A DNA stretch of 56,698 nucleotides from an uncultured Armatimonadales bacterium (GCA_964249345.1 CAXUBO010000008.1:1-56698); one strand, 5' to 3'. Positions 1-56,698 are shown, counted from the first letter of the stretch. Made by a program: numbers and translations. The notes: generated from the letters alone by a model not told the origin.

Positions 1-223
1 GTAGGGGATCGAGGGGGGGGGTAGTTCAACATAGGCGCTGCTGCTGCCGTCGCTGCTGTCGCGGCAACGAACAACGCCGACCGGACACCCCGCGCATCAT
101 TCTGATTGCGAAGAAAGCAGATGGTCAGTCGGTACAAGCCGTGCAGGACAAACAAGGACGCTCGGCGAAACTGCAACAGGCAGGGACAATCTGTTCAGCC
201 ATTCTGTTGCACCTAGCTCAACG

Positions 224-592
224 ATGCCGCAAAACGAACCTGAGAGTCAAAACAAGCCTGTGCCTCCGTACCCGACAAATCTGAGGCGCGTTCGTGAAGA
301 ACAAGCAATGATCACGCGGGCGCAGCTTATGGCCCGCTGCGGGCAGTTAGCAGCGCAAGATGAGACCAAGTATGTCACGGTCGGCAAAACTACGCTGCAT
401 GACCTGGAAGCGGGTCTGCGTCGCCCACGTCCGAATACTGCGGCCACGCTTGCCGCCGCACTAGAAACCGATCCTAAAGAGCTTTTCCCTTTTGGCCCCG
501 ATACGACCATTCCTAACCCCAAAGGTTATATTGAAGCTATTCAACCTTTCCACCGAACCGGACGCCCAAAAAAACGCCCCACCTCTCCCTAG
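224..592 (+). CDS. XRE/Cro-C1-type helix-turn-helix regulator (122 aa)
   Basis: ORF track. ITRAQLMARCGQ..VGKTTLHDLEAGLRRPRPNTAATLAAALETDPKELF reads as an HTH_XRE core. First gene of a same-strand run with the nuclease and helicase genes. Confidence 0.55.
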   Translation: MPQNEPESQNKPVPPYPTNLRRVREEQAMITRAQLMARCGQLAAQDETKYVTVGKTTLHDLEAGLRRPRPNTAATLAAALETDPKELFPFGPDTTIPNPKGYIEAIQPFHRTGRPKKRPTSP

Positions 593-720
593 TAAAAATA
601 CCTGTTTTTGTGCTTTTAGGTTCTTTACAATCACTTTGTAAACATTTAGTGCTACAATGCACACAGCCACAAGTTGCCAGGCAAATTGAACTTCGTGCGC
701 CAAAGATAGGAGCATTTGCC

Positions 721-1920
721 ATGTCCAGCGACACAGAACATACGGCTGACAAAGACCATCATCTCGCTCTTTTTAAGAAGCGCAATCATTTTGTCGTTGA
801 AGAACGCAACATCACGCCGACCGACGTTTCCCAATTCCTGCGCCTGGACTGCCCGCGCTACCTGCGGCTGCGGGCTTACCAAAAGGCCAACGGCGATGGA
901 TTCTTGTATGATAACGATGTGGCTCCGCAGGCCATCTCGCCTCTGTTGACGGCGGCAGGACTTGACTTTGAGCGCCATGCCGAACAAGCGGCTGCGGCGG
1001 CGTTCGCAAGCATCCATTGTGCCGACCCTGATGAGGAAGATATTGAGGACGCACTAAAGGCCGTAAGGGGCAATGTGCTGGTCGCCGAACACGCCCGGCT
1101 CCTGGGGAACGGGGAAACCCTGCTGCTGTTCCAGCCCCGGCTTGCGGCCCCCCTCGGCGTTTGGTCAGTTGTCGGCGATGCGGATGTGTTGCGCCTGCAC
1201 CGGGACGATGCAGGTCAGCTTCACGTCCTCATCGTGGACATCAAAGGCTCGGCGCAGGTCAAGACCGAACACCGGCTCCAAGTCGCCTTCTACGCCGAGA
1301 TGATCCGGGCGGTGCTGACCGAAGCTGCTGTCCCTGTGGCTGCGGTGAACATCGGCATTCTGTATCGGGGGCCTGCGGACGGCGGCGCGGTTCCCGGTCT
1401 GCTGCCGCTTCGTGAAGTGGCTCAAAGGAAACTTGCCAAGCGGCTGCTCGGCGTGGACGATGCGCTGCTTGAGGTCATTCATAATATGCAGGATTACACT
1501 GCCGAGGTACGGGATTTGCTTGTCGGCGACGAGGCCCAGATCGTGCAGATCGCCGAGAGGCCGTTTTCCGAGGTTCCGTACCGCCTGGGACTTAAATGCG
1601 ACGGGTGCTTGTTCAACGAGTTCTGCCTAAAAGACAGCCACGAGCGCGGCGACCTGTCCGCGATCCCCTACATTACCGACGCCCAGAAGCGCAGCCTGCA
1701 AGCCGAAGGCGTCCGCACTGTGGGCGAAGTGGCAGGGCTGATGCAGTTCGCCGAAGACGGAGATGAAGTCAATGAAGACGTGGGCAAAGACACGCTAACA
1801 CCTGCCGAGCGGCACAAGGCCCTGGTGCGCCGCCTGCTGTCAGGCAATGTCGGGCCGCACCTGGAAGAACTGGTGCTGCGGGCGCGGCGCGTGAACACGA
1901 AGCGGAGCGATGCTAGTTAG
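721..1920 (+). CDS. RecB/Cas4-like PD-(D/E)XK nuclease with Cys cluster and helix-hairpin-helix tail (resembles the N-terminal half of TM0106-type nucleases)
   Basis: ATG 721 is preceded by AGGAG (708-712); the ORF-track start at 610 is a GTG without an RBS. Motifs: LDCPRYL (N-terminal Cys), GDADVL..VDIKGS (D...DxK), QVAFY (QxxxY), CDGCLFNEFC (CX2CX5C), HhH-like DLSAIPYITDAQKRSLQAEGVRTVGEVAGL. Confidence 0.7.
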   Translation: MSSDTEHTADKDHHLALFKKRNHFVVEERNITPTDVSQFLRLDCPRYLRLRAYQKANGDGFLYDNDVAPQAISPLLTAAGLDFERHAEQAAAAAFASIHCADPDEEDIEDALKAVRGNVLVAEHARLLGNGETLLLFQPRLAAPLGVWSVVGDADVLRLHRDDAGQLHVLIVDIKGSAQVKTEHRLQVAFYAEMIRAVLTEAAVPVAAVNIGILYRGPADGGAVPGLLPLREVAQRKLAKRLLGVDDALLEVIHNMQDYTAEVRDLLVGDEAQIVQIAERPFSEVPYRLGLKCDGCLFNEFCLKDSHERGDLSAIPYITDAQKRSLQAEGVRTVGEVAGLMQFAEDGDEVNEDVGKDTLTPAERHKALVRRLLSGNVGPHLEELVLRARRVNTKRSDAS

Positions 1921-1954
1921 GAAAACACGGATCAGGACGACACGGAGGCGCAAA

Positions 1955-4900
1955 ATGACGAAAAACGATAAGCCGGGTACGAAACTCAACACTAAAACTC
2001 TGAGCTACATCCCGAACCGAGGGCGCGGGACGCTGCCGGTCTGCGATGCCCAGACGCACCCGAACCTTGTGTGCGTTCACCTCGACGTGCAGTACGACTA
2101 CGCCCATGAGCGCCTCTACCTGGTCTCGGCACGGATCACGGCGGCTGGTGATGGTCAGGAAGCCGGAGCCAGAACCTTAGTCCGCTTTTGCGAGGCCCCG
2201 CCGGACACCGCCGAAGCCGAGCGGGAACTGCTCACCGAGTTCGCCCAGCGGGTCGTGGCTGCCGTCACCGAGAAGGCCATGCCTGATGCCGAGGGAGAGC
2301 GCCGCGCTCCGCTGCACCTTGTCTTCTGGAATCGCTACACCATGCGCTTGCTGCTCGATGGGCTTGACCGTCACCGGAGCAGTCTCAGCGCCGCCGTGCC
2401 TGCCTTGTACGACCTGCTGACCCAGAAGGCCGCGTTCGCCTCGCCGACTATCACGTTCCTCGAAGATGAACTACGCCGTAAGAACCTCCCGATCCTCTGC
2501 CCGTCCTTGCAGAACGTGGCGACATTTTTGCGCTTTTCCTGGACGACCAAAGACGGCGACGACCTGCGGCACATCTTCCATGCCCGTGTGTTCGACGGCA
2601 CTGGCCGGATCGTCAGGGAAAACGGTATGGTAGACTTCTACACAAAACGCGCCCGCTATGACTCGCAACTACCGCTGGAATATGCTTATGCCGCCTGGGA
2701 CGCGCTGCCGTTGCCTGAATACGATGAAGCCGAAAAAGTTCTGCGCGACCCGTACAAGCCGTACCGCCAGGCGACGCCGGACGGGATGATCCAAATCGCA
2801 ATGGCGCGGGTGCGGGCGCTGGACTGGATTGCAGATAGCTTTTATACGGGGAAGATGCGCGGCAACCCCAAGATCGTCAAGGAGGCGTTCGACCTTGCGG
2901 CCATTGGCGCATACTGCGAGGATGCCGGGACGCTGGCCGAGGCCGTGGACGACTTCCTTTACATTGAGCGCCACACGGAGCTTGCCGAGTGGAAGAAGGA
3001 GCGCCTAACCCCGCCAGAGCAGCGCGTCTTGGCCGGAGACAGCCTTCTGGTAACGTACCATGAAGCCGACCAAGACCACGAAGCTATTGACGGTGATGAT
3101 GATGTGGCAGCGGAGGGCAAGCCGGCTCGGTTGAAGGCGAACACGATCCTGCGCCTGCGGGTCAAGCCCCAGGTCAAAGGGCTGGGCGCGGCGGACGCAC
3201 TTGACCTATTCGGCGCTCAGGTCGGCGACAGCCTCATCGTTGCGCCACGTTGGGTGGACAATACTTGGCAAAGCGAAGACGGCAAGACAGCAGCGACGCC
3301 GAGGCCGACTGCTCTGACGCCGGATCAGCTTTTGTATGAGGCCCGTGCCGAAGTTGCCCAGATCGAGCCGGGGCAAAAGTTCATCGGCCAGCCGGTGTTC
3401 GTGACGGTCAGGGTCAAGGCCAGCTTCGGCGGTGACGGCTGCTTCCTGTTCAACGCCGCCCGCGCCCAGCCGCTCCGGGACGGCGAAACGTACACGCTGG
3501 AACCCGATCCTAACTCGCCGCTGGGCAAGTGGCAGTCCGACATGGCGCAGTCTCTCTGCCGCCTGGAAAGAGCAAAGGGAAGCGACCCGCAGCGTCGGCA
3601 CGTCCTGTATGACCGCCTTGCTGGAATAAACAATGGCGGGCGTGACCGGGTGCAGCACTGGGACGAGAATGCTGAGGCCGGGCAAAACAAGTTCCTGCGC
3701 GGGCTGGACGCTCTGCGAAAAGAGGGCTTGATGCCTGACCTGCTCGGCGCGGAACTCGAAGCCGCCAAGCGCAAGCTGATTGGGCATTCCGGTGATGTGC
3801 CGCTGGTGCTGGTGCAAGGCCCGCCCGGAACCGGCAAGACTACGGCGACGGCGCTGGCGATCTTGGCCCGCGTCCAGGGAGCTTTGACGGCGGGCCTGCC
3901 GAGCCGCGTGGTGCTGTCCTGCAAAACTCATGCCGCGACAGATGTGCTGCTGGGCAAAGTTCTCGACATGCAGGATCGGCTCTGGGCTGTCCGTGACCGT
4001 CATCCGGCCTTGTTCGCCCGCCACTTCCACTCCGCCTTGCTGACCCTGCCGCTGCTGCGCCTCGCGCCCAAGACCGAGCCGCTGCCTGGTATCCGGGAGC
4101 TTGGCAAAGAGGCCAACAAGCGGCGCGGGCGGCGTCCCTGCAACTGGGACGAAGTGCAGGGCCACGCTGCTTGCATCGTCGCCGGGACGCCGGGCGGCAT
4201 TTACCGGATGGTCAAAGGCCGATGGGGGGACGACCTGTTCAGCAACCGTCTTTGTGATCTGCTGGTGCTGGACGAAGCCTCGCAGCTTTCCTTGCCGGAA
4301 GCGCTGCTGTCTGGGCTGCCGCTGCGTCCGAGCGGTCAGGTCATTGTTGGCGGCGACCCGCGCCAGATGCCACCGATCATGCAGCATGATTGGGACGAGG
4401 AGCCGCGCCAGGCTTGCCGGGAGTTCGGGGCGTTCCGGTCATTGTACGAGTTCCTGGAAGCGCAGGCCGTTCCGCAGATCAAGTTCGAGCGCAGCTTCCG
4501 CATTCACAAAGACAGTGCCGAGTTCCTGCGGCGCGAAGTATATCAGAAGGATGGCATCCCTTTCTACTCAACGAATGAGGCGACGCTGCCTGTAATCAAG
4601 CACAGTGACTCGTTCCTCGCTGCCGTGCTTGACCCGTTGCAGCCGCTCGTTGTCGTGGAGCATGACGAGGCGGGCAGCCAGAAGCGCAACCTCTTCGAGC
4701 AAAGGCTGATGTCGCCGCTGATCAACGCGCTGACCGATCCGATGGGCTACAACCTCAGTTCGCAGACGGGTCTCGGCGTCGTCGTGCCGCACCGCGCACA
4801 GCGGGGCTTGCTGCGCTCGGAGTTTCCTGGTCTTGCCACGGCGATTGACACCGTAGAGCGTTATCAAGGCGGGGAACGTGAGGTCATTCTGGTTGGCGTC

Positions 4901-5182
4901 ACCGAGAGTGACCCGGCGTACATCAAGGCATCTGGGGAGTTCCTGCTGAACCCGCACCGGGCCGTGGTCGCCTTGAGCCGGGCGACGAAGAAGACTGTGG
5001 TGGTCGCGTCGCGGTCGGTGTTCACGCTGCACACGCTGGACGACGAGCTTTTCGAGGCGGCGTGTTTGTGGAAGAACCTGCGCCGGGTTGCCTGTCCGCA
5101 CCGGCTGTGGCAGGGTGAAGTCGAGGGCCAGAAGGTCACGGTCTGGGGAAAAGAGGTAGGGGAGGGACAAGAGAATGGCTGA
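1955..5182 (+). CDS. Superfamily-1 Upf1/DNA2-like helicase (AAA_11/AAA_12 type) with an N-terminal RNase H-like region
   Basis: ATG 1955 is preceded by GGAGG (1944-1948). Walker A LVQGPPGTGKTTA; Walker B LLVLDEASQLS; GGDPRQMPPI; VERYQGGEREVILVG; VALSRATKKTVVV. The N-terminal VHLDVQYD..LYLVSARI..LHLVFWNRYT follows the pattern of the RNase H-like half of TM0106-type proteins. Confidence 0.8.
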   Translation: MTKNDKPGTKLNTKTLSYIPNRGRGTLPVCDAQTHPNLVCVHLDVQYDYAHERLYLVSARITAAGDGQEAGARTLVRFCEAPPDTAEAERELLTEFAQRVVAAVTEKAMPDAEGERRAPLHLVFWNRYTMRLLLDGLDRHRSSLSAAVPALYDLLTQKAAFASPTITFLEDELRRKNLPILCPSLQNVATFLRFSWTTKDGDDLRHIFHARVFDGTGRIVRENGMVDFYTKRARYDSQLPLEYAYAAWDALPLPEYDEAEKVLRDPYKPYRQATPDGMIQIAMARVRALDWIADSFYTGKMRGNPKIVKEAFDLAAIGAYCEDAGTLAEAVDDFLYIERHTELAEWKKERLTPPEQRVLAGDSLLVTYHEADQDHEAIDGDDDVAAEGKPARLKANTILRLRVKPQVKGLGAADALDLFGAQVGDSLIVAPRWVDNTWQSEDGKTAATPRPTALTPDQLLYEARAEVAQIEPGQKFIGQPVFVTVRVKASFGGDGCFLFNAARAQPLRDGETYTLEPDPNSPLGKWQSDMAQSLCRLERAKGSDPQRRHVLYDRLAGINNGGRDRVQHWDENAEAGQNKFLRGLDALRKEGLMPDLLGAELEAAKRKLIGHSGDVPLVLVQGPPGTGKTTATALAILARVQGALTAGLPSRVVLSCKTHAATDVLLGKVLDMQDRLWAVRDRHPALFARHFHSALLTLPLLRLAPKTEPLPGIRELGKEANKRRGRRPCNWDEVQGHAACIVAGTPGGIYRMVKGRWGDDLFSNRLCDLLVLDEASQLSLPEALLSGLPLRPSGQVIVGGDPRQMPPIMQHDWDEEPRQACREFGAFRSLYEFLEAQAVPQIKFERSFRIHKDSAEFLRREVYQKDGIPFYSTNEATLPVIKHSDSFLAAVLDPLQPLVVVEHDEAGSQKRNLFEQRLMSPLINALTDPMGYNLSSQTGLGVVVPHRAQRGLLRSEFPGLATAIDTVERYQGGEREVILVGVTESDPAYIKASGEFLLNPHRAVVALSRATKKTVVVASRSVFTLHTLDDELFEAACLWKNLRRVACPHRLWQGEVEGQKVTVWGKEVGEGQENG

Positions 5183-5450
5183 ACAGTTGTTCCCGATGGG
5201 AAGGATCGTCGCAACGCCAGGCGCGTTGGAGGTACTGGCTGAGGCGGGCAAAGAACCGGCAGAACTGCTTGACCGCCACGGGGCCGGGTTCTGGGGTGAT
5301 CTAGGCGAAGAAGACTGGAAGGCAAATGAAGAAGCGCTCCGGCAGGGCTGGCGTCTCCTCAGCAGCTACAACATCGAGGGCGAAAAAGTCTGGATCATCA
5401 CGGAGGCAGATCGCTCGGCGACGACAATCTTGAGGCCGGAGGAGTATTGA
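5175..5450 (+). CDS. Small conserved hypothetical protein (91 aa), C-terminus WIITEADRSATTILRPEEY
   Basis: The ATG overlaps the helicase stop (5175 vs 5180-5182) and GGAGGG lies upstream. The sequence matches a small family I recall from plasmids and R-M neighbourhoods (..GDWG.....N......G.RLLS.Y.....K.W.ITEADRS.TT.LLPEEY). Function unknown. Confidence 0.6.
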   Translation: MAEQLFPMGRIVATPGALEVLAEAGKEPAELLDRHGAGFWGDLGEEDWKANEEALRQGWRLLSSYNIEGEKVWIITEADRSATTILRPEEY

Positions 5451-5560
5451 GGGCCAGGGCAGGCAAAAAAGGACAGGTCGTTTTCTGAGAACGTCTGTTA
5501 CACTGTTCACATAGCTTCGACAGATGAAGTGACTCTAAATGACTGGATACAAAAACCAAT

Positions 5561-5788
5561 ATGCCCCGGCCTATCCCCAACATAAATATCGAAGTTTCTT
5601 TCACTGCACCCGATGCTGACGAAAACGATTTGCGTCAGTGGGTACGCGCCACGGAAATCTTGCTGCGAATCAAGGCGCGGCGAGACGCAAGGCTGGCTGC
5701 CGCAAGCACCATGCGCCGCACCGTTTTGACCATCTCCTTCACCTTCGATTTGGTAGATGTGCCTCATCTACTGGCGGCGGCAATTTAG
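5561..5788 (+). CDS. Small hypothetical protein (75 aa), paralog of 8954-9151, 12 nt upstream of the serine recombinase
   Basis: ORF track. Shares M.RP...I.I.....WVRATEILL with the 8954-9151 product. Confidence 0.4.
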   Translation: MPRPIPNINIEVSFTAPDADENDLRQWVRATEILLRIKARRDARLAAASTMRRTVLTISFTFDLVDVPHLLAAAI

Positions 5789-5800
5789 TCACCATATCGC

Positions 5801-7480
5801 ATGAAAGTTAGCAAGACCATGAAAAAACCAAATACTCAAAAACGCTTTGCGTTCTATTTGCGGTGCAGCAGCGATGATCAAAAGCACGGCGATTTCACTA
5901 CTATTGACACGCAGCGTGACATCAACACAAACCATATCCAAAAGCAAGGGGACTTGCTGGTCGGTGATTACGCCGATGAGGGTAAGAGCGGCACGAACTT
6001 GAACCGGCCCGACTGGAAGCGTCTCCTCGCTGACGCTCAGGCGGGCAAGTTCGATGTGGTCGTCGTTACCTACATGAGCCGCTTGGGGCGCGGCAACTCT
6101 TTCGTCATTGCGGAGTATGAGTTGCAGAACTGCGGCGTCAAGGTCGAGATGGTGCGTGAACAGTTCACCGACGATCTCGCAGGCTACATCGGGAAGACTA
6201 CGACCATTATGATGGACGGATTGTATCCAAAGATGGTCAGCCAGTGGACACGCACCAAAATGGAGCAGATGGTCGCCAACGGTTTTTTCTGCGGCGGACA
6301 GCCTCCGCTCGGCTACTGCAAGGAAGTTGTCCCCGGCTACTCGGCGACGCCGGATGGCAAAGAACCGCCCAAACAGATTATTCCCGACCCGGATCAGGCT
6401 GGGATTGTGCGTTTCGCCTTCGATCTATTCTTGACGCGGCGCAAGGTAGCCGCCGTGCGCGACTACCTCAACTCAGTGACAGGGCGGCATTACACTTCGA
6501 CCTCAGCGAAATATCTGTTGCAAAACGAGGTATATGTCGGCGATTATATTTTCGGGGACTGGCGCAAGGACGACGCACACCCGGCTATCGTGGACAAAGA
6601 AGTTTGGCTAATGGTTCAGGCGATTTTGGAAGAGCGCGTCAACAGCCGCGTCAGCCGTGAGCCGATTTCGGATGCTTACACTTACTACCTGCGTGGGCGT
6701 GTGTTTTGCCCCCATTGCGGCTGCGTGTTTACAAACAGTGCGGCAAAAGGTGGAGCCGTGCGCTACTACGAGTGCCTGCATCATGCCAAGCGTAAATCTC
6801 AATGTCCGATCCAGCGTATCAATGCCAGGGCGCTCCATGCCTCGGTTCTGCGTGAAGTTCGGCGGGCGGCAACGCATCCAACGGTTATGCACCGACGTAT
6901 TGCAGAGTCAGGCGGCTGGCAGAATGCAGGCGAGGCCCAAGTTTCTTTGCGCGGGCAGCTTGGCAAGCAGAAGCAGATGCTTGATACGCGAGCCGCAAAC
7001 TATATCAAGGCCATCGGCGAAGGGCGCAGCAGCACTTACCTGTTGGACGCGCTGGAAAAAGTCGAGGCGGAGAAGCAGGCCGTTTGTGAGCAGTTAGCGC
7101 TTGTGGAACAGGAAATCGAACTGGCAACAGTCAAGCGGCCCACGGCGGCGCAAGTTCAGGAGGTTTGGTCGGAAATGCTTGGTCTGTGGGATGAAGGAAC
7201 AGAGGAAGAGCGCCAGGAACTTGCGGCGTCGTTCGTGACACGGGTGGAAGTCAAAGAAAAAGACCGCGCCTCGATGGAATTGCAAGCAATCCCAACTGGC
7301 TACGGTCAGAAGTTCGTAACAAAGTCTCAAATGGGAGCCGCTGGTGAAGTTATCGCAATAAACCCGTCGCTCCTGAATACGCACAATTTCCCGCCCATCG
7401 AACTGGATTACGAGATTAGCAGGCCCAAGCGCGTTATGCGTCGGCAGGTCGTTATGGTCATGCACGACGCGGTAGGGTAG
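5801..7480 (+). CDS. Large serine recombinase / integrase (559 aa)
   Basis: Resolvase catalytic region FYLRCSSDDQKHGDFTTIDTQ, YADEGKSGTNLNRPDWKRLL, TYMSRLGRGN; recombinase domain; Zn-ribbon CPHCGC..YYECLHHAKRKSQCP; C-terminal coiled-coil-like region. Confidence 0.9.
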   Translation: MKVSKTMKKPNTQKRFAFYLRCSSDDQKHGDFTTIDTQRDINTNHIQKQGDLLVGDYADEGKSGTNLNRPDWKRLLADAQAGKFDVVVVTYMSRLGRGNSFVIAEYELQNCGVKVEMVREQFTDDLAGYIGKTTTIMMDGLYPKMVSQWTRTKMEQMVANGFFCGGQPPLGYCKEVVPGYSATPDGKEPPKQIIPDPDQAGIVRFAFDLFLTRRKVAAVRDYLNSVTGRHYTSTSAKYLLQNEVYVGDYIFGDWRKDDAHPAIVDKEVWLMVQAILEERVNSRVSREPISDAYTYYLRGRVFCPHCGCVFTNSAAKGGAVRYYECLHHAKRKSQCPIQRINARALHASVLREVRRAATHPTVMHRRIAESGGWQNAGEAQVSLRGQLGKQKQMLDTRAANYIKAIGEGRSSTYLLDALEKVEAEKQAVCEQLALVEQEIELATVKRPTAAQVQEVWSEMLGLWDEGTEEERQELAASFVTRVEVKEKDRASMELQAIPTGYGQKFVTKSQMGAAGEVIAINPSLLNTHNFPPIELDYEISRPKRVMRRQVVMVMHDAVG

Positions 7481-7560
7481 AGCGGCAGGCACGGAGCGCG
7501 GTATCATAGTTCCAGAGGGCGCGGCGTCCGAAACAAGGCCCGTCCCCTGGAACAACCGCC

Positions 7561-8823
7561 ATGTCAAAAAAGAAATCCACTTACACAGACCAGACTTATC
7601 CGCCTTATTTTCTGCTGGATGCGCCGCAGTACAGGGCGTACTTCGCAAGGGCCGAGCAGCAAGTCAAAGATTTGATCGCCGACTCGCCATCAGTCATCAG
7701 GTACACCACGGCGACGACGGGCGGCCAGGCCCTCACGCGGGCGGTCGCCCATCAACCGAATCCCGATCCACCTGAACACTACGATCCCGACGCCGACTTT
7801 GATGCTGATTTCGACAATGAGACTGAGCCGCCCGCCGACCGCTACGAGCCGTTCAGGACCCTCACGGCGGGATGGGCGGCTCTGGACATCGGCCCCGTCC
7901 GAACTTTGTATCACTTCGACCTGTTCGCAAGCACTGCGTTTTCAGAAGACGTGATGGACAGCGGCGGCTTTCCCCGTTCGCCCCATGCTACCATTCCCAG
8001 GCGTGTCGGTTCGTTCGGCAACATTCTCAGCCCGCCCGATCACGGAAGGGACTGGCTGATCTACGACATCTTCCTGGGCGATGCCCTCGCAAACTTGGGC
8101 CTGACTTGGGAAGTCATCGAGGAGGCCATGACCGATGCTTTTCTTGCCGCCCTGCCGCCCGTGTATCCGCCGCTTCTGACTGCCGCCAATGTGCCGAGGT
8201 CGCTGGCTTTCCTTCTGTGGCGGCATGATCTGGAACACTGGCGTTTTTTCCATGTCCACGGCGCGGCCATTCAGCGCGAGGCGGCGAAGATGTCCAGGCT
8301 ACTGTGGAAAACCCCCGATGGGCCAGAATTCGCGCCGATACTGGCGTCTTTAGCAAGGCGGGCCGAACCTGCACCGTGGACGCAGCCTGTCAGGGGGGCG
8401 GAGAAACTGGCAGACGAACTTCAAGAGAGGACGAAGGACAGCAGCCCCGTCATCAAGGCCGTCAACAAAGCCCTGGACGCGGCTTTGTGGGGTGGAATTT
8501 CAACCAAGACGGTCAGAACGACTGCGGCTGACTTCGTGCAGCACATCTGGAAAAACAAAATTGAGGTGAACGGGCAGCGGACGGATGAGTACAGGATGCT
8601 GCTGGCCGACATCCTGCACCACTTACCCATTGTCCGAGGGCTTCCCCCGTTGCGGCGGTTCCAAGACGCCCCGCCTAAGCAGTTCCCCGCCCAGAGCGAT
8701 GAGGCTGTTCGCAAAAGTCTCGGCCCTGTGAGGGGCAGTGAAAAAGCGTCACAGACCGCGACCGACAAGAAAGAATTTACTCCCACTGCACGGGGCAAGA
8801 CCCCCGAATCCCGTGTTCGCTAA
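7561..8823 (+). CDS. Hypothetical protein (420 aa)
   Basis: Long ORF with no competing ORF of similar size. No motif recognised. Confidence 0.5.
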   Translation: MSKKKSTYTDQTYPPYFLLDAPQYRAYFARAEQQVKDLIADSPSVIRYTTATTGGQALTRAVAHQPNPDPPEHYDPDADFDADFDNETEPPADRYEPFRTLTAGWAALDIGPVRTLYHFDLFASTAFSEDVMDSGGFPRSPHATIPRRVGSFGNILSPPDHGRDWLIYDIFLGDALANLGLTWEVIEEAMTDAFLAALPPVYPPLLTAANVPRSLAFLLWRHDLEHWRFFHVHGAAIQREAAKMSRLLWKTPDGPEFAPILASLARRAEPAPWTQPVRGAEKLADELQERTKDSSPVIKAVNKALDAALWGGISTKTVRTTAADFVQHIWKNKIEVNGQRTDEYRMLLADILHHLPIVRGLPPLRRFQDAPPKQFPAQSDEAVRKSLGPVRGSEKASQTATDKKEFTPTARGKTPESRVR

Positions 8824-8953
8824 ATGCCCTTCGAGCGCATTTTGCAAGTCCAGCCCGCCGCCGAGAACTCTGCCTTTCCGATGATCTATGATAACTCCAG
8901 CGCACCGCGCTGGGGTTATTTTTTGTCCCCAGCCTGCGCCTCGTGCAGAAACA

Positions 8954-9151
8954 ATGGCAAGACCGCGACTAAAAATCGAAATAGACATTGTTGACCCCCC
9001 GCCGTTCAGCGCGGACGCAGCGGACGGTCAAATTGTCGCAAATCAAGCCTGGGTGCGGGCGACAGAAATCCTGCTCCTGGCTCAATCCCGACTTGCCGCC
9101 CAGCAGCAGGACGCCGCACTCAGCAGTGAACAGGAAGACAAAGCCGCGTGA
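8954..9151 (+). CDS. Small hypothetical protein (65 aa), paralog of 5561-5788
   Basis: Internal ATG at 8954 gives MARPRLKIEIDIV...AWVRATEILLLAQSRLAAQ, parallel to MPRPIPNINIEV...QWVRATEILLRIKARRDARLAAA. Confidence 0.4.
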   Translation: MARPRLKIEIDIVDPPPFSADAADGQIVANQAWVRATEILLLAQSRLAAQQQDAALSSEQEDKAA

Positions 9152-9265
9152 CCGCGCCGCGACTTGACTTGCGCGGTGCGGACAGTGCAGAGACACCACA
9201 CCCAGCGGGGTTTGACGAGATATTGAAAGCGTTCATTCGGGGCCGCGCAGTTGAAAGGCTTCCCG

Positions 9266-9475
9266 CTATGGCAAGCAGGGCGGTTCTGGTTGTATTTTTT
9301 TCTCGCCTGGTTTGATTATAAATTCATGGCTTTTTTCAGGCTTGTTTTCGTGGCCTCCCTCTGCGAGATCGGCGACCGAAATGTTTAGCTGTTGACGGCG
9401 CTGCCGGATACGTCTCCCCGTTTTAAGGCGGACGGCGCTGGCGCTATCGGTAGCATAGGGTGTAAACTCTTTCAT
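9266..9475 (-). CDS. Small ORF with partial XRE-like HTH (69 aa)
   Basis: GRRIRQRRQQLNISVADLAEG resembles the first two helices of an XRE HTH. The rest is not recognisable, so it may be degenerate. Confidence 0.3.
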   Translation of the reverse strand: MKEFTPYATDSASAVRLKTGRRIRQRRQQLNISVADLAEGGHENKPEKSHEFIIKPGEKKIQPEPPCLP

Positions 9476-9606
9476 GAAAACACTTTATCCTAACTTTAGC
9501 AAAGAATTGGGCATATGTTTCCCAAAAGGTTATGCGGCACTAAATGCGCTGATCCGCTAAACCATATTAGCGGTGCTTTCCGCAAACCTATTGCTGGCTT
9601 GCTTCT

Positions 9607-9831
9607 TTATAATGTGTCTTTCATTACACCTTCTGCCGGGGTTCCAGCGCAAGCACTCAAAAATGAGTCTAAGTCGGCCCGCATGATGCGGGGGGCGTGC
9701 GGGGTTATCCGCACGATGCAGAGTTGTCCCATCGCCACCAGGCGGTAAACTGTGCGGCGCGAAACGGTCAGCAGGCGAGCGGCGCTGTCGATAGTGACGA
9801 CCAGTGGTGGCTCTGTCGCAAGATTCTTCAT
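9607..9831 (-). CDS. Excisionase/AlpA-type helix-turn-helix DNA-binding protein (74 aa)
   Basis: LVVTIDSAARLLTVSRRTVYRLVAMGQLCIVRI..PRIMRADLDSFL is the classic HTH_17 / excisionase-family pattern. Confidence 0.75.
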   Translation of the reverse strand: MKNLATEPPLVVTIDSAARLLTVSRRTVYRLVAMGQLCIVRITPHAPRIMRADLDSFLSACAGTPAEGVMKDTL

Positions 9832-10324
9832 GGTTCCTCCAGGGCTATCGTGACTGGATTAGCCCTACGATGACCTTCTGCACGGTGCTGAATTTTACCT
9901 TCAATGATTTGAAGGCGGCAACTGAAGAACTGAGAAACCCCAAAATCCCGACAGGCAGGGGTGCGCGATCACCATCTGTCTAGTGCAATCGAGGAAACAA
10001 GCCCGGTTTGCTGGCGTCTTGCTTCACGCCAAAAAAATGTTCATGCCAGGCGTGAACCTACTGCGCCCCAATGTGCCAAGCGTTCTTCGCCCGGTTTGGA
10101 AGCAGTCTCACCTTACCCGCAGGGATGTCTGTCATATCTGCACAAAAAGCCGACCAGTTGCCGTGCAGCAGTCAAATAAAATTCACAAAACAATTGGCCG
10201 CATTTCGAGCGAAAAAAAGTTGAAAATATCCTGCAGAGCGGCTACTCGACATCCGACGTTGTATGCACCGCCCGAGGCTACTAGCCAAATCACGGCGGAT
10301 TCGTAGTTTCCACAAGAGGATGTC

Positions 10325-11086
10325 ATGCAAGAATATATCAGAACTGAGTTTCGCCCACCCCCCGTCACCCTGGCGGCCACTGGAATGGCCGTGCTGGAGG
10401 CAGTGCATCTTGTCATGCACCGCATCCATGCTCAGGAGATCGAAACAGAGCTTAACGATTTTCCCGGCGACCGTGCGGACGCCGTGCGAAAAACGCCGGC
10501 TCGGGTCATTGCCCGCATCAACCGCGAAATCGGCTGGTCGATTGTGCCTTTGACGGGCAATTATTATGAGGACTTCGAAGCCGCGCTTGAGGATCGAAAC
10601 ATCTATCCCGACCGTGGAAATTTCGTTGCCGGGGCGCGTCCCGTCGGCGGCAAGCGGCCCACCGGAACCACGAATTTCAGCCTGGACCGCTCGACCCTGG
10701 AACTCGTTCTGCTAACCTATTATCTGCTGACCCACTACCTGCCGCGGACACATCCATGGAGCTACTATGGGTTTTTCGATTGGGACGCGGTAGGCACGGC
10801 AGTCATCGGTGCCCAGGTCATGCTCGCGGACAATCGGGGCGCAGCCCTAGACTATATTGCGGAACCGGTATTTGGCGGAGTGCTGGAGGAACGGCTGCGG
10901 CGACTAGAGCGGCTGCTGGAGGGTACGGAGGAATACGTGGTAACCTGCCTCATCTGCTTCGAGTCAATCGTCAGAAATGATGCTGACTCTATCCCGGAAC
11001 TTGATCAGAAGCAATTAGAGGCCGATGGTTTAGTATATCACGCTGATCATGTCAGTTGCCGGCTCTTGTCCAATAAAAGCGATTAG
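10325..11086 (+). CDS. Hypothetical protein (253 aa)
   Basis: ORF track; no motif recognised. Confidence 0.45.
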   Translation: MQEYIRTEFRPPPVTLAATGMAVLEAVHLVMHRIHAQEIETELNDFPGDRADAVRKTPARVIARINREIGWSIVPLTGNYYEDFEAALEDRNIYPDRGNFVAGARPVGGKRPTGTTNFSLDRSTLELVLLTYYLLTHYLPRTHPWSYYGFFDWDAVGTAVIGAQVMLADNRGAALDYIAEPVFGGVLEERLRRLERLLEGTEEYVVTCLICFESIVRNDADSIPELDQKQLEADGLVYHADHVSCRLLSNKSD

Positions 11087-11349
11087 CTCGCGAATGATAA
11101 TCCCGACAAACGGCCAACGAAGATCGTGGCGGGGCGCAGGACTTTGCGTGCCCGTCACGCTCTTTGACTAAATTCTGCCCGGCTTTGAGGGAAAGATGGA
11201 CGACTTGTCCCGGTAATCGGACCCGGAAAATCAAGCCGAACGTAAACAACTCTTCGACAAAGCAGTGTCGCCTAAGTGAGGTATTATAAAGGGTAAAGGC
11301 GTAGTTCTGTTCTACTCCGTCAAACAATGTTCAGCGATGTGAGCTTCTC

Positions 11350-14300
11350 GTGATAGTTTTACAGGAACCACCTATTTTGCAAGACACAAAACAGCACTTG
11401 GAGGCTATGGATGGGGATGCTTTTGAGCGTCTTGTTGTTCGTTGCCTCGGCGAGATGTCGCCGGAACTGCGTGGTCTGGCTGTTCTGGGGCAGAACGATG
11501 ACGGCAAGCCCATTCCGTGCCCCGTGGATGGCCTGTATTTCGTCGCCGCGCCGGAGCCGTGCTGGGTAATGGTCGCCAGCACTACCATGGCGCGTCAGAA
11601 GTTGCGGGGGAAATGGCTAGGAAACGCAGGCAAGGCCGGCGATGTCGACAAAGCGGTCACTTGGTTTAACGAGGCCAAGGTGAAAAGCCCCGGCGTGAAG
11701 GGTCGCCTCATTCTGGCGACGAACCGGTCACTTAGCGGCAATGACAAACTTTACCTGGATGCCGTTTCAGAGGGCAGGAATAGTGGCCTGCAAATGCAGA
11801 TCATCGAGGGTTCGGCCCTAGTACGTTTCCTAGACAATACTCGCGAGGGGCAATCCGTCCGTCAGGAAATTCTAGGCATCCCGGCATTTCTGATCAGTCT
11901 GCCGCTACTTCGTCAGGTCGCCCAGGAGTCGCTCAAAGCTCACTGGCTGCGTTACGGCCCTGGTTTGGAGGAGGCTGATCACCTGATTTCGAGAAAAGCC
12001 CAGGCAGGCATCCGCCGGTCCTTGGCGGCAGGTTCACCCCTTATCGGTCTTCAAGGGGCTTCCGGCTTCGGCAAGTCAGTGCTTGCCCATCAGGTGGCAC
12101 GGGAACGGACAGAAGCAGGCGATGTGGTAATCTGGATTCCCGCCGAACTCATCACGCCAGATGCACCTCTGGCAACAACGCTTTCGGCGGTTCTCAAGAT
12201 GTTCTCAGCCTCCCTTGACGCCAGCGCCGGGGAAGATGCACTGCGACTCGTTGCTGAGCAAGCAAGCCGATTGATCCTTCTCGTGGATGACATCAATCGC
12301 ACGGATCGCCCCATTCAGCTTGTAAAAACGATGAACGGATGGGTTGGCGCAGACAGCTACAGACAGGCAGCAGGCTCTGAGGCGCGAAGGGTCAACAGCG
12401 CTCCGCCCCAGGTGAGTTTCCTTGTTCCCCTCTGGCCGAACGCCTCTGCACCCTCTTATGCCGGAACAGGAGCGGACAAAGCCATGTGGATGCTGTGGCG
12501 TCTTGTGCCCGTTGAGCCGTATTCACAAAAGGAGCGGATCATGCTGGAAGAGCAGCGTCAGGCCGAACACATTCCTGACTTTGAAGGCATCACAGATGCA
12601 CTCAACGGTGACCCTTTTCTCTGCGGACTGGTTTCTCCGCATCTTCGCTTCACTGCCGAAGATTCCCATGCCGAACTAATCAGGCTCATCTTCGAAGACT
12701 TCCTTGCCCAGTCGGCTCAGGCGGCAGAAGAGCGTGCCCGGTCATGCAATATGCTTGTTCTCACTTACGAAGTTATTCAGGCTGTAGATGCTCTTGTTGA
12801 CCTGATGCTCGACCAAGACGAGCCGGACCTCAACTGGACAAGAGTACAAAGCCGTCTCAGCGAGCGCCAGGCTAACATACTTCGCCATGTCGCGGACACG
12901 AACCAGTTGGGCTGGCTGGTCAGCGACCCGCAGCAGGCTGTCTGGCACTGGAAGCACACGCGCTTGCGCGACGCTTTGATCGGACGTCGGCTCGCTGTAG
13001 CCCTCTTCCCGGAGATAGCAACGGAGGGTGACCCGGTAAATTTATCTGAGCAGGTGATTCGTCTTTTGGATAATCCTGGCCTTTGCGAGGCGTGGGCAAT
13101 ATCCTTGGCGTATTTGCCTTCTGCCAGTACCCAATGCGGAGCGATCAAGATTTTGGGGCAGCACGCCCCGCTTGCGCTCGCCCATGCGCTACGGCTTTCG
13201 CTTTTTCCGCAAGAAGCCGCGCCACGCGAGGCGCTCCGAATGGGGCTGAAGACAGCACTTGCGGTGCAGCCCGACCGGTCGAATGAGTTCGTGCCGAGTC
13301 TGCAAACGCTGATACTTGAACAGCTTTCTTTGACGGACGACGATCTTGTGCTTGACATTGTGGAAGGCTTGCCCGTCGCTTGGGACACCGAATTTGCCCG
13401 TTTGAGAAATGGGAATTTGACGGTTGCTCTTGGAATGATCGCAGATGCACAGAGACACAGTTTTCCGCCAGCAGCAAATGATCGTCAACTGGAGGCTTCG
13501 CTGCAAGCCTTCGGCAAGCGGGAGGCCCGTCAGAAAGCGCATTTGATTGAACGCATAAAGGCCGCACTCCAAGACAGCGCTCAGATGAAGGCTGCTGTAC
13601 TTCTGATGGGATACCTCGCATGGCCTGAGTTCTCGGCGTTAATCAGCATCTCATGGCAGCAGCACCGCTCGCTGTTTTTTCCAATAGCCGGGAACTTCAA
13701 CCATGGTCCCTGGCTCTGTTACCTCTGGGCGCTGGGACGATGTTGCACACGGGAGACGAAATCTACTTTGGTGGAACTCCTGCTGGGCGTCGGGCGTCTG
13801 GACGACGAACACCGGGAACATGGAGCGACACAACGCTATTTGCATTTCGGAAGTGGGATGCGGCAAGCCCTGCGTTTTCCCCTGTCGCCTTCGGCTGTGC
13901 AGACCTGGGTGGAAGTCGCTACAGGAACACCCACTATAAGCCGTGACTTGTTCTTCAATTGCCGCCAACAGGAAGAACCGGACATTGTCGAGGCTTATGT
14001 TCGCTGGGCTGCAATCGCGAAGCCGTTCATGCCGGGAGACTTTGTGAGGAGCAGTGATGTTTTGCTTGACCCACAGCCGATTCCGCCAGGTTGGATACAC
14101 GACGCGAAGGTGTATCAGAATAACGACGTGCTCAAGCGTCTATGGGAACTGGTAACGCGGGAGACAAACCAGGAGGTACGTGATCTCGCTTTTACAATGT
14201 GGAAGCGGTCCGCTTCGCATGAAGAAATCGGTTTGTTGCGAAGCATTCGCGAGGATGATGCGCTTTTCGACCCGTCCCTTGAGGTACGTATCCGGCTCGT

Positions 14301-15156
14301 TGACGAGACAGCAGCACCAGCGCTGGCTGCCCGTATCCGCCAAAACCCGGCAGAGTGGTGTGGCTACGCGCCGCGTTTATACCACGATGCGGAAGTACGA
14401 GAGGCGTTTTTGGCGGGCTACCCGGTCGCACTGGAAAAGGCACACTGGGATGTTGAGGCCGCTCCAAGACACCTGCCTCTCAATGCAATTCCTGAATTCG
14501 TCAGTCGGTTGCGGCCATCCCTGCTTCGAGCCTCAGAAACCTGGGTTCCGTTGCTGCTAACTGGTGTCCCAGAGGCGCTTTCACTCGTGCATGAGGCTGT
14601 CGGCCAAGCGAGCCAAGAGGACCTGCAATTTTTGTTCAGCTTCAGCCTTTCATCTGGTGAGCCATTGACCAAAAAAATGCTGGACGCGATTGAACCTGCA
14701 TTGAACCGATGCGAGCCAAATCAGTTGAACTACCTTGTTGAAAAAGCAATCGAAGACGGTCAGGGGGATTGGGTACTTGAGCACCTGCCGGAAATTGTCA
14801 CGGGCGATGGTCATGCGCCTCTCTGGCTGACTGAAGCCGATATTTGGGCGAGCCTTGGCAAGTTAGCCAATTTGGCTCCACAAGGACTTATGGCCGTCTA
14901 TTGTACGAGCGAGTTCCACCGTGTTGTGGACGACAGAGGTCGCCGCCCATTTCTGGCTGACCCTATGATAATCCTGCGTGCATGGATGCGAGAAAATCCT
15001 TCCGCCGATCAGATTTCTGTCGCTGCTCTCATCATTTCAGAAAAGGGCATTCCTGATGATCTTTTATGGTGGAGCAGACTTCAACCCGACGACGTGGGAC
15101 GCCCTCATTGGGAAAACGCCCGCAGACTGCTGAAAATCAGGCGCTGGAAGAATTGA
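11350..15156 (+). CDS. STAND/Avs-like P-loop NTPase with N-terminal effector-like domain and long HEAT/ARM-like helical C-terminus (1268 aa)
   Basis: Walker A LIGLQGASGFGKSVLAHQVA; Walker B RLILLVDDINR. The N-terminal DGDAFERLVVRCLGE..VDGLYF..WVMVASTT..LILATNRS has Mrr_cat-like topology. About 900 aa of helical repeats follow (e.g. DPSLEVRIRLVDETAAPALAARI). The GTG start at 11350 is uncertain; the next ATG is at 11404. Confidence 0.7.
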   Translation: MIVLQEPPILQDTKQHLEAMDGDAFERLVVRCLGEMSPELRGLAVLGQNDDGKPIPCPVDGLYFVAAPEPCWVMVASTTMARQKLRGKWLGNAGKAGDVDKAVTWFNEAKVKSPGVKGRLILATNRSLSGNDKLYLDAVSEGRNSGLQMQIIEGSALVRFLDNTREGQSVRQEILGIPAFLISLPLLRQVAQESLKAHWLRYGPGLEEADHLISRKAQAGIRRSLAAGSPLIGLQGASGFGKSVLAHQVARERTEAGDVVIWIPAELITPDAPLATTLSAVLKMFSASLDASAGEDALRLVAEQASRLILLVDDINRTDRPIQLVKTMNGWVGADSYRQAAGSEARRVNSAPPQVSFLVPLWPNASAPSYAGTGADKAMWMLWRLVPVEPYSQKERIMLEEQRQAEHIPDFEGITDALNGDPFLCGLVSPHLRFTAEDSHAELIRLIFEDFLAQSAQAAEERARSCNMLVLTYEVIQAVDALVDLMLDQDEPDLNWTRVQSRLSERQANILRHVADTNQLGWLVSDPQQAVWHWKHTRLRDALIGRRLAVALFPEIATEGDPVNLSEQVIRLLDNPGLCEAWAISLAYLPSASTQCGAIKILGQHAPLALAHALRLSLFPQEAAPREALRMGLKTALAVQPDRSNEFVPSLQTLILEQLSLTDDDLVLDIVEGLPVAWDTEFARLRNGNLTVALGMIADAQRHSFPPAANDRQLEASLQAFGKREARQKAHLIERIKAALQDSAQMKAAVLLMGYLAWPEFSALISISWQQHRSLFFPIAGNFNHGPWLCYLWALGRCCTRETKSTLVELLLGVGRLDDEHREHGATQRYLHFGSGMRQALRFPLSPSAVQTWVEVATGTPTISRDLFFNCRQQEEPDIVEAYVRWAAIAKPFMPGDFVRSSDVLLDPQPIPPGWIHDAKVYQNNDVLKRLWELVTRETNQEVRDLAFTMWKRSASHEEIGLLRSIREDDALFDPSLEVRIRLVDETAAPALAARIRQNPAEWCGYAPRLYHDAEVREAFLAGYPVALEKAHWDVEAAPRHLPLNAIPEFVSRLRPSLLRASETWVPLLLTGVPEALSLVHEAVGQASQEDLQFLFSFSLSSGEPLTKKMLDAIEPALNRCEPNQLNYLVEKAIEDGQGDWVLEHLPEIVTGDGHAPLWLTEADIWASLGKLANLAPQGLMAVYCTSEFHRVVDDRGRRPFLADPMIILRAWMRENPSADQISVAALIISEKGIPDDLLWWSRLQPDDVGRPHWENARRLLKIRRWKN

Positions 15157-15204
15157 TTTGTATCTGATTGTTCTATTAGATAGAGAGGTTTCAAGGGACC
15201 GACA

Positions 15205-16587
15205 TCATAGTATAATGGTTGCTGTTGTCCCACGCCTGATGTGGCTCTGAAAGACCAGGGTGCCGCCGTGCGCTTCGGCAATGCCTCGGCAGATGGCAAG
15301 GCCGAGGCCCGTGCCGCCTCCCTGACGGGTACGTGCGGAGTCAGGACGGTAGAAACGCTCCCCCAGATGCGCTAAGTGCTCTGGTGCGATACCGGTTCCG
15401 GTGTCTGTCACTGTAACGGCGATTTTGGCACCATCGCGCCGAGCGGACACCGTGATCTTCCCGGTCGGCGGTGTGGCCTGGGCCGCGTTTTGCAGCAAGT
15501 TCGCAAACAAGCGGATTAGCTCGTCTTCATTGCCACAAAACGCGAGGCTTTCTTCTGCCACTTGCAGGCAGATCGGGGAGCCGGCGCGGGCTGTGCGGGC
15601 GACGGCTTGCTCCAAAACTTCGCGTGCCAGCACGGTGATCTGGTTTTGGCCGAGCCGACCTTCATCGGCGCGGGCCAGCAGCAGCAGGTCCTGCACTAAA
15701 CGCGCCATGCTGGTCGCCGCGCCCGCGATTTCACCGGCGGCTTGCTGGACTTCCGCTTCCGAGAAGCCACCGTAGGTAAGTTGGTTCGCGGTTCCTTGAA
15801 TAACCGTCAGCGGCGACTTTAGCTCATGGGACGCATCGGCGGTGAACCGCCGCTGCTGTTCCAGCACTTGCGCTTGACGCCGAAAGCTGGCCTCCAGGCG
15901 CTCCAGCAGGCTGTTGAACGTCCCCGCCATTAACGCGAACTCATCTTCGCCCTGAGCCGGGAGACGCGCTTCCGGGGTGTCGCTCATCGCTGCCGCCGCC
16001 CGCGTGATCTGCTTGACAGGCCGCAGAACACGCGCCGTCAGGGCCGCGCCCCCTAGCCCCGCCGCCACCAGCGCTACCGGAATGAGCAGCAGCAAGGCGC
16101 GGTCAAGTCCTGCGATGGCTCGGTCGACTTCCGTGAGCGGATAGGCCGCTTGCACATATCCGTCTGGCAGGGCCGGGTGTGTCAGGACACGCAGTTCGAC
16201 ACCGTCCGCCGTCACCGTGGTAAAGACCGTTTGGCCCTGCCGCGCCGATCCCAAACGAATGGAGTTAAGAGCGGCGGGGTCCCACGGTGCACGGCGTTGG
16301 CCTGGCCCGCGTGGTTGTCCTTTTGCGGTAAAGAAGCGAGGCTCCAGACCATTGCCCGGTCCCTCCGGGGGCGGTTCCCCCGGCGGTGGTCCGTTAGGGG
16401 GTGGACCTCCCGGCGGATGCAGACCGTGCGGCGGCTGAGTTCGCGCCGTAAGCTGCTGGTCAACTGATCCCAGGATCGCTTCGCCTGCGGCAAAGCGCGT
16501 CACGAACCCCAGCACGACCAGCAGAGCCGTCAGCGTCAGCGCGTTCCACAAGACCAGTTGCAGGTGCAGCGAGCGGAAGCGAATCAA
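15205..16587 (-). CDS. Sensor histidine kinase (HAMP-HisKA-HATPase_c), Pro/Gly-rich periplasmic segment
   Basis: H-box FTADASHELKSPLT; N and G boxes LLQNAAQAT, DTGTGIAPE, GTGLGLAICRGIAEAHGG; N-terminal TM helix. Overlaps the response-regulator stop by 4 nt. Confidence 0.9.
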   Translation of the reverse strand: MIRFRSLHLQLVLWNALTLTALLVVLGFVTRFAAGEAILGSVDQQLTARTQPPHGLHPPGGPPPNGPPPGEPPPEGPGNGLEPRFFTAKGQPRGPGQRRAPWDPAALNSIRLGSARQGQTVFTTVTADGVELRVLTHPALPDGYVQAAYPLTEVDRAIAGLDRALLLLIPVALVAAGLGGAALTARVLRPVKQITRAAAAMSDTPEARLPAQGEDEFALMAGTFNSLLERLEASFRRQAQVLEQQRRFTADASHELKSPLTVIQGTANQLTYGGFSEAEVQQAAGEIAGAATSMARLVQDLLLLARADEGRLGQNQITVLAREVLEQAVARTARAGSPICLQVAEESLAFCGNEDELIRLFANLLQNAAQATPPTGKITVSARRDGAKIAVTVTDTGTGIAPEHLAHLGERFYRPDSARTRQGGGTGLGLAICRGIAEAHGGTLVFQSHIRRGTTATIIL

Positions 16588-17306
16588 GATAAATCCTCTG
16601 TCTCTTCTTCCCTCGTCTCTCCTGCCCTCATTTTTATGTATGGAACACGGAGCGTATATCCCGCCCCGCGCACGGTCTGGATGAGCTTCACAGGAAACGG
16701 GTCGTCCACCTTACGGCGCAGCATCCCGATATACACGTCCACGGTGTTTGAGAAACTGTCCTCGTCCTGCCAGATACGCTCTTGAATGGTCTGCCGGGAC
16801 AGCACGCGGGACTCGTTGGAGGCTAAGGCTTCCAGCAGATCGAACTCGCGCTGGCTCAGGCCGATTTCCTGCCCGGCGCGGGAAACTTTGTGCTGGGCCG
16901 TGTCAATTACAAGGTCGCTGACACGGATGAGGCGGCTCCGATGAACCCGGTCGCGCCGGAGTAAGGCGCGGACCCGCGCCAGAAGCTCGCCGAAGTCAAA
17001 TGGCTTCGGCAGGTAATCGTCGGCCCCTAAATCCAGGCCCCGGATGCGGTCCTGAAAGCCGTCGCGGGCCGTCAGCATCAGAATGGGGACACGGCTGCCG
17101 CTCTCCCGCAGCGCCTCGCAGACCTGCCAGCCGTCCTGCTTCGGCAGCATGACATCCAAAATGACCAGCGCGTACAAAGACTCTTGCGCGAGAGTCAGCC
17201 CCTGCGCCCCGTCTTCCGCCCAGTCCACCTGATACTCGGCCTGGGCCAGTCCGCGCTTCAGCATCCGGGCAATCGCCGGGTCATCCTCGACAATTAAAAT
17301 CTTCAT
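16584..17306 (-). CDS. OmpR-family response regulator
   Basis: Receiver MKILIVEDDP..LDVMLPKQDGWQVC..PILMLTARD..GADDYLPKPF. Winged-helix output LSQREFDLLEAL..VDVYIGMLRRKV..IQTVRGAGY. Confidence 0.92.
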   Translation of the reverse strand: MKILIVEDDPAIARMLKRGLAQAEYQVDWAEDGAQGLTLAQESLYALVILDVMLPKQDGWQVCEALRESGSRVPILMLTARDGFQDRIRGLDLGADDYLPKPFDFGELLARVRALLRRDRVHRSRLIRVSDLVIDTAQHKVSRAGQEIGLSQREFDLLEALASNESRVLSRQTIQERIWQDEDSFSNTVDVYIGMLRRKVDDPFPVKLIQTVRGAGYTLRVPYIKMRAGETREEETEDLS

Positions 17307-17510
17307 GCTTCTCAGTGTAGCCCTGCAACATGAAACGCAAGTGAAAAATCACCCCTTTTCAGCCGTGCGACTTCGCCCTCTTCAGCGCCTCATAGGAAAC
17401 TTCTATGAAAAATGTTTGGTCCTGCCGATTTTTCATCTTCGTTTCATGTTCGGGGCTTAAAGTGTACCTGTCCGCAGCACCAAACCCTTTCACTCAAGGA
17501 GAAGAAACTT

Positions 17511-18296
17511 ATGCACGTCCGAATGTTAGTCCAGGCATCGTCCGCCTGTGTCCTGTTTCTCGCTGGAAGCGCCCTCGCCGCGCCGTCCGGCAGTCTTGCC
17601 CGCCGTGCACCGAGTGCGACCACCACGACCGGAACAACCACAACAACCGGCACTACAACGACCACGGGAACGACCACGACAACCGGCACAACTGGTACGC
17701 CCGGCAACTGCCCTCCCGGCGGCGGACCCGGTGGGCCGAACGGGCAGGGTGGCCCCGGCGGAAACCACGGACAGATGATCATGGGAACGATCACCGCGAT
17801 TGACACCACCGCCGGGACAATCACCGTCGCGCCGACAAGTGGGACAGCAACCACAATCGCGCTCACGACCGCGACTGTTCTGGTCGGCCACGAAACCATT
17901 AGCGCGTCGTCCATCGCCCTCGGCGACACGCTGGAAGTCTCCGGCGTCCCACTGTCCCTGCAAGTCGCCAGCATCGCCGACGACCATGTGAACACGGCGT
18001 CTTCTACCAGCACGACTACAACCACCACGACGACAGCGCCTACGGGAACGACAACCACCACAAGCCATGTTCCCGGAAGCCTGCGCGTCCGGGGTGTCGT
18101 GACGGCCTTAACTCCGCCGACGATCACCGTCAACGACTCGTTTGCGCTGACACTCTCCGTGTCTTCCACCACCACCTATTCTGAGATCGTCACCATCACG
18201 GCCTCTCAGATTGCCGTCGGCGACTCGGTCGTCGCTCAGGTGTCCGGCAGCAGCACGCTCACCGCGACGAAGCTGGATGTGACCGTTCCGTCGTAA
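17511..18296 (+). CDS. Secreted Thr/Gly-rich protein with DUF5666-like beta repeats
   Basis: ATG 17511 follows AAGGAG. Signal peptide MHVRMLVQASSACVLFLAGSALA; (TTTGT)n linker; repeats of type GTITAIDTTAGTITV and VTALTPPTITVND. Confidence 0.6.
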   Translation: MHVRMLVQASSACVLFLAGSALAAPSGSLARRAPSATTTTGTTTTTGTTTTTGTTTTTGTTGTPGNCPPGGGPGGPNGQGGPGGNHGQMIMGTITAIDTTAGTITVAPTSGTATTIALTTATVLVGHETISASSIALGDTLEVSGVPLSLQVASIADDHVNTASSTSTTTTTTTTAPTGTTTTTSHVPGSLRVRGVVTALTPPTITVNDSFALTLSVSSTTTYSEIVTITASQIAVGDSVVAQVSGSSTLTATKLDVTVPS

Positions 18297-18367
18297 GACC
18301 CGGCCTGCGCCGAAACAGACGTGGGCCACGGTTCTCATTCGTGGCCCCTACTTAACGAGAAAAGTGA

Positions 18368-19216
18368 ATGCAAGAAATACAAGCCAAAGAAGAGATGCAA
18401 AAAGAACCCATGCCTCAAGAAGTCCCACCCAAAGAAGGCGCAGCGGCAATGGATCGGCGAACAGCCCTTGGTATCCTCGGCAGCACGCTCGGCGCTCTTG
18501 TGCTGGCGGGATGCGGCGGGGGCGGCTCGACAAGCCTGGGAACGACCGGAACAACGACAACGACCGGAACGACGGGAACAACCACGACCGTTACTGCCCA
18601 TACCGTGACGCCCGAAGGGGAGATTGGGCCGTACTTCACCGACGACAGTGCCTCCGGCTACAGCCGCAGCGCCATCACGTCCAGCATTGACGGCACGAAC
18701 ACGCAGGCAGGCGTTCCGCTAACGCTCAAAGTCTACGTTTACGACAGCGAGAACAGCGATGCTGCGCTGGCGGGGGCGCAGGTGGACATCTGGCACTGCA
18801 ACGCGCTCGGCGTGTATTCCAACGAATCCAGCGAAAACACCCTCGGCCAGTCTTGGCTACGCGGCTACCAGTTGACCGATGCGACCGGCTTGGTGACGTT
18901 CACGACAATCATTCCCGGCTGGTATCAGGGCCGGGCGACCCACATTCACCTGCGCGTGCGCTCCAAGTACGACGAAGCCTCGTCCACAAGCGATGGCACC
19001 AACACAACGCAGGTGTTCTTCCCACAGGCGACGCTCGATGCGCTTTACACGAGCGTCTCACCCTATAGCACAAAGGGTGTGGACACGACGACGAACGCCG
19101 CCGATCACGTCTACACGCCGGAAACGAAAGCAGAAACGGAAGTCCCGCTTGTCGGCAGCGCAGCCGCTGGCTATGCGGCGGCTTTCTCGATCTACCTGCC
19201 AATCACCAGCGCGTAG
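18368..19216 (+). CDS. Tat-signal lipoprotein, intradiol ring-cleavage dioxygenase-like domain
   Basis: MDRRTALGILGSTLGALVLAGC (RR motif plus lipobox). GAQVDIWHCNALGVYS and IIPGWYQGRATHIHLRV match the dioxygenase_C pattern. The true start may be the internal Met at 18449. Confidence 0.7.
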   Translation: MQEIQAKEEMQKEPMPQEVPPKEGAAAMDRRTALGILGSTLGALVLAGCGGGGSTSLGTTGTTTTTGTTGTTTTVTAHTVTPEGEIGPYFTDDSASGYSRSAITSSIDGTNTQAGVPLTLKVYVYDSENSDAALAGAQVDIWHCNALGVYSNESSENTLGQSWLRGYQLTDATGLVTFTTIIPGWYQGRATHIHLRVRSKYDEASSTSDGTNTTQVFFPQATLDALYTSVSPYSTKGVDTTTNAADHVYTPETKAETEVPLVGSAAAGYAAAFSIYLPITSA

Positions 19217-19301
19217 TTCTTCACGACAACGGCGTCTTCACTCAGAGACCAAGTCAAGAGCCACCGCGGCTTAACTGTTTATAGCACGAAAAGGAAAGAC
19301 T

Positions 19302-20174
19302 ATGTTACAACCACCGTTCGCGAATCTGCATCAAGACACACGAAGGCGTTTCCTGCGCCCCGCCGGAGCAGCCTCACTCACCGGAGCAGCCCTGGCGCTC
19401 GCTTTCTTATGGGCAGTGCCTGCAGCCCAGGCTCAGACCACCGGGACGTTCGCGCCTGGCCTCACCGAGTCTGCCTCCGACAGCGGCATCACCCTGCCCT
19501 TCAATTCAGGCGCGGCCACTTACATGGGCTACCTGGATGCGTCAGAGTTTTCTTCTTTCACATCCCCCGTCCTGATCACCGGCATTTCGTTCCGGCTTGC
19601 CACCGGCTATAACAGCCAGATTTTGACGTCGGCTTGGCCGTCGCAAGACCTGACGTTTTCCAACTTCAACATCCAGCTTGCCGAAGCCAGCACGGCGGAC
19701 GAAGCCGCTGGTGACCTGGAAGACAGCACCTCGTTTGCTGCCAACCAGAACGCCGCTACGGCCACGACCGTGCGAAGCGGAGCGCTGACCGTCGCCGCCG
19801 ACTCGTTCACCAACAGCCTGGCGGGAACCAATACGTTTGGCCCGACGATCACGTTCACTACTCCCTATGCTTACGTTCCCGGCGAGAGCCTGACGTACCT
19901 GATTGATCAAAGCGGCCACGGTACGTCGGAAACGCAGGCCGCATTTGCGTCTTCCGACTTCTCGGAGTTTGCGGCGGACGCCCTGGACAGCTCAGATGGT
20001 ACGGGCGTACCGACTGGCTACACGTCCCCACTGATCGTGCAGTTCCAGTATGAAACGGGAGCGGCGGCACCTGTGCCGGAAGCGTCCACTACTATCTCGT
20101 TCGGCGTCCTGCTTGCGCTGGGCGTAGGCGCGGTCATCGTCAAGCGACGGCGTACTCAGAAGCAAGCAGCCTAA
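19302..20174 (+). CDS. PEP-CTERM sorting-domain secreted protein
   Basis: N-terminal signal peptide. C-terminal PVPEASTTISFGVLLALGVGAVIVKRRR gives a PEP motif, a TM helix and a basic tail. Confidence 0.7.
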   Translation: MLQPPFANLHQDTRRRFLRPAGAASLTGAALALAFLWAVPAAQAQTTGTFAPGLTESASDSGITLPFNSGAATYMGYLDASEFSSFTSPVLITGISFRLATGYNSQILTSAWPSQDLTFSNFNIQLAEASTADEAAGDLEDSTSFAANQNAATATTVRSGALTVAADSFTNSLAGTNTFGPTITFTTPYAYVPGESLTYLIDQSGHGTSETQAAFASSDFSEFAADALDSSDGTGVPTGYTSPLIVQFQYETGAAAPVPEASTTISFGVLLALGVGAVIVKRRRTQKQAA

Positions 20175-20213
20175 GCTGCAGCCTCCCCATGACAGAAGAT
20201 CAAAGGATAAACA

Positions 20214-21497
20214 ATGAACCAATCTGAAAGAATGAACCGCAAGGCTATTCAACGCCGTCGCCTCATGCTACGGGCTGCCGGCAGCGCAGTCGCTTTGATG
20301 GGACTGGCAGTATTCGTTGCCTCCGGCGGCGGTATCGGACCAAAGGCGGCGCACGCCAGTACGCGCACCGGGACAGCGGATTGCACCTATCTGACCGGCG
20401 GCGCGGAAACCGCCTGCTATGCCAACAAACTTTATTCAAGCTCTGGGCTGACCACCACGCAGCAGAGCGCATTGGAAATCCCCTTCACCGTAGACAATGC
20501 CGTCAACTGGAGCAATCTGCCGGTCAATCCGAGCAGCCGCAACGGCCTCCAGTTCAGCGCCCTGACGACGGCCCAGCAGACGGCGTTCCTAAACGTCGTC
20601 CAGTCCGCCCTTAGCTCCTATTCCAACGACCTCGGCAATGGAGACCCAGGTTACACTACTTACGACGATCTGCGGAAAGCCGATGACGTTCTGGAAGCCA
20701 CTGCCGCCAACGGCGCTTACGGCTCCGGCTTGTATCACCTGGCGATCCTCGGCACGCCTTCCACGTCCGCACCGTGGGAGCTTCAGTTGACCGGACACCA
20801 TAGCGTTTGGAACCTCGTCTACAACAGCGGGACGGTGACGGCCACGCCGAACTTTGTGGGCGTTGAGCCGTCCTCGTTCACGGTCAACAACACGACTTAT
20901 GCTCCTCTGGACACGCGGCGTGACGCGATGTACGCCGTGGAAGATTCGCTTTCCACGAGCCAGCTTGCAAGCGCGACCCTGAGCCAGAACTTCAGCGATG
21001 TGCTGCTGGGGCCGGGCCAGGACGGCGTGTTCCCGACGCAGCAGGGTTTCTTGGTGTCTTCCATGAGTGCCGGCCAGCAGGCGCTGGTCAAGACGGCGAT
21101 TGAACAATGGGTCGGGGCGCTGCCGGCGGCTCAGGCCGGGCCGCTGCTGTCGGCGTATGAAAGTAAAGCGGCGCTGGCAAGCACCTACTTCGCCGTATCA
21201 GGGGCGACCACACCGACAACACAAGGCTCTTACGTCCGCATTGATGGGCCGCGTGTGTGGATCGAGTTCGTCTGCCAGAACGGGGTCGTGTTCCCCAGTC
21301 AGGTCCATTATCACACCGTCTGGCGCGACAAGGCCGAGGACTACGGTGGGCAGTTCTCATCCTACCCCGTCTCAGGCACCACCGGGACAGGCGGCACAGG
21401 AACGGGTCCAGGGACTGGGACGGGCGGGACAGGAACAGGTCCGGGGACTGGAACGGGGCCTGGCACTGGGACGGGCGGCACACCTCCTGGAGGTTAA
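20214..21497 (+). CDS. Secreted DUF3500-like protein with C-terminal (GTG/GPG)n tail
   Basis: Signal peptide. LAILGTPSTSAPWELQLTGHHSVWNLVY resembles the DUF3500 GHH core. The tail is GTGGTGTGPGTGTGG... Confidence 0.55.
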   Translation: MNQSERMNRKAIQRRRLMLRAAGSAVALMGLAVFVASGGGIGPKAAHASTRTGTADCTYLTGGAETACYANKLYSSSGLTTTQQSALEIPFTVDNAVNWSNLPVNPSSRNGLQFSALTTAQQTAFLNVVQSALSSYSNDLGNGDPGYTTYDDLRKADDVLEATAANGAYGSGLYHLAILGTPSTSAPWELQLTGHHSVWNLVYNSGTVTATPNFVGVEPSSFTVNNTTYAPLDTRRDAMYAVEDSLSTSQLASATLSQNFSDVLLGPGQDGVFPTQQGFLVSSMSAGQQALVKTAIEQWVGALPAAQAGPLLSAYESKAALASTYFAVSGATTPTTQGSYVRIDGPRVWIEFVCQNGVVFPSQVHYHTVWRDKAEDYGGQFSSYPVSGTTGTGGTGTGPGTGTGGTGTGPGTGTGPGTGTGGTPPGG

Positions 21498-21512
21498 GCC
21501 TCTTCACTGTTG

Positions 21513-21543
21513 TTGCGGCGGAGCGACCTGTTCCGCCGCAACG
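21513..21543 (+). terminator. Hairpin downstream of the DUF3500-like gene
   Basis: Perfect 11-bp stem GTTGCGGCGGA/TCCGCCGCAAC with a 9-nt loop, 16 nt after the stop. The downstream T-run is weak. Confidence 0.4.
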
Positions 21544-21565
21544 ACTTCTGCAAATTTCCCCTGCA

Positions 21566-22897
21566 ATGATGAAAACTATGAACTTTGCTTCTTTCGCCTG
21601 GCGGTTTACTCTGCCACTGATCGCCCTCCTGTTCCTGCTGCGGCCTGCGGGCGCACACCCGATGCCGCAATCCGCCGTTCTGCTGGATTTGCACAAAACC
21701 GGGGTCGCCGTCGAGCTGCACCTGCCGATCTCGGAGTTCCAGCTTGGGTTCGGCCAGCCAATGCTGCAAGACCCGGTGGGCAGCGTGGCCCAGTACCGGC
21801 CCGCGCTGGCGGACTATATTGCGCGGCATCTCTCGGCAACCTCGCCGGATGGGCGATCCTGGCACGTGGCCGTAAAGGATGTCTCGGTCGGCCCGGACGA
21901 ACTGCCGCAGTTTTATGTGGTGCCTGTGAAGTACCTGATGGCCCATGTTTGGATGGTGCCGCCGCCGGGAGCGCCGATCCGGCAGTTCCAGCTTCATTAC
22001 GACGTGATCGTTCACCAGGTTGTCACTCATGTGGCGCTTGTCTCCGTGCGCCAGGATTGGGACGGCGGCTTGCTGTCTGGGACGCCGGAGATTTTGGGCG
22101 AAGTCCGGTGGTATCGTACAAGTTTCGCTGTGGATCGCCCAGCGGGAAGCGCCTGGCGCGGCTTTTTCAGCGTCGTTCATCTCGGTATTCAGCATATTGC
22201 TGAAGGAACAGATCATCTGCTGTTTCTGCTGGCGCTGCTGTTACCGGCCTCGTTGTGCGCCAAAAACGGACGCTGGGGAGAAGCCGCCGGAGTTCGGCCC
22301 AGTGTCCTACGGCTTGTCAAGATCGCCACGGCGTTCACTCTCGGACACTCGCTGACATTGGCCGCCGGGGCGATTGGATGGCTTCGTGCGCCGAGCCAGC
22401 CGGTCGAGGTGCTCATTGCGCTGTCCATTTTCGTCTCTGCGCTTCATGCGCTGCGCCCTATTTTTCCAGGCCGGGAAATGTATGTTGCCGCCGGCTTCGG
22501 CCTCATTCATGGCCTGTCTTTTGCAAGCGTTGTCGCCGAGTTTCACCTGGACGCCTGGCACATGACGCTATCCATTCTCGGCTTCAACATCGGCATTGAG
22601 TTAATGCAGATTTTCGTGCTGCTCGTGACGATGCCGTGGCTGCTTCTGCTGGCTCGTACCCCGGCGTATCCGCCGTTTCGCGTTGTTGCCGCGACTGCCA
22701 GCGGCATCGCCGCGTTGGGCTGGATGGCGGAGCGTGCGCTCGGCTGGCCGAACCCCATTGGCTTCTGGGTGGAGCGGGTCGCCGCCCACGCCGTCTTTGT
22801 CGTCATCGGCCTGGCCCTGCTTTCTGTGGGAGCCTATGCTTGGAACACGCTTCAGCGGCGAAATCTGTCCGTCCGAACACTGATGCCAAACCATTAG
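21566..22897 (+). CDS. HupE/UreJ-family membrane protein (putative Ni/Co-type metal transporter)
   Basis: Start moved to ATG 21566 (MMKTMNFASFAWRFTLPLIALLFLL signal). HIAEGTDHLLFLLALLL signature, followed by several TM helices. Confidence 0.65.
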   Translation: MMKTMNFASFAWRFTLPLIALLFLLRPAGAHPMPQSAVLLDLHKTGVAVELHLPISEFQLGFGQPMLQDPVGSVAQYRPALADYIARHLSATSPDGRSWHVAVKDVSVGPDELPQFYVVPVKYLMAHVWMVPPPGAPIRQFQLHYDVIVHQVVTHVALVSVRQDWDGGLLSGTPEILGEVRWYRTSFAVDRPAGSAWRGFFSVVHLGIQHIAEGTDHLLFLLALLLPASLCAKNGRWGEAAGVRPSVLRLVKIATAFTLGHSLTLAAGAIGWLRAPSQPVEVLIALSIFVSALHALRPIFPGREMYVAAGFGLIHGLSFASVVAEFHLDAWHMTLSILGFNIGIELMQIFVLLVTMPWLLLLARTPAYPPFRVVAATASGIAALGWMAERALGWPNPIGFWVERVAAHAVFVVIGLALLSVGAYAWNTLQRRNLSVRTLMPNH

Positions 22898-22920
22898 AAA
22901 ATAAAGACAATTGGAACACA

Positions 22921-22960
22921 AAAAGCCGCTCTGGAAATTGTTCCAGAGCGGCTTTTGTTT
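22921..22960. terminator. Bidirectional rho-independent terminator between convergent genes
   Basis: AAAA-GCCGCTCTGGAA-ATTG-TTCCAGAGCGGC-TTTTGTTT: a 12-bp perfect stem with a 4-nt loop, an A-run on one side and a T-run on the other. Confidence 0.75.
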
Positions 22961-22984
22961 CGGCATTCACTTTCACTACAGCGC

Positions 22985-24112
22985 TTAGTGGAGAAATACA
23001 GAGCGAGCAGTCAATGTTTGAGTGGTTGCATCGAATGTGCCCGACGTGTCTACAGTGGCTCCGGCAGTGACATCGGCGAGTGTTCCGGTGGTGTGGCCGC
23101 TTTTCAGGAAGACCGTCGCCGAGGAAGTCTGAACTGTAATCGTGCCGCCCGTTGGCTGAAGACCGTCGGCGCGGTTGACCGTCAGTACAAAGCCGCCCGC
23201 CGAGGCGCTGACGCTTGCGACGGTGCCGGTGGCCCGCTCATGCTGCGTAGAAGTGTAGTCGTTCAAGGTGACCATCGTCGTGGTCACCGTTTGAGCCGCC
23301 GGGTCGAACGTGCCTTCGACATGGACGCTCTGGCCGTTCGCCAGTGTGACGGCGCTGCCGGTCTGCCCGCTGACAACCGTTGTGGTGGAAGACAGCAAGA
23401 CTTTGATCGTGCGCCCGTTCCCGCTTTGCAGGTCAAAACTGGTCCCGGCGACAAGGTTTGCGACGGTGCCGTCGAGATGCCCGATGCAGCCTTCGCCGGG
23501 GTTCTGGCTGCCGTCGCCTGCGCCGACGGTCGGACGCAGAACATTTCCGACAAGCTGGAACTCAGCCAGCTTGAAGTCAATCACCAGCGAAGATGTTTGC
23601 CCGGCGAGCAGCTTGGCCGGAGTGGCAACCGTAATCGCGACGGTGCCATTAGAAGAAGTGCCGACCGTCGGATCAACAGCGACGCTGGTGCTGGTGCCGC
23701 TGGGGGTGACGAGGGTAAAGTGGTCGCCGAACGTGATCCGGGCCTGCGTGTAGGTTCCCGCCGGGATATTCAAGCTTGCCAAAAGCTCTTTGGTGCTGGA
23801 AAGCGACGAAAGGTTGATTGTCTGCCCAGCGGTATCGTTGAAGACGGTCTGGTAGGTGGTGCCGTCCGTGGTGAGTTCGATTTTGTAGAGTGTCACCAGC
23901 ACCTGTTTGTACTGGTCGCTGAAGCCGTCCGTGACAAAGACGTTCAAGGCGGACGGGGTCAGCGAGGAAGTCGTGCTGCTGCTGGAGGAAGTTCCTCCGC
24001 CGCTGCCGCCGCACCCCGGCAGGGTGAGGAGCGCGAATGTACCGCCGAGAAAGAGGGCGGGGACCGCAAGGCGTCGCGGGTTGGGGAGGCGGGTTCTGAG
24101 GAAGCGGTTCAT
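22985..24112 (-). CDS. Lipoprotein with DUF4382-like N-terminal domain and DUF5666-like repeats
   Basis: Start at 24112 (MNRFLRTRLP..LLTLPGC lipobox) with an AAAGGA RBS. LNVFVTDGFSDQYKQVLVTLYKIELTTDG matches the DUF4382 pattern. Confidence 0.6.
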   Translation of the reverse strand: MNRFLRTRLPNPRRLAVPALFLGGTFALLTLPGCGGSGGGTSSSSSTTSSLTPSALNVFVTDGFSDQYKQVLVTLYKIELTTDGTTYQTVFNDTAGQTINLSSLSSTKELLASLNIPAGTYTQARITFGDHFTLVTPSGTSTSVAVDPTVGTSSNGTVAITVATPAKLLAGQTSSLVIDFKLAEFQLVGNVLRPTVGAGDGSQNPGEGCIGHLDGTVANLVAGTSFDLQSGNGRTIKVLLSSTTTVVSGQTGSAVTLANGQSVHVEGTFDPAAQTVTTTMVTLNDYTSTQHERATGTVASVSASAGGFVLTVNRADGLQPTGGTITVQTSSATVFLKSGHTTGTLADVTAGATVDTSGTFDATTQTLTARSVFLH

Positions 24113-24252
24113 GAAGGGTGTCCTTTCTGGAAGAAGCGTCTTAGTTTGGGGAAGCATTTCTGTACCAGTCAGAGCATGCCGGGCGAAGATGAAAAGCAGA
24201 TGAGAAATTTCGTTCCTCGCAAACAGAGGGTGACACCTCAACATAAAGCCTA

Positions 24253-24297
24253 GATGAAGATAAAAACCGTGATGAAGATAAAAACCGTGTGAAGACC
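24253..24297. repeat. Tandem 18-bp direct repeat GATGAAGATAAAAACCGT, two copies plus a partial third
   Basis: Read directly: 24253-24270 and 24271-24288 are identical, followed by GTGAAGACC. Lies about 140 nt upstream of the lipoprotein gene start. Confidence 0.85.
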
Positions 24298-24302
24298 GAC
24301 AC

Positions 24303-25007
24303 TTACACTAAAGTTGCTGTCAATAAGCTCGCATCGTCGCGGAACCGCCCGCCGCAGAACGTGCGGGCGGCATTCACGACTGCATCGCTGACTTCTTTTG
24401 CTAAATCGGAACTTCTCGAAGACCGCTGAGAAGCTGTTCGATAGGTTCGCTCGGCGGCGGATGCTACCCCATCCAACCCGAACATTTCGCGGCCACGGCG
24501 GGCTTCGGTGATGCCGTCCGTCACGAGAATCAGAGTATCTTTGAGAGCAAGCTGCTGCGTCACGGCCTCATAAGCAGCGCCTCGTTCCACGCCAAGCAGC
24601 ATCCCTTGCGCGGCGATGGTCGTACAGCTTCCGCCTGCCCGGAGAACCAGCGGCGGATCAACACCGGCAGCAGCACAGGAAATTATGCCCGTGCTTCGGT
24701 CCCAAAGGACGAGTGAGAGCGCGACAGGCCAGACTGTACCACCGAATGCCGCGAAGCTCTGGCAGAGCAGGTTATTGAGGCAAGCCATCGCAGTCGCCGG
24801 GCAGGAATGCTCGGAAAGAAAGCCGCGCAGGGCAAACTTGACGGCGGGAATGTGCATCGCCGCAGGCAGCCCCTTGCCACAGACATCACCGAGGACGATT
24901 CCGATTTGGGTTCCGTTGATCGGGAAAGAGTCGTAAAAATCGCCACTGAACGGTCCCTCTGTTAGTCCCTCCGAAGATGCGGCCTCACAAAATGCTTGCA
25001 TCGCCAT
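24303..25007 (-). CDS. PP2C/SpoIIE-family serine phosphatase domain protein
   Basis: GDFYDSF, GIVLGDVCGKGLPAAMH, LILVTDGITEA and a C-terminal FRDDASLL are typical SpoIIE/PP2C motifs. Confidence 0.75.
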   Translation of the reverse strand: MAMQAFCEAASSEGLTEGPFSGDFYDSFPINGTQIGIVLGDVCGKGLPAAMHIPAVKFALRGFLSEHSCPATAMACLNNLLCQSFAAFGGTVWPVALSLVLWDRSTGIISCAAAGVDPPLVLRAGGSCTTIAAQGMLLGVERGAAYEAVTQQLALKDTLILVTDGITEARRGREMFGLDGVASAAERTYRTASQRSSRSSDLAKEVSDAVVNAARTFCGGRFRDDASLLTATLV

Positions 25008-25440
25008 GCCCGGAAGCTACAAGGTTTCTGAGCGGGGTGTCAGGAAAAAACGTGTCAGCAGTTCCGCCACGTCGTGATCCTGTTTCCAGGCTGCTTTGAT
25101 TGCCGCCATCCGTCGGTCCCTGCGGGTTTCCAGTCAAAAAGTGCGATGACTTGTCCTGCCTGTTCCCACGAGAAGTGGAAAAGAGTTGAGTCCCGCAGCT
25201 TTGTTTTGATGACAAATGTTCATAGGGTCAGCCTTCCTCGCGAAGCCGGCGGCAAACCTGCCATCCGTCGAGAGAGGGGAGCATCACGTCCAGCAGGATG
25301 AGACCGAACAAGTTCTGCTGCGCCACCGTTAGGCCGGAGTGGCCGTCTAAGGCGACGGCCACTTGGAACCCTTCTTCTTCCAGCCCTTTGCGGACCGCTT
25401 CCGAAATGACAGGATCATCTTTAATCAACAGCGTTCGCAT
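25008..25440 (-). pseudogene. Decayed receiver (REC) domain, probably the former N-terminus of a REC-PP2C response regulator
   Basis: 25440-25228 encodes MRTLLIKDDP..LDVMLPSLDGWQVCRRLREEG and then stops. My manual translation continues in two other frames (..FPLLVGTG.. and ..DRRMAAIKAA..DVAELLTRFF..), parallel to PILMLTA and DFGELLARV of the intact regulator at 16584-17306. Confidence 0.5.
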
Positions 25441-25603
25441 CGGCGTGTGAAATGAGCTTCTTCCTTAGGCAAAGTGATGTTCTCAATTATGAACCCACTG
25501 CATGAAGCCAAGATGAAAGTTTCACGCGCCATTTCGTTCTGTTCACTGCACCTTGCTGGAAGACGGGCTGCTTTCGGTCTGGTATAGCTCACCCTGCGTC
25601 TCG

Positions 25604-26323
25604 TCAGAATCGCCCCCCCAACAGTGATTGCACCTGAGACAGGGGGATATAAAGCTCAGCCCCCCCCTGTTCGGGGGCGCTGAAAGAAATTGCGATGGTA
25701 TGCTTTTTTGTTTTATGCGATTGAATGCTCAACTTTGAGCCATGATCCAGATCGAACGTGATGCGTTCAGAGGGCGTCACCACCATCTTTTCTATGTCTG
25801 CGAGGAGTGCCGGCGGGGAGTAGTTGAAGGTCTGCTCAGTGTCCTCGCCGGCGTTGTCTAGCCCGGTTACACTGAAACGCACGAGATTATCTTCGACCAC
25901 AATGATGACGTGGCCTTGACGGACGCTGAAAAAGAAAATTGCAGGCAGTTCTTCGTCCGGGTTGGTTCCGCCGCCCAGAATTGCGCGGAGCATGGAGAGG
26001 GGAAGGGAAAATCCGGCACCCGTCTCGAACACTCCTTCAACATAAAAGTGGGCCATATCTTTATGAAGGGCAAAACCGCTGCTAACGGTCGTTGACAGAA
26101 TGTTAATCACTGTGTCTCCGTATGCCGTCAGGGTAGTAAGGTCGTTCGGGGTCCCGTCCAAATCCTCAAAGTGCTCAAGCAAATTAGCGGACTCGTAAGT
26201 CATGAATGGCTTCTCAGGGTTTTTGGCACCGGCATGGCGAGGGCCGAAGAAGATGTGAACGTGTTCGGGGGAAAGGACGATGCGAGCGCTACGCTCAGCA
26301 TGGTCAATAAGTGTAAATTCCAT
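25604..26323 (-). CDS. Hypothetical protein (239 aa) with apparent internal duplication
   Basis: The two roughly 120-aa halves end alike: GAGFSLPLSMLRAILGGG and GAELYIPLSQVQSLLGGRF. No known family recognised. Confidence 0.5.
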   Translation of the reverse strand: MEFTLIDHAERSARIVLSPEHVHIFFGPRHAGAKNPEKPFMTYESANLLEHFEDLDGTPNDLTTLTAYGDTVINILSTTVSSGFALHKDMAHFYVEGVFETGAGFSLPLSMLRAILGGGTNPDEELPAIFFFSVRQGHVIIVVEDNLVRFSVTGLDNAGEDTEQTFNYSPPALLADIEKMVVTPSERITFDLDHGSKLSIQSHKTKKHTIAISFSAPEQGGAELYIPLSQVQSLLGGRF

Positions 26324-26617
26324 GGGGTATCTTTCAGCCGGGATGCTTCCGGCAAGTTGTTTTGTAAGTTGCCGCCGTCAAAGCAATGCGGCGGTAAAAC
26401 GAATGTCGGGTGCCAGCGAAGATGAATGCAGGACTAAATCGAACAAAATCGAACTTTTTTTCAGCCCGATGTCATTTTTTCAGCCTGATGTCAGCAGTCA
26501 CCGCATAGCTGGATGGAGGAGGGTTGCAGCCCATGACCGGTGCTTACAAATCAAGAGGGGGAATAAGGGGCGGACGTAAAGAGTGAGGCAAGCCGAGGCA
26601 GCGAAACAGAACAGGCT

Positions 26618-26842
26618 TTATTTCGGTTCATCTTGCTGCGCTTGGTAATTCAGGGCAAGCTGCTTCAGAAAGACGGACGCTCCGCCAGGCTGAATCAGGC
26701 AGTAAGCCCAAAGGGAATCATCCATGTAAACTACATGACCGCGAGCTTTGTCAGACCCTTTGCTTGGTCGGCCTCCCTTTCGAGGGGCTGCATCCGCGGA
26801 CTGATTGGATTCATTTTGATTTTTGGAAAGATCGGTTGACAT
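26618..26842 (-). CDS. Small ribbon-helix-helix-like DNA-binding protein (74 aa)
   Basis: Internal ATG at 26842. Basic GGRPSKGSDKAR arm, then HVVYMDDSLWAYCLIQPGGASVFLKQLALNY fits strand, helix, G-x-S turn, helix. Confidence 0.4.
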   Translation of the reverse strand: MSTDLSKNQNESNQSADAAPRKGGRPSKGSDKARGHVVYMDDSLWAYCLIQPGGASVFLKQLALNYQAQQDEPK

Positions 26843-26978
26843 CTTTATTTCATCATACCATGATGGCTCGCCATGCGGTGAAGGGGTGCTACAAAAAATC
26901 CTGTGAACCCCTTGACAAGAGGTTTTGCAATAGTGCAAAATAGGTTTAGAGATATTTCTAAACTATCCAAGGATAAAC

Positions 26979-27803
26979 ATGACGATGCCGCACAGAGACT
27001 CGATTGGAACGAGCTTACCGAGGCTGACACCCTCAAGCGTTAATGATCTTGAATGCCCAAAAAAATATAAGTTTTTGAGGATGAGCGATGGAGCGGCTTG
27101 GGGAAGCAACACCCGGAATTTCCCAGACTCTGTCGCGAGAGCGACAGCAACTCATGACGTACTCCGCAACATCTACCGCACACGAAAAGGTGGTGAGGTC
27201 AACATGGATCACCTTGAGCCGCTCGCTAGGGCTGCCGTCTTCCGAGGGAGATTTGAAGCTAGTGCTGACAAGGACCAGGAAACGAAGCGCGTGATCGCGT
27301 CGGCCTGCGCCATTGTGGGCAGCGACACAGAGGAGGATGTGGCGGGGACCATTTCAGTGGAGCGCCCAGTCGAGTTTGACTACAGTCATGATGGAGCACC
27401 GCTGATGACGGTTTCTTGCAAAATCGACAGACTTTTAGTCAAACCCGATCAGGCGAAAACTTTGTATTTGCGGGACTATAAGTTCACGGTGAGGCCGAAA
27501 ATTTCGCTCGCCGAGGCTTTTATCTATTTGTGGTCGGCAAAAAAAGCCTTTGCAGGACAAGGTTATGAACAGTTCGCCTTGGAGTACGAATTTTGCACTC
27601 CCGAAAATGAAGTGACCCGCGAAACCGTGACCGGTGCCGACGTGCGGGGACAATTTGCCCTTGTCACCGAAGCTGCCGCCAAAGTAATTCGAGGCACTGA
27701 GTACCCCGCCGTCGCCGGTGAAGCTTGCACTTACTGCCAGCTTCGGGCCGCTTGCCAGGGTCTCTCCCCAGAAAGCGGCAACACTGGAGAGGAAATCTTT
27801 TGA
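26979..27803 (+). CDS. Cas4-like PD-(D/E)XK nuclease with 4-Cys cluster
   Basis: N-terminal LECPKKYKF; KIDRL...LYLRDYKF (D...DxK); C-terminal CTYCQLRAAC (CX2CX5C). Confidence 0.75.
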   Translation: MTMPHRDSIGTSLPRLTPSSVNDLECPKKYKFLRMSDGAAWGSNTRNFPDSVARATATHDVLRNIYRTRKGGEVNMDHLEPLARAAVFRGRFEASADKDQETKRVIASACAIVGSDTEEDVAGTISVERPVEFDYSHDGAPLMTVSCKIDRLLVKPDQAKTLYLRDYKFTVRPKISLAEAFIYLWSAKKAFAGQGYEQFALEYEFCTPENEVTRETVTGADVRGQFALVTEAAAKVIRGTEYPAVAGEACTYCQLRAACQGLSPESGNTGEEIF

Positions 27804-27822
27804 GGAAGGGGAGCTTTCTGAA

Positions 27823-28455
27823 ATGAGAAGTTATTTGCCGCCAACTGCCCATGGGAATGTAGACGCCGAGTTGCTCGTTAAGAACCCGCTGATTGTTGAC
27901 GGAGATGCCGTCCGTATTCTGTTGCACGGCGGAGAAGTTGCGCTGATTGATTTAGCGGACTTGCCTGCTGTCGCGCACCTGCGCTGGACGCCGGATGGAC
28001 TAGGGTACGCCCGATGTCGTTCCTGGTGTAACGGCAAGTTGGAGTATCCACGGCTACACCGGTTTTTGTTCGGTCCAAAAGCGGAAGGCTGGTACATTGA
28101 CCACATCAACGGGCGACGATGGGATTGCCGCCGTGCCAATCTGCGTCTCTGCTCCCGAAGCCAAAACGTACTGAACCGCGCTCCAAACGTGGCTAATCGC
28201 ACCGGCTTCAAAGGTGTACAGCGGCACAAATCTGGGTTTTACTTCGTGCAAATTAAACATTGCGGCCAGCAATACCGGGTTGGCAATTATGAGACGCCCG
28301 AGGAAGCGGCGCGAGCTTATGATTTCCTGGCAGGAAAATGGTTTGGCAAATGGGCACGGCTCAACTTTCCAGGCGAGACATTGAGGTTCCAGTTCAACTT
28401 GGCAGCAATCTGGCATCCGGTATTCAATGTCCATGAGGCAAAACAGAAGGTTTAG
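27823..28455 (+). CDS. HNH endonuclease fused to AP2-type DNA-binding domain (homing-endonuclease-like)
   Basis: ATG 27823 follows GGAAGGGGAG. HNH WYIDHINGRRWDCRRANLRLCSRSQN. AP2 TGFKGVQRHKSGFYFVQI..YRVGNYETPEEAARAYD..ARLNFP. Confidence 0.75.
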   Translation: MRSYLPPTAHGNVDAELLVKNPLIVDGDAVRILLHGGEVALIDLADLPAVAHLRWTPDGLGYARCRSWCNGKLEYPRLHRFLFGPKAEGWYIDHINGRRWDCRRANLRLCSRSQNVLNRAPNVANRTGFKGVQRHKSGFYFVQIKHCGQQYRVGNYETPEEAARAYDFLAGKWFGKWARLNFPGETLRFQFNLAAIWHPVFNVHEAKQKV

Positions 28456-28491
28456 GGCATACCGCAGACCAAGCGGGGCACCAAAGTCGCG

Positions 28492-28520
28492 TGGACAAAA
28501 GGCTGGAAATATGTTAAAAT
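28492..28520 (+). promoter_or_regulatory. Sigma70-like promoter candidate upstream of drmD
   Basis: TGGACA (28492-28497), a 17-nt spacer, then TAAAAT (28515-28520), about 57 nt before the drmD ATG. The sigma-factor consensus of this lineage is unknown. Confidence 0.3.
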
Positions 28521-28576
28521 AAATACGGGCGTATGTCTTCGCCACTCCTCCACGTCTGCACGAAAAGAAATCCGCA

Positions 28577-31500
28577 ATGTCCGTTCTTGCTGGGGCACCA
28601 TCTCAAGGCCAAATCGTTGAGTTGCGGCAGCGCCGCTACGTTGTCACCGATGTTGTCCCTTCGCTTTTGCCTGTCGCTTCAGCACCAATGGGCATAAGCC
28701 GCCCAGAGCATCTCGTCAGCTTGTCGTCAATCGAAGACGACGCACTTGGCGAGGAGTTGCAAGTGGTTTGGGAAATCGAGACAGGCGTAAGCGTTCAGGA
28801 GAAGCTGTCACTGCCTAATCCTCAAAACGGTTTTGATGCCCCGCACTATTTGGATGCCTTTTTAGATGCGGTACGCTGGGGAACTGGTTCCCAGGCAGAC
28901 CCGCGAACTTTGCAGTCTCCTTTTCGCAGCGGCATTGATATTCAGGATTATCAGCTTGAGCCGCTTGTTCGTGCGGTGCAAATGCCGCGAGCCAATCTGC
29001 TCATTGCGGATGACGTTGGGTTGGGCAAAACCATAGAAGCAGGCTTGGTCTGCCAAGAACTTATTCTGCGCCATCGCGCACGGCGCGTCCTCATTATTTG
29101 CCCTTCATCGATCCAAATTCAATGGCGCGACCAGATGCGCGATAAGTTCGGTCTGGAGTTCCGCACCGTTGACAGCGTGATGATGAAGGAACTCCGTCGC
29201 ACACGCGGCCTGCACGCAAACCCCTGGACTAGCTTTCCTCGGCTGATCGTTTCGATTGACTTTCTCAAGCGTGACCGGCCACTTCGGCTCCTCAAAGAGG
29301 CGCTTCCCGTCGATGGGCAACCGACTTACCCTCGACGCTGGGACCTCGTAATCGTGGATGAGGCGCACAATGTTGCCCCGGCCCGCAGTGGCCGGTATGC
29401 CACCGACTCACTGCGGACTCACGCTGTCCGTACACTCCTCCCGCACGTCGAGCATAAATTGTTCTTGACGGCGACGCCGCACAATGGGTACCCAGAAAGT
29501 TTCTCGGCGCTGTTGGAACTGCTTGATAATCAGCGGTTCGCCCGAGGCGTGCGGCCTGACAAAGAGCAGTTAGCCGCGGTCATGGTCCGCCGACTCAAGT
29601 CGGAACTGAAAGGGTGGGATGGTGCCCCCCGGTTTGCGGAGCGGAAACTTTATCCCCTGGAAGTTCATTACACCGATGCCGAGCGCCAGGCGCATCAATG
29701 GCTCCAGGAATATACGAAGTCGCGCTTGACACACGCCACAGATGAAGTGGAGCGATACGCGACGGAGTTCGTGCTGAAGCTGCTCAAGAAACGCTTGATT
29801 TCTTCCCCAGCGGCGTTTGCCTCGACACTGACGCAGCATGAGCAGTCGCTACGGAGCGCCGTCCGGCACCGCTCGGCGGCCCGGCCTACCGTCGGCATCC
29901 TTCGCCGTCAGGTAGATCAAGTGGAGGAGGACCATGCCGACGATGACTTGTTCGACGAGTCCACGTCGGACACCCTGGAAGCCGCCACCCGTCTGTTTCG
30001 CCCGCCGTCGCCTGAAGAAGAAGACTTGTTGCGGCAGCTTCGCCAGTGGAGCGACCGGACGCAGGGCACACCGGATAGTAAGGCACTGGCGCTGCTAGAC
30101 TGGCTGCGGATGGACCTAAAGCCTGACGGCATTTGGTCAGATCGTCGGGTCATCATATTCACGGAGTACCGTGCTACGCAGAAGTGGCTCCAAACGCTCT
30201 TGACCACTCAGGGGCTGGCGGAAGGTGCCAGTGACGACACTCGGCGGATGCTCCTAATTTATGGCGGGATGCCTCCTGATCAGCGGGAGAAAGTCAAAGC
30301 GGCTTTCCAGGCGGACCCGGCTGTGTCTGCCGTTCGCATTCTACTCGCGACGGATGCTGCCTCGGAGGGAATTGATCTTCAAAACCATTGCGCTCGCCTC
30401 ATCCACTACGAAATTCCGTGGAACCCAAATCGCATGGAGCAGCGAAACGGGCGGGTAGACCGTCACGGGCAGCGGGAATCGGAAGTCAAAATCTTCCATT
30501 TCGTTGGGGCAGGGTACGCGGCGCGTATGAAGAGCGCTGGGTCCGAGCCGCCGGGAGCACTGGAAGCCGACCTTGAGTTTCTCATGCGGGCGGCGACTAA
30601 AGTCGAAGCAATCCGAGAAGATTTGGGTAAGGTCGGTCCCGTCATCGCGGCTCAGGTTGAAGAAGCCATGCTCGGGCATCGCTTATATCTTGACACTGGG
30701 GCCGCAGAAAAACTCGCCGAACCGGTCCGTCAGATGCTTCGGCTGGAACGGCGGCTCCGGGAGCAGATTGCGTCATTTGCTTCCCAGCTTGATGAAACAC
30801 GGCATGACTTGAGGCTGACACCGGAGCACGTGCAGTCCGTAGTTGAAGTTGGCTTGGAACTTGCCGGAAAGCCGCCGCTGCGTGACGCGGTGTTGTCAGG
30901 TGTCTGGCCCGATCCACACGGAAGAGGAAAGCCTTGCCCCGTCTTCTGGCTGCCGCCGCTGGACGGAAGCTGGGCTGCCTGTGCCGATGGCCTTCGGCAT
31001 CCGCATACAGGCGTTCTGCGACCCATCACGTTTGATCACAATGTTGCCGCCGGGCGGGACGACGTGGTGCTGGCGCATCTCGGACATCGTTTGGTGCAGA
31101 TGTGCTTGCGCCTGCTTCGCGCTGAAATCTGGGCGTCCCACGCCAATTCTTCCGGTCATCTGCACCGGGTGACGGCCCGATTGCTTGCCGATTATCAGCT
31201 TGACGTCCCCGGTGTCGTGGCTTTCGGGCGCGTCGTTCTGCTTGGGTCTGATGGCAGCCGCCTTCATGAAGAAATTGTCGTGGCAGGAGGTGCGCTGAGG
31301 GATGGCCGATTTTCGCGCTTCAATGTGACCCAGGCCCAGTCCCTTATCAATGATGCTTTGCCAGGCGGCGTGCCGGAAGCCACTCAGCAAAAGCTGGCGT
31401 CGCTTTGGCCTAAACATGAGGCCGCACTGCAAACAGCCCTGGAAGCACGGGCATGGGAGCGTGTCCAGGGACTACAAAAGACGCTGTCCGACCGGGCGGA

Positions 31501-31804
31501 CAAAGAAGTCGCCGACATCCGGTCGGTCTTGACCGAGTTGGCAAATACGATCAAGTCTGAACTCAATGCGCCGGAACAAGCCCAGCTAGAACTCGAACTG
31601 TTTTCGGAGTCCGAAAAAGAGCAGTGGCAGCGGAACGTGGGCAGCTTGCGTGAACGGCTTGCACAAATCCCCGACGAAATCGAACGAGAGGTGGCGGCGA
31701 TCCGCGCCCGCTTTGACGCTCCGACCTGGCGGCTATTCCCGATGGCTGTATCTTACTTGGTGCCCGAAAAAATCGCCCGACAGACGGGCGGATTCACTTC
31801 ATGA
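28577..31804 (+). CDS. drmD: DISARM class 1 SNF2-family helicase
   Basis: DYQLEPLVRAV..LLIADDVGLGKTIEAGL, VIVDEAHNV, LLATDAASEGIDLQNHC..IPWNPNRMEQRNGRVDRHGQ. Context with drmMI/A/B/C. Confidence 0.85.
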   Translation: MSVLAGAPSQGQIVELRQRRYVVTDVVPSLLPVASAPMGISRPEHLVSLSSIEDDALGEELQVVWEIETGVSVQEKLSLPNPQNGFDAPHYLDAFLDAVRWGTGSQADPRTLQSPFRSGIDIQDYQLEPLVRAVQMPRANLLIADDVGLGKTIEAGLVCQELILRHRARRVLIICPSSIQIQWRDQMRDKFGLEFRTVDSVMMKELRRTRGLHANPWTSFPRLIVSIDFLKRDRPLRLLKEALPVDGQPTYPRRWDLVIVDEAHNVAPARSGRYATDSLRTHAVRTLLPHVEHKLFLTATPHNGYPESFSALLELLDNQRFARGVRPDKEQLAAVMVRRLKSELKGWDGAPRFAERKLYPLEVHYTDAERQAHQWLQEYTKSRLTHATDEVERYATEFVLKLLKKRLISSPAAFASTLTQHEQSLRSAVRHRSAARPTVGILRRQVDQVEEDHADDDLFDESTSDTLEAATRLFRPPSPEEEDLLRQLRQWSDRTQGTPDSKALALLDWLRMDLKPDGIWSDRRVIIFTEYRATQKWLQTLLTTQGLAEGASDDTRRMLLIYGGMPPDQREKVKAAFQADPAVSAVRILLATDAASEGIDLQNHCARLIHYEIPWNPNRMEQRNGRVDRHGQRESEVKIFHFVGAGYAARMKSAGSEPPGALEADLEFLMRAATKVEAIREDLGKVGPVIAAQVEEAMLGHRLYLDTGAAEKLAEPVRQMLRLERRLREQIASFASQLDETRHDLRLTPEHVQSVVEVGLELAGKPPLRDAVLSGVWPDPHGRGKPCPVFWLPPLDGSWAACADGLRHPHTGVLRPITFDHNVAAGRDDVVLAHLGHRLVQMCLRLLRAEIWASHANSSGHLHRVTARLLADYQLDVPGVVAFGRVVLLGSDGSRLHEEIVVAGGALRDGRFSRFNVTQAQSLINDALPGGVPEATQQKLASLWPKHEAALQTALEARAWERVQGLQKTLSDRADKEVADIRSVLTELANTIKSELNAPEQAQLELELFSESEKEQWQRNVGSLRERLAQIPDEIEREVAAIRARFDAPTWRLFPMAVSYLVPEKIARQTGGFTS

Positions 31805-34800
31805 GTATTTCACGACATCATGCCGAGTGGCTCTCACTGACCGAGACTTCCGGCCCGTTTCTTTCCATGCCGGTTCTGCTGCGCGTTTTCCCGCAGGAAC
31901 TGGATGGGCTTGACACCACTCTTGCCCGGCGGCTGCGCTTGGCATTCGAGGAGTGGGAAGAAAATCAGGAACATCACACGCCGGACCCTGCTATCCACAA
32001 TGCCTGGATTCGCTTTGTGCTGACGGAGGCGCTTGGGTTCCCGGCAGAGGAAGTGCTGGTGGAAGGGCAGGGGGTCCCGGACAGCCTGCGTGTCCAGGTC
32101 CCGGCGCACGTCGAGCGCCTCAAACCGGACATGATAGTTGTGGTTCCTGCCAGAGAATCGGAGTCCGGGACGCCGCGCCTGCTGATTTCCACCTATCCAC
32201 GCTCACAGAATCTGGCCCATCCGGTAGACGGGCGGGCGTGGAAGGCTTCGCCCGCCACCCGCATGACCGACCTGCTGCGCGGCACCGGCATCAAAGTCGG
32301 CTTGGTGACCAATGGCGAGCAATGGATGCTTGTCAGCAACTGCGCGGACAGCACGGGATATGCGTCTTGGTTCGCTTCGCTCTGGCGCGAAGAACCGCTG
32401 ACCCTGCGTGCTTTCCTATCGCTTCTCGGGGTGCGCCGGTTCTTTGGCGTCGCGCCGGATGACACGCTTTCGGCTTTGCTGACTGAAAGCGCCAGCGACC
32501 AGACCGAGATCACCGATCAGCTTGGCTACCAGGTCCGTAAAGCGGTCGAAGTGCTGGTGCAGGCGATTGACCGCATTGACAAAGATTGGGGCCGCACCCT
32601 TCTGCATGGCGCGGATGAAAAGCAGCTTTACGAAGCGGCGCTGACGACGATGATGCGGCTCGTGTTCCTGTTCAGCGCCGAGGAGCGGGGTCTGCTGCCG
32701 CTAGACGATGATTTGTACAGCCTGTCTTACGCGGCTTCGACGCTACGGGCGCAGCTTCGCGAGGCGGCGGACCAGAGCGGCGAGGAAGTCTTGGAGCGCC
32801 GCTGCGATGCGTGGAGCCGCCTGCTGGCGACCTTCCGCGCTGTCTACGGCGGCGTGCAGCATGAGGCGATGCGGTTGCCCGCATATGGCGGAAACCTGTT
32901 CAACCCGGACCGCTTCCCCTTCCTTGAAGGCCGCTCGGCGGGAACAAGCTGGCGAGAGACGCCTGCCCAGCCGCTGCCAATCCACAACCGGACCGTTTTG
33001 CACCTGCTGGAAGCGCTGCAAATTCTGCAAGTGAAAGTGCCGGGCGGCGGGCCTGCTGAGGCGCGGCGGCTGTCGTTTCGCGCCCTGGACATTGAGCAGA
33101 TCGGGCACGTCTACGAGGGCCTGCTGGACCATACGGCTGTCCGGGCTGAGGAACCGGTGCTGGGGCTTGCCGGGACGAAGGACCGGGAGCCGGAAGTCCC
33201 GCTGTCCAAGCTGGAAGAAGTCAAAGCAAAGGACGCGGCAGGTCTGCTGCGCTTTTTGCATGAAGCGACGGGGCGCGGCGTCAATGCGCTGACGAAGGCT
33301 CTCGCGGCGGGCGTGGGGTTGGATAACGAACATGATTTGCATATTGCCTGCGACAACAATGACGCTCTGTATGAACGGGTGATGCCGTTTGCGGGCTTGC
33401 TGCGGCTGGACACGTCCGGTGCCCCCGTCGTCATCACGAAAAATAGTGTTTATGTCACCGCCGGAACCGACCGGCGCTCGACGGGAACCCATTACACGCC
33501 GCGTTCGCTGACCGCCCCGATTGTGAAGCGGACGCTGGACCCGCTGCTGTACCGGGGTATGGCGGAAGGCGTCGAGCCTTGCGCCGAGACCCTGCGCTCG
33601 CCACGGGAAATCCTCGCGCTCAAGGTCTGCGACATGACGACGGGGTCTGGCGCGTTCTTGGTGCAGGGCAGCCGCTACCTGGCCGAGCGTCTGGTGGAGG
33701 CTTGGGAAGCCATCGAAGAAGCGAACCCCGATCTTATTTTGGTCACTCCTGAAGGCGATTTGTCCGAAGGGATGCCTCACGAGCGCTTGATCCCCACCGA
33801 CCCGGAAGAGCGGCTTGTCATCGCCCGCCGCCTGATCGTAGACCGCTGCCTGTACGGCGTGGATGTCAACCCAATGGCGGTGGAGATGGCGAAGCTGTCC
33901 CTGTGGCTCGTCACGATGGAGCGGCAGCGCCCGTTCACCTTTCTGGATCACGCAATCAAATGCGGGGACTCGCTCGTCGGCATGGATGCGGCTCAACTTG
34001 GCACCTGGTCACTGGATCGTCAGTCCCGCGACGCGCTCGGCGTCTTCACGAACCGCAGCATCGCCGATGCGTTGGAGTTCCGTCTGCTGTTGCGGCAGAT
34101 GGAAGAGCGGTCCATTGTTGATGTGAACGAAAAGGCGCGGCTCCACGCGCTGGCGGAAACGGCGATGACGCGGGCAAAGCTGGCTGCCGACCTGATTGTC
34201 GCCCCGGCGCTTCACTACTTGAAGCCTGCCGACCAGAAGAAAGAGCGGGAACGTCTGCGGGCGTCTTATGCCGCGCTTGACCCTGTGATCAATGACCCTC
34301 TGCTGCGGACGCGGGCGGACGAGATGCTGGGCCGGGTAAAGCCGTTCCACTGGCCGCTGGAGTTCCCGGAAGTCTTCAACGGCGGCAGGGAGGCCGGTTT
34401 TGATGCCATCATTGGCAACCCGCCGTTTATGGGCGGCCAGAAGATCACCGGCGAGTACGGCGTTCCGTACCGCGAGTATCTGGTCAATGTGATTGGTCAC
34501 GGCGTCAAAGGCAGTGCCGACATTGTGGCCTATTTTCATCTGCGCGGCTTTGAACTTGTCCGGCCCGGCGGCATCTTCGGCCTCATCGCCACGAACACGA
34601 TTGCTCAGGGCGATTCGCGGGAAGTCGGCCTGGATCAAATTATTGCGGGAGGCGGCCAGATCATCGAAGCCATTCCTTCAATGAAATGGCCGGGCGTCGC
34701 GAACCTGGAAATTGCCGTCACGAGCATCTATGTCGGTGATTGGAAGGCGTGCCGCAAACTTAACGGGCGCTGCGTAGACCTCATTTCCGCCTTTCTTGAT

Positions 34801-36522
34801 GATGGCCTGTCGAGCGGCAATCCTCTCCGGCTGAAGGAAAACGCTAATATCGCCTTCAAAGGAGTGGAAGTAAATGGTATGGGGTTTGTTCTCGAACCTG
34901 TGGAAGCAAATGCTTTAATCTCAAAAGATGCTCGGAACAAAGAAGTCATGTTTCCATACTTGAACGGTGATGATTTAAACTCTCGGCCTGATCAGTCAGC
35001 ATCACGCTGGGTAATCAATTTCAACGGGCGAGAACTGGAAAATGCTGAGAAATACTATGATTGTATGAAAATTGTTCATAGCCGAGTCAAGCCTGAACGA
35101 GATATAAATGCAGACCGGAACTTGCGCCAGAATTGGTGGAAGTTCAAAAGACCTGCTCCTGAACTGGCGAAATCAACAATAGGTTTGTCGAAGGTTTTAG
35201 TTCGGTCATCGGTCAGCAACATTCATTCCATAGCGTTTGTTGATACTGGCATTATTTGCTCTCATGCAACTATCGTTTTTGCTTCTTCAAGCCTATATTT
35301 TTTTGTTCTTATTCAGTCTTCGATACACACAATTTGGCTTACACTGTATTCATCCAGTATGCGTACTGATACTCGTTATACTCCTTCGGACTGCTTCGAA
35401 ACATTCCCGTTCCCGGCGGCTGATGACGCTAAGCAACAGGCTGAACTCGAACGCATCGGTGAGGCTTACTACGAACACCGGCGCGTCCTGATGCTGACTC
35501 GGCAAATCGGCCTGACAAAAGCCTACAATCTTTTCCATGACCCGGCCTGCACCGATGCCGACATTGCCGAACTGCGCCGCCTGCACGCCGAAATGGACAC
35601 CGCTGTCCGGGATGCTTACGGCTGGCAGGACTTGCCGCTCGGCCACGGTTTCTACGGCGACGGCAAGGAAACCCGCTTCACGCTCGCGCCTGCCGCCAAG
35701 CAGGAAGTCCTGCGCCGCCTGCTCAAACTCAACCTTGAGTGTGCCGCCGAAGAAGCGGCTGAGGTAGCAGCCGCCGTGCCGGTCAAGAAGGCCAGAAAAG
35801 GCAAAGCCGTCGTGGGTCAGACCTCAACGGACGATCTGATGATCGAAGCCATTGTCGCAGACAAAACTGGCGAAGGCAAAGCAGCGCGTCTTCCGAAGGC
35901 AGCCCTGGTTCAGGACGAAGACATCGAGCCGAGCATTCTCGCCTGGCTGGTCGCCCGCGAAAATGCACCTGAACTTGTGGAGCGTTTCCGGCCCGAGACT
36001 TTTGTGCCGAAGACATACAAACCGGACATCAGCCCGCTTCATAGCACCCGTCTTGCCAAAGAAGAATACAGCTTGCAGAAGATGGCTGGGATACCCGTGG
36101 GCGCGTCCTACCGGCGTGCGAACTGGGGGCCGCTATCCGAGTCTTTTTATAACGCCGTCCGCCGTGCGGAGGAACTCGGCTGGCTGATAAAGACGAGCGA
36201 TGGGCGCAGTGATTCCTATAGACTCGGCCCGAACGCAGCAGCGGGGATCGAAATTGCCGCAAAGGTTCTCGGCGACCGGATGCAGCAGGCCGAAGATATT
36301 CTCAGGTATATGGACGGTGATAGGACGCTCGATCTGGAACAGCAAGCGACAGTCCATAAAGTCTGGGACGACCTGAAAGCCGCAGGGATGACCGCAAACC
36401 AAGAGGCGGTCGTGCGAGGGGTGCAAGCCTGGAAGCCGGATCGCAAGGGCTTCACGTCCGGCGAAATCAGGATCGCACTGAAAGACTTGAGCAATAGAGG
36501 GCTGCTGAAACGGTCTGTTTGA
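31801..36522 (+). CDS. drmMI: DISARM class 1 N6-adenine DNA methyltransferase (Eco57I/MmeI/PglX-like, 1573 aa)
   Basis: ATGA overlap with drmD. AdoMet motif VCDMTTGSGAFLVQG; catalytic IIGNPPFMGGQK; MmeI-like FPYLNGDDLNSRP..RWVINF segment; long winged-helix-like C-terminal extension. Confidence 0.85.
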   Translation: MSISRHHAEWLSLTETSGPFLSMPVLLRVFPQELDGLDTTLARRLRLAFEEWEENQEHHTPDPAIHNAWIRFVLTEALGFPAEEVLVEGQGVPDSLRVQVPAHVERLKPDMIVVVPARESESGTPRLLISTYPRSQNLAHPVDGRAWKASPATRMTDLLRGTGIKVGLVTNGEQWMLVSNCADSTGYASWFASLWREEPLTLRAFLSLLGVRRFFGVAPDDTLSALLTESASDQTEITDQLGYQVRKAVEVLVQAIDRIDKDWGRTLLHGADEKQLYEAALTTMMRLVFLFSAEERGLLPLDDDLYSLSYAASTLRAQLREAADQSGEEVLERRCDAWSRLLATFRAVYGGVQHEAMRLPAYGGNLFNPDRFPFLEGRSAGTSWRETPAQPLPIHNRTVLHLLEALQILQVKVPGGGPAEARRLSFRALDIEQIGHVYEGLLDHTAVRAEEPVLGLAGTKDREPEVPLSKLEEVKAKDAAGLLRFLHEATGRGVNALTKALAAGVGLDNEHDLHIACDNNDALYERVMPFAGLLRLDTSGAPVVITKNSVYVTAGTDRRSTGTHYTPRSLTAPIVKRTLDPLLYRGMAEGVEPCAETLRSPREILALKVCDMTTGSGAFLVQGSRYLAERLVEAWEAIEEANPDLILVTPEGDLSEGMPHERLIPTDPEERLVIARRLIVDRCLYGVDVNPMAVEMAKLSLWLVTMERQRPFTFLDHAIKCGDSLVGMDAAQLGTWSLDRQSRDALGVFTNRSIADALEFRLLLRQMEERSIVDVNEKARLHALAETAMTRAKLAADLIVAPALHYLKPADQKKERERLRASYAALDPVINDPLLRTRADEMLGRVKPFHWPLEFPEVFNGGREAGFDAIIGNPPFMGGQKITGEYGVPYREYLVNVIGHGVKGSADIVAYFHLRGFELVRPGGIFGLIATNTIAQGDSREVGLDQIIAGGGQIIEAIPSMKWPGVANLEIAVTSIYVGDWKACRKLNGRCVDLISAFLDDGLSSGNPLRLKENANIAFKGVEVNGMGFVLEPVEANALISKDARNKEVMFPYLNGDDLNSRPDQSASRWVINFNGRELENAEKYYDCMKIVHSRVKPERDINADRNLRQNWWKFKRPAPELAKSTIGLSKVLVRSSVSNIHSIAFVDTGIICSHATIVFASSSLYFFVLIQSSIHTIWLTLYSSSMRTDTRYTPSDCFETFPFPAADDAKQQAELERIGEAYYEHRRVLMLTRQIGLTKAYNLFHDPACTDADIAELRRLHAEMDTAVRDAYGWQDLPLGHGFYGDGKETRFTLAPAAKQEVLRRLLKLNLECAAEEAAEVAAAVPVKKARKGKAVVGQTSTDDLMIEAIVADKTGEGKAARLPKAALVQDEDIEPSILAWLVARENAPELVERFRPETFVPKTYKPDISPLHSTRLAKEEYSLQKMAGIPVGASYRRANWGPLSESFYNAVRRAEELGWLIKTSDGRSDSYRLGPNAAAGIEIAAKVLGDRMQQAEDILRYMDGDRTLDLEQQATVHKVWDDLKAAGMTANQEAVVRGVQAWKPDRKGFTSGEIRIALKDLSNRGLLKRSV

Positions 36523-36541
36523 CCCGGTTTCGCGGGTTTTG
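36522..36541 (+). terminator. Weak hairpin plus T-run just after drmMI
   Basis: ACCCG-GTTTCG-CGGGT-TTTGT. The stem is only 5 bp, so this is tentative. Confidence 0.25.
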
Positions 36542-36638
36542 TCTCACCAGATGAGAAAAACCAAAGTTACCATCTCCGAAAAGTGAAAAGATAGTAATTC
36601 CGGTATGCAGGCAGGGCATAATATAAGGAGAAGCTAAG

Positions 36639-37592
36639 TTGCCCGACGTGTTTCCAATTGTTTTTGTCCCAGACAACGCCCGTGACTTGGTCGAGCAAAT
36701 GGGCAGCAAGGAAAAGTTTTGGTACGAAGACGCAGAACTGGGATTATGTCTTTATAAGGCTGCTCGGCCCGGCACTGGGGAAGATTGGTCGGAAAAAGTT
36801 GCCGAACAGCTTGCGGCTGTTTTGGGTTTGCCTCATGCAAAGTACGAATTGGCGGCATGGAAAGACGCGCGGACTGGGGAAAACACTCATGGTGTCACTT
36901 CCCCAACGCTTGTACCGAATGGGGGCCGCTTAGTGCCCGGCAACGAACTACTCGTCGCACATATACAAAGCTATCCAAGCACAGACGATGCGCCGCGCTA
37001 CGGACTGCGGCAATACACACCGGATACCGTGATGGCTTTGATGCAGCAGGCGAATGTCGGTCTGCCGCCGGGCTGGAATGCCCCCTCCGAAATCGAGACA
37101 CCCGCGGATTTGTTTCTGGGCTATTTGTTTTTGGATGCTTGGATCGGCAATACGGATCGGCACCACGAGAACTGGGCCTTTATCGAGCAGGCGCAAGAAT
37201 GCGCAATGCCGCGCTACTTGGCTCCTACCTATGATCATGCTTCTTGTTTAGGACGCAATGAAAGCGATGCAAAACGAGAAGAGCGTTTGAGAACCCGAGA
37301 CAAGCGTGTATCAGTCGCAAGCTATGCCCAGAAAGCAAAGTCCGCACTGTACGGCGCGGAAACGGATCGTAAACCACTCTTAGCAGCGGAAGCGTTCCGC
37401 CGTGCCGCGTCTGTAAGACCGCAGGCGGCCCGCGTTTGGCAGGAGCGGCTGCAAGCAGTAACGCAGGAAGAGGTTTCGGCGATCTTTGAGCGCGTTCCAT
37501 TGGAGCGTATGTCACCGCTGGCGTCCGAGTTCGCGCAAGTGATGCTGCAAGAGAACAGCCGTATGCTGATTTCTTTTAGGGAAAACCTATGA
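36639..37592 (+). CDS. HipA-family serine/threonine kinase core lacking the HipA N-terminal subdomain (HipT-like, 317 aa)
   Basis: TTG start 8 nt after AAGGAG. GSKEKFWY near the N-terminus; catalytic FLDAWIGNTDRHHENWAF; LAPTYDHASCLG. Confidence 0.75.
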   Translation: MPDVFPIVFVPDNARDLVEQMGSKEKFWYEDAELGLCLYKAARPGTGEDWSEKVAEQLAAVLGLPHAKYELAAWKDARTGENTHGVTSPTLVPNGGRLVPGNELLVAHIQSYPSTDDAPRYGLRQYTPDTVMALMQQANVGLPPGWNAPSEIETPADLFLGYLFLDAWIGNTDRHHENWAFIEQAQECAMPRYLAPTYDHASCLGRNESDAKREERLRTRDKRVSVASYAQKAKSALYGAETDRKPLLAAEAFRRAASVRPQAARVWQERLQAVTQEEVSAIFERVPLERMSPLASEFAQVMLQENSRMLISFRENL

Positions 37593-38353
37593 AACATTTA
37601 TTCCTCGCTTGGCAAGACCCAGGCACCTCACGGCGATGGTATCCCATCGGCAGATTGACCGAAACAGACGGATGCTATCAATTTGTTTATACGCAAGGAG
37701 CGTTCGAAGCACAGCAGGCGGGTTTCTGTCCGCTACCGTCCTTCCCGGACCTGAACGCTACCTACGAGTCAACGCAGCTTTTTCCTCTGTTCTCCAATAG
37801 AGTATTGTCCCCTACACGGCCTGATTACGCAGAGTTTGCCGAATGGCTGAGTCTGCCGGCGGGCGAAGACAACCCGTTTGCTCTGCTCGCCCGTAGCGGC
37901 GGGAAGCGGGCAACGGACACACTTGCCGTTTTCCCCTGCCCTGAGAAGGACGCGGAGGGGCTTTACCACATCCATCTGTTTATCCACGGTCTCAGCCACA
38001 TGACACCGGGCGCGATCACGCGGGCTGAAACTCTTGTGCCTGGCGAAATGCTGCTTGTGATGCCGGACATTCAGAATCCAAAAGAGCCACAGGCGTTAAT
38101 GGTACGGACTGCCGAAATGTTTCCCGGTGATCTGTCGCTGCTCGGTTACTTCCCACAGTACCTCATTGATGACTTGGCACATCTACTAAAAACCTCCGAC
38201 GATCAGCCGGGAGCAATCAAAGTAGTGGTGGAGCGCGTCAATCCGGTTCCAGCCCCCGTGCAGTTCCGTCTTCTGTGCTGCGTCTCCATGAAATGGCCGG
38301 AAGGGTTCAGACCATTTGCTTCTCCCTCTTATCAGCCCATCACGCCCCAATAA
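37589..38353 (+). CDS. HipA-N-subdomain/HipS-like domain fused to a HIRAN-like domain (254 aa)
   Basis: ATGA overlap with the kinase gene. N-terminal WYPIGRL..YQFVYT..CPLPSFPDL..LFPLFSNRVL parallels the recalled HipA N-terminus (VGEL..FKY..PLSLSLPL..FFDNLLPD). C-terminal GEMLLVMPDIQNPKEPQALMV..LLGYFPQYLIDDLAHLL fits the HIRAN pattern. Confidence 0.55.
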   Translation: MKHLFLAWQDPGTSRRWYPIGRLTETDGCYQFVYTQGAFEAQQAGFCPLPSFPDLNATYESTQLFPLFSNRVLSPTRPDYAEFAEWLSLPAGEDNPFALLARSGGKRATDTLAVFPCPEKDAEGLYHIHLFIHGLSHMTPGAITRAETLVPGEMLLVMPDIQNPKEPQALMVRTAEMFPGDLSLLGYFPQYLIDDLAHLLKTSDDQPGAIKVVVERVNPVPAPVQFRLLCCVSMKWPEGFRPFASPSYQPITPQ

Positions 38354-38364
38354 AAGAAAGCACT

Positions 38365-41300
38365 ATGAGCCAGCCACAGCCTGAACAACCCGGAAGCAAG
38401 GCAGTTGAGTCTGAGCCGCTTCTCGCGCAAAATATCCTCTCCCCCGCCACCATGCGAGCGGAACTCCTCGAAATCGTCAGTCGCGACTTGCTTGGTCCCG
38501 CTGGTGGCCCCGACGAAGAAATTCATGAGCGCAATGTCCGGGACCGGTACGTTGTCGGAATGCTGGCTCCGAAACACCGGGTTCTGGAGCCAGAAGACGA
38601 TGAAGAACTAGCGGAAGGCGGCCCCGGCACTCCCGAGGATGGCCCGACTGATACCGGTACGCTCCAGGCACCAACCATGTTGCCTTCCACGCTGGGCATG
38701 ACATTCTGCGTGGATGGATCGGCACAGGCGCTCACGCTCACCGTCCGCTGGGGCCAGTATGCCCGAACGGAGTCGCAAAGAACCTTCAACCAGAAAACAG
38801 GGCAGCCTGCCCGCGTTTGGAAGAGGCAGCAGATCGAGGCGGTCTCGACGATTCCGCTAGTGCGAGGTCGCTTAAAGCCCTGGATACCGTCCGAACTGCA
38901 CCCTGAAGTTGCCATTCGTGGCATCGCCCGGAAGCGCGACGGCGATCCCGACTGGACCATCAGTGTTTTCTTGGTAAATGCCCAGCAGGAGCCGAAAGAA
39001 AACCGCGACGCCACATGGCTGTTCCAGCCGGAAATCGTAGTAGAAGGCACGGAGGGAGACGCGGTCTTCACCCGGCGAGGCACTCGCCGCACCCAGGGGA
39101 TGATGGACGTTGACGTGTTCGCTGAACTGAAGGGGCTGGAGATGGTCTACCGGCACCATGTCGAGTTCGCGGTCGGGTACGGTGTTTCCGTTCATGCGAA
39201 CACGGCGGATGATCCCACTCGCGCCGTGCGTCTGGCGACCCGAGTTATCCCAGTTCAGGAAACGGCGCGGGCCGTGCCGCCGAGCGCTGTTGATATTCCA
39301 GCACTCGGCGGCCTCGTCTTGGATATGAAGGTCTTGTCAGAAACCGAAGACACAGACTTTCTTGCTGTGCTCGGGCCATTGACAGATGCCTACACGCAGT
39401 GGATCAAAGGGCAAGCGAAACGGGTTGATGAGCCAAATACGGGGTTAGGCGCATACCGTGAATCTGCGGCGGAAGCTATTACAAAGTGTCAGCAGGCACG
39501 GAAGCGTATTCAAGAAGGCATTGATCTTCTGGCAGTAAATCCGCAGGCCGCTGAGGCATTTCGGTTTCTAAACCGTGCCATGTGGCAGCAGCGCGTCCAT
39601 TCGCTCTTTTCGGAGCGGGTGCGCCGGGGCGAGGCGGCAGAACTTGATCAAGTCGACATCCCGCCGAACCGGACCTGGTATCCGTTCCAGTTAGCTTTCA
39701 TTCTGCTCAATCTCCCCGCGATGACCGACCTGAACCACGCCGACCGCAGCGACTCCGTAAACGCCGTTGCTGACCTCTTGTGGTTTCCTACAGGCGGCGG
39801 CAAGAGTGAAGCCTACCTCGGCCTAACGGCGTACACCCTCGGCATCCGCCGCCTGCAGGGAAAAGTGGAAGGGCGATCCGGCGAGTATGGGGTTGCTGTG
39901 CTGATGCGCTACACATTGCGGCTTCTGACCTTGCAGCAATTCCAGCGTGCCACCGCGCTGATCTGCGCCTGCGAGAGTCTGCGGCGCGAGGCCATGCAGG
40001 CCGGAGACACGCGCTGGGGCAAGACGCCGTTCCGAATTGGTCTCTGGGTCGGCAACAAGACCACCCCGAACTCCACGGCTCAAAGTGATGAAGCCGTTCT
40101 GCTCCGACATGAGATGAACAAGCGCACGGGAACCGGTGATCCGGCTCAGCTTACGAACTGTCCCTGGTGCGGTAAGCCTATCGAGGCCGGAAAGAACATC
40201 AGAGTTGATAAAGTGCGCGGCAGGACGCTGATTTTTTGCGGAGACACGCTAGGCCGCTGCCTGTTCTCCGAGCCGAAGTCGCCTGGCGAAGGGCTGCCGG
40301 TCCTCGTGGTGGATGAAGAAATCTACCGTCAGCTTCCCTCGCTTTTGATTGCAACCGTGGACAAATTTGCCCAGATGCCCTGGAACGGCATCACGCAAAT
40401 GCTGTTCGGGAAGGTCAACGGCTACTGTCCTCGGCACGGGTTCCGCTCCCCGGATTTAGAAGACAAGGACTCTCACGTCGCCATTGGAGCCTTTCCTGCT
40501 GCGAGAACAGTGCCGCACGGCCCGCTGCGCCCGCCTGACTTGATTATCCAGGATGAACTACACCTGATCTCCGGGCCGCTCGGAACTTTGGTTGGATTAT
40601 ATGAAACGGCAGTGGATTACCTCTGCACCTGGACAGTCGCCGGTCAGGCCGTTCGCCCAAAGGTCATCGCCTCCACAGCAACCATTCGCAATTCGAGACT
40701 TCAGGTTCTGCAAACCTTCCGCCGCCGGGTAAGCGTATTCCCTCCGCAGGGGCTGGATGTGGAAGATAATTTCTTTTCCATCCAGCATCCGCCGACCGAT
40801 GACCAGCCGGGACGGTTATACATGGGCATCTGTGCACCAGGTAAGAGATTAAAAGCTGTGCTACTGCGCGTTTACCTGGCTCAACTGGCTGCGGGGCAGC
40901 GTCTGTATGAGAAATACGGGGAGCGGGCCGACCCGTGGATGACGCTCGTTGGATATTTCAACTCCATGCGTGAACTCGGCGGAATGCGCCGTCTTGTTGA
41001 TGATGAAATTCGTCTTGGCCTAAGCCGCATTGATCGCCGGGGCTTGCCAACCCGCAAGATCGGCGAACCGGAAGAACTTACGTCCCGCCGCAACTCTGCC
41101 GATATTCCTCTCATCTTGGACCGCATGGAAAAGCCGTTCAGTCCGAACGGGAAAGGTATTCGCCCTATCGACGTGCTGCTCGCGACAAATATGCTTTCAG
41201 TAGGTGTGGATGTGCGTCGTCTTGGTCTTATGGTTGTCGCCAACCAGCCGAAGACGACAGCAGAGTATATTCAAGCAACCAGCCGTGTCGGTCGCACCTT

Positions 41301-41913
41301 CCCTGGCTTAGTCTGCACCGTCATGAACTGGGCGAGGCCGCGAGACCTTTCCCATTACGAGCAGTTCGAGCATTACCATGATACATTTTATCAATATGTG
41401 GAAGCCCTTTCCGTGACACCATTCGCCGAACGTGCCTTAGACCGCGGCCTCGCGGCGCTCCTCGTCGCCAGCATTCGGCTAGAGGCCAGCGATTATAATG
41501 GAAACCTGCGTGCCGCTGATCTTGACCCAAAGAATCCATTAGTAGTCGAAGCAATTGAAGCCATTGCTCGCCGTGCTGGCGAGGTTGGTTCTCAGGAAAC
41601 AGAGGCGCGAGTACGCGCAGACCTGGCAGCACTGATTGATTTTTGGCGGGCACGAGCACAGAAAACGAGTGGCGGCGCACGCCTTGGCTACATGGAAAAG
41701 AAGGACGGACAGACACTTGGCTTACTCCAGGCAACAGATGCGGGGCCATGGCAAGACTTTACGTGCCTCAATTCCCTGCGGGACGTGGAGCCGATGGTGA
41801 ATCTTGTGCTGGATAATCATGGTCTGGACGACGGTGATCCGATTGCCGCGGTAATGGCAGGTGCACCTGAACCAGATGCCGAAGATGCGGAAGACGAAGG
41901 CGGTGAAGCATGA
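38365..41913 (+). CDS. drmA: DISARM helicase
   Basis: Start at ATG 38365 (MSQPQPEQ), after the upstream stop. LLWFPTGGGKSEAYLGL (Walker A), LIIQDELHLISGPLG (DExH), TTAEYIQATSRVGR (motif VI). Context. Confidence 0.85.
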   Translation: MSQPQPEQPGSKAVESEPLLAQNILSPATMRAELLEIVSRDLLGPAGGPDEEIHERNVRDRYVVGMLAPKHRVLEPEDDEELAEGGPGTPEDGPTDTGTLQAPTMLPSTLGMTFCVDGSAQALTLTVRWGQYARTESQRTFNQKTGQPARVWKRQQIEAVSTIPLVRGRLKPWIPSELHPEVAIRGIARKRDGDPDWTISVFLVNAQQEPKENRDATWLFQPEIVVEGTEGDAVFTRRGTRRTQGMMDVDVFAELKGLEMVYRHHVEFAVGYGVSVHANTADDPTRAVRLATRVIPVQETARAVPPSAVDIPALGGLVLDMKVLSETEDTDFLAVLGPLTDAYTQWIKGQAKRVDEPNTGLGAYRESAAEAITKCQQARKRIQEGIDLLAVNPQAAEAFRFLNRAMWQQRVHSLFSERVRRGEAAELDQVDIPPNRTWYPFQLAFILLNLPAMTDLNHADRSDSVNAVADLLWFPTGGGKSEAYLGLTAYTLGIRRLQGKVEGRSGEYGVAVLMRYTLRLLTLQQFQRATALICACESLRREAMQAGDTRWGKTPFRIGLWVGNKTTPNSTAQSDEAVLLRHEMNKRTGTGDPAQLTNCPWCGKPIEAGKNIRVDKVRGRTLIFCGDTLGRCLFSEPKSPGEGLPVLVVDEEIYRQLPSLLIATVDKFAQMPWNGITQMLFGKVNGYCPRHGFRSPDLEDKDSHVAIGAFPAARTVPHGPLRPPDLIIQDELHLISGPLGTLVGLYETAVDYLCTWTVAGQAVRPKVIASTATIRNSRLQVLQTFRRRVSVFPPQGLDVEDNFFSIQHPPTDDQPGRLYMGICAPGKRLKAVLLRVYLAQLAAGQRLYEKYGERADPWMTLVGYFNSMRELGGMRRLVDDEIRLGLSRIDRRGLPTRKIGEPEELTSRRNSADIPLILDRMEKPFSPNGKGIRPIDVLLATNMLSVGVDVRRLGLMVVANQPKTTAEYIQATSRVGRTFPGLVCTVMNWARPRDLSHYEQFEHYHDTFYQYVEALSVTPFAERALDRGLAALLVASIRLEASDYNGNLRAADLDPKNPLVVEAIEAIARRAGEVGSQETEARVRADLAALIDFWRARAQKTSGGARLGYMEKKDGQTLGLLQATDAGPWQDFTCLNSLRDVEPMVNLVLDNHGLDDGDPIAAVMAGAPEPDAEDAEDEGGEA

Positions 41914-43847
41914 AAAACGCAGGATGGAACCGAACGAACAAGAGTAAGTACCAAGGCACCTCATACTCCGCCGGTAATGTTTTTGAGAAGACGACGGTGG
42001 GTGAACTGCGCCCCAGTCAGATGTTATACACTTTTGGTGTTGGGGCTATCGTTGACCTCCCGAAGATCGCCGCGATGGTGATGGGCCTCGATGATTGGGA
42101 CCTCGCTTATTGTGTGCCTATCGAAGAAGACCGGCTTCTGGCTGCAGTCCGCTTGACGGTTGGGGATCAAGTGCAATCACTTCGAATGCCGCCACTGAAA
42201 CCGGAAACCGGTCCTCCAGGGTCGGTGAGCGAAAACTCACATATCGGCGTGCCAGTTGCGGCGTTCCCGCGCTGGATGGTTTGTCCTGTTTGTCGTCTGC
42301 TTTCATCTATTGGCTCTGGCTTATTTGAACTTCGGCCCAATTTGTTCCGCACGGAACGGACGTGTTACGTTCATGCGAACTGTCCAAGGCCGGGAAAGCC
42401 CCCCGAAGTGCTGCCAGTTCGGTTTCTGCTTGCCTGCAAGAACGGCCACCTCGACGATTTCCCTTGGCGGTGGTTCTGCCATGAAGGCCCGACGGAGTGC
42501 AAAGGTGCGCTTCGTCTTACAGATGTTGGGATTTCGGGTGAAGCGGCTGACATCATCGTGAAATGCGACGCCTGCTCGGCAAACCGCCGCCTATCGCACG
42601 CTTTCGGTGAAGATGCTTGGCAGAGTCTCCCACCGCAATGTTCAGGAAGGCGACCGCACCTGCGCGACTCCGACCCGGAACTCTGCGAGGAGCAAGTCAA
42701 ATGTATTTTGCTTGGAGCGTCTAATGCGTGGTTTCCGCTTACACTCTCCACCCTTTATCTTCCGGCGGCTGCCGACCCTCTCGGTCAGCTTGTTGATGAG
42801 TATTGGGCATCGCTTATGCCCATCACCGGTAAAAGCGTCTTAGACGCCTTTAAGGGTTTGCCAATGATGGCTGCCACGCTGGCCGCCTTCAGCCTTTACA
42901 GTGATGATGAGTTTCTTGCAGCAATCGAAGCGAAACGCAATCAGAGTTCGAGTACCAATAATCTTGAGGTGGCGGACATCAAGACGCCGGAATGGCGAAT
43001 GCTCTGTGAAGCCCATCCCGCCAAGAACGGCAGGGATTTTTTCCTAAGCCGTCATGATGCTCCTGAGGGTTACGAGAATCTGTTTGATCAGACCGTGCTT
43101 GTAGAAAGGCTCCGGGAAGTGAAAGCACTTGTCGGGTTCACACGGATTGAGTCGCCGGGAGAGTTCTCTGATGCCGATGAATTACCCGAAGAGCAGCGTG
43201 CTCCACTTTCCCGCAAGCCCCCGCTTTGGGTACCTGCTTCAGAAGTGCGGGGTGAAGGCATCTTCCTTAAGTTCAACGCGGCAGCCATTAGCACATGGGC
43301 CGCTCGGGCTGCGGTGCAGCAGCGTGGTGCAGCTTTTTTCAATACATATCAACAATGGCGGGCGGCACGAGGTCTTCCCGCAGACATTCATTTCCCTGGT
43401 ATGGGTTATATTCTGCTTCACTCATTCTCTCATGCTTTGATGCGCCAGCTTGTTCTGGAATGCGGCTACACCGCGGCAAGTATCCGAGAGCGTCTTTACT
43501 GGTCACCATCAGGAGCGGAAACAGAGCCGATGGCAGGCGTGCTGCTTTACACTGCCGCGCCAGATAGTGAAGGGACGCTTGGTGGTTTAGTCAGTCTTGG
43601 CAAGCCTAAAGTCCTAGGACGGCACATCGCGCAGGCGATGGAAATGATGCGGCTGTGCGCTTCTGATCCGCTTTGTGCAGAGCACGCGCCGCCGTCAGAC
43701 GGCGCGACACTGCACGGTGCATCCTGTCATGCCTGCCTCTTTGGGCCGGAGACTTCTTGCGAGCGGAGCAACAAGTTCTTGGACCGATCCGTTTTAGTAG
43801 CGACATTGGAAAATTCTGATCTTAGCTTCTTCCCGGAGAGGGATTGA
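41910..43847 (+). CDS. drmB: DISARM DUF1998-domain protein
   Basis: ATGA overlap with drmA. Cys-rich CPVCRLL, LACKNGHLDDFPWRWFCH and the C-terminal DUF1998 signature HGASCHACLFGPETSCERSNKFLDRS. Confidence 0.85.
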   Translation: MKNAGWNRTNKSKYQGTSYSAGNVFEKTTVGELRPSQMLYTFGVGAIVDLPKIAAMVMGLDDWDLAYCVPIEEDRLLAAVRLTVGDQVQSLRMPPLKPETGPPGSVSENSHIGVPVAAFPRWMVCPVCRLLSSIGSGLFELRPNLFRTERTCYVHANCPRPGKPPEVLPVRFLLACKNGHLDDFPWRWFCHEGPTECKGALRLTDVGISGEAADIIVKCDACSANRRLSHAFGEDAWQSLPPQCSGRRPHLRDSDPELCEEQVKCILLGASNAWFPLTLSTLYLPAAADPLGQLVDEYWASLMPITGKSVLDAFKGLPMMAATLAAFSLYSDDEFLAAIEAKRNQSSSTNNLEVADIKTPEWRMLCEAHPAKNGRDFFLSRHDAPEGYENLFDQTVLVERLREVKALVGFTRIESPGEFSDADELPEEQRAPLSRKPPLWVPASEVRGEGIFLKFNAAAISTWAARAAVQQRGAAFFNTYQQWRAARGLPADIHFPGMGYILLHSFSHALMRQLVLECGYTAASIRERLYWSPSGAETEPMAGVLLYTAAPDSEGTLGGLVSLGKPKVLGRHIAQAMEMMRLCASDPLCAEHAPPSDGATLHGASCHACLFGPETSCERSNKFLDRSVLVATLENSDLSFFPERD

Positions 43848-43850
43848 CCA

Positions 43851-44645
43851 ATGCCCAGCCTCGATCCTCTCCTGGATGCAGTGCAGCAAGTCGTACAGTC
43901 CGTGCCTGCCTCGGGGATCGACTCGCTTTGCGACGCTCTTCGCAATCATCCTGACGTGAAAACGAACAGCCAGGTGCTGGTTCAAAGTGTGACGTTGCCC
44001 AATCATCGCACGGCTGTTATCAATCTTTTTGCCCGATGGCAGAAGAATTTTGCAGATGTTGCGCCAGCGTCCCTGGCTCTAGCAATTCGAACCGCAGCTT
44101 ATTGTCATCAAAAACACTTCGGTAGTGCTTCTGAGGCTCTGATCTGGACCGGTCCACCTGTCCCCGGCCTGCACGTACGGCGGATCGATCAGGCCCTGTT
44201 AGAAGTAATTGACACCGCGCAGAAGGAGTTACTGCTCGTCACCTTTGCTGCCTACAAAGTCCCGATCATTATTGAGGCATTAACTTCAGCGTTGCAAAGA
44301 GGGGTAACAATCCGATTTGTCGCAGAAACAGTTGAGAGCAGCCAAGGCAAAGTGAGTTTCGATGCGACCAAGTTCTTAGGCCCCGAATTGGCTCCTAAAA
44401 TACAAGTCTTCGTATGGCCTCTCGCAAAAAGGACAGTCGAAGCGGCAGGTAAACATGGCTCGCTTCACGCGAAATGTGCGGTCGCCGACCGAAGAATGCT
44501 GTTGATGTCTAGCGCTAATCTGACGGGTTATGCTTTGGACCTTAACATAGAGATGGGAGTTTTAGTAACTGGGGGTAATCTCCCAGGCCGGGTCGTGGAC
44601 GTGTTCACCTACTTGATTCGGAACCAGACGCTCTCACCAGAATAA
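43851..44645 (+). CDS. drmC: DISARM phospholipase-D-family (HKD) nuclease
   Basis: Single HKD motif GSLHAKCAVADRRMLLMSSANLT. Starts 3 nt after the drmB stop. Confidence 0.85.
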   Translation: MPSLDPLLDAVQQVVQSVPASGIDSLCDALRNHPDVKTNSQVLVQSVTLPNHRTAVINLFARWQKNFADVAPASLALAIRTAAYCHQKHFGSASEALIWTGPPVPGLHVRRIDQALLEVIDTAQKELLLVTFAAYKVPIIIEALTSALQRGVTIRFVAETVESSQGKVSFDATKFLGPELAPKIQVFVWPLAKRTVEAAGKHGSLHAKCAVADRRMLLMSSANLTGYALDLNIEMGVLVTGGNLPGRVVDVFTYLIRNQTLSPE

Positions 44646-44950
44646 GGCGATGCTGGATTACAAGCCTCACGCGGCGTTTAGAATACCCAATTGATTGGTG
44701 TTTGGACCGACGGTGCATTTTGGGCAGCGCTCCGATGACGAAAAGATCGATTCTGATGCGGCTATGGAAACAAAAGCTGCCGAGAATGCCGGCGGGGAGT
44801 AGTTCGAGTAAAAGCATCGGACTTTCTTGAGAACACGCGACACTCAACAGAAGCAGTGCCACTCTCGCGGAACTGCCCGCCGGCGCAGTGAGCATCAGCG
44901 GGCGTATTCTTCTAGTATCTTTGGAAAGAAACTGGTACCGCGCCGCAGGG

Positions 44951-45277
44951 TCACCCCTTCTTCTCCGGGCGCGTGTCAGCGATGTCACCCTCCAGCAGCC
45001 AGGAAGCGCCGCAGTGTAGCACCGCAGCCAAAGCAATTACCTCTAAATCCGTGACCGCACGGCGGCGAGCCTCAATGTGCTGGACTTGCTGCCGCGATGG
45101 GTTCCATTCCCCCCGCGTTTTCTCGACAAGCCGGGCGTGAACCTGATCAACCGTTAGGCCCATAGCCAAGCGTCGCTCCCGGACGCGCTCGCCGACCACA
45201 TTGCGCTGCCCGGCCTGGGTGCCAAGCCGCCGACCGAGTTCATGTGTTCCGCCCTCATTCGCACCAATTTCTTCCAC
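44951..45277 (-). CDS. XRE-family HTH regulator (108 aa)
   Basis: VGERVRERRLAMGLTVDQVHARL...QQVQHIEARRRAVTDLEVIALAAVLHCGASWLLEG. Confidence 0.7.
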   Translation of the reverse strand: MEEIGANEGGTHELGRRLGTQAGQRNVVGERVRERRLAMGLTVDQVHARLVEKTRGEWNPSRQQVQHIEARRRAVTDLEVIALAAVLHCGASWLLEGDIADTRPEKKG

Positions 45278-45309
45278 TTAACATTAGTGTAAGGCATCGG
45301 CTGCGCTAC

Positions 45310-45339
45310 TTGTATTAACGTGTTAATATGAAGTATAAT
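45310..45339 (+). promoter_or_regulatory. Promoter-like element with embedded palindromic operator in the XRE / membrane-cluster divergent region
   Basis: TTGTAT (45310-45315), an 18-nt spacer, then TATAAT (45334-45339). A perfect inverted repeat ATTAAC-GT-GTTAAT (45314-45327) lies inside the spacer. Confidence 0.35.
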
Positions 45340-45385
45340 GTGATTGCCTGTTTACCCTGAATGTGATGCCTAAGGGCGTGAATGA

Positions 45386-45946
45386 TTGTCTCATTCCGTT
45401 CCGGTGGCTTACGTCAGCAGGCAACTAAGATCAAGCCAAGGATCGTCCATCGTGAACTGCCCCCAATGTTTATCCCCGCTGAACGACACCCAAGCTGCCT
45501 TCTGTGCCAAGTGCGGCAGCCGACTGCCGCTACCAGTGGCTCGGCCAGTTATCCCGGTTGCCGCCCAGATGCCAAGTCCCGGTGCTGGCAGGCTGCCGCC
45601 CCCCGCTGCCGCAAGCAATCGGCTCGTAGCCGGGGACGATGGCTGGTCCGTGGTAGAAGCCCCGCGGCGGCGTTCCCTAAAGATCGTCGCCGCCGCCCTG
45701 GTGGGGGCGGTGGTGCTTGCCTGGGTGATGGGCGTCACCCTCTACCTGGGGGCATTGCCTGGAGAAATAAACTTCTATGTAGACCACGAGATTGCCACTC
45801 AGGTCCGCGGCCAATCCGGGGGATACGCCGACATCCTCAACCAGACCCTCAACCAGATTTTCATCGCGACGTGGGGATGGGCATTCTTCGGCCTGGTGCT
45901 GGGCGCGGGCGCAGGCTGGTATTTGACGCGACCCAAGACGCGGTAG
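45386..45946 (+). CDS. Zinc-ribbon membrane protein
   Basis: CPQCLSPLNDTQAAFCAKCG ribbon, a Pro-rich linker, then two TM helices (IVAAALVGAVVLAWVMGVTLYLG; WGWAFFGLVLGAGAGWYL). A GTG at 45452 (MNCPQC...) is a plausible alternative start. Confidence 0.55.
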   Translation: MSHSVPVAYVSRQLRSSQGSSIVNCPQCLSPLNDTQAAFCAKCGSRLPLPVARPVIPVAAQMPSPGAGRLPPPAAASNRLVAGDDGWSVVEAPRRRSLKIVAAALVGAVVLAWVMGVTLYLGALPGEINFYVDHEIATQVRGQSGGYADILNQTLNQIFIATWGWAFFGLVLGAGAGWYLTRPKTR

Positions 45947-46041
45947 ACGGCGGAAGATGCCACGAGTACGCCATCTTCCGGTCTCAAATTGTCCCTACAC
46001 GCCGCGTCTCACACTTACCGGGGGCCAAACGGAGAAATAAG

Positions 46042-46341
46042 ATGAACCGAGCAGCCAAAATTACCAGCGCCGTCGTTGTCATTATCAGCCTCGTGATATT
46101 TTTATTCTGCCTGTCTTGGCAAAGGTACGTCAGCGCCCAAGTTGCGGCCCGAGCGGAACAGAAACAGGCCGCTTACATTGCAAGATGGCTCCCTGTGGCG
46201 GTTCAGGCACAACACGAAAACCGCACGGGGCAGCAAGTCATAGATAACTGCCTGCAATATGGCGGCCTCTCGGCAGCGAACAAGACAGTCATAGAACAGC
46301 AATATCAGGCCGCAATCGCGCAGCCTCAGCCTGCACGCTAG
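46042..46341 (+). CDS. Small single-pass membrane protein (99 aa)
   Basis: GGAGAAATAAG then ATG at 46042. TM helix ITSAVVVIISLVIFLFCL. Corresponds only to the C-terminal part of ORF 45382-46341. Confidence 0.45.
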   Translation: MNRAAKITSAVVVIISLVIFLFCLSWQRYVSAQVAARAEQKQAAYIARWLPVAVQAQHENRTGQQVIDNCLQYGGLSAANKTVIEQQYQAAIAQPQPAR

Positions 46342-46501
46342 GAGTACGCGCTATCAGGCTCCCAGGCTCCCCTCAGTGTGCTCATCGGGGGCGTCCCCTC
46401 CTGCCGCACAGCAAGAGTCCTGCACCTGGCACCAGGACACGACCTGTACCTGCGTTCGAAGGACGCGTTCATCCGGCTACGCGATCACGAAGCGAAAATG
46501 G

Positions 46502-46870
46502 ATGCGAGAACCACCGGAGGCGTTTAACGCTGATGCAGCCGTACAAGCGAATGCTCCGGGAACCACTCGTCAGAATAAGAAGGAAGTACTATTGAAGACG
46601 GCCATCGCTAACATTTGGCAAAAGCTCTGGGGCAAGGTGTTCTTCGCTGCCATCTACTCAGCGGCCTCAGTCCTGCTGTACTTCGCCCTTGCCGAAATTG
46701 CTTACGGCCTCTGGGGTTCCACCATCATCCCGAGCATCGGGCAAGCCCCGGTTCAGGTGGGAACCAAGCCGATAGACCCCGCAGAAATGCAGCGCCTGTG
46801 GCAGAACACCCCGTACACGGGGCCGGGGTCGCCACAATACCAGCCGCCCGCATCGGGTACGTCCCACTGA
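46502..46870 (+). CDS. Small single-pass membrane protein (about 122 aa)
   Basis: TM helix VFFAAIYSAASVLLYFALAEIAYGLWG. The start is uncertain; ATG 46502 was chosen within ORF 46376-46870. Confidence 0.4.
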   Translation: MREPPEAFNADAAVQANAPGTTRQNKKEVLLKTAIANIWQKLWGKVFFAAIYSAASVLLYFALAEIAYGLWGSTIIPSIGQAPVQVGTKPIDPAEMQRLWQNTPYTGPGSPQYQPPASGTSH

Positions 46871-46898
46871 CAAGAGCGACTCCAGAAAGGAACACATC

Positions 46899-47516
46899 AT
46901 GGGTTTCATCTTGGGCGTCCTGATCTTAGGCGCACTTCTCTCCGTAATCTTCGGCAAAACCGTCGGCCAGCTATTTGTTCTCGGTACGGGCACCATCGTC
47001 ATGCTTTTCTTTGGCGTGCTGCTTGTTTTACTCTCACCGCTCATCTGGGGGTTTTTCACCAGCAAACCAACTCCGAATAGCTCTTACAGCTACCAGCCGA
47101 CACCCGCCTACGGTTCAAATACAACGAGTCAGACCTACGCGCCCGTCACCCAAACGCCAGCGGCCTCTTACCAAGCCTCCTCTCCACCGCCCGCGACAGG
47201 CACCGGTCCAAGGCTTGGGGTTGACATTGTTGACAACCCGCCGAACAGCTTTCAGTACATCGCCTACCTCCACCCGCCAGTAGGCACGGGCGCGTGGATC
47301 AGAGTGCATACTGGTAGTCCCGCGGAGGCCGCGGGGCTGCGGAGCTACGACTTAATTCTCTCGGCGGGAACTCAGAGCCAGCAGGCTGCCTGGATTATGC
47401 CAACAAATCAACTCCCGGATTACTTAGACCGCGTCGGCTACAACGTTCCGGTGAGGCTGCACATCTACCGGGCTGCCGAACAGCGAGACTTTTGGGTGTG
47501 GGTGTACCCGAAGTGA
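46899..47516 (+). CDS. Membrane protein with C-terminal PDZ-like domain
   Basis: Two N-terminal TM helices, a Ser/Thr/Pro/Tyr-rich linker, then GAWIRVHTGSPAEAAGLRSYDLILSAG (PDZ carboxylate-loop-like). Confidence 0.5.
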   Translation: MGFILGVLILGALLSVIFGKTVGQLFVLGTGTIVMLFFGVLLVLLSPLIWGFFTSKPTPNSSYSYQPTPAYGSNTTSQTYAPVTQTPAASYQASSPPPATGTGPRLGVDIVDNPPNSFQYIAYLHPPVGTGAWIRVHTGSPAEAAGLRSYDLILSAGTQSQQAAWIMPTNQLPDYLDRVGYNVPVRLHIYRAAEQRDFWVWVYPK

Positions 47517-47563
47517 CGGGTGATACTTCGCCCGAAGGCGCGGTCAGGTAACTCGTTATGGAC

Positions 47564-47878
47564 TTACTGATTGGTGTTGTCTCGCTGGCCGGCGCGGGTA
47601 CGGGTAATTTCCCTGAAGTTCTCTAGCCCCGCTGGTTGCGAACTCGATCTTGTGGAGCTATGTGAAAATACACAGTGGCCGTCGGGCTGGCAGATAGTTC
47701 GCGCCTCTGGCCGGTAGCGAAGGTCTCTCGTTAAATCCGTGATCTTCTGCACTGACGACGAGCAACAATCGGGCAGACGCCGTACTCGCCAACGGTTCAT
47801 GTCGGGGGTGGGGGCATCTGATTTTTCCCAATATGGGAACCCGCTTGGGTAATTCCCATTAGAGATGTTATTTGTCAT
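47564..47878 (-). CDS. Hypothetical protein (104 aa)
   Basis: ORF track only; no motif. Confidence 0.25.
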   Translation of the reverse strand: MTNNISNGNYPSGFPYWEKSDAPTPDMNRWRVRRLPDCCSSSVQKITDLTRDLRYRPEARTICQPDGHCVFSHSSTRSSSQPAGLENFREITRTRAGQRDNTNQ

Positions 47879-47989
47879 ACGGTCAGCCCCGCAAAATTTT
47901 ATAAATTTTTGTGCTGGAAGAAGGGCCTTTGCCCCGCTCGAAGTTGTGACACATATAAGTATATAGTTTTAGGGTTCAAGTACATAGCC

Positions 47990-50029
47990 TTAGAAACGCT
48001 CATGCTGGAATTGGCTGTAGAAACGAGCCGATAATGTGTAAGCGATGGCTTCAAACCGAGATGCAGGCACTTCAGCAATGTCTACTGCGTGGAAAAGGCA
48101 TTTCGAGTTTGGCGTGATCCACTCCATCTGCCGGGATACGTCAGTTGAGTTAGTGGCGTCGTCAGGCCAGCGCGAACTGATTTCCGCAGCGAGTGTCCGG
48201 TACGACACCCGAGCGGTTCCGTCTCCTGAACAGCGCGTTTCCATTTGCAGTAATTCGAGCAGGTGCTGAATAATAGCGAGAGCTTTTGGTTGGAAAGTCT
48301 TTACCCGATGGCGCGAAATCCGGCGCACTTCGGCCAAATGCGCTGTGGCTTTGACGGCACGCTCTGTCTCCTCGGGCATGACGAACCCATCCAAAGCCTT
48401 GTGCTTTTGGGCCGCGAGAAGCGCTTGAAGTCGATGGTAGGTTTTGTTGTACGGCAGGCCGTCGGCGTCTAGGTTAAGATAAAAGTTCACACGGCTGATG
48501 CGGGCATTAACGGCAGATTCAGACTCGGCGGGCATCTCCTGCGCTTGCTGGTGAAGCATTTGGCGCGCCTCTTCAACGTCTCCATCGGTGAGGATTAGGG
48601 CCATGCCGATGCCATTTTTCCCGCGCTTGCCGTCCGCTGTCTTGATCATGTGGTACTGGTAGGACTCTCCCTCTTTATAACCCGCATTAAAAATCGCCCG
48701 CGCCCGCCGCTTGTCTACGGGAATGCTGCTGCGAGATGGGGCACAGGCCGCGTCTTTGTCCGGGGCTACTTGTTCGGCATCCAGCATTATTGTCGGTACG
48801 GCTACCACCCTGGGCCGAAGCACGAAGGGAACATCGAATTGCTGACACGCCTCCTCCAGTGCCGTTACTATGCCGTTGTGCGGGATGGCTTCGGCCAGAA
48901 TCGCGAGAATGCCGTCGGCGAGTTTCGCCTCTGGCCGGTAGCGGCAGCTTAACAGCAGTTCGTGTATCTCGTCCATCCACTCGGTATTCATGGTGGATGG
49001 AGCGCAAAGGGCCGTGTGAATAGCTGACGCCTGCCTGCCTACGGGAAGCACACGGGCATCATCTCCAAGCATCCACGCTACATTGCCAGTAAAAGCGTGG
49101 CGGCCCAGCGGCAGCCGCATCAGGCCGTCGAGATTCGATTGATAATCCTCCGCCCGCCATTCCAGCGGCGCGGCACCCTGGAGAACGTGCCGGAGTGCAT
49201 GGACGACCACGCTTGCCATGAAGCGTGGCATGGGCGGGATTGTCGCGAGGACCTGGATGCCCCGATTGCCGGTCCGCATCACTTCCGCCGTGAGGCCGAA
49301 AGCTGCAAAGACCGCTTTAGCCTGCGTCACCTGCGCCTGCAAGAAATCTAGAATCTTCCGTTCAAACACATAGTCGAGGTCAATGTCAATCCGAACTTGC
49401 TGCAGAAGCGTGTGCGGCATGATCCCGGTGTCCTTGTTTCCAACGGCATAATGGTCAGGGGATGCCAACGCTTTGATTACGTCGAGCAGGCACATCGCCT
49501 GCATCGGGAACTTTCTACCTGCTCGCTTTCCGTGCTTAATCAGCACGCTTTTCCCTGCGGTGTATGTTGTCCAGCTAATATCGGTTTTCGGTTTCCGAAA
49601 GCCTTCGTCGGTTTCCGCCGTGCCCGCAACTTTTTTTGTTACCCGGTGTTCCCCCCATACATCATGGCAAGCGAGAGAGCGGAAGATCGCGGTAGCGAGA
49701 TGCATTGTCATCGGCATAAACTTCGCGTAGGCTTTCACGGTGCCACTCTGCCGGTCACACATCGTCGCATATCCATCCGGTTCCAGAAGTTTTCCAAACG
49801 GCGCGTGGTGGAGGTCGAAGGGATCAGGCGTCCATATGTCCCAATTATGCTCTCCGGGCGAAGCAGGCAAATTAACAGGAGGAGAATAAAAGACCGAAGA
49901 ATGAACTGGTGGTTCGGGCTGTGCTTCTACGGCACTCGTGGCTGGTAACGACCACTCGAAATCCCACGGCCAGTCGGGGAGCGGCGTAATCTTGCCAGGC
50001 ATCTTGTCCGTTTGCCTCCCGCCTACCAT
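47990..50029 (-). CDS. Large hypothetical protein with archaeo-eukaryotic-primase-like motifs (possible element replication/primase protein, 679 aa)
   Basis: AAGGAG lies 7 nt before ATG 50029. VRIDIDLDYV (DxD-like), MRTGNRGIQVLATIP (sGxGxH-like), LMRLPLGRHAFTG (motif III-like). No P-loop seen. Coding status is firm; the family call is tentative. Confidence 0.4.
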   Translation of the reverse strand: MVGGRQTDKMPGKITPLPDWPWDFEWSLPATSAVEAQPEPPVHSSVFYSPPVNLPASPGEHNWDIWTPDPFDLHHAPFGKLLEPDGYATMCDRQSGTVKAYAKFMPMTMHLATAIFRSLACHDVWGEHRVTKKVAGTAETDEGFRKPKTDISWTTYTAGKSVLIKHGKRAGRKFPMQAMCLLDVIKALASPDHYAVGNKDTGIMPHTLLQQVRIDIDLDYVFERKILDFLQAQVTQAKAVFAAFGLTAEVMRTGNRGIQVLATIPPMPRFMASVVVHALRHVLQGAAPLEWRAEDYQSNLDGLMRLPLGRHAFTGNVAWMLGDDARVLPVGRQASAIHTALCAPSTMNTEWMDEIHELLLSCRYRPEAKLADGILAILAEAIPHNGIVTALEEACQQFDVPFVLRPRVVAVPTIMLDAEQVAPDKDAACAPSRSSIPVDKRRARAIFNAGYKEGESYQYHMIKTADGKRGKNGIGMALILTDGDVEEARQMLHQQAQEMPAESESAVNARISRVNFYLNLDADGLPYNKTYHRLQALLAAQKHKALDGFVMPEETERAVKATAHLAEVRRISRHRVKTFQPKALAIIQHLLELLQMETRCSGDGTARVSYRTLAAEISSRWPDDATNSTDVSRQMEWITPNSKCLFHAVDIAEVPASRFEAIAYTLSARFYSQFQHERF

Positions 50030-50289
50030 CCCACCACTCCTTGCATCAGCGCCTCCTGGGATTTGTCAGCAATGAGATTATGCTCCCGCACTGCACGCGT
50101 CACAAGCGACTCGTAGATTTCCTTGACCCGCCGATTTTTAAGCGTCGGATATTGTCGATAGTGCCGGTCGGCAGCGGCCAATTGTTTCCGGCAGTCTTCA
50201 ACGAGTCTTGCCGCGCTTCCCTGATCGGCCTCCAGGTCCCGTAGCCGGTCGCCTTCTTCCGTCAAAAAACTGCTCAAGTCGTGATACAT
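50023..50289 (-). CDS. Small hypothetical protein (88 aa), translationally coupled to the primase-like gene
   Basis: AGGAGG lies 6 nt before ATG 50289. The stop TAG (50025-50023) overlaps the downstream start at 50029. Confidence 0.5.
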   Translation of the reverse strand: MYHDLSSFLTEEGDRLRDLEADQGSAARLVEDCRKQLAAADRHYRQYPTLKNRRVKEIYESLVTRAVREHNLIADKSQEALMQGVVGW

Positions 50290-50705
50290 AAAAATCCTCC
50301 TAAATACAGGTTCATCCGCATTAGAAACGCGGCGAGCAGCGGCCTGTCCCACGCACCGTGGCAGAGGAATAGGTAAAACCTATCCTCGCCCATGGCGCTG
50401 GCGAGGGGTTGCCGCTCGCCGGTGCCAGTGGCCCCGTCTACGGACTTTTATACAGCAAGATGCAAAAAGTTCGGGATTGCGAGGAAGAAAACCCTATGTA
50501 GAACCGAACAAAGACCTGGAAGCAAAGAAATAAAAAAGTGAACTAGGAGTATAGGAAGGTGATGAGAGGGGGGCATCACCGAATATGTGAAGGTCACCAC
50601 CTGGAATTGGAAGCCCTGGGGTGATGGACCACGAGTTGTAGGGTTGAAAGCCGCCCCAGAGCGGTAGAAGGCCAAAGATCGAAATAAAAATGAAGGGCTA
50701 GGGCC

Positions 50706-50739
50706 GAAAATAAAAAATGGCTGGGCAAAATGCCCAGCC
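50706..50739 (-). terminator. Rho-independent terminator after the integrase remnant
   Basis: The minus strand reads GGCTGGGCA-TTT-TGCCCAGCC followed by ATTTTTTATTTT: a 9-bp perfect stem. Confidence 0.65.
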
Positions 50740-50760
50740 TCGGTCGAGATGCAGTGATGT

Positions 50761-50991
50761 TCAGACCTGACGTTTTCGAGCAGATTTTTGCTGGTCCAGC
50801 ACCGATTTGAGTGTCCCGGCTTGCTCCGAAACCTGCCGGACATACTCCGGGTCACGTTTAAGATAGCCCTGCGTCACCTTGAGGTCCCGCTGCCCCGCCT
50901 TTTGCATAGCCGCAAACAAATCTTTCCTCGCCATCTCAGTGATTGAAAAGTGCCGGATCGGATGCAGCGTGATGTTTTTGCCGATGCCCGC
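50761..50991 (-). pseudogene. C-terminal fragment of a tyrosine recombinase (phage-integrase family)
   Basis: ITLHPIRHFSITEM (HxxR box) and GQRDLKVTQGYL (catalytic Tyr region). No N-terminal or core-binding part. The upstream part of ORF 50761-51318 shows no integrase features. Confidence 0.55.
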
Positions 50992-51528
50992 GCCCTGGAC
51001 GAGGCGGCGAAGGAGCAAACCGAGGATGCCTACCTCATCAAGAAGTTCGGGCCGCTGACGGTGATGATGGCCCGTATCAACCAAGATTTGATGTTCGGCG
51101 GGAATCTGCTGAAGAAGACGGGCGCAGGAAACTTGTTTATGGTATTCGGCGAACCCGATATTCAGATTCGGAAGAAGAACGGGCAACTGGAAGTCGAAAT
51201 CTTCGGCCTGGACATTTGTGACCCGACCACGGGCGAGATCAAGCCGTCCAGCACTGACGACCTGGCCTGCTGGTTCGTGGACACTGCCTACAACGGAGAA
51301 GCGTTCATTGTTCGCCACGCTTACTTCACACGCGATGGCGACCTTTACAAGAAGCTGCGTGACACGCTGCGAGCCGACATTGATGAATCCGCTTGGTCAG
51401 CCCTGTATTCCACGGTCAGTCGCCCCTTCGACGCCCCTGACACGGGCAAGATCGCCATCAAAGTCATCAACCACTACGGCGACGAGGTTTTGCGGGTGTA
51501 TGACCTCGCCAAAACTAAAATCGAATAA
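50947..51528 (+). pseudogene. C-terminal fragment of a DNA methyltransferase
   Basis: TGAGNLFMVFGEPDIQI...FGLDICDPTTGEI...WFVDTAYNGEAFIVRHAYF...SRPFDAPDTGKIAIKVINHYGDEV matches the C-terminal tail I recall from N4/N6 DNA methylases. There is no catalytic (D/N/S)PP(Y/F) or AdoMet motif, and the frame opens immediately after a stop at 50944-50946. Confidence 0.45.
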
Positions 51529-51581
51529 AAGCGGCAGTGTGCCGAACGCTGGAAGCATCCCGCCGCCCCTGCGGATATTCT

Positions 51582-52517
51582 TCAAGGCATGGACTCGTGG
51601 GCCTTGACCAGCAAAACGATATTGGACGCCGCCAAGTTCAGCGCGAAAGTAACCATGTATTCTGGAACCGTTGTCGGCGTCGGGCCGCCGCCGTGTGCGC
51701 TGGTCTTGTTTCTGACCGTCGGCAGGCCCGCTTCCAGCAAAGACTTCAAGGAAGTGAACTGGCTGGACAGGTACGGCGGGATTAGGCCGTTGTCGAACAC
51801 GACGGTCAAAAGCTGGCTGGCCGTCTCTGTCCCCTTCAGGTTCCAACTGCGTTCTGCACAAATCGCCTTCAGGGTACTCTCGAACGCCTTTAACGCTTCC
51901 GTAATGGCTTCCTTGTCGCGTCCGTGGCGGTAATGGTCGTGAGCCTTTAAAAACTCTTCGGTCGGCCCCTCAAAGCCCGCTCCTTGAAGCAGCGACAAGG
52001 CGGGCTTGACGGCTTCGGCGTGGAGGTACTGAGAGTCGACGCGGATGATCTGTCCCTGGACGAACTGAAACCCGACTCCGTGTGCGCGAAATCGCTCATT
52101 GAGTTCATGGATCGCGTCGTCAGGGGATGTCCTGGACTGAGCGTAGGGGTCGCGCCAGGTTCTGAAACTTTGCTGAGTTTCCTCGGCGCTGATGAAGGCG
52201 AAAGACAACTCGATCAAGTCAAGCGCATCTGAGAACCCCACATTCAGAAGATAGTGCTGGCAGGCCAAAGCAGGATTTTTTTCGTGATTCCGACTCAAAT
52301 AGAACACGCCTTTTTCGCGGGCAAGGGTATTGTGGATGTCATTCCAGACGGCATCTTGCGGATCGCGATTGTTGGAGTACGGTCCGATGGCGTCGTTCCA
52401 GATGTGAATGACCTGCACCAGCAGCGGTCTGGGCAATTCATCGTACTGGTAAACGTCTGGCTGCCCCGCCCGCTCCTGCGCCTTTAAGCGGGCCGAGTAC
52501 AATTCAACGAGGCTCAT
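51582..52517 (-). CDS. STM4504/CBY_0614-like protein with C-terminal HEPN-type Rx4-6H motif (AbiJ-like candidate, 311 aa)
   Basis: Start at ATG 52517 (MSLVELYSARLKAQERAGQPDVYQYDELPRPLLVQVIHIWNDAIG, as recalled for the STM4504 family). C-terminal LPTVRNKTSAHGGG supplies RNxxxxH. Confidence 0.55.
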   Translation of the reverse strand: MSLVELYSARLKAQERAGQPDVYQYDELPRPLLVQVIHIWNDAIGPYSNNRDPQDAVWNDIHNTLAREKGVFYLSRNHEKNPALACQHYLLNVGFSDALDLIELSFAFISAEETQQSFRTWRDPYAQSRTSPDDAIHELNERFRAHGVGFQFVQGQIIRVDSQYLHAEAVKPALSLLQGAGFEGPTEEFLKAHDHYRHGRDKEAITEALKAFESTLKAICAERSWNLKGTETASQLLTVVFDNGLIPPYLSSQFTSLKSLLEAGLPTVRNKTSAHGGGPTPTTVPEYMVTFALNLAASNIVLLVKAHESMP

Positions 52518-52746
52518 CTGCTGCGTTTCCTTCTGTCGCCTTGACGCGCCGCCGTGACGCACTAATCTTGCGCTTTGCTTCTTCGGACATCGGCGTTCCT
52601 TTTGGTCTGCCGCCCTTCCGTCCGTTTTCCTTCGCGGCACGGGCTTTTGCGTCCGTGCTGGCCTGCCCCATGAGCCGCGCCGCGTTGCGGCGGGCGTCGG
52701 CACTTCCGCCCTGCAAGTCTGCACCGCTGTTTGTCTCTTCTGCCAT
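52504..52746 (-). CDS. Small basic protein with NUMOD3-like DNA-binding motif (80 aa)
   Basis: GGGGAGG lies 6 nt before ATG 52746. GRKGGRPKGTPMSEEAKRKISASRR resembles NUMOD3. The 3' end overlaps the start of the HEPN-motif gene by 14 nt. Confidence 0.45.
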   Translation of the reverse strand: MAEETNSGADLQGGSADARRNAARLMGQASTDAKARAAKENGRKGGRPKGTPMSEEAKRKISASRRRVKATEGNAADEPR

Positions 52747-53029
52747 TTTTAGCCTCCCCCGCTTATTAAACCACCGTTGGGTTATCTCTGTCAAGTGTCA
52801 CGCCCCGCCGTGTTCGCAAACGGCCATTCCCGCGACTTTTCCGACTTCAGACCGCCGCTCCTACGGCATCCTCTGACTGCGAGTATCCTGTTTATGTGAA
52901 GACAGAGCGTGCTGGCCTGACGCGCCGCGATCAAACAACCAGCAGGACGACGAAGCACTTTCTTCGATTGGGTCTTGACAACATAACCCATCGTTGGGTA
53001 TACTATTGAAAACGTAGGAGGATTATCCC

Positions 53030-53473
53030 ATGACCAGCCAGACCGCCCAGCAGTTCGAGTCCGCCGTCCGCTTGTACGCCGCCGCGCCCAATGCCGAAAC
53101 CCTGCTCAATCTGAATCGTCACGCCCTGCCGCTGATGACCGCCGCCCCACGGGAACCCGTCTGGAAGTCCGTAGACAGCCTCAATGCCTTTGCCGAACCG
53201 TTCTCGCGGATTCGGGTCGTGGCTGACCGCCGCCTTGACGCGGACGAGTTTTTGCGCCTGGCGGGGTGCCTGGCTTATGCTCTGCGGGCAAGCCTGGCGG
53301 GGGACGACATGGGACAGCCCGAAGTGTCCTACGCCGTCGCCGAAGGCGGAGCGACGTTTACAGTCGTGGAGGCCGACTACGACAGCGCCTCCTCTATCCG
53401 CACAGAACCCGATCCCGCCGAGGCGTTCGCGCTGGCCTGCCTTTACATTTTGCAGGGAACTCCCCCTTCGTAA
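53030..53473 (+). CDS. Hypothetical protein (147 aa)
   Basis: ORF track; AGGAGG upstream (about 53017); no motif. Confidence 0.45.
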   Translation: MTSQTAQQFESAVRLYAAAPNAETLLNLNRHALPLMTAAPREPVWKSVDSLNAFAEPFSRIRVVADRRLDADEFLRLAGCLAYALRASLAGDDMGQPEVSYAVAEGGATFTVVEADYDSASSIRTEPDPAEAFALACLYILQGTPPS

Positions 53474-53608
53474 AACCAACCGCGTCGGCCCGTGTGGGTC
53501 GCGGCTTGTAGAGGGCATTGCGCCCTGCAACATCACCATTTATGTCCGCTGACACGGACAGGGCCGCAGGACCAACGCCTGCGGCCCGCAGACATAAGGA
53601 AGCCAACC

Positions 53609-55333
53609 ATGCCTAACGACAACAAGCGCAGGAACAAGAACAAGACCGTCACACCGCTTCGCTGGGTAGACTACGAGCGGTGCAGCAGCGACGACCAGAA
53701 GTACGGCGACTTCACAACGATTGACAATCAGCGAGAAATCAACCGCCGCCACATTCAGGAGTGCATCGCTGAAGGCGGGGGCCAGTACGTTGGCTCCTAC
53801 GCCGACGAGGGCAAGACGGGGACGAACCTGAAGCGAGCCGACTGGAAGCGGCTCCTGGCCGATGCTCAGGCCAAAAAGTTCGACGGCGTGTGCGTTACTT
53901 ACATGAGCCGCTTGGCACGGGGGAACGCCTTCCACGTCGCCGAGTTTCTTCTGAAAGAAGCGGGCGTCCAGGTGATGATGGTCAAGGAAAAGTTCGACAA
54001 CGACCTGGGCGGTCAGATGCAGAAAGACATCACCATCTTTGCGGATGGCGTCTATTGCAAGCAGATTTCTGATCACACAAAAACCAAAATGGCCGCAATG
54101 GTGGAAAAAGGCTATTGGTGCGGCGTTCACCCGTTCGGCTACAAAACAATCTTTGCTACTGACTCAGGGACATTCCAGAGCGCGGAGAAAGAGCCGCCCA
54201 AGAAATTAGTGCCGCATGAAACTGAGGCTGCCCCCGTGCGCCATGCCTACGAAATGGCTTTGAGCCTTTCGACGCTGGCCGACATCCGTGAGTATCTGAA
54301 CGGCGTCACGACGCGAAAATGGACCACCACAACTGTCAAGTACCTGCTGATGAATGAAACCTACTCAGGAGTTCAATGCTTCGGTGACTGGCGCAACGAA
54401 AACGGCCATGAAGCGATTGTGGATTGGGAGACTTGGAATGCTGTTCAGGAAATCATGGCCGTACCACGCGGGCGAGACGCGAAGCATCGGGATAACTTTA
54501 CTTATTACCTGCGCGGGCGGCTTCGATGCCCTTACTGCGAGTGTGCCTACACTCAGTTCTCATCGAATGGCAATACACGCAGCCATTACTACGGGTGTCT
54601 TTACTCAAACAAGGGCAAGAGCGATTGCCCTGTGAAGCGAGTCAGCGCAGAAGCCATGCACCATACCCTTCTAAGCCTGTTGGACCACGCGGCGAAACAC
54701 CACACGTTCATGCACCGCATCATCGGTGAATCAGGCGGGTGGGGAAGTGCTGCCGACACGAAGCGGGCAATGCGCGGTCAACTCGCCAAAAAATTGCAGT
54801 TTATCGGCGTCCAGATCAGTAATTTCACCAACGCGCTCGGTGACGGGCGGGCCACCAACCTGATTTTCAATCGCTTGGAGGCGTTGGAAAATGAGAAACA
54901 ACAGGTGTCCGAAGAACTGGCACGGTTGGAAATGGAAATTGCAAAAGTAACAGTTAAAAGGCCAACGGCGGAAATGGTTTGTTCGGCATGGGGGCAAGTA
55001 GTTCGGGCTTGGCCCGTGATGAGCGAAAGCGAGCGGCAGGAAGTTCTAGGGGGGCTGGTGCAGGAAATCGTGGTGACACAAAAAGACCGCGTTCACTTGC
55101 AGCTTTCGCCGATTGCAAGTGTCCACGGTCAGTTTATTGCGATAAATACGCAGATGGGAGCGGGAAGGTCGCGCAGCCCGAACCGTTTATTGTCTACCCG
55201 GTCCTTCGGGCGTCAACGCCTTTGCTTACTTGTCCAATCCGTGCATAGCCAATCCTATGCTGACCAAAAACGCCGCACTGCTTATTCAAGTAGGTGCGGC
55301 GTTCGAGTCGTTTTGAGGAACGGGAACAGGTGA
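53609..55333 (+). CDS. Large serine recombinase / integrase (574 aa), paralog of 5801-7480
   Basis: ATG 53609 follows AAGGAAG. YERCSSDDQKYGDFTTIDNQ, YADEGKTGTNLKRADWKRLLADAQAKKFD, TYMSRLARGN. Zn-ribbon CPYCEC..YYGCLYSNKGKSDCP. Coiled-coil-like C-terminus. Confidence 0.9.
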   Translation: MPNDNKRRNKNKTVTPLRWVDYERCSSDDQKYGDFTTIDNQREINRRHIQECIAEGGGQYVGSYADEGKTGTNLKRADWKRLLADAQAKKFDGVCVTYMSRLARGNAFHVAEFLLKEAGVQVMMVKEKFDNDLGGQMQKDITIFADGVYCKQISDHTKTKMAAMVEKGYWCGVHPFGYKTIFATDSGTFQSAEKEPPKKLVPHETEAAPVRHAYEMALSLSTLADIREYLNGVTTRKWTTTTVKYLLMNETYSGVQCFGDWRNENGHEAIVDWETWNAVQEIMAVPRGRDAKHRDNFTYYLRGRLRCPYCECAYTQFSSNGNTRSHYYGCLYSNKGKSDCPVKRVSAEAMHHTLLSLLDHAAKHHTFMHRIIGESGGWGSAADTKRAMRGQLAKKLQFIGVQISNFTNALGDGRATNLIFNRLEALENEKQQVSEELARLEMEIAKVTVKRPTAEMVCSAWGQVVRAWPVMSESERQEVLGGLVQEIVVTQKDRVHLQLSPIASVHGQFIAINTQMGAGRSRSPNRLLSTRSFGRQRLCLLVQSVHSQSYADQKRRTAYSSRCGVRVVLRNGNR

Positions 55334-55346
55334 TACCAACACATTC

Positions 55347-55406
55347 ATCAGCCCGCGTTCCGTATCAGCCCGCGTTCCGTATCAGCCCGCGTTACGACCG
55401 CGTTCC
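55347..55406. repeat. Tandem 17-bp repeat ATCAGCCCGCGTTCCGT, three copies (third diverged) plus a partial
   Basis: Read directly: 55347-55363 and 55364-55380 are identical; 55381-55397 has 2 changes; then CCGCGTTCC. Starts 14 nt after the recombinase stop. Confidence 0.9.
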
Positions 55407-55503
55407 ACTAGTTGTGCCAACTGGCGGTTGAAGCCGAGTGCAGATGCCGCGTCCGGTGCCGTGTGCTTAATGCCACCTAGGTCGTGTAACAGGTTAAAAG
55501 TGC

Positions 55504-55557
55504 GTTTATGTCCCAAGTCTGTTTATGTCCCAAGTCTGTTTATGTCCCAAGTCTGTT
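55504..55557. repeat. Tandem 17-bp repeat GTTTATGTCCCAAGTCT, three perfect copies plus GTT
   Basis: Read directly: 55504-55520, 55521-55537 and 55538-55554 are identical. Confidence 0.9.
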
Positions 55558-55570
55558 GACCCAGGCTTGC

Positions 55571-55620
55571 TGCCAAATTAAGCGTTTTAAAGTATACTCA
55601 TGCTAAATTAAGCGTTTTAA
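55571..55620. repeat. 20-nt direct repeat TGC(C/T)AAATTAAGCGTTTTAA, two copies with 30-bp periodicity
   Basis: Read directly: 55571-55590 and 55601-55620 differ at one position. Confidence 0.85.
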
Positions 55621-55690
55621 CACAAAGGTAACCATTTTAAGTAGTTGTGCATATATAATCCAGGATTTACCTTTGGGGTAAACTTCTGGC

Positions 55691-56044
55691 ATGAAGTTCG
55701 TTGCTACACTCAGCGATGCTGACCGCGCTGCGCTCGAACAGGTCCATCGAGACGCTTCCGTCCATCGTCAGCGCCAGCGGGCACAGGCTGTTCTGCTTTC
55801 TTCGCGTGGCTACACGCTTGAACAACTCGCCGACCTGTTTCAGACACACCGCGATACCGTTAGTGGCTGGCTGGACGCCTGGCAAGAACAAGGACTAGAC
55901 GGACTGGCGGATGCGCCGAAGTCTGGCCGCACACCCAAGATCGATGCGGTCATCAAGACCTATCTGCACGAGATGCTGGAGAACCCCTCGCCTAACATGA
56001 AGGCGCTGGTTCTGGATGAACTTAAAAAAAAGAAGTCCAAGTGA
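55691..56044 (+). CDS. IS630 transposase, N-terminal HTH part (orfA)
   Basis: LSDADRAALEQVHRD..QRQRAQAVLLSSRGYTLEQLADLF..RDTVSGWLDAWQEQGLDGLADAPKSGR is the typical IS630 winged-helix/HTH region. Ends just after AAAAAAAAG (56025-56033). Confidence 0.8.
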   Translation: MKFVATLSDADRAALEQVHRDASVHRQRQRAQAVLLSSRGYTLEQLADLFQTHRDTVSGWLDAWQEQGLDGLADAPKSGRTPKIDAVIKTYLHEMLENPSPNMKALVLDELKKKKSK

Positions 56045-56691
56045 CCTGGGGCAGCCTCCGCCGCGTTCTGCGGAAAGAAGGCTACTCGTTTCGGCGGGCG
56101 CGGCGCGTTCCCCCGAAAGCCCCGCCCGAAGCGCATCAGGCCAGGGTGAAACGCGCTCTGGTTCGGCTGCATCGCCTCGAAGATGCGGGCAAATGCCAGG
56201 TGTTGTACGGCGACGAAAGCGGCTTTTGTTTGTTGCCTGTCGTGCCGTACCTGTGGCAAAAGAAGGGCAAGACAGTGGGCCTGCCCGCCAAGAGCCACTC
56301 GCGTCGCCTGAGCGTGTTCGGGCTGTTGTCTCGGCAGGGCGACCTCCGCTCGTTCCCGACGCAGGAGCGGATCACGGCGCAGTTTGTGGTGGACAGCATC
56401 GAGGCCGTGCTGCCGCGCCTCTCGCGCCCGACGGTTCTGGTGCTGGACAATGCGACGGTGCATCGCTCGCAGTTGGTGCGGGCCAAGCGCCGCGAATGGA
56501 AGCAAAAAGGCTTGCGCCTGCTGTTTCTGCCGCCGTACTGCCCGCACCTGAACTTGATCGAAACTCTGTGGCGACAGGTGAAGTACCACTGGCTGGCTCC
56601 TGCCGCCTACCAAACCTTTGGAGCGCTCTGCCAGAGCGTCACGGACATCCTCGCGCAGGTCGGGATGAAATACCGACTTTCTTTTGCGTAG
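56041..56691 (+). CDS. IS630 transposase, DDE catalytic part (orfB, reached by -1 frameshift)
   Basis: YGDESGF, VLVLDNATVHRS and LLFLPPYCPHLNLIETLWRQVKY supply the DDE_3 D, D and E. The frame is -1 relative to orfA. Confidence 0.8.
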   Translation: MTWGSLRRVLRKEGYSFRRARRVPPKAPPEAHQARVKRALVRLHRLEDAGKCQVLYGDESGFCLLPVVPYLWQKKGKTVGLPAKSHSRRLSVFGLLSRQGDLRSFPTQERITAQFVVDSIEAVLPRLSRPTVLVLDNATVHRSQLVRAKRREWKQKGLRLLFLPPYCPHLNLIETLWRQVKYHWLAPAAYQTFGALCQSVTDILAQVGMKYRLSFA

Positions 56692-56698
56692 TTACTTA

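What the first reader, a model, noticed from the sequence alone, without database searches (positions are those of the whole stretch)
36522..38353. Split HipA-like kinase plus a HipS-like/HIRAN fusion protein inserted in the middle of DISARM: possible DNA-end-sensing kinase switch
Two translationally coupled genes (ATGA at 37589-37592) lie between drmMI and drmA and are not canonical DISARM components. Gene 1 has the HipA kinase core (GSKEKFWY, DAWIGNTDRHHENWAF, LAPTYDHASCLG), but the Gly-rich motif sits at residue ~22. The ~100-aa N-terminal subdomain of HipA is therefore missing, as it is in HipT of the tripartite HipBST system. Gene 2 starts with a sequence that tracks the HipA N-subdomain/HipS antitoxin (WYPIGRL..YQFVYT..CPLPSFPDL..LFPLFSNRVL). 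It ends with a HIRAN-like module (GEMLLVMPDIQNPKEPQALMV..LLGYFPQYLIDDLAHLL), a domain known to bind 3' DNA ends and ssDNA. The cassette has its own AT-rich leader, a strong RBS with a TTG start, and a weak hairpin upstream. This architecture would tether the kinase-inhibiting HipS-like piece to a DNA-damage or DNA-end sensor. That suggests a kinase-mediated growth arrest triggered by phage DNA ends or by DISARM cleavage products. I know of no described defence system with this composition.
Basis: partly seen in the sequence, partly recalled or inferred. Interest (0 to 1): 0.8.

Follow-up and report, generated by a model that had tools for sequence, protein, structure and literature searches.

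The report
Known hipIN kinase cassette inside DISARM
The two genes are a real HipA-type kinase and a HipS-plus-HIRAN partner sitting inside a DISARM phage-defence operon, but this pair (hipIN, listed in PADLOC as candidate PDC-M03) and its proposed DNA-end-sensing mechanism were already published, and no one has yet tested what it does.

Summary
Two translationally coupled genes (36639-37592 and 37589-38353, ATGA overlap) lie between drmMI and drmA of a complete class 1 DISARM operon. Gene 1 is a 317-aa HipA-superfamily kinase that lacks N-subdomain 1 and has intact catalytic motifs. Gene 2 is an N-terminal HipS-fold domain plus a C-terminal HIRAN domain, and both calls hold at fold level. The novelty claim fails. 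This is the hipIN module (HipI kinase + HipN) of Gerdes et al. 2021, who also proposed that HIRAN senses phage DNA ends and triggers abortive infection. PADLOC lists it as PDC-M03 (E = 1e-111 and 8e-87), a candidate nominated because such cassettes sit inside BREX, DISARM or type I RM systems (Payne et al. 2024). I found no experimental test. Most hipIN copies are free-standing among housekeeping genes. The kinase is degraded or absent in about 35-40% of loci, while HipN stays intact and under purifying selection. A conserved palindrome and GGCATAAT box travel with the window's subclade. Verdict: an ordinary member of a known, uncharacterised family.

The parts
28577..31804 (+). drmD (SNF2 helicase), first gene of the class 1 DISARM operon that hosts the cassette
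   Evidence: PADLOC DrmD E=0, 1404 bits; Pfam SNF2-rel_dom and Helicase_C
31801..36522 (+). drmMI (MmeI/Eco57I-type methyltransferase, 1573 aa, with a ~230-aa C-terminal extension beyond the DrmMI profile)
   Evidence: PADLOC DrmMI E=0, profile matched over residues 2-1337; Pfam Eco57I, MmeI_TRD and MmeI_Mtase
36521..36545 (+). Hairpin GACCCG-N6-CGGGTT plus TTTTGTCT directly after the drmMI stop codon; a weak terminator or attenuator candidate
   Evidence: ViennaRNA dG -9.3 kcal/mol; not called by the terminator scan
36523..36638 (+). 116-nt AT-rich leader of hipI (44% GC)
36542..36556 (+). Palindrome TCTCA-N5-TGAGA, conserved in the window's hipIN subclade; candidate operator or RNA hairpin
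   Evidence: Conserved in L082 (DISARM-embedded) and L081 (free-standing), always 73-74 nt from the GGCATAAT box; no Rfam match; no covariation
36615..36622 (+). Conserved GGCATAAT box (-10-like) just upstream of the ribosome-binding site
36625..36630 (+). Shine-Dalgarno AAGGAG, 8 nt before the TTG start
36639..37592 (+). hipI: 317-aa HipA-superfamily Ser/Thr kinase core (PDC-M03A). Gly-rich loop G22-S23-K24-x-K26, K40, catalytic D173-R-H-x-x-N178, Mg-binding D199
   Evidence: PADLOC PDC-M03A 1.3e-111; Pfam HipA_C 2.9e-5, below the gathering score; family profile against PDB gives CtkA 3akj at 2.9e-12; invariant residues in a 31-sequence alignment
37589..37592 (+). ATGA stop/start overlap (translational coupling of hipI to hipN), kept in most homologous loci
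37589..37942 (+). hipN N-terminal domain (residues 1-118): HipS-like fold, equivalent to HipA N-subdomain 1
   Evidence: AF2 model pLDDT 81.9. The only significant Foldseek hits are HipS chains: 8ezr_A TM 0.79, 7ab3_B 0.77, 7vkb_B 0.72. Pfam Couple_hipA 22.0 bits against a gathering score of 22.5; 6 of 38 relatives match at E<=1e-3
37943..38353 (+). hipN C-terminal domain (residues ~119-254): HIRAN domain
   Evidence: Full-length AF2 model pLDDT 87.8. Foldseek hits HLTF HIRAN 4s0n/4xzg/5bnh and lp_0118 3k2y, E~1e-4, probability 1.0. Pfam HIRAN in 36 of 38 relatives, best 2e-11. PADLOC PDC-M03B 8.2e-87 for the whole protein
38365..41913 (+). drmA, starting 11 nt after the hipN stop codon
   Evidence: PADLOC DrmA E=0
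41910..43847 (+). drmB (DUF1998/MZB)
   Evidence: PADLOC DrmB 2.5e-78; Pfam MZB
43851..44645 (+). drmC (PLD nuclease)
   Evidence: PADLOC DrmC 3.5e-75; Pfam PLDc_2

Best explanation
The cassette is a member of the hipIN family (HipI kinase + HipN, PADLOC candidate PDC-M03). It is an autonomous two-gene, toxin-antitoxin-like module carried as embedded cargo at the drmMI|drmA junction of a class 1 DISARM operon and is most likely co-transcribed with it. Shown here: HipI is a short HipA-superfamily kinase with a complete active site and no N-subdomain 1. HipN carries that missing subdomain as a HipS-fold domain fused to a HIRAN domain. The two genes are translationally coupled. Inferred by analogy with HipBST: the HipS-like domain docks on HipI next to the Gly-rich loop and holds the kinase inactive. 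Hypothesis only, already published: the HIRAN domain binds free 3' or single-stranded DNA ends that appear during phage infection or DNA damage, and this releases the kinase. The kinase then phosphorylates an essential translation factor (HipA and HipT hit aminoacyl-tRNA synthetases) and arrests growth. The DISARM location is best read as hitch-hiking in a cargo hotspot, not as a dedicated DISARM component.
For: Identity: both PADLOC PDC-M03 models match end to end. The architecture matches the published hipIN description point for point (PMC8262856). Kinase: invariant G22, K24, K26, K40, D173, R174, H175, N178, D199 and H200 across 31 homologues; the profile hits the HipA-fold kinase CtkA at 2.9e-12. 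HipS fold: only HipS chains are significant; how HipS inhibits HipT is known (PMC10627512). HIRAN. Coupling: the ATGA overlap and gene order hold in most of 80 genome loci. Toxin-like behaviour: HipI is degraded in 23 and absent in 9 of 80 genome loci while HipN is intact in 79; in metagenome contigs 19 of 55 lack a full kinase. Autonomy: about 90% of loci have no DISARM within 10 kb, and the closest relatives L081 and L083 are free-standing. Cargo hotspot: other embedded loci carry a short pAgo system, a patatin-like protein, and ResIII and UvrD helicases at the same junction. A leader palindrome and box travel with the cassette whether or not it is embedded.
Against: No experiment on any hipIN module was found. 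Toxicity, neutralisation, DNA binding and any phage phenotype are therefore all untested. Flanking genes of free-standing copies are mostly housekeeping (PfkB, DUF6391, RnfD-like) and few hit PADLOC, so defence-island association is weak. HipN has dN/dS of about 0.15 with or without an intact kinase, which a pure antitoxin role does not predict. The window proteins fall just below the Pfam gathering scores for HipA_C, Couple_hipA and HIRAN.
Confidence: 0.78

Rival explanations
1. hipIN is a functional accessory of DISARM. HipN's HIRAN domain senses the DNA ends that DrmABC produces on unmethylated phage DNA, or ends that persist when DISARM fails, and fires the kinase as a second, abortive layer of defence.
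For: hipIN sits at the same drmMI|drmA junction, on the same strand, in the window, in L082, in 5-6 of 80 genome loci and in about 6 of 49 informative metagenome contigs. The embedded copies fall in two divergent HipN clades. In the window drmA starts 11 nt after the hipN stop codon, and in L082 the two genes overlap. The window and L082 share 60-70% identity across DrmD, DrmMI, HipI, HipN and DrmA, as expected for inheritance as one block.
Against: About 90% of hipIN loci lack DISARM nearby, and relatives just as close to the window (L081, L083) are free-standing. The same junction holds unrelated cargo such as pAgo, patatin and helicases. Embedding of independent systems is a general phenomenon. 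Nothing beyond co-location links HIRAN to DISARM products.
Confidence: 0.1
2. hipIN is a classical addiction or persistence-type toxin-antitoxin module with no direct role against phages. Inside DISARM it only stabilises the island or is selfish cargo.
For: HipA-family modules are established toxin-antitoxin systems. The kinase is repeatedly lost while the partner is kept. Free-standing copies sit in conserved housekeeping synteny in Nostocales with few defence neighbours. Only one distant relative was found on viral contigs.
Against: A HIRAN DNA-end-binding domain has no obvious role in plain addiction. Recurrent embedding in DISARM, next to pAgo and other defence genes, argues for a conflict-related role. 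The two readings are not mutually exclusive.
Confidence: 0.2
3. HipN has its own function that does not depend on the kinase, for example as a DNA-end-binding or repair factor, or as a DNA-binding autoregulator that replaces HipB. HipI then modulates HipN rather than acting as a toxin.
For: HipN is intact in 79 of 80 loci, although 32 lack an intact kinase. HipN dN/dS is 0.154 in kinase-less pairs and 0.144 in kinase-intact pairs. No HTH gene accompanies the pair. A conserved palindrome lies in the leader.
Against: The loci were found through HipN, so HipN integrity is partly an ascertainment effect. Kinase losses may be recent and independent, which would leave dN/dS dominated by ancestral branches. 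HIRAN domains are known to bind DNA ends, not specific duplex operators. The palindrome is limited to one subclade.
Confidence: 0.12

Closest known systems
hipIN modules (HipI kinase + HipN), Gerdes, Baerentsen and Brodersen 2021, mBio (PMC8262856)
   Same: Short kinase of about 280-320 aa without N-subdomain 1 and with the Gly-rich loop near the N-terminus. A downstream gene encodes HipS-like + HIRAN. The published hypothesis is that HIRAN senses phage DNA ends and activates the kinase for abortive infection. One HipI subclade is described as mixed Proteobacteria and Cyanobacteria, in line with the relatives found here.
   Different: Nothing architectural. That paper listed only 14 modules and did not mention DISARM. 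Here the family reaches 556 clusters (50% identity) at E<=1e-30 and is partly DISARM-embedded.
PADLOC phage-defence candidate PDC-M03 (Payne et al. 2024, bioRxiv 10.1101/2024.01.29.577857)
   Same: Both proteins match the PDC-M03A and PDC-M03B models end to end. PDCs were defined from cassettes embedded in BREX, DISARM or type I RM systems, which is exactly the situation in the window.
   Different: None. The paper's main text does not describe the domains of PDC-M03 and reports no test of it.
HipBST tripartite toxin-antitoxin system (E. coli O127:H6; Legionella pneumophila)
   Same: The HipA kinase is split: the kinase core is one protein and N-subdomain 1 is a separate ~100-aa HipS-fold protein that acts as antitoxin. 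The predicted HipN N-domain superposes on HipS at TM 0.72-0.79.
   Different: There is no HipB HTH gene. The HipS-like unit lies downstream of the kinase, not upstream, and is fused to HIRAN. HipI belongs to the distant clade XI branch; by sequence its profile finds CtkA but not HipT or HipA. The target is unknown (HipT targets TrpS).
HipL kinases (kinase-HipS-HIRAN fused in one protein; Gerdes 2021)
   Same: The same three domains in the same order.
   Different: HipL is a single polypeptide. Here there are two translationally coupled genes. No fused form appeared among the top 150 family representatives.
CtkA (Helicobacter pylori JHP0940, PDB 3AKJ)
   Same: The nearest solved structure by sequence: a ~325-aa HipA-fold Ser/Thr kinase core with the same DRHxxN and D-x-x-S motifs.
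   Different: CtkA is a secreted pro-inflammatory kinase with no HipS- or HIRAN-type partner.
HLTF/Rad5 HIRAN domain
   Same: The fold and the N-x-x-D-x-x-A and G-Y motifs. HLTF HIRAN binds 3'-OH DNA ends, according to the literature cited in PMC8262856.
   Different: Sequence identity is only 17-20%. In the window the conserved Asp of the family consensus QNPxDP is Glu (QNPKEP). DNA binding by HipN is untested.

Membership tests
hipIN (Gerdes 2021) | Short kinase (279-321 aa) lacking HipA N-subdomain 1, with the Gly-rich loop near the N-terminus | tested here: met
   317 aa; G22-S23-K24-E25-K26; the start codon agrees with 30 homologues
hipIN (Gerdes 2021) | Conserved Hip kinase core motifs (Gly-rich loop, catalytic DxHxxN, Mg-binding Asp) | tested here: met
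   D173-R-H-H-E-N178, D199 and K40 are invariant in alignment A3. The activation loop was not mapped separately.
hipIN (Gerdes 2021) | [quoted passage not shown] | tested here: met
   Foldseek of the isolated N-domain model gives only HipS chains as significant hits. Pfam Couple_hipA is borderline at 22.0 against 22.5 bits.
hipIN (Gerdes 2021) | The same protein carries a C-terminal HIRAN domain | tested here: met
   Foldseek hits to HLTF HIRAN at probability 1.0; Pfam HIRAN in 36 of 38 relatives. The window protein alone scores 20.8 bits, below the gathering score of 24.7.
hipIN (Gerdes 2021) | [quoted passage not shown] | not tested
PADLOC PDC-M03 | Adjacent same-strand genes matching the PDC-M03A and PDC-M03B models | tested here: met
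   1.3e-111 (residues 4-314 on profile positions 4-302 of 305) and 8.2e-87 (residues 1-251 on 1-242 of 245)
Pfam HipA_C (PF07804) | Score at or above the gathering threshold of 30.5 bits | tested here: not met
   24.3 bits, E=2.9e-5, matching only the catalytic segment 160-226. HipI is a distant branch of the superfamily, not a canonical HipA.
HipBST tripartite toxin-antitoxin system | Three genes hipB-hipS-hipT, with an HTH HipB and HipS upstream of the kinase | tested here: not met
   There is no ORF in the 116-nt leader and the upstream gene is drmMI. The HipS-like unit is downstream and fused to HIRAN.
Type II toxin-antitoxin system | The toxin arrests growth and the cognate protein neutralises it by direct binding | not testable with these tools
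   Indirect only: recurrent kinase decay with HipN retained, and translational coupling.
Anti-phage defence system | Expression confers protection against phage | not testable with these tools
   No published test was found. Support comes from embedding only. Free-standing copies are mostly outside defence islands.
DISARM class 1 (host operon) | drmD, drmMI, drmA, drmB and drmC present, on the same strand and intact | tested here: met
   hipI and hipN match no DISARM model and are not canonical DISARM components.

The most novel reading that the evidence does not exclude
hipIN is not mere cargo but works together with DISARM. Its HIRAN domain reads 3' or single-stranded DNA ends created, or left unresolved, by DrmABC on invading DNA. 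The cell then switches from targeted DNA interference to kinase-driven growth arrest. The recurrent, position-specific and translationally linked insertion at drmMI|drmA in two divergent lineages would be the genomic trace of this.
Probability: 0.1. Interest if true: 0.7.

Novelty: already known. Interest (0 to 1): 0.3.

Why it matters
As it stands the finding adds one more instance of a catalogued but uncharacterised candidate. Its practical value is as a well-defined test case. It is a compact two-gene module with a clear kinase active site, a HipS-fold inhibitor and a DNA-end-binding domain, sitting in its natural DISARM context. Showing that a Hip-family kinase is released by DNA ends would give the first trigger mechanism for this branch of HipA kinases and the first validated function for PDC-M03. 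The survey here also tempers the defence reading. Most copies are free-standing in housekeeping synteny. The kinase is often lost. HipN stays under selection without it, so HipN may have a role of its own.

Tried and rejected
1. A sequence profile of the HipN N-domain against PDB sequences found nothing, and the full-length profile found only lp_0118 at E=0.2. The HipS and HIRAN calls therefore rest on Pfam plus fold searches.
It was redone with rows taken from the protein search.
3. The sigma-70 promoter and terminator scan of 36300-38500 found nothing on the + strand.
4. Rfam found no family in the leader, and RNAalifold found no covariation.
5. I considered a hammerhead-like reading of 'CTGATGAG' in the leader and rejected it, because those core positions vary between relatives.
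6. The viral-contig scan gave one distant relative at 37% identity, so hipIN is not typically phage-borne.
7. HipL-type fusions were not seen among the top 150 representatives.
8. GC and GC3 of hipI and hipN (0.55-0.59) lie within the range of the DISARM genes, so composition gives no sign of recent insertion.
9. Literature searches for HipN, hipIN, PDC-M03 and HIRAN with phage and kinase terms found no experimental study.
10. The first dN/dS script timed out and was redone on the multiple alignment.

Full report
**Observation.** The window holds two same-strand ORFs, 36639-37592 (TTG start, 317 aa) and 37589-38353 (254 aa), which overlap in ATGA at 37589-37592. PADLOC identifies the surrounding genes as a complete class 1 DISARM operon. 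DrmD is at 28577-31804, DrmMI at 31801-36522, DrmA at 38365-41913, DrmB at 41910-43847 and DrmC at 43851-44645, with matching Pfam domains. The 116-nt leader is AT-rich (44% GC against 57.6% for the window). AAGGAG lies 8 nt before the TTG. A hairpin of -9.3 kcal/mol followed by a T-run comes directly after the drmMI stop codon. The consensus scan called no + strand promoter or terminator. drmA starts 11 nt after the hipN stop codon. GC3 of both genes falls within the range of the DISARM genes.

**Gene 1.** Pfam gives only a sub-threshold HipA_C hit (24.3 bits against a gathering score of 30.5) over the catalytic segment. PADLOC's PDC-M03A model matches end to end at 1.3e-111. In an alignment of 31 homologues, G22, K24, K26 (Gly-rich loop, with Ser or Thr at position 23 in every sequence), K40, D173-R174-H175, N178, D199 and H200 are invariant. 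The active site is therefore intact. The family profile finds one solved relative, the HipA-fold kinase CtkA of H. pylori, at 2.9e-12 over nearly the full length. It does not find HipA or HipT. That fits a distant branch of the Hip superfamily. With the Gly-rich loop at residue 22, the ~100-aa N-subdomain 1 of HipA is absent.

**Gene 2.** Pfam gives borderline Couple_hipA (22.0 bits against 22.5) and HIRAN (20.8 against 24.7) hits. PADLOC PDC-M03B matches at 8.2e-87. Among 38 relatives, 36 hit HIRAN (best 2e-11) and 6 hit Couple_hipA. An AlphaFold2 model of the whole protein (pLDDT 87.8) matches HLTF HIRAN structures and lp_0118 at probability 1.0. A separate model of residues 1-118 (pLDDT 81.9) matches only HipS antitoxins. 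These are Legionella HipS 8ezr_A (TM 0.79), E. coli O127 HipS 7ab3_B (0.77) and 7vkb_B (0.72), and everything else is noise. Sequence profiles against PDB sequences did not reach these targets.

**What is already known.** Gerdes, Baerentsen and Brodersen (2021, PMC8262856) describe this exact architecture as hipIN. HipI is a short kinase lacking N-subdomain 1. Downstream lies HipN, a HipS-like domain fused to HIRAN. A fused relative is called HipL. They state the hypothesis that HIRAN recognises the DNA ends of invading phages and so activates the kinase and triggers abortive infection. PADLOC's PDC models come from Payne et al. 2024 (bioRxiv 10.1101/2024.01.29.577857). [quoted passage not shown] PDC-M03 is its cassette CAS_00033, listed beside the figure 684 in the candidate table. 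A 2025 NAR paper (PMC11706625) notes HipI+HIRAN clusters next to deoxydinucleotide nucleases in Actinobacteria and still calls the function predicted. I found no experimental test of any hipIN module. The way HipS inhibits HipT, by wedging into the Gly-rich-loop pocket, is established for HipBST (PMC10627512) and is the basis for the inferred mechanism here.

**Distribution.** HipN relatives are numerous:
- 702 hits in the 90%-identity clustered database.
- 386 loci in species-representative genomes.
- 489 loci in JGI metagenomes.
- 556 clusters at 50% identity with E<=1e-30.

They occur mainly in Cyanobacteria, Acidobacteriota and Planctomycetota. Only one distant copy lies on a viral contig. 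In the 80 best genome loci HipI lies immediately upstream, usually with the same ATGA overlap.

**Embedding in DISARM.**
- hipIN lies between drmMI and drmA, on the same strand, in L026, L030, L041, L063 and L076, and probably in L031.
- The same holds in metagenome contigs L109, L117, L119, L136 and L149, and in L140, which resembles L041. That is about 6 of 49 contigs with informative flanks.
- It also holds in L082, one of the window's closest relatives with a long contig. L082 has drmD, drmMI, one minus-strand gene, hipI and hipN, then drmA overlapping the end of hipN.
- The window and L082 share 60-70% identity across DrmD, DrmMI, HipI, HipN and DrmA. This fits inheritance as one block.
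- Equally close relatives L081 and L083 are free-standing among metabolic genes.
- The cyanobacterial embedded copies form one HipN clade that is separate from the window's clade.
- The junction also carries other cargo. L041 has a short pAgo system and a second DrmD-like gene. L026 has a patatin-like protein, a ResIII helicase and a UvrD/NERD-type helicase.

The simplest reading is that the drmMI|drmA junction is a cargo hotspot, and hipIN is a mobile cassette that lands or persists there.

**Context outside DISARM.** I scanned 144 ORFs flanking hipIN in 36 genome loci with full flanks. The most frequent Pfam families were PfkB (19), DUF6391 (13), an RnfD-like family (8) and DUF2330 (7). This is a conserved Nostocales synteny. 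Few ORFs hit any PADLOC model. The sample is phylogenetically redundant. The window itself also carries an AbiJ-like gene and a helicase matching Mokosh MkoA and DpdJ models.

**Kinase decay.** HipN is an intact ORF in 79 of 80 genome loci. HipI is intact in 48, degraded in 23 and absent in 9. Two of the degraded cases are at contig edges, and about six are single frameshifts in MAGs that could be sequencing errors. In metagenome contigs, 19 of 55 lack a full kinase. The truncation patterns differ among closely related Nostoc loci, so the losses were repeated. This is what a costly toxin would show. HipN, however, has dN/dS of 0.154 in pairs that both lack the kinase and 0.144 in pairs that both keep it. 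HipN therefore remains constrained without its kinase. Either the losses are recent, or orphan HipN guards against other HipI copies, or HipN has a role of its own. Loci were found through HipN, so its integrity is partly an ascertainment effect.

**Leader element.** The palindrome TCTCA-N5-TGAGA (36542-36556) and the box GGCATAAT (36615-36622) are conserved at a fixed spacing of 73-74 nt in the window, L082 (embedded) and L081 (free-standing), and partly in L083. They are absent upstream of hipI in the other 65 loci examined. There is no Rfam match and no covariation. This supports a cassette-specific regulatory region in this subclade. What it does is unknown.

**Verdict.** The mechanism remains a hypothesis that was already in print. 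The claim of an undescribed composition is not supported. The locus is an ordinary member of the hipIN/PDC-M03 family riding inside DISARM. The most novel reading left open is real functional cooperation with DISARM, which I rate at about 10%.

Noticed in passing
window 36542-36556 and 36615-36622; L082 ~8948-9022; L081 ~8949-9030: The palindrome TCTCA-N5-TGAGA and a GGCATAAT box lie at a fixed 73-74 nt spacing upstream of hipI. Both are conserved between embedded and free-standing relatives whose HipN is only ~65% identical, and absent from the other hipIN clades. This may be an operator plus a -10-like element. There is no Rfam hit.
   Followed up: partly
L017, L018, L023, L029, L035-L037, L040, L043, L047, L050, L054, L057, L058, L060, L064, L065, L067, L072-L074, L080: Orphan or near-orphan hipN: the kinase is truncated or gone while HipN is intact and under purifying selection (dN/dS about 0.15, the same as in kinase-intact loci). 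Many of these loci sit at a conserved Nostocales position flanked by a PfkB kinase and a DUF6391 gene.
   Followed up: partly
L041:2723-5494: A short prokaryotic Argonaute system (an HNH-APAZ partner plus pAgo_I at 1e-138) lies between drmMI and hipIN in a Nodosilinea DISARM locus. A 702-aa unknown protein and a second DrmD-like SNF2 gene follow hipIN.
   Followed up: partly
L026:3645-8980 and 11005-16065: More cargo at the same DISARM junction in Leptolyngbya: an 804-aa unknown protein, a patatin-like phospholipase, a 149-aa ORF, then a ResIII/DEAD helicase (similar to PbeA and type IV REase models) and a UvrD/NERD-type helicase before drmA. A similar pair of ~912-aa and ~696-aa ORFs recurs in L030, and a ~700-aa ORF in L041; these were not scanned.
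   Followed up: partly
window 35820-36522 (DrmMI residues ~1340-1573): DrmMI has a ~230-aa C-terminal extension beyond the PADLOC DrmMI profile. It has a weak match to a type I specificity-subunit model (residues 1432-1551, E=1.8e-9). The extension is shared with L082, where the alignment runs to residue 1571.
   Followed up: no
window 26979-27803 and 27718-28455: A PD-(D/E)XK nuclease gene and an HNH_3/AP2-domain gene lie immediately upstream of drmD on the same strand. Neither matches a PADLOC model.
   Followed up: no
window 51582-52724 (-): An AbiJ-like protein (AbiJ_NTD4 + DUF7014, with a weak PDC-S32 hit) lies about 7 kb downstream of DISARM, so the region is rich in defence genes.
   Followed up: no
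window 1910-5182 (+): A 1090-aa protein matches the Mokosh MkoA and DpdJ helicase models of PADLOC (1.9e-31 and 8.7e-28).
   Followed up: no
window 24303-25007 (-): A SpoIIE/PP2C-type Ser/Thr phosphatase lies 11.6 kb upstream of the kinase on the opposite strand. There is no evidence of a link to HipI.
   Followed up: no
window 11350-15156 (+): A 1268-aa protein has a weak NACHT NTPase hit (8.8e-5, below the gathering score) and could be a STAND-type protein. It has no PADLOC match.
   Followed up: no
L001:7114-7755 (-): A PDC-M05A (Polbeta nucleotidyltransferase) candidate lies 1.3 kb upstream of the free-standing hipIN of an Acidobacteriota MAG. It is one of the few defence-type neighbours seen.
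   Followed up: no
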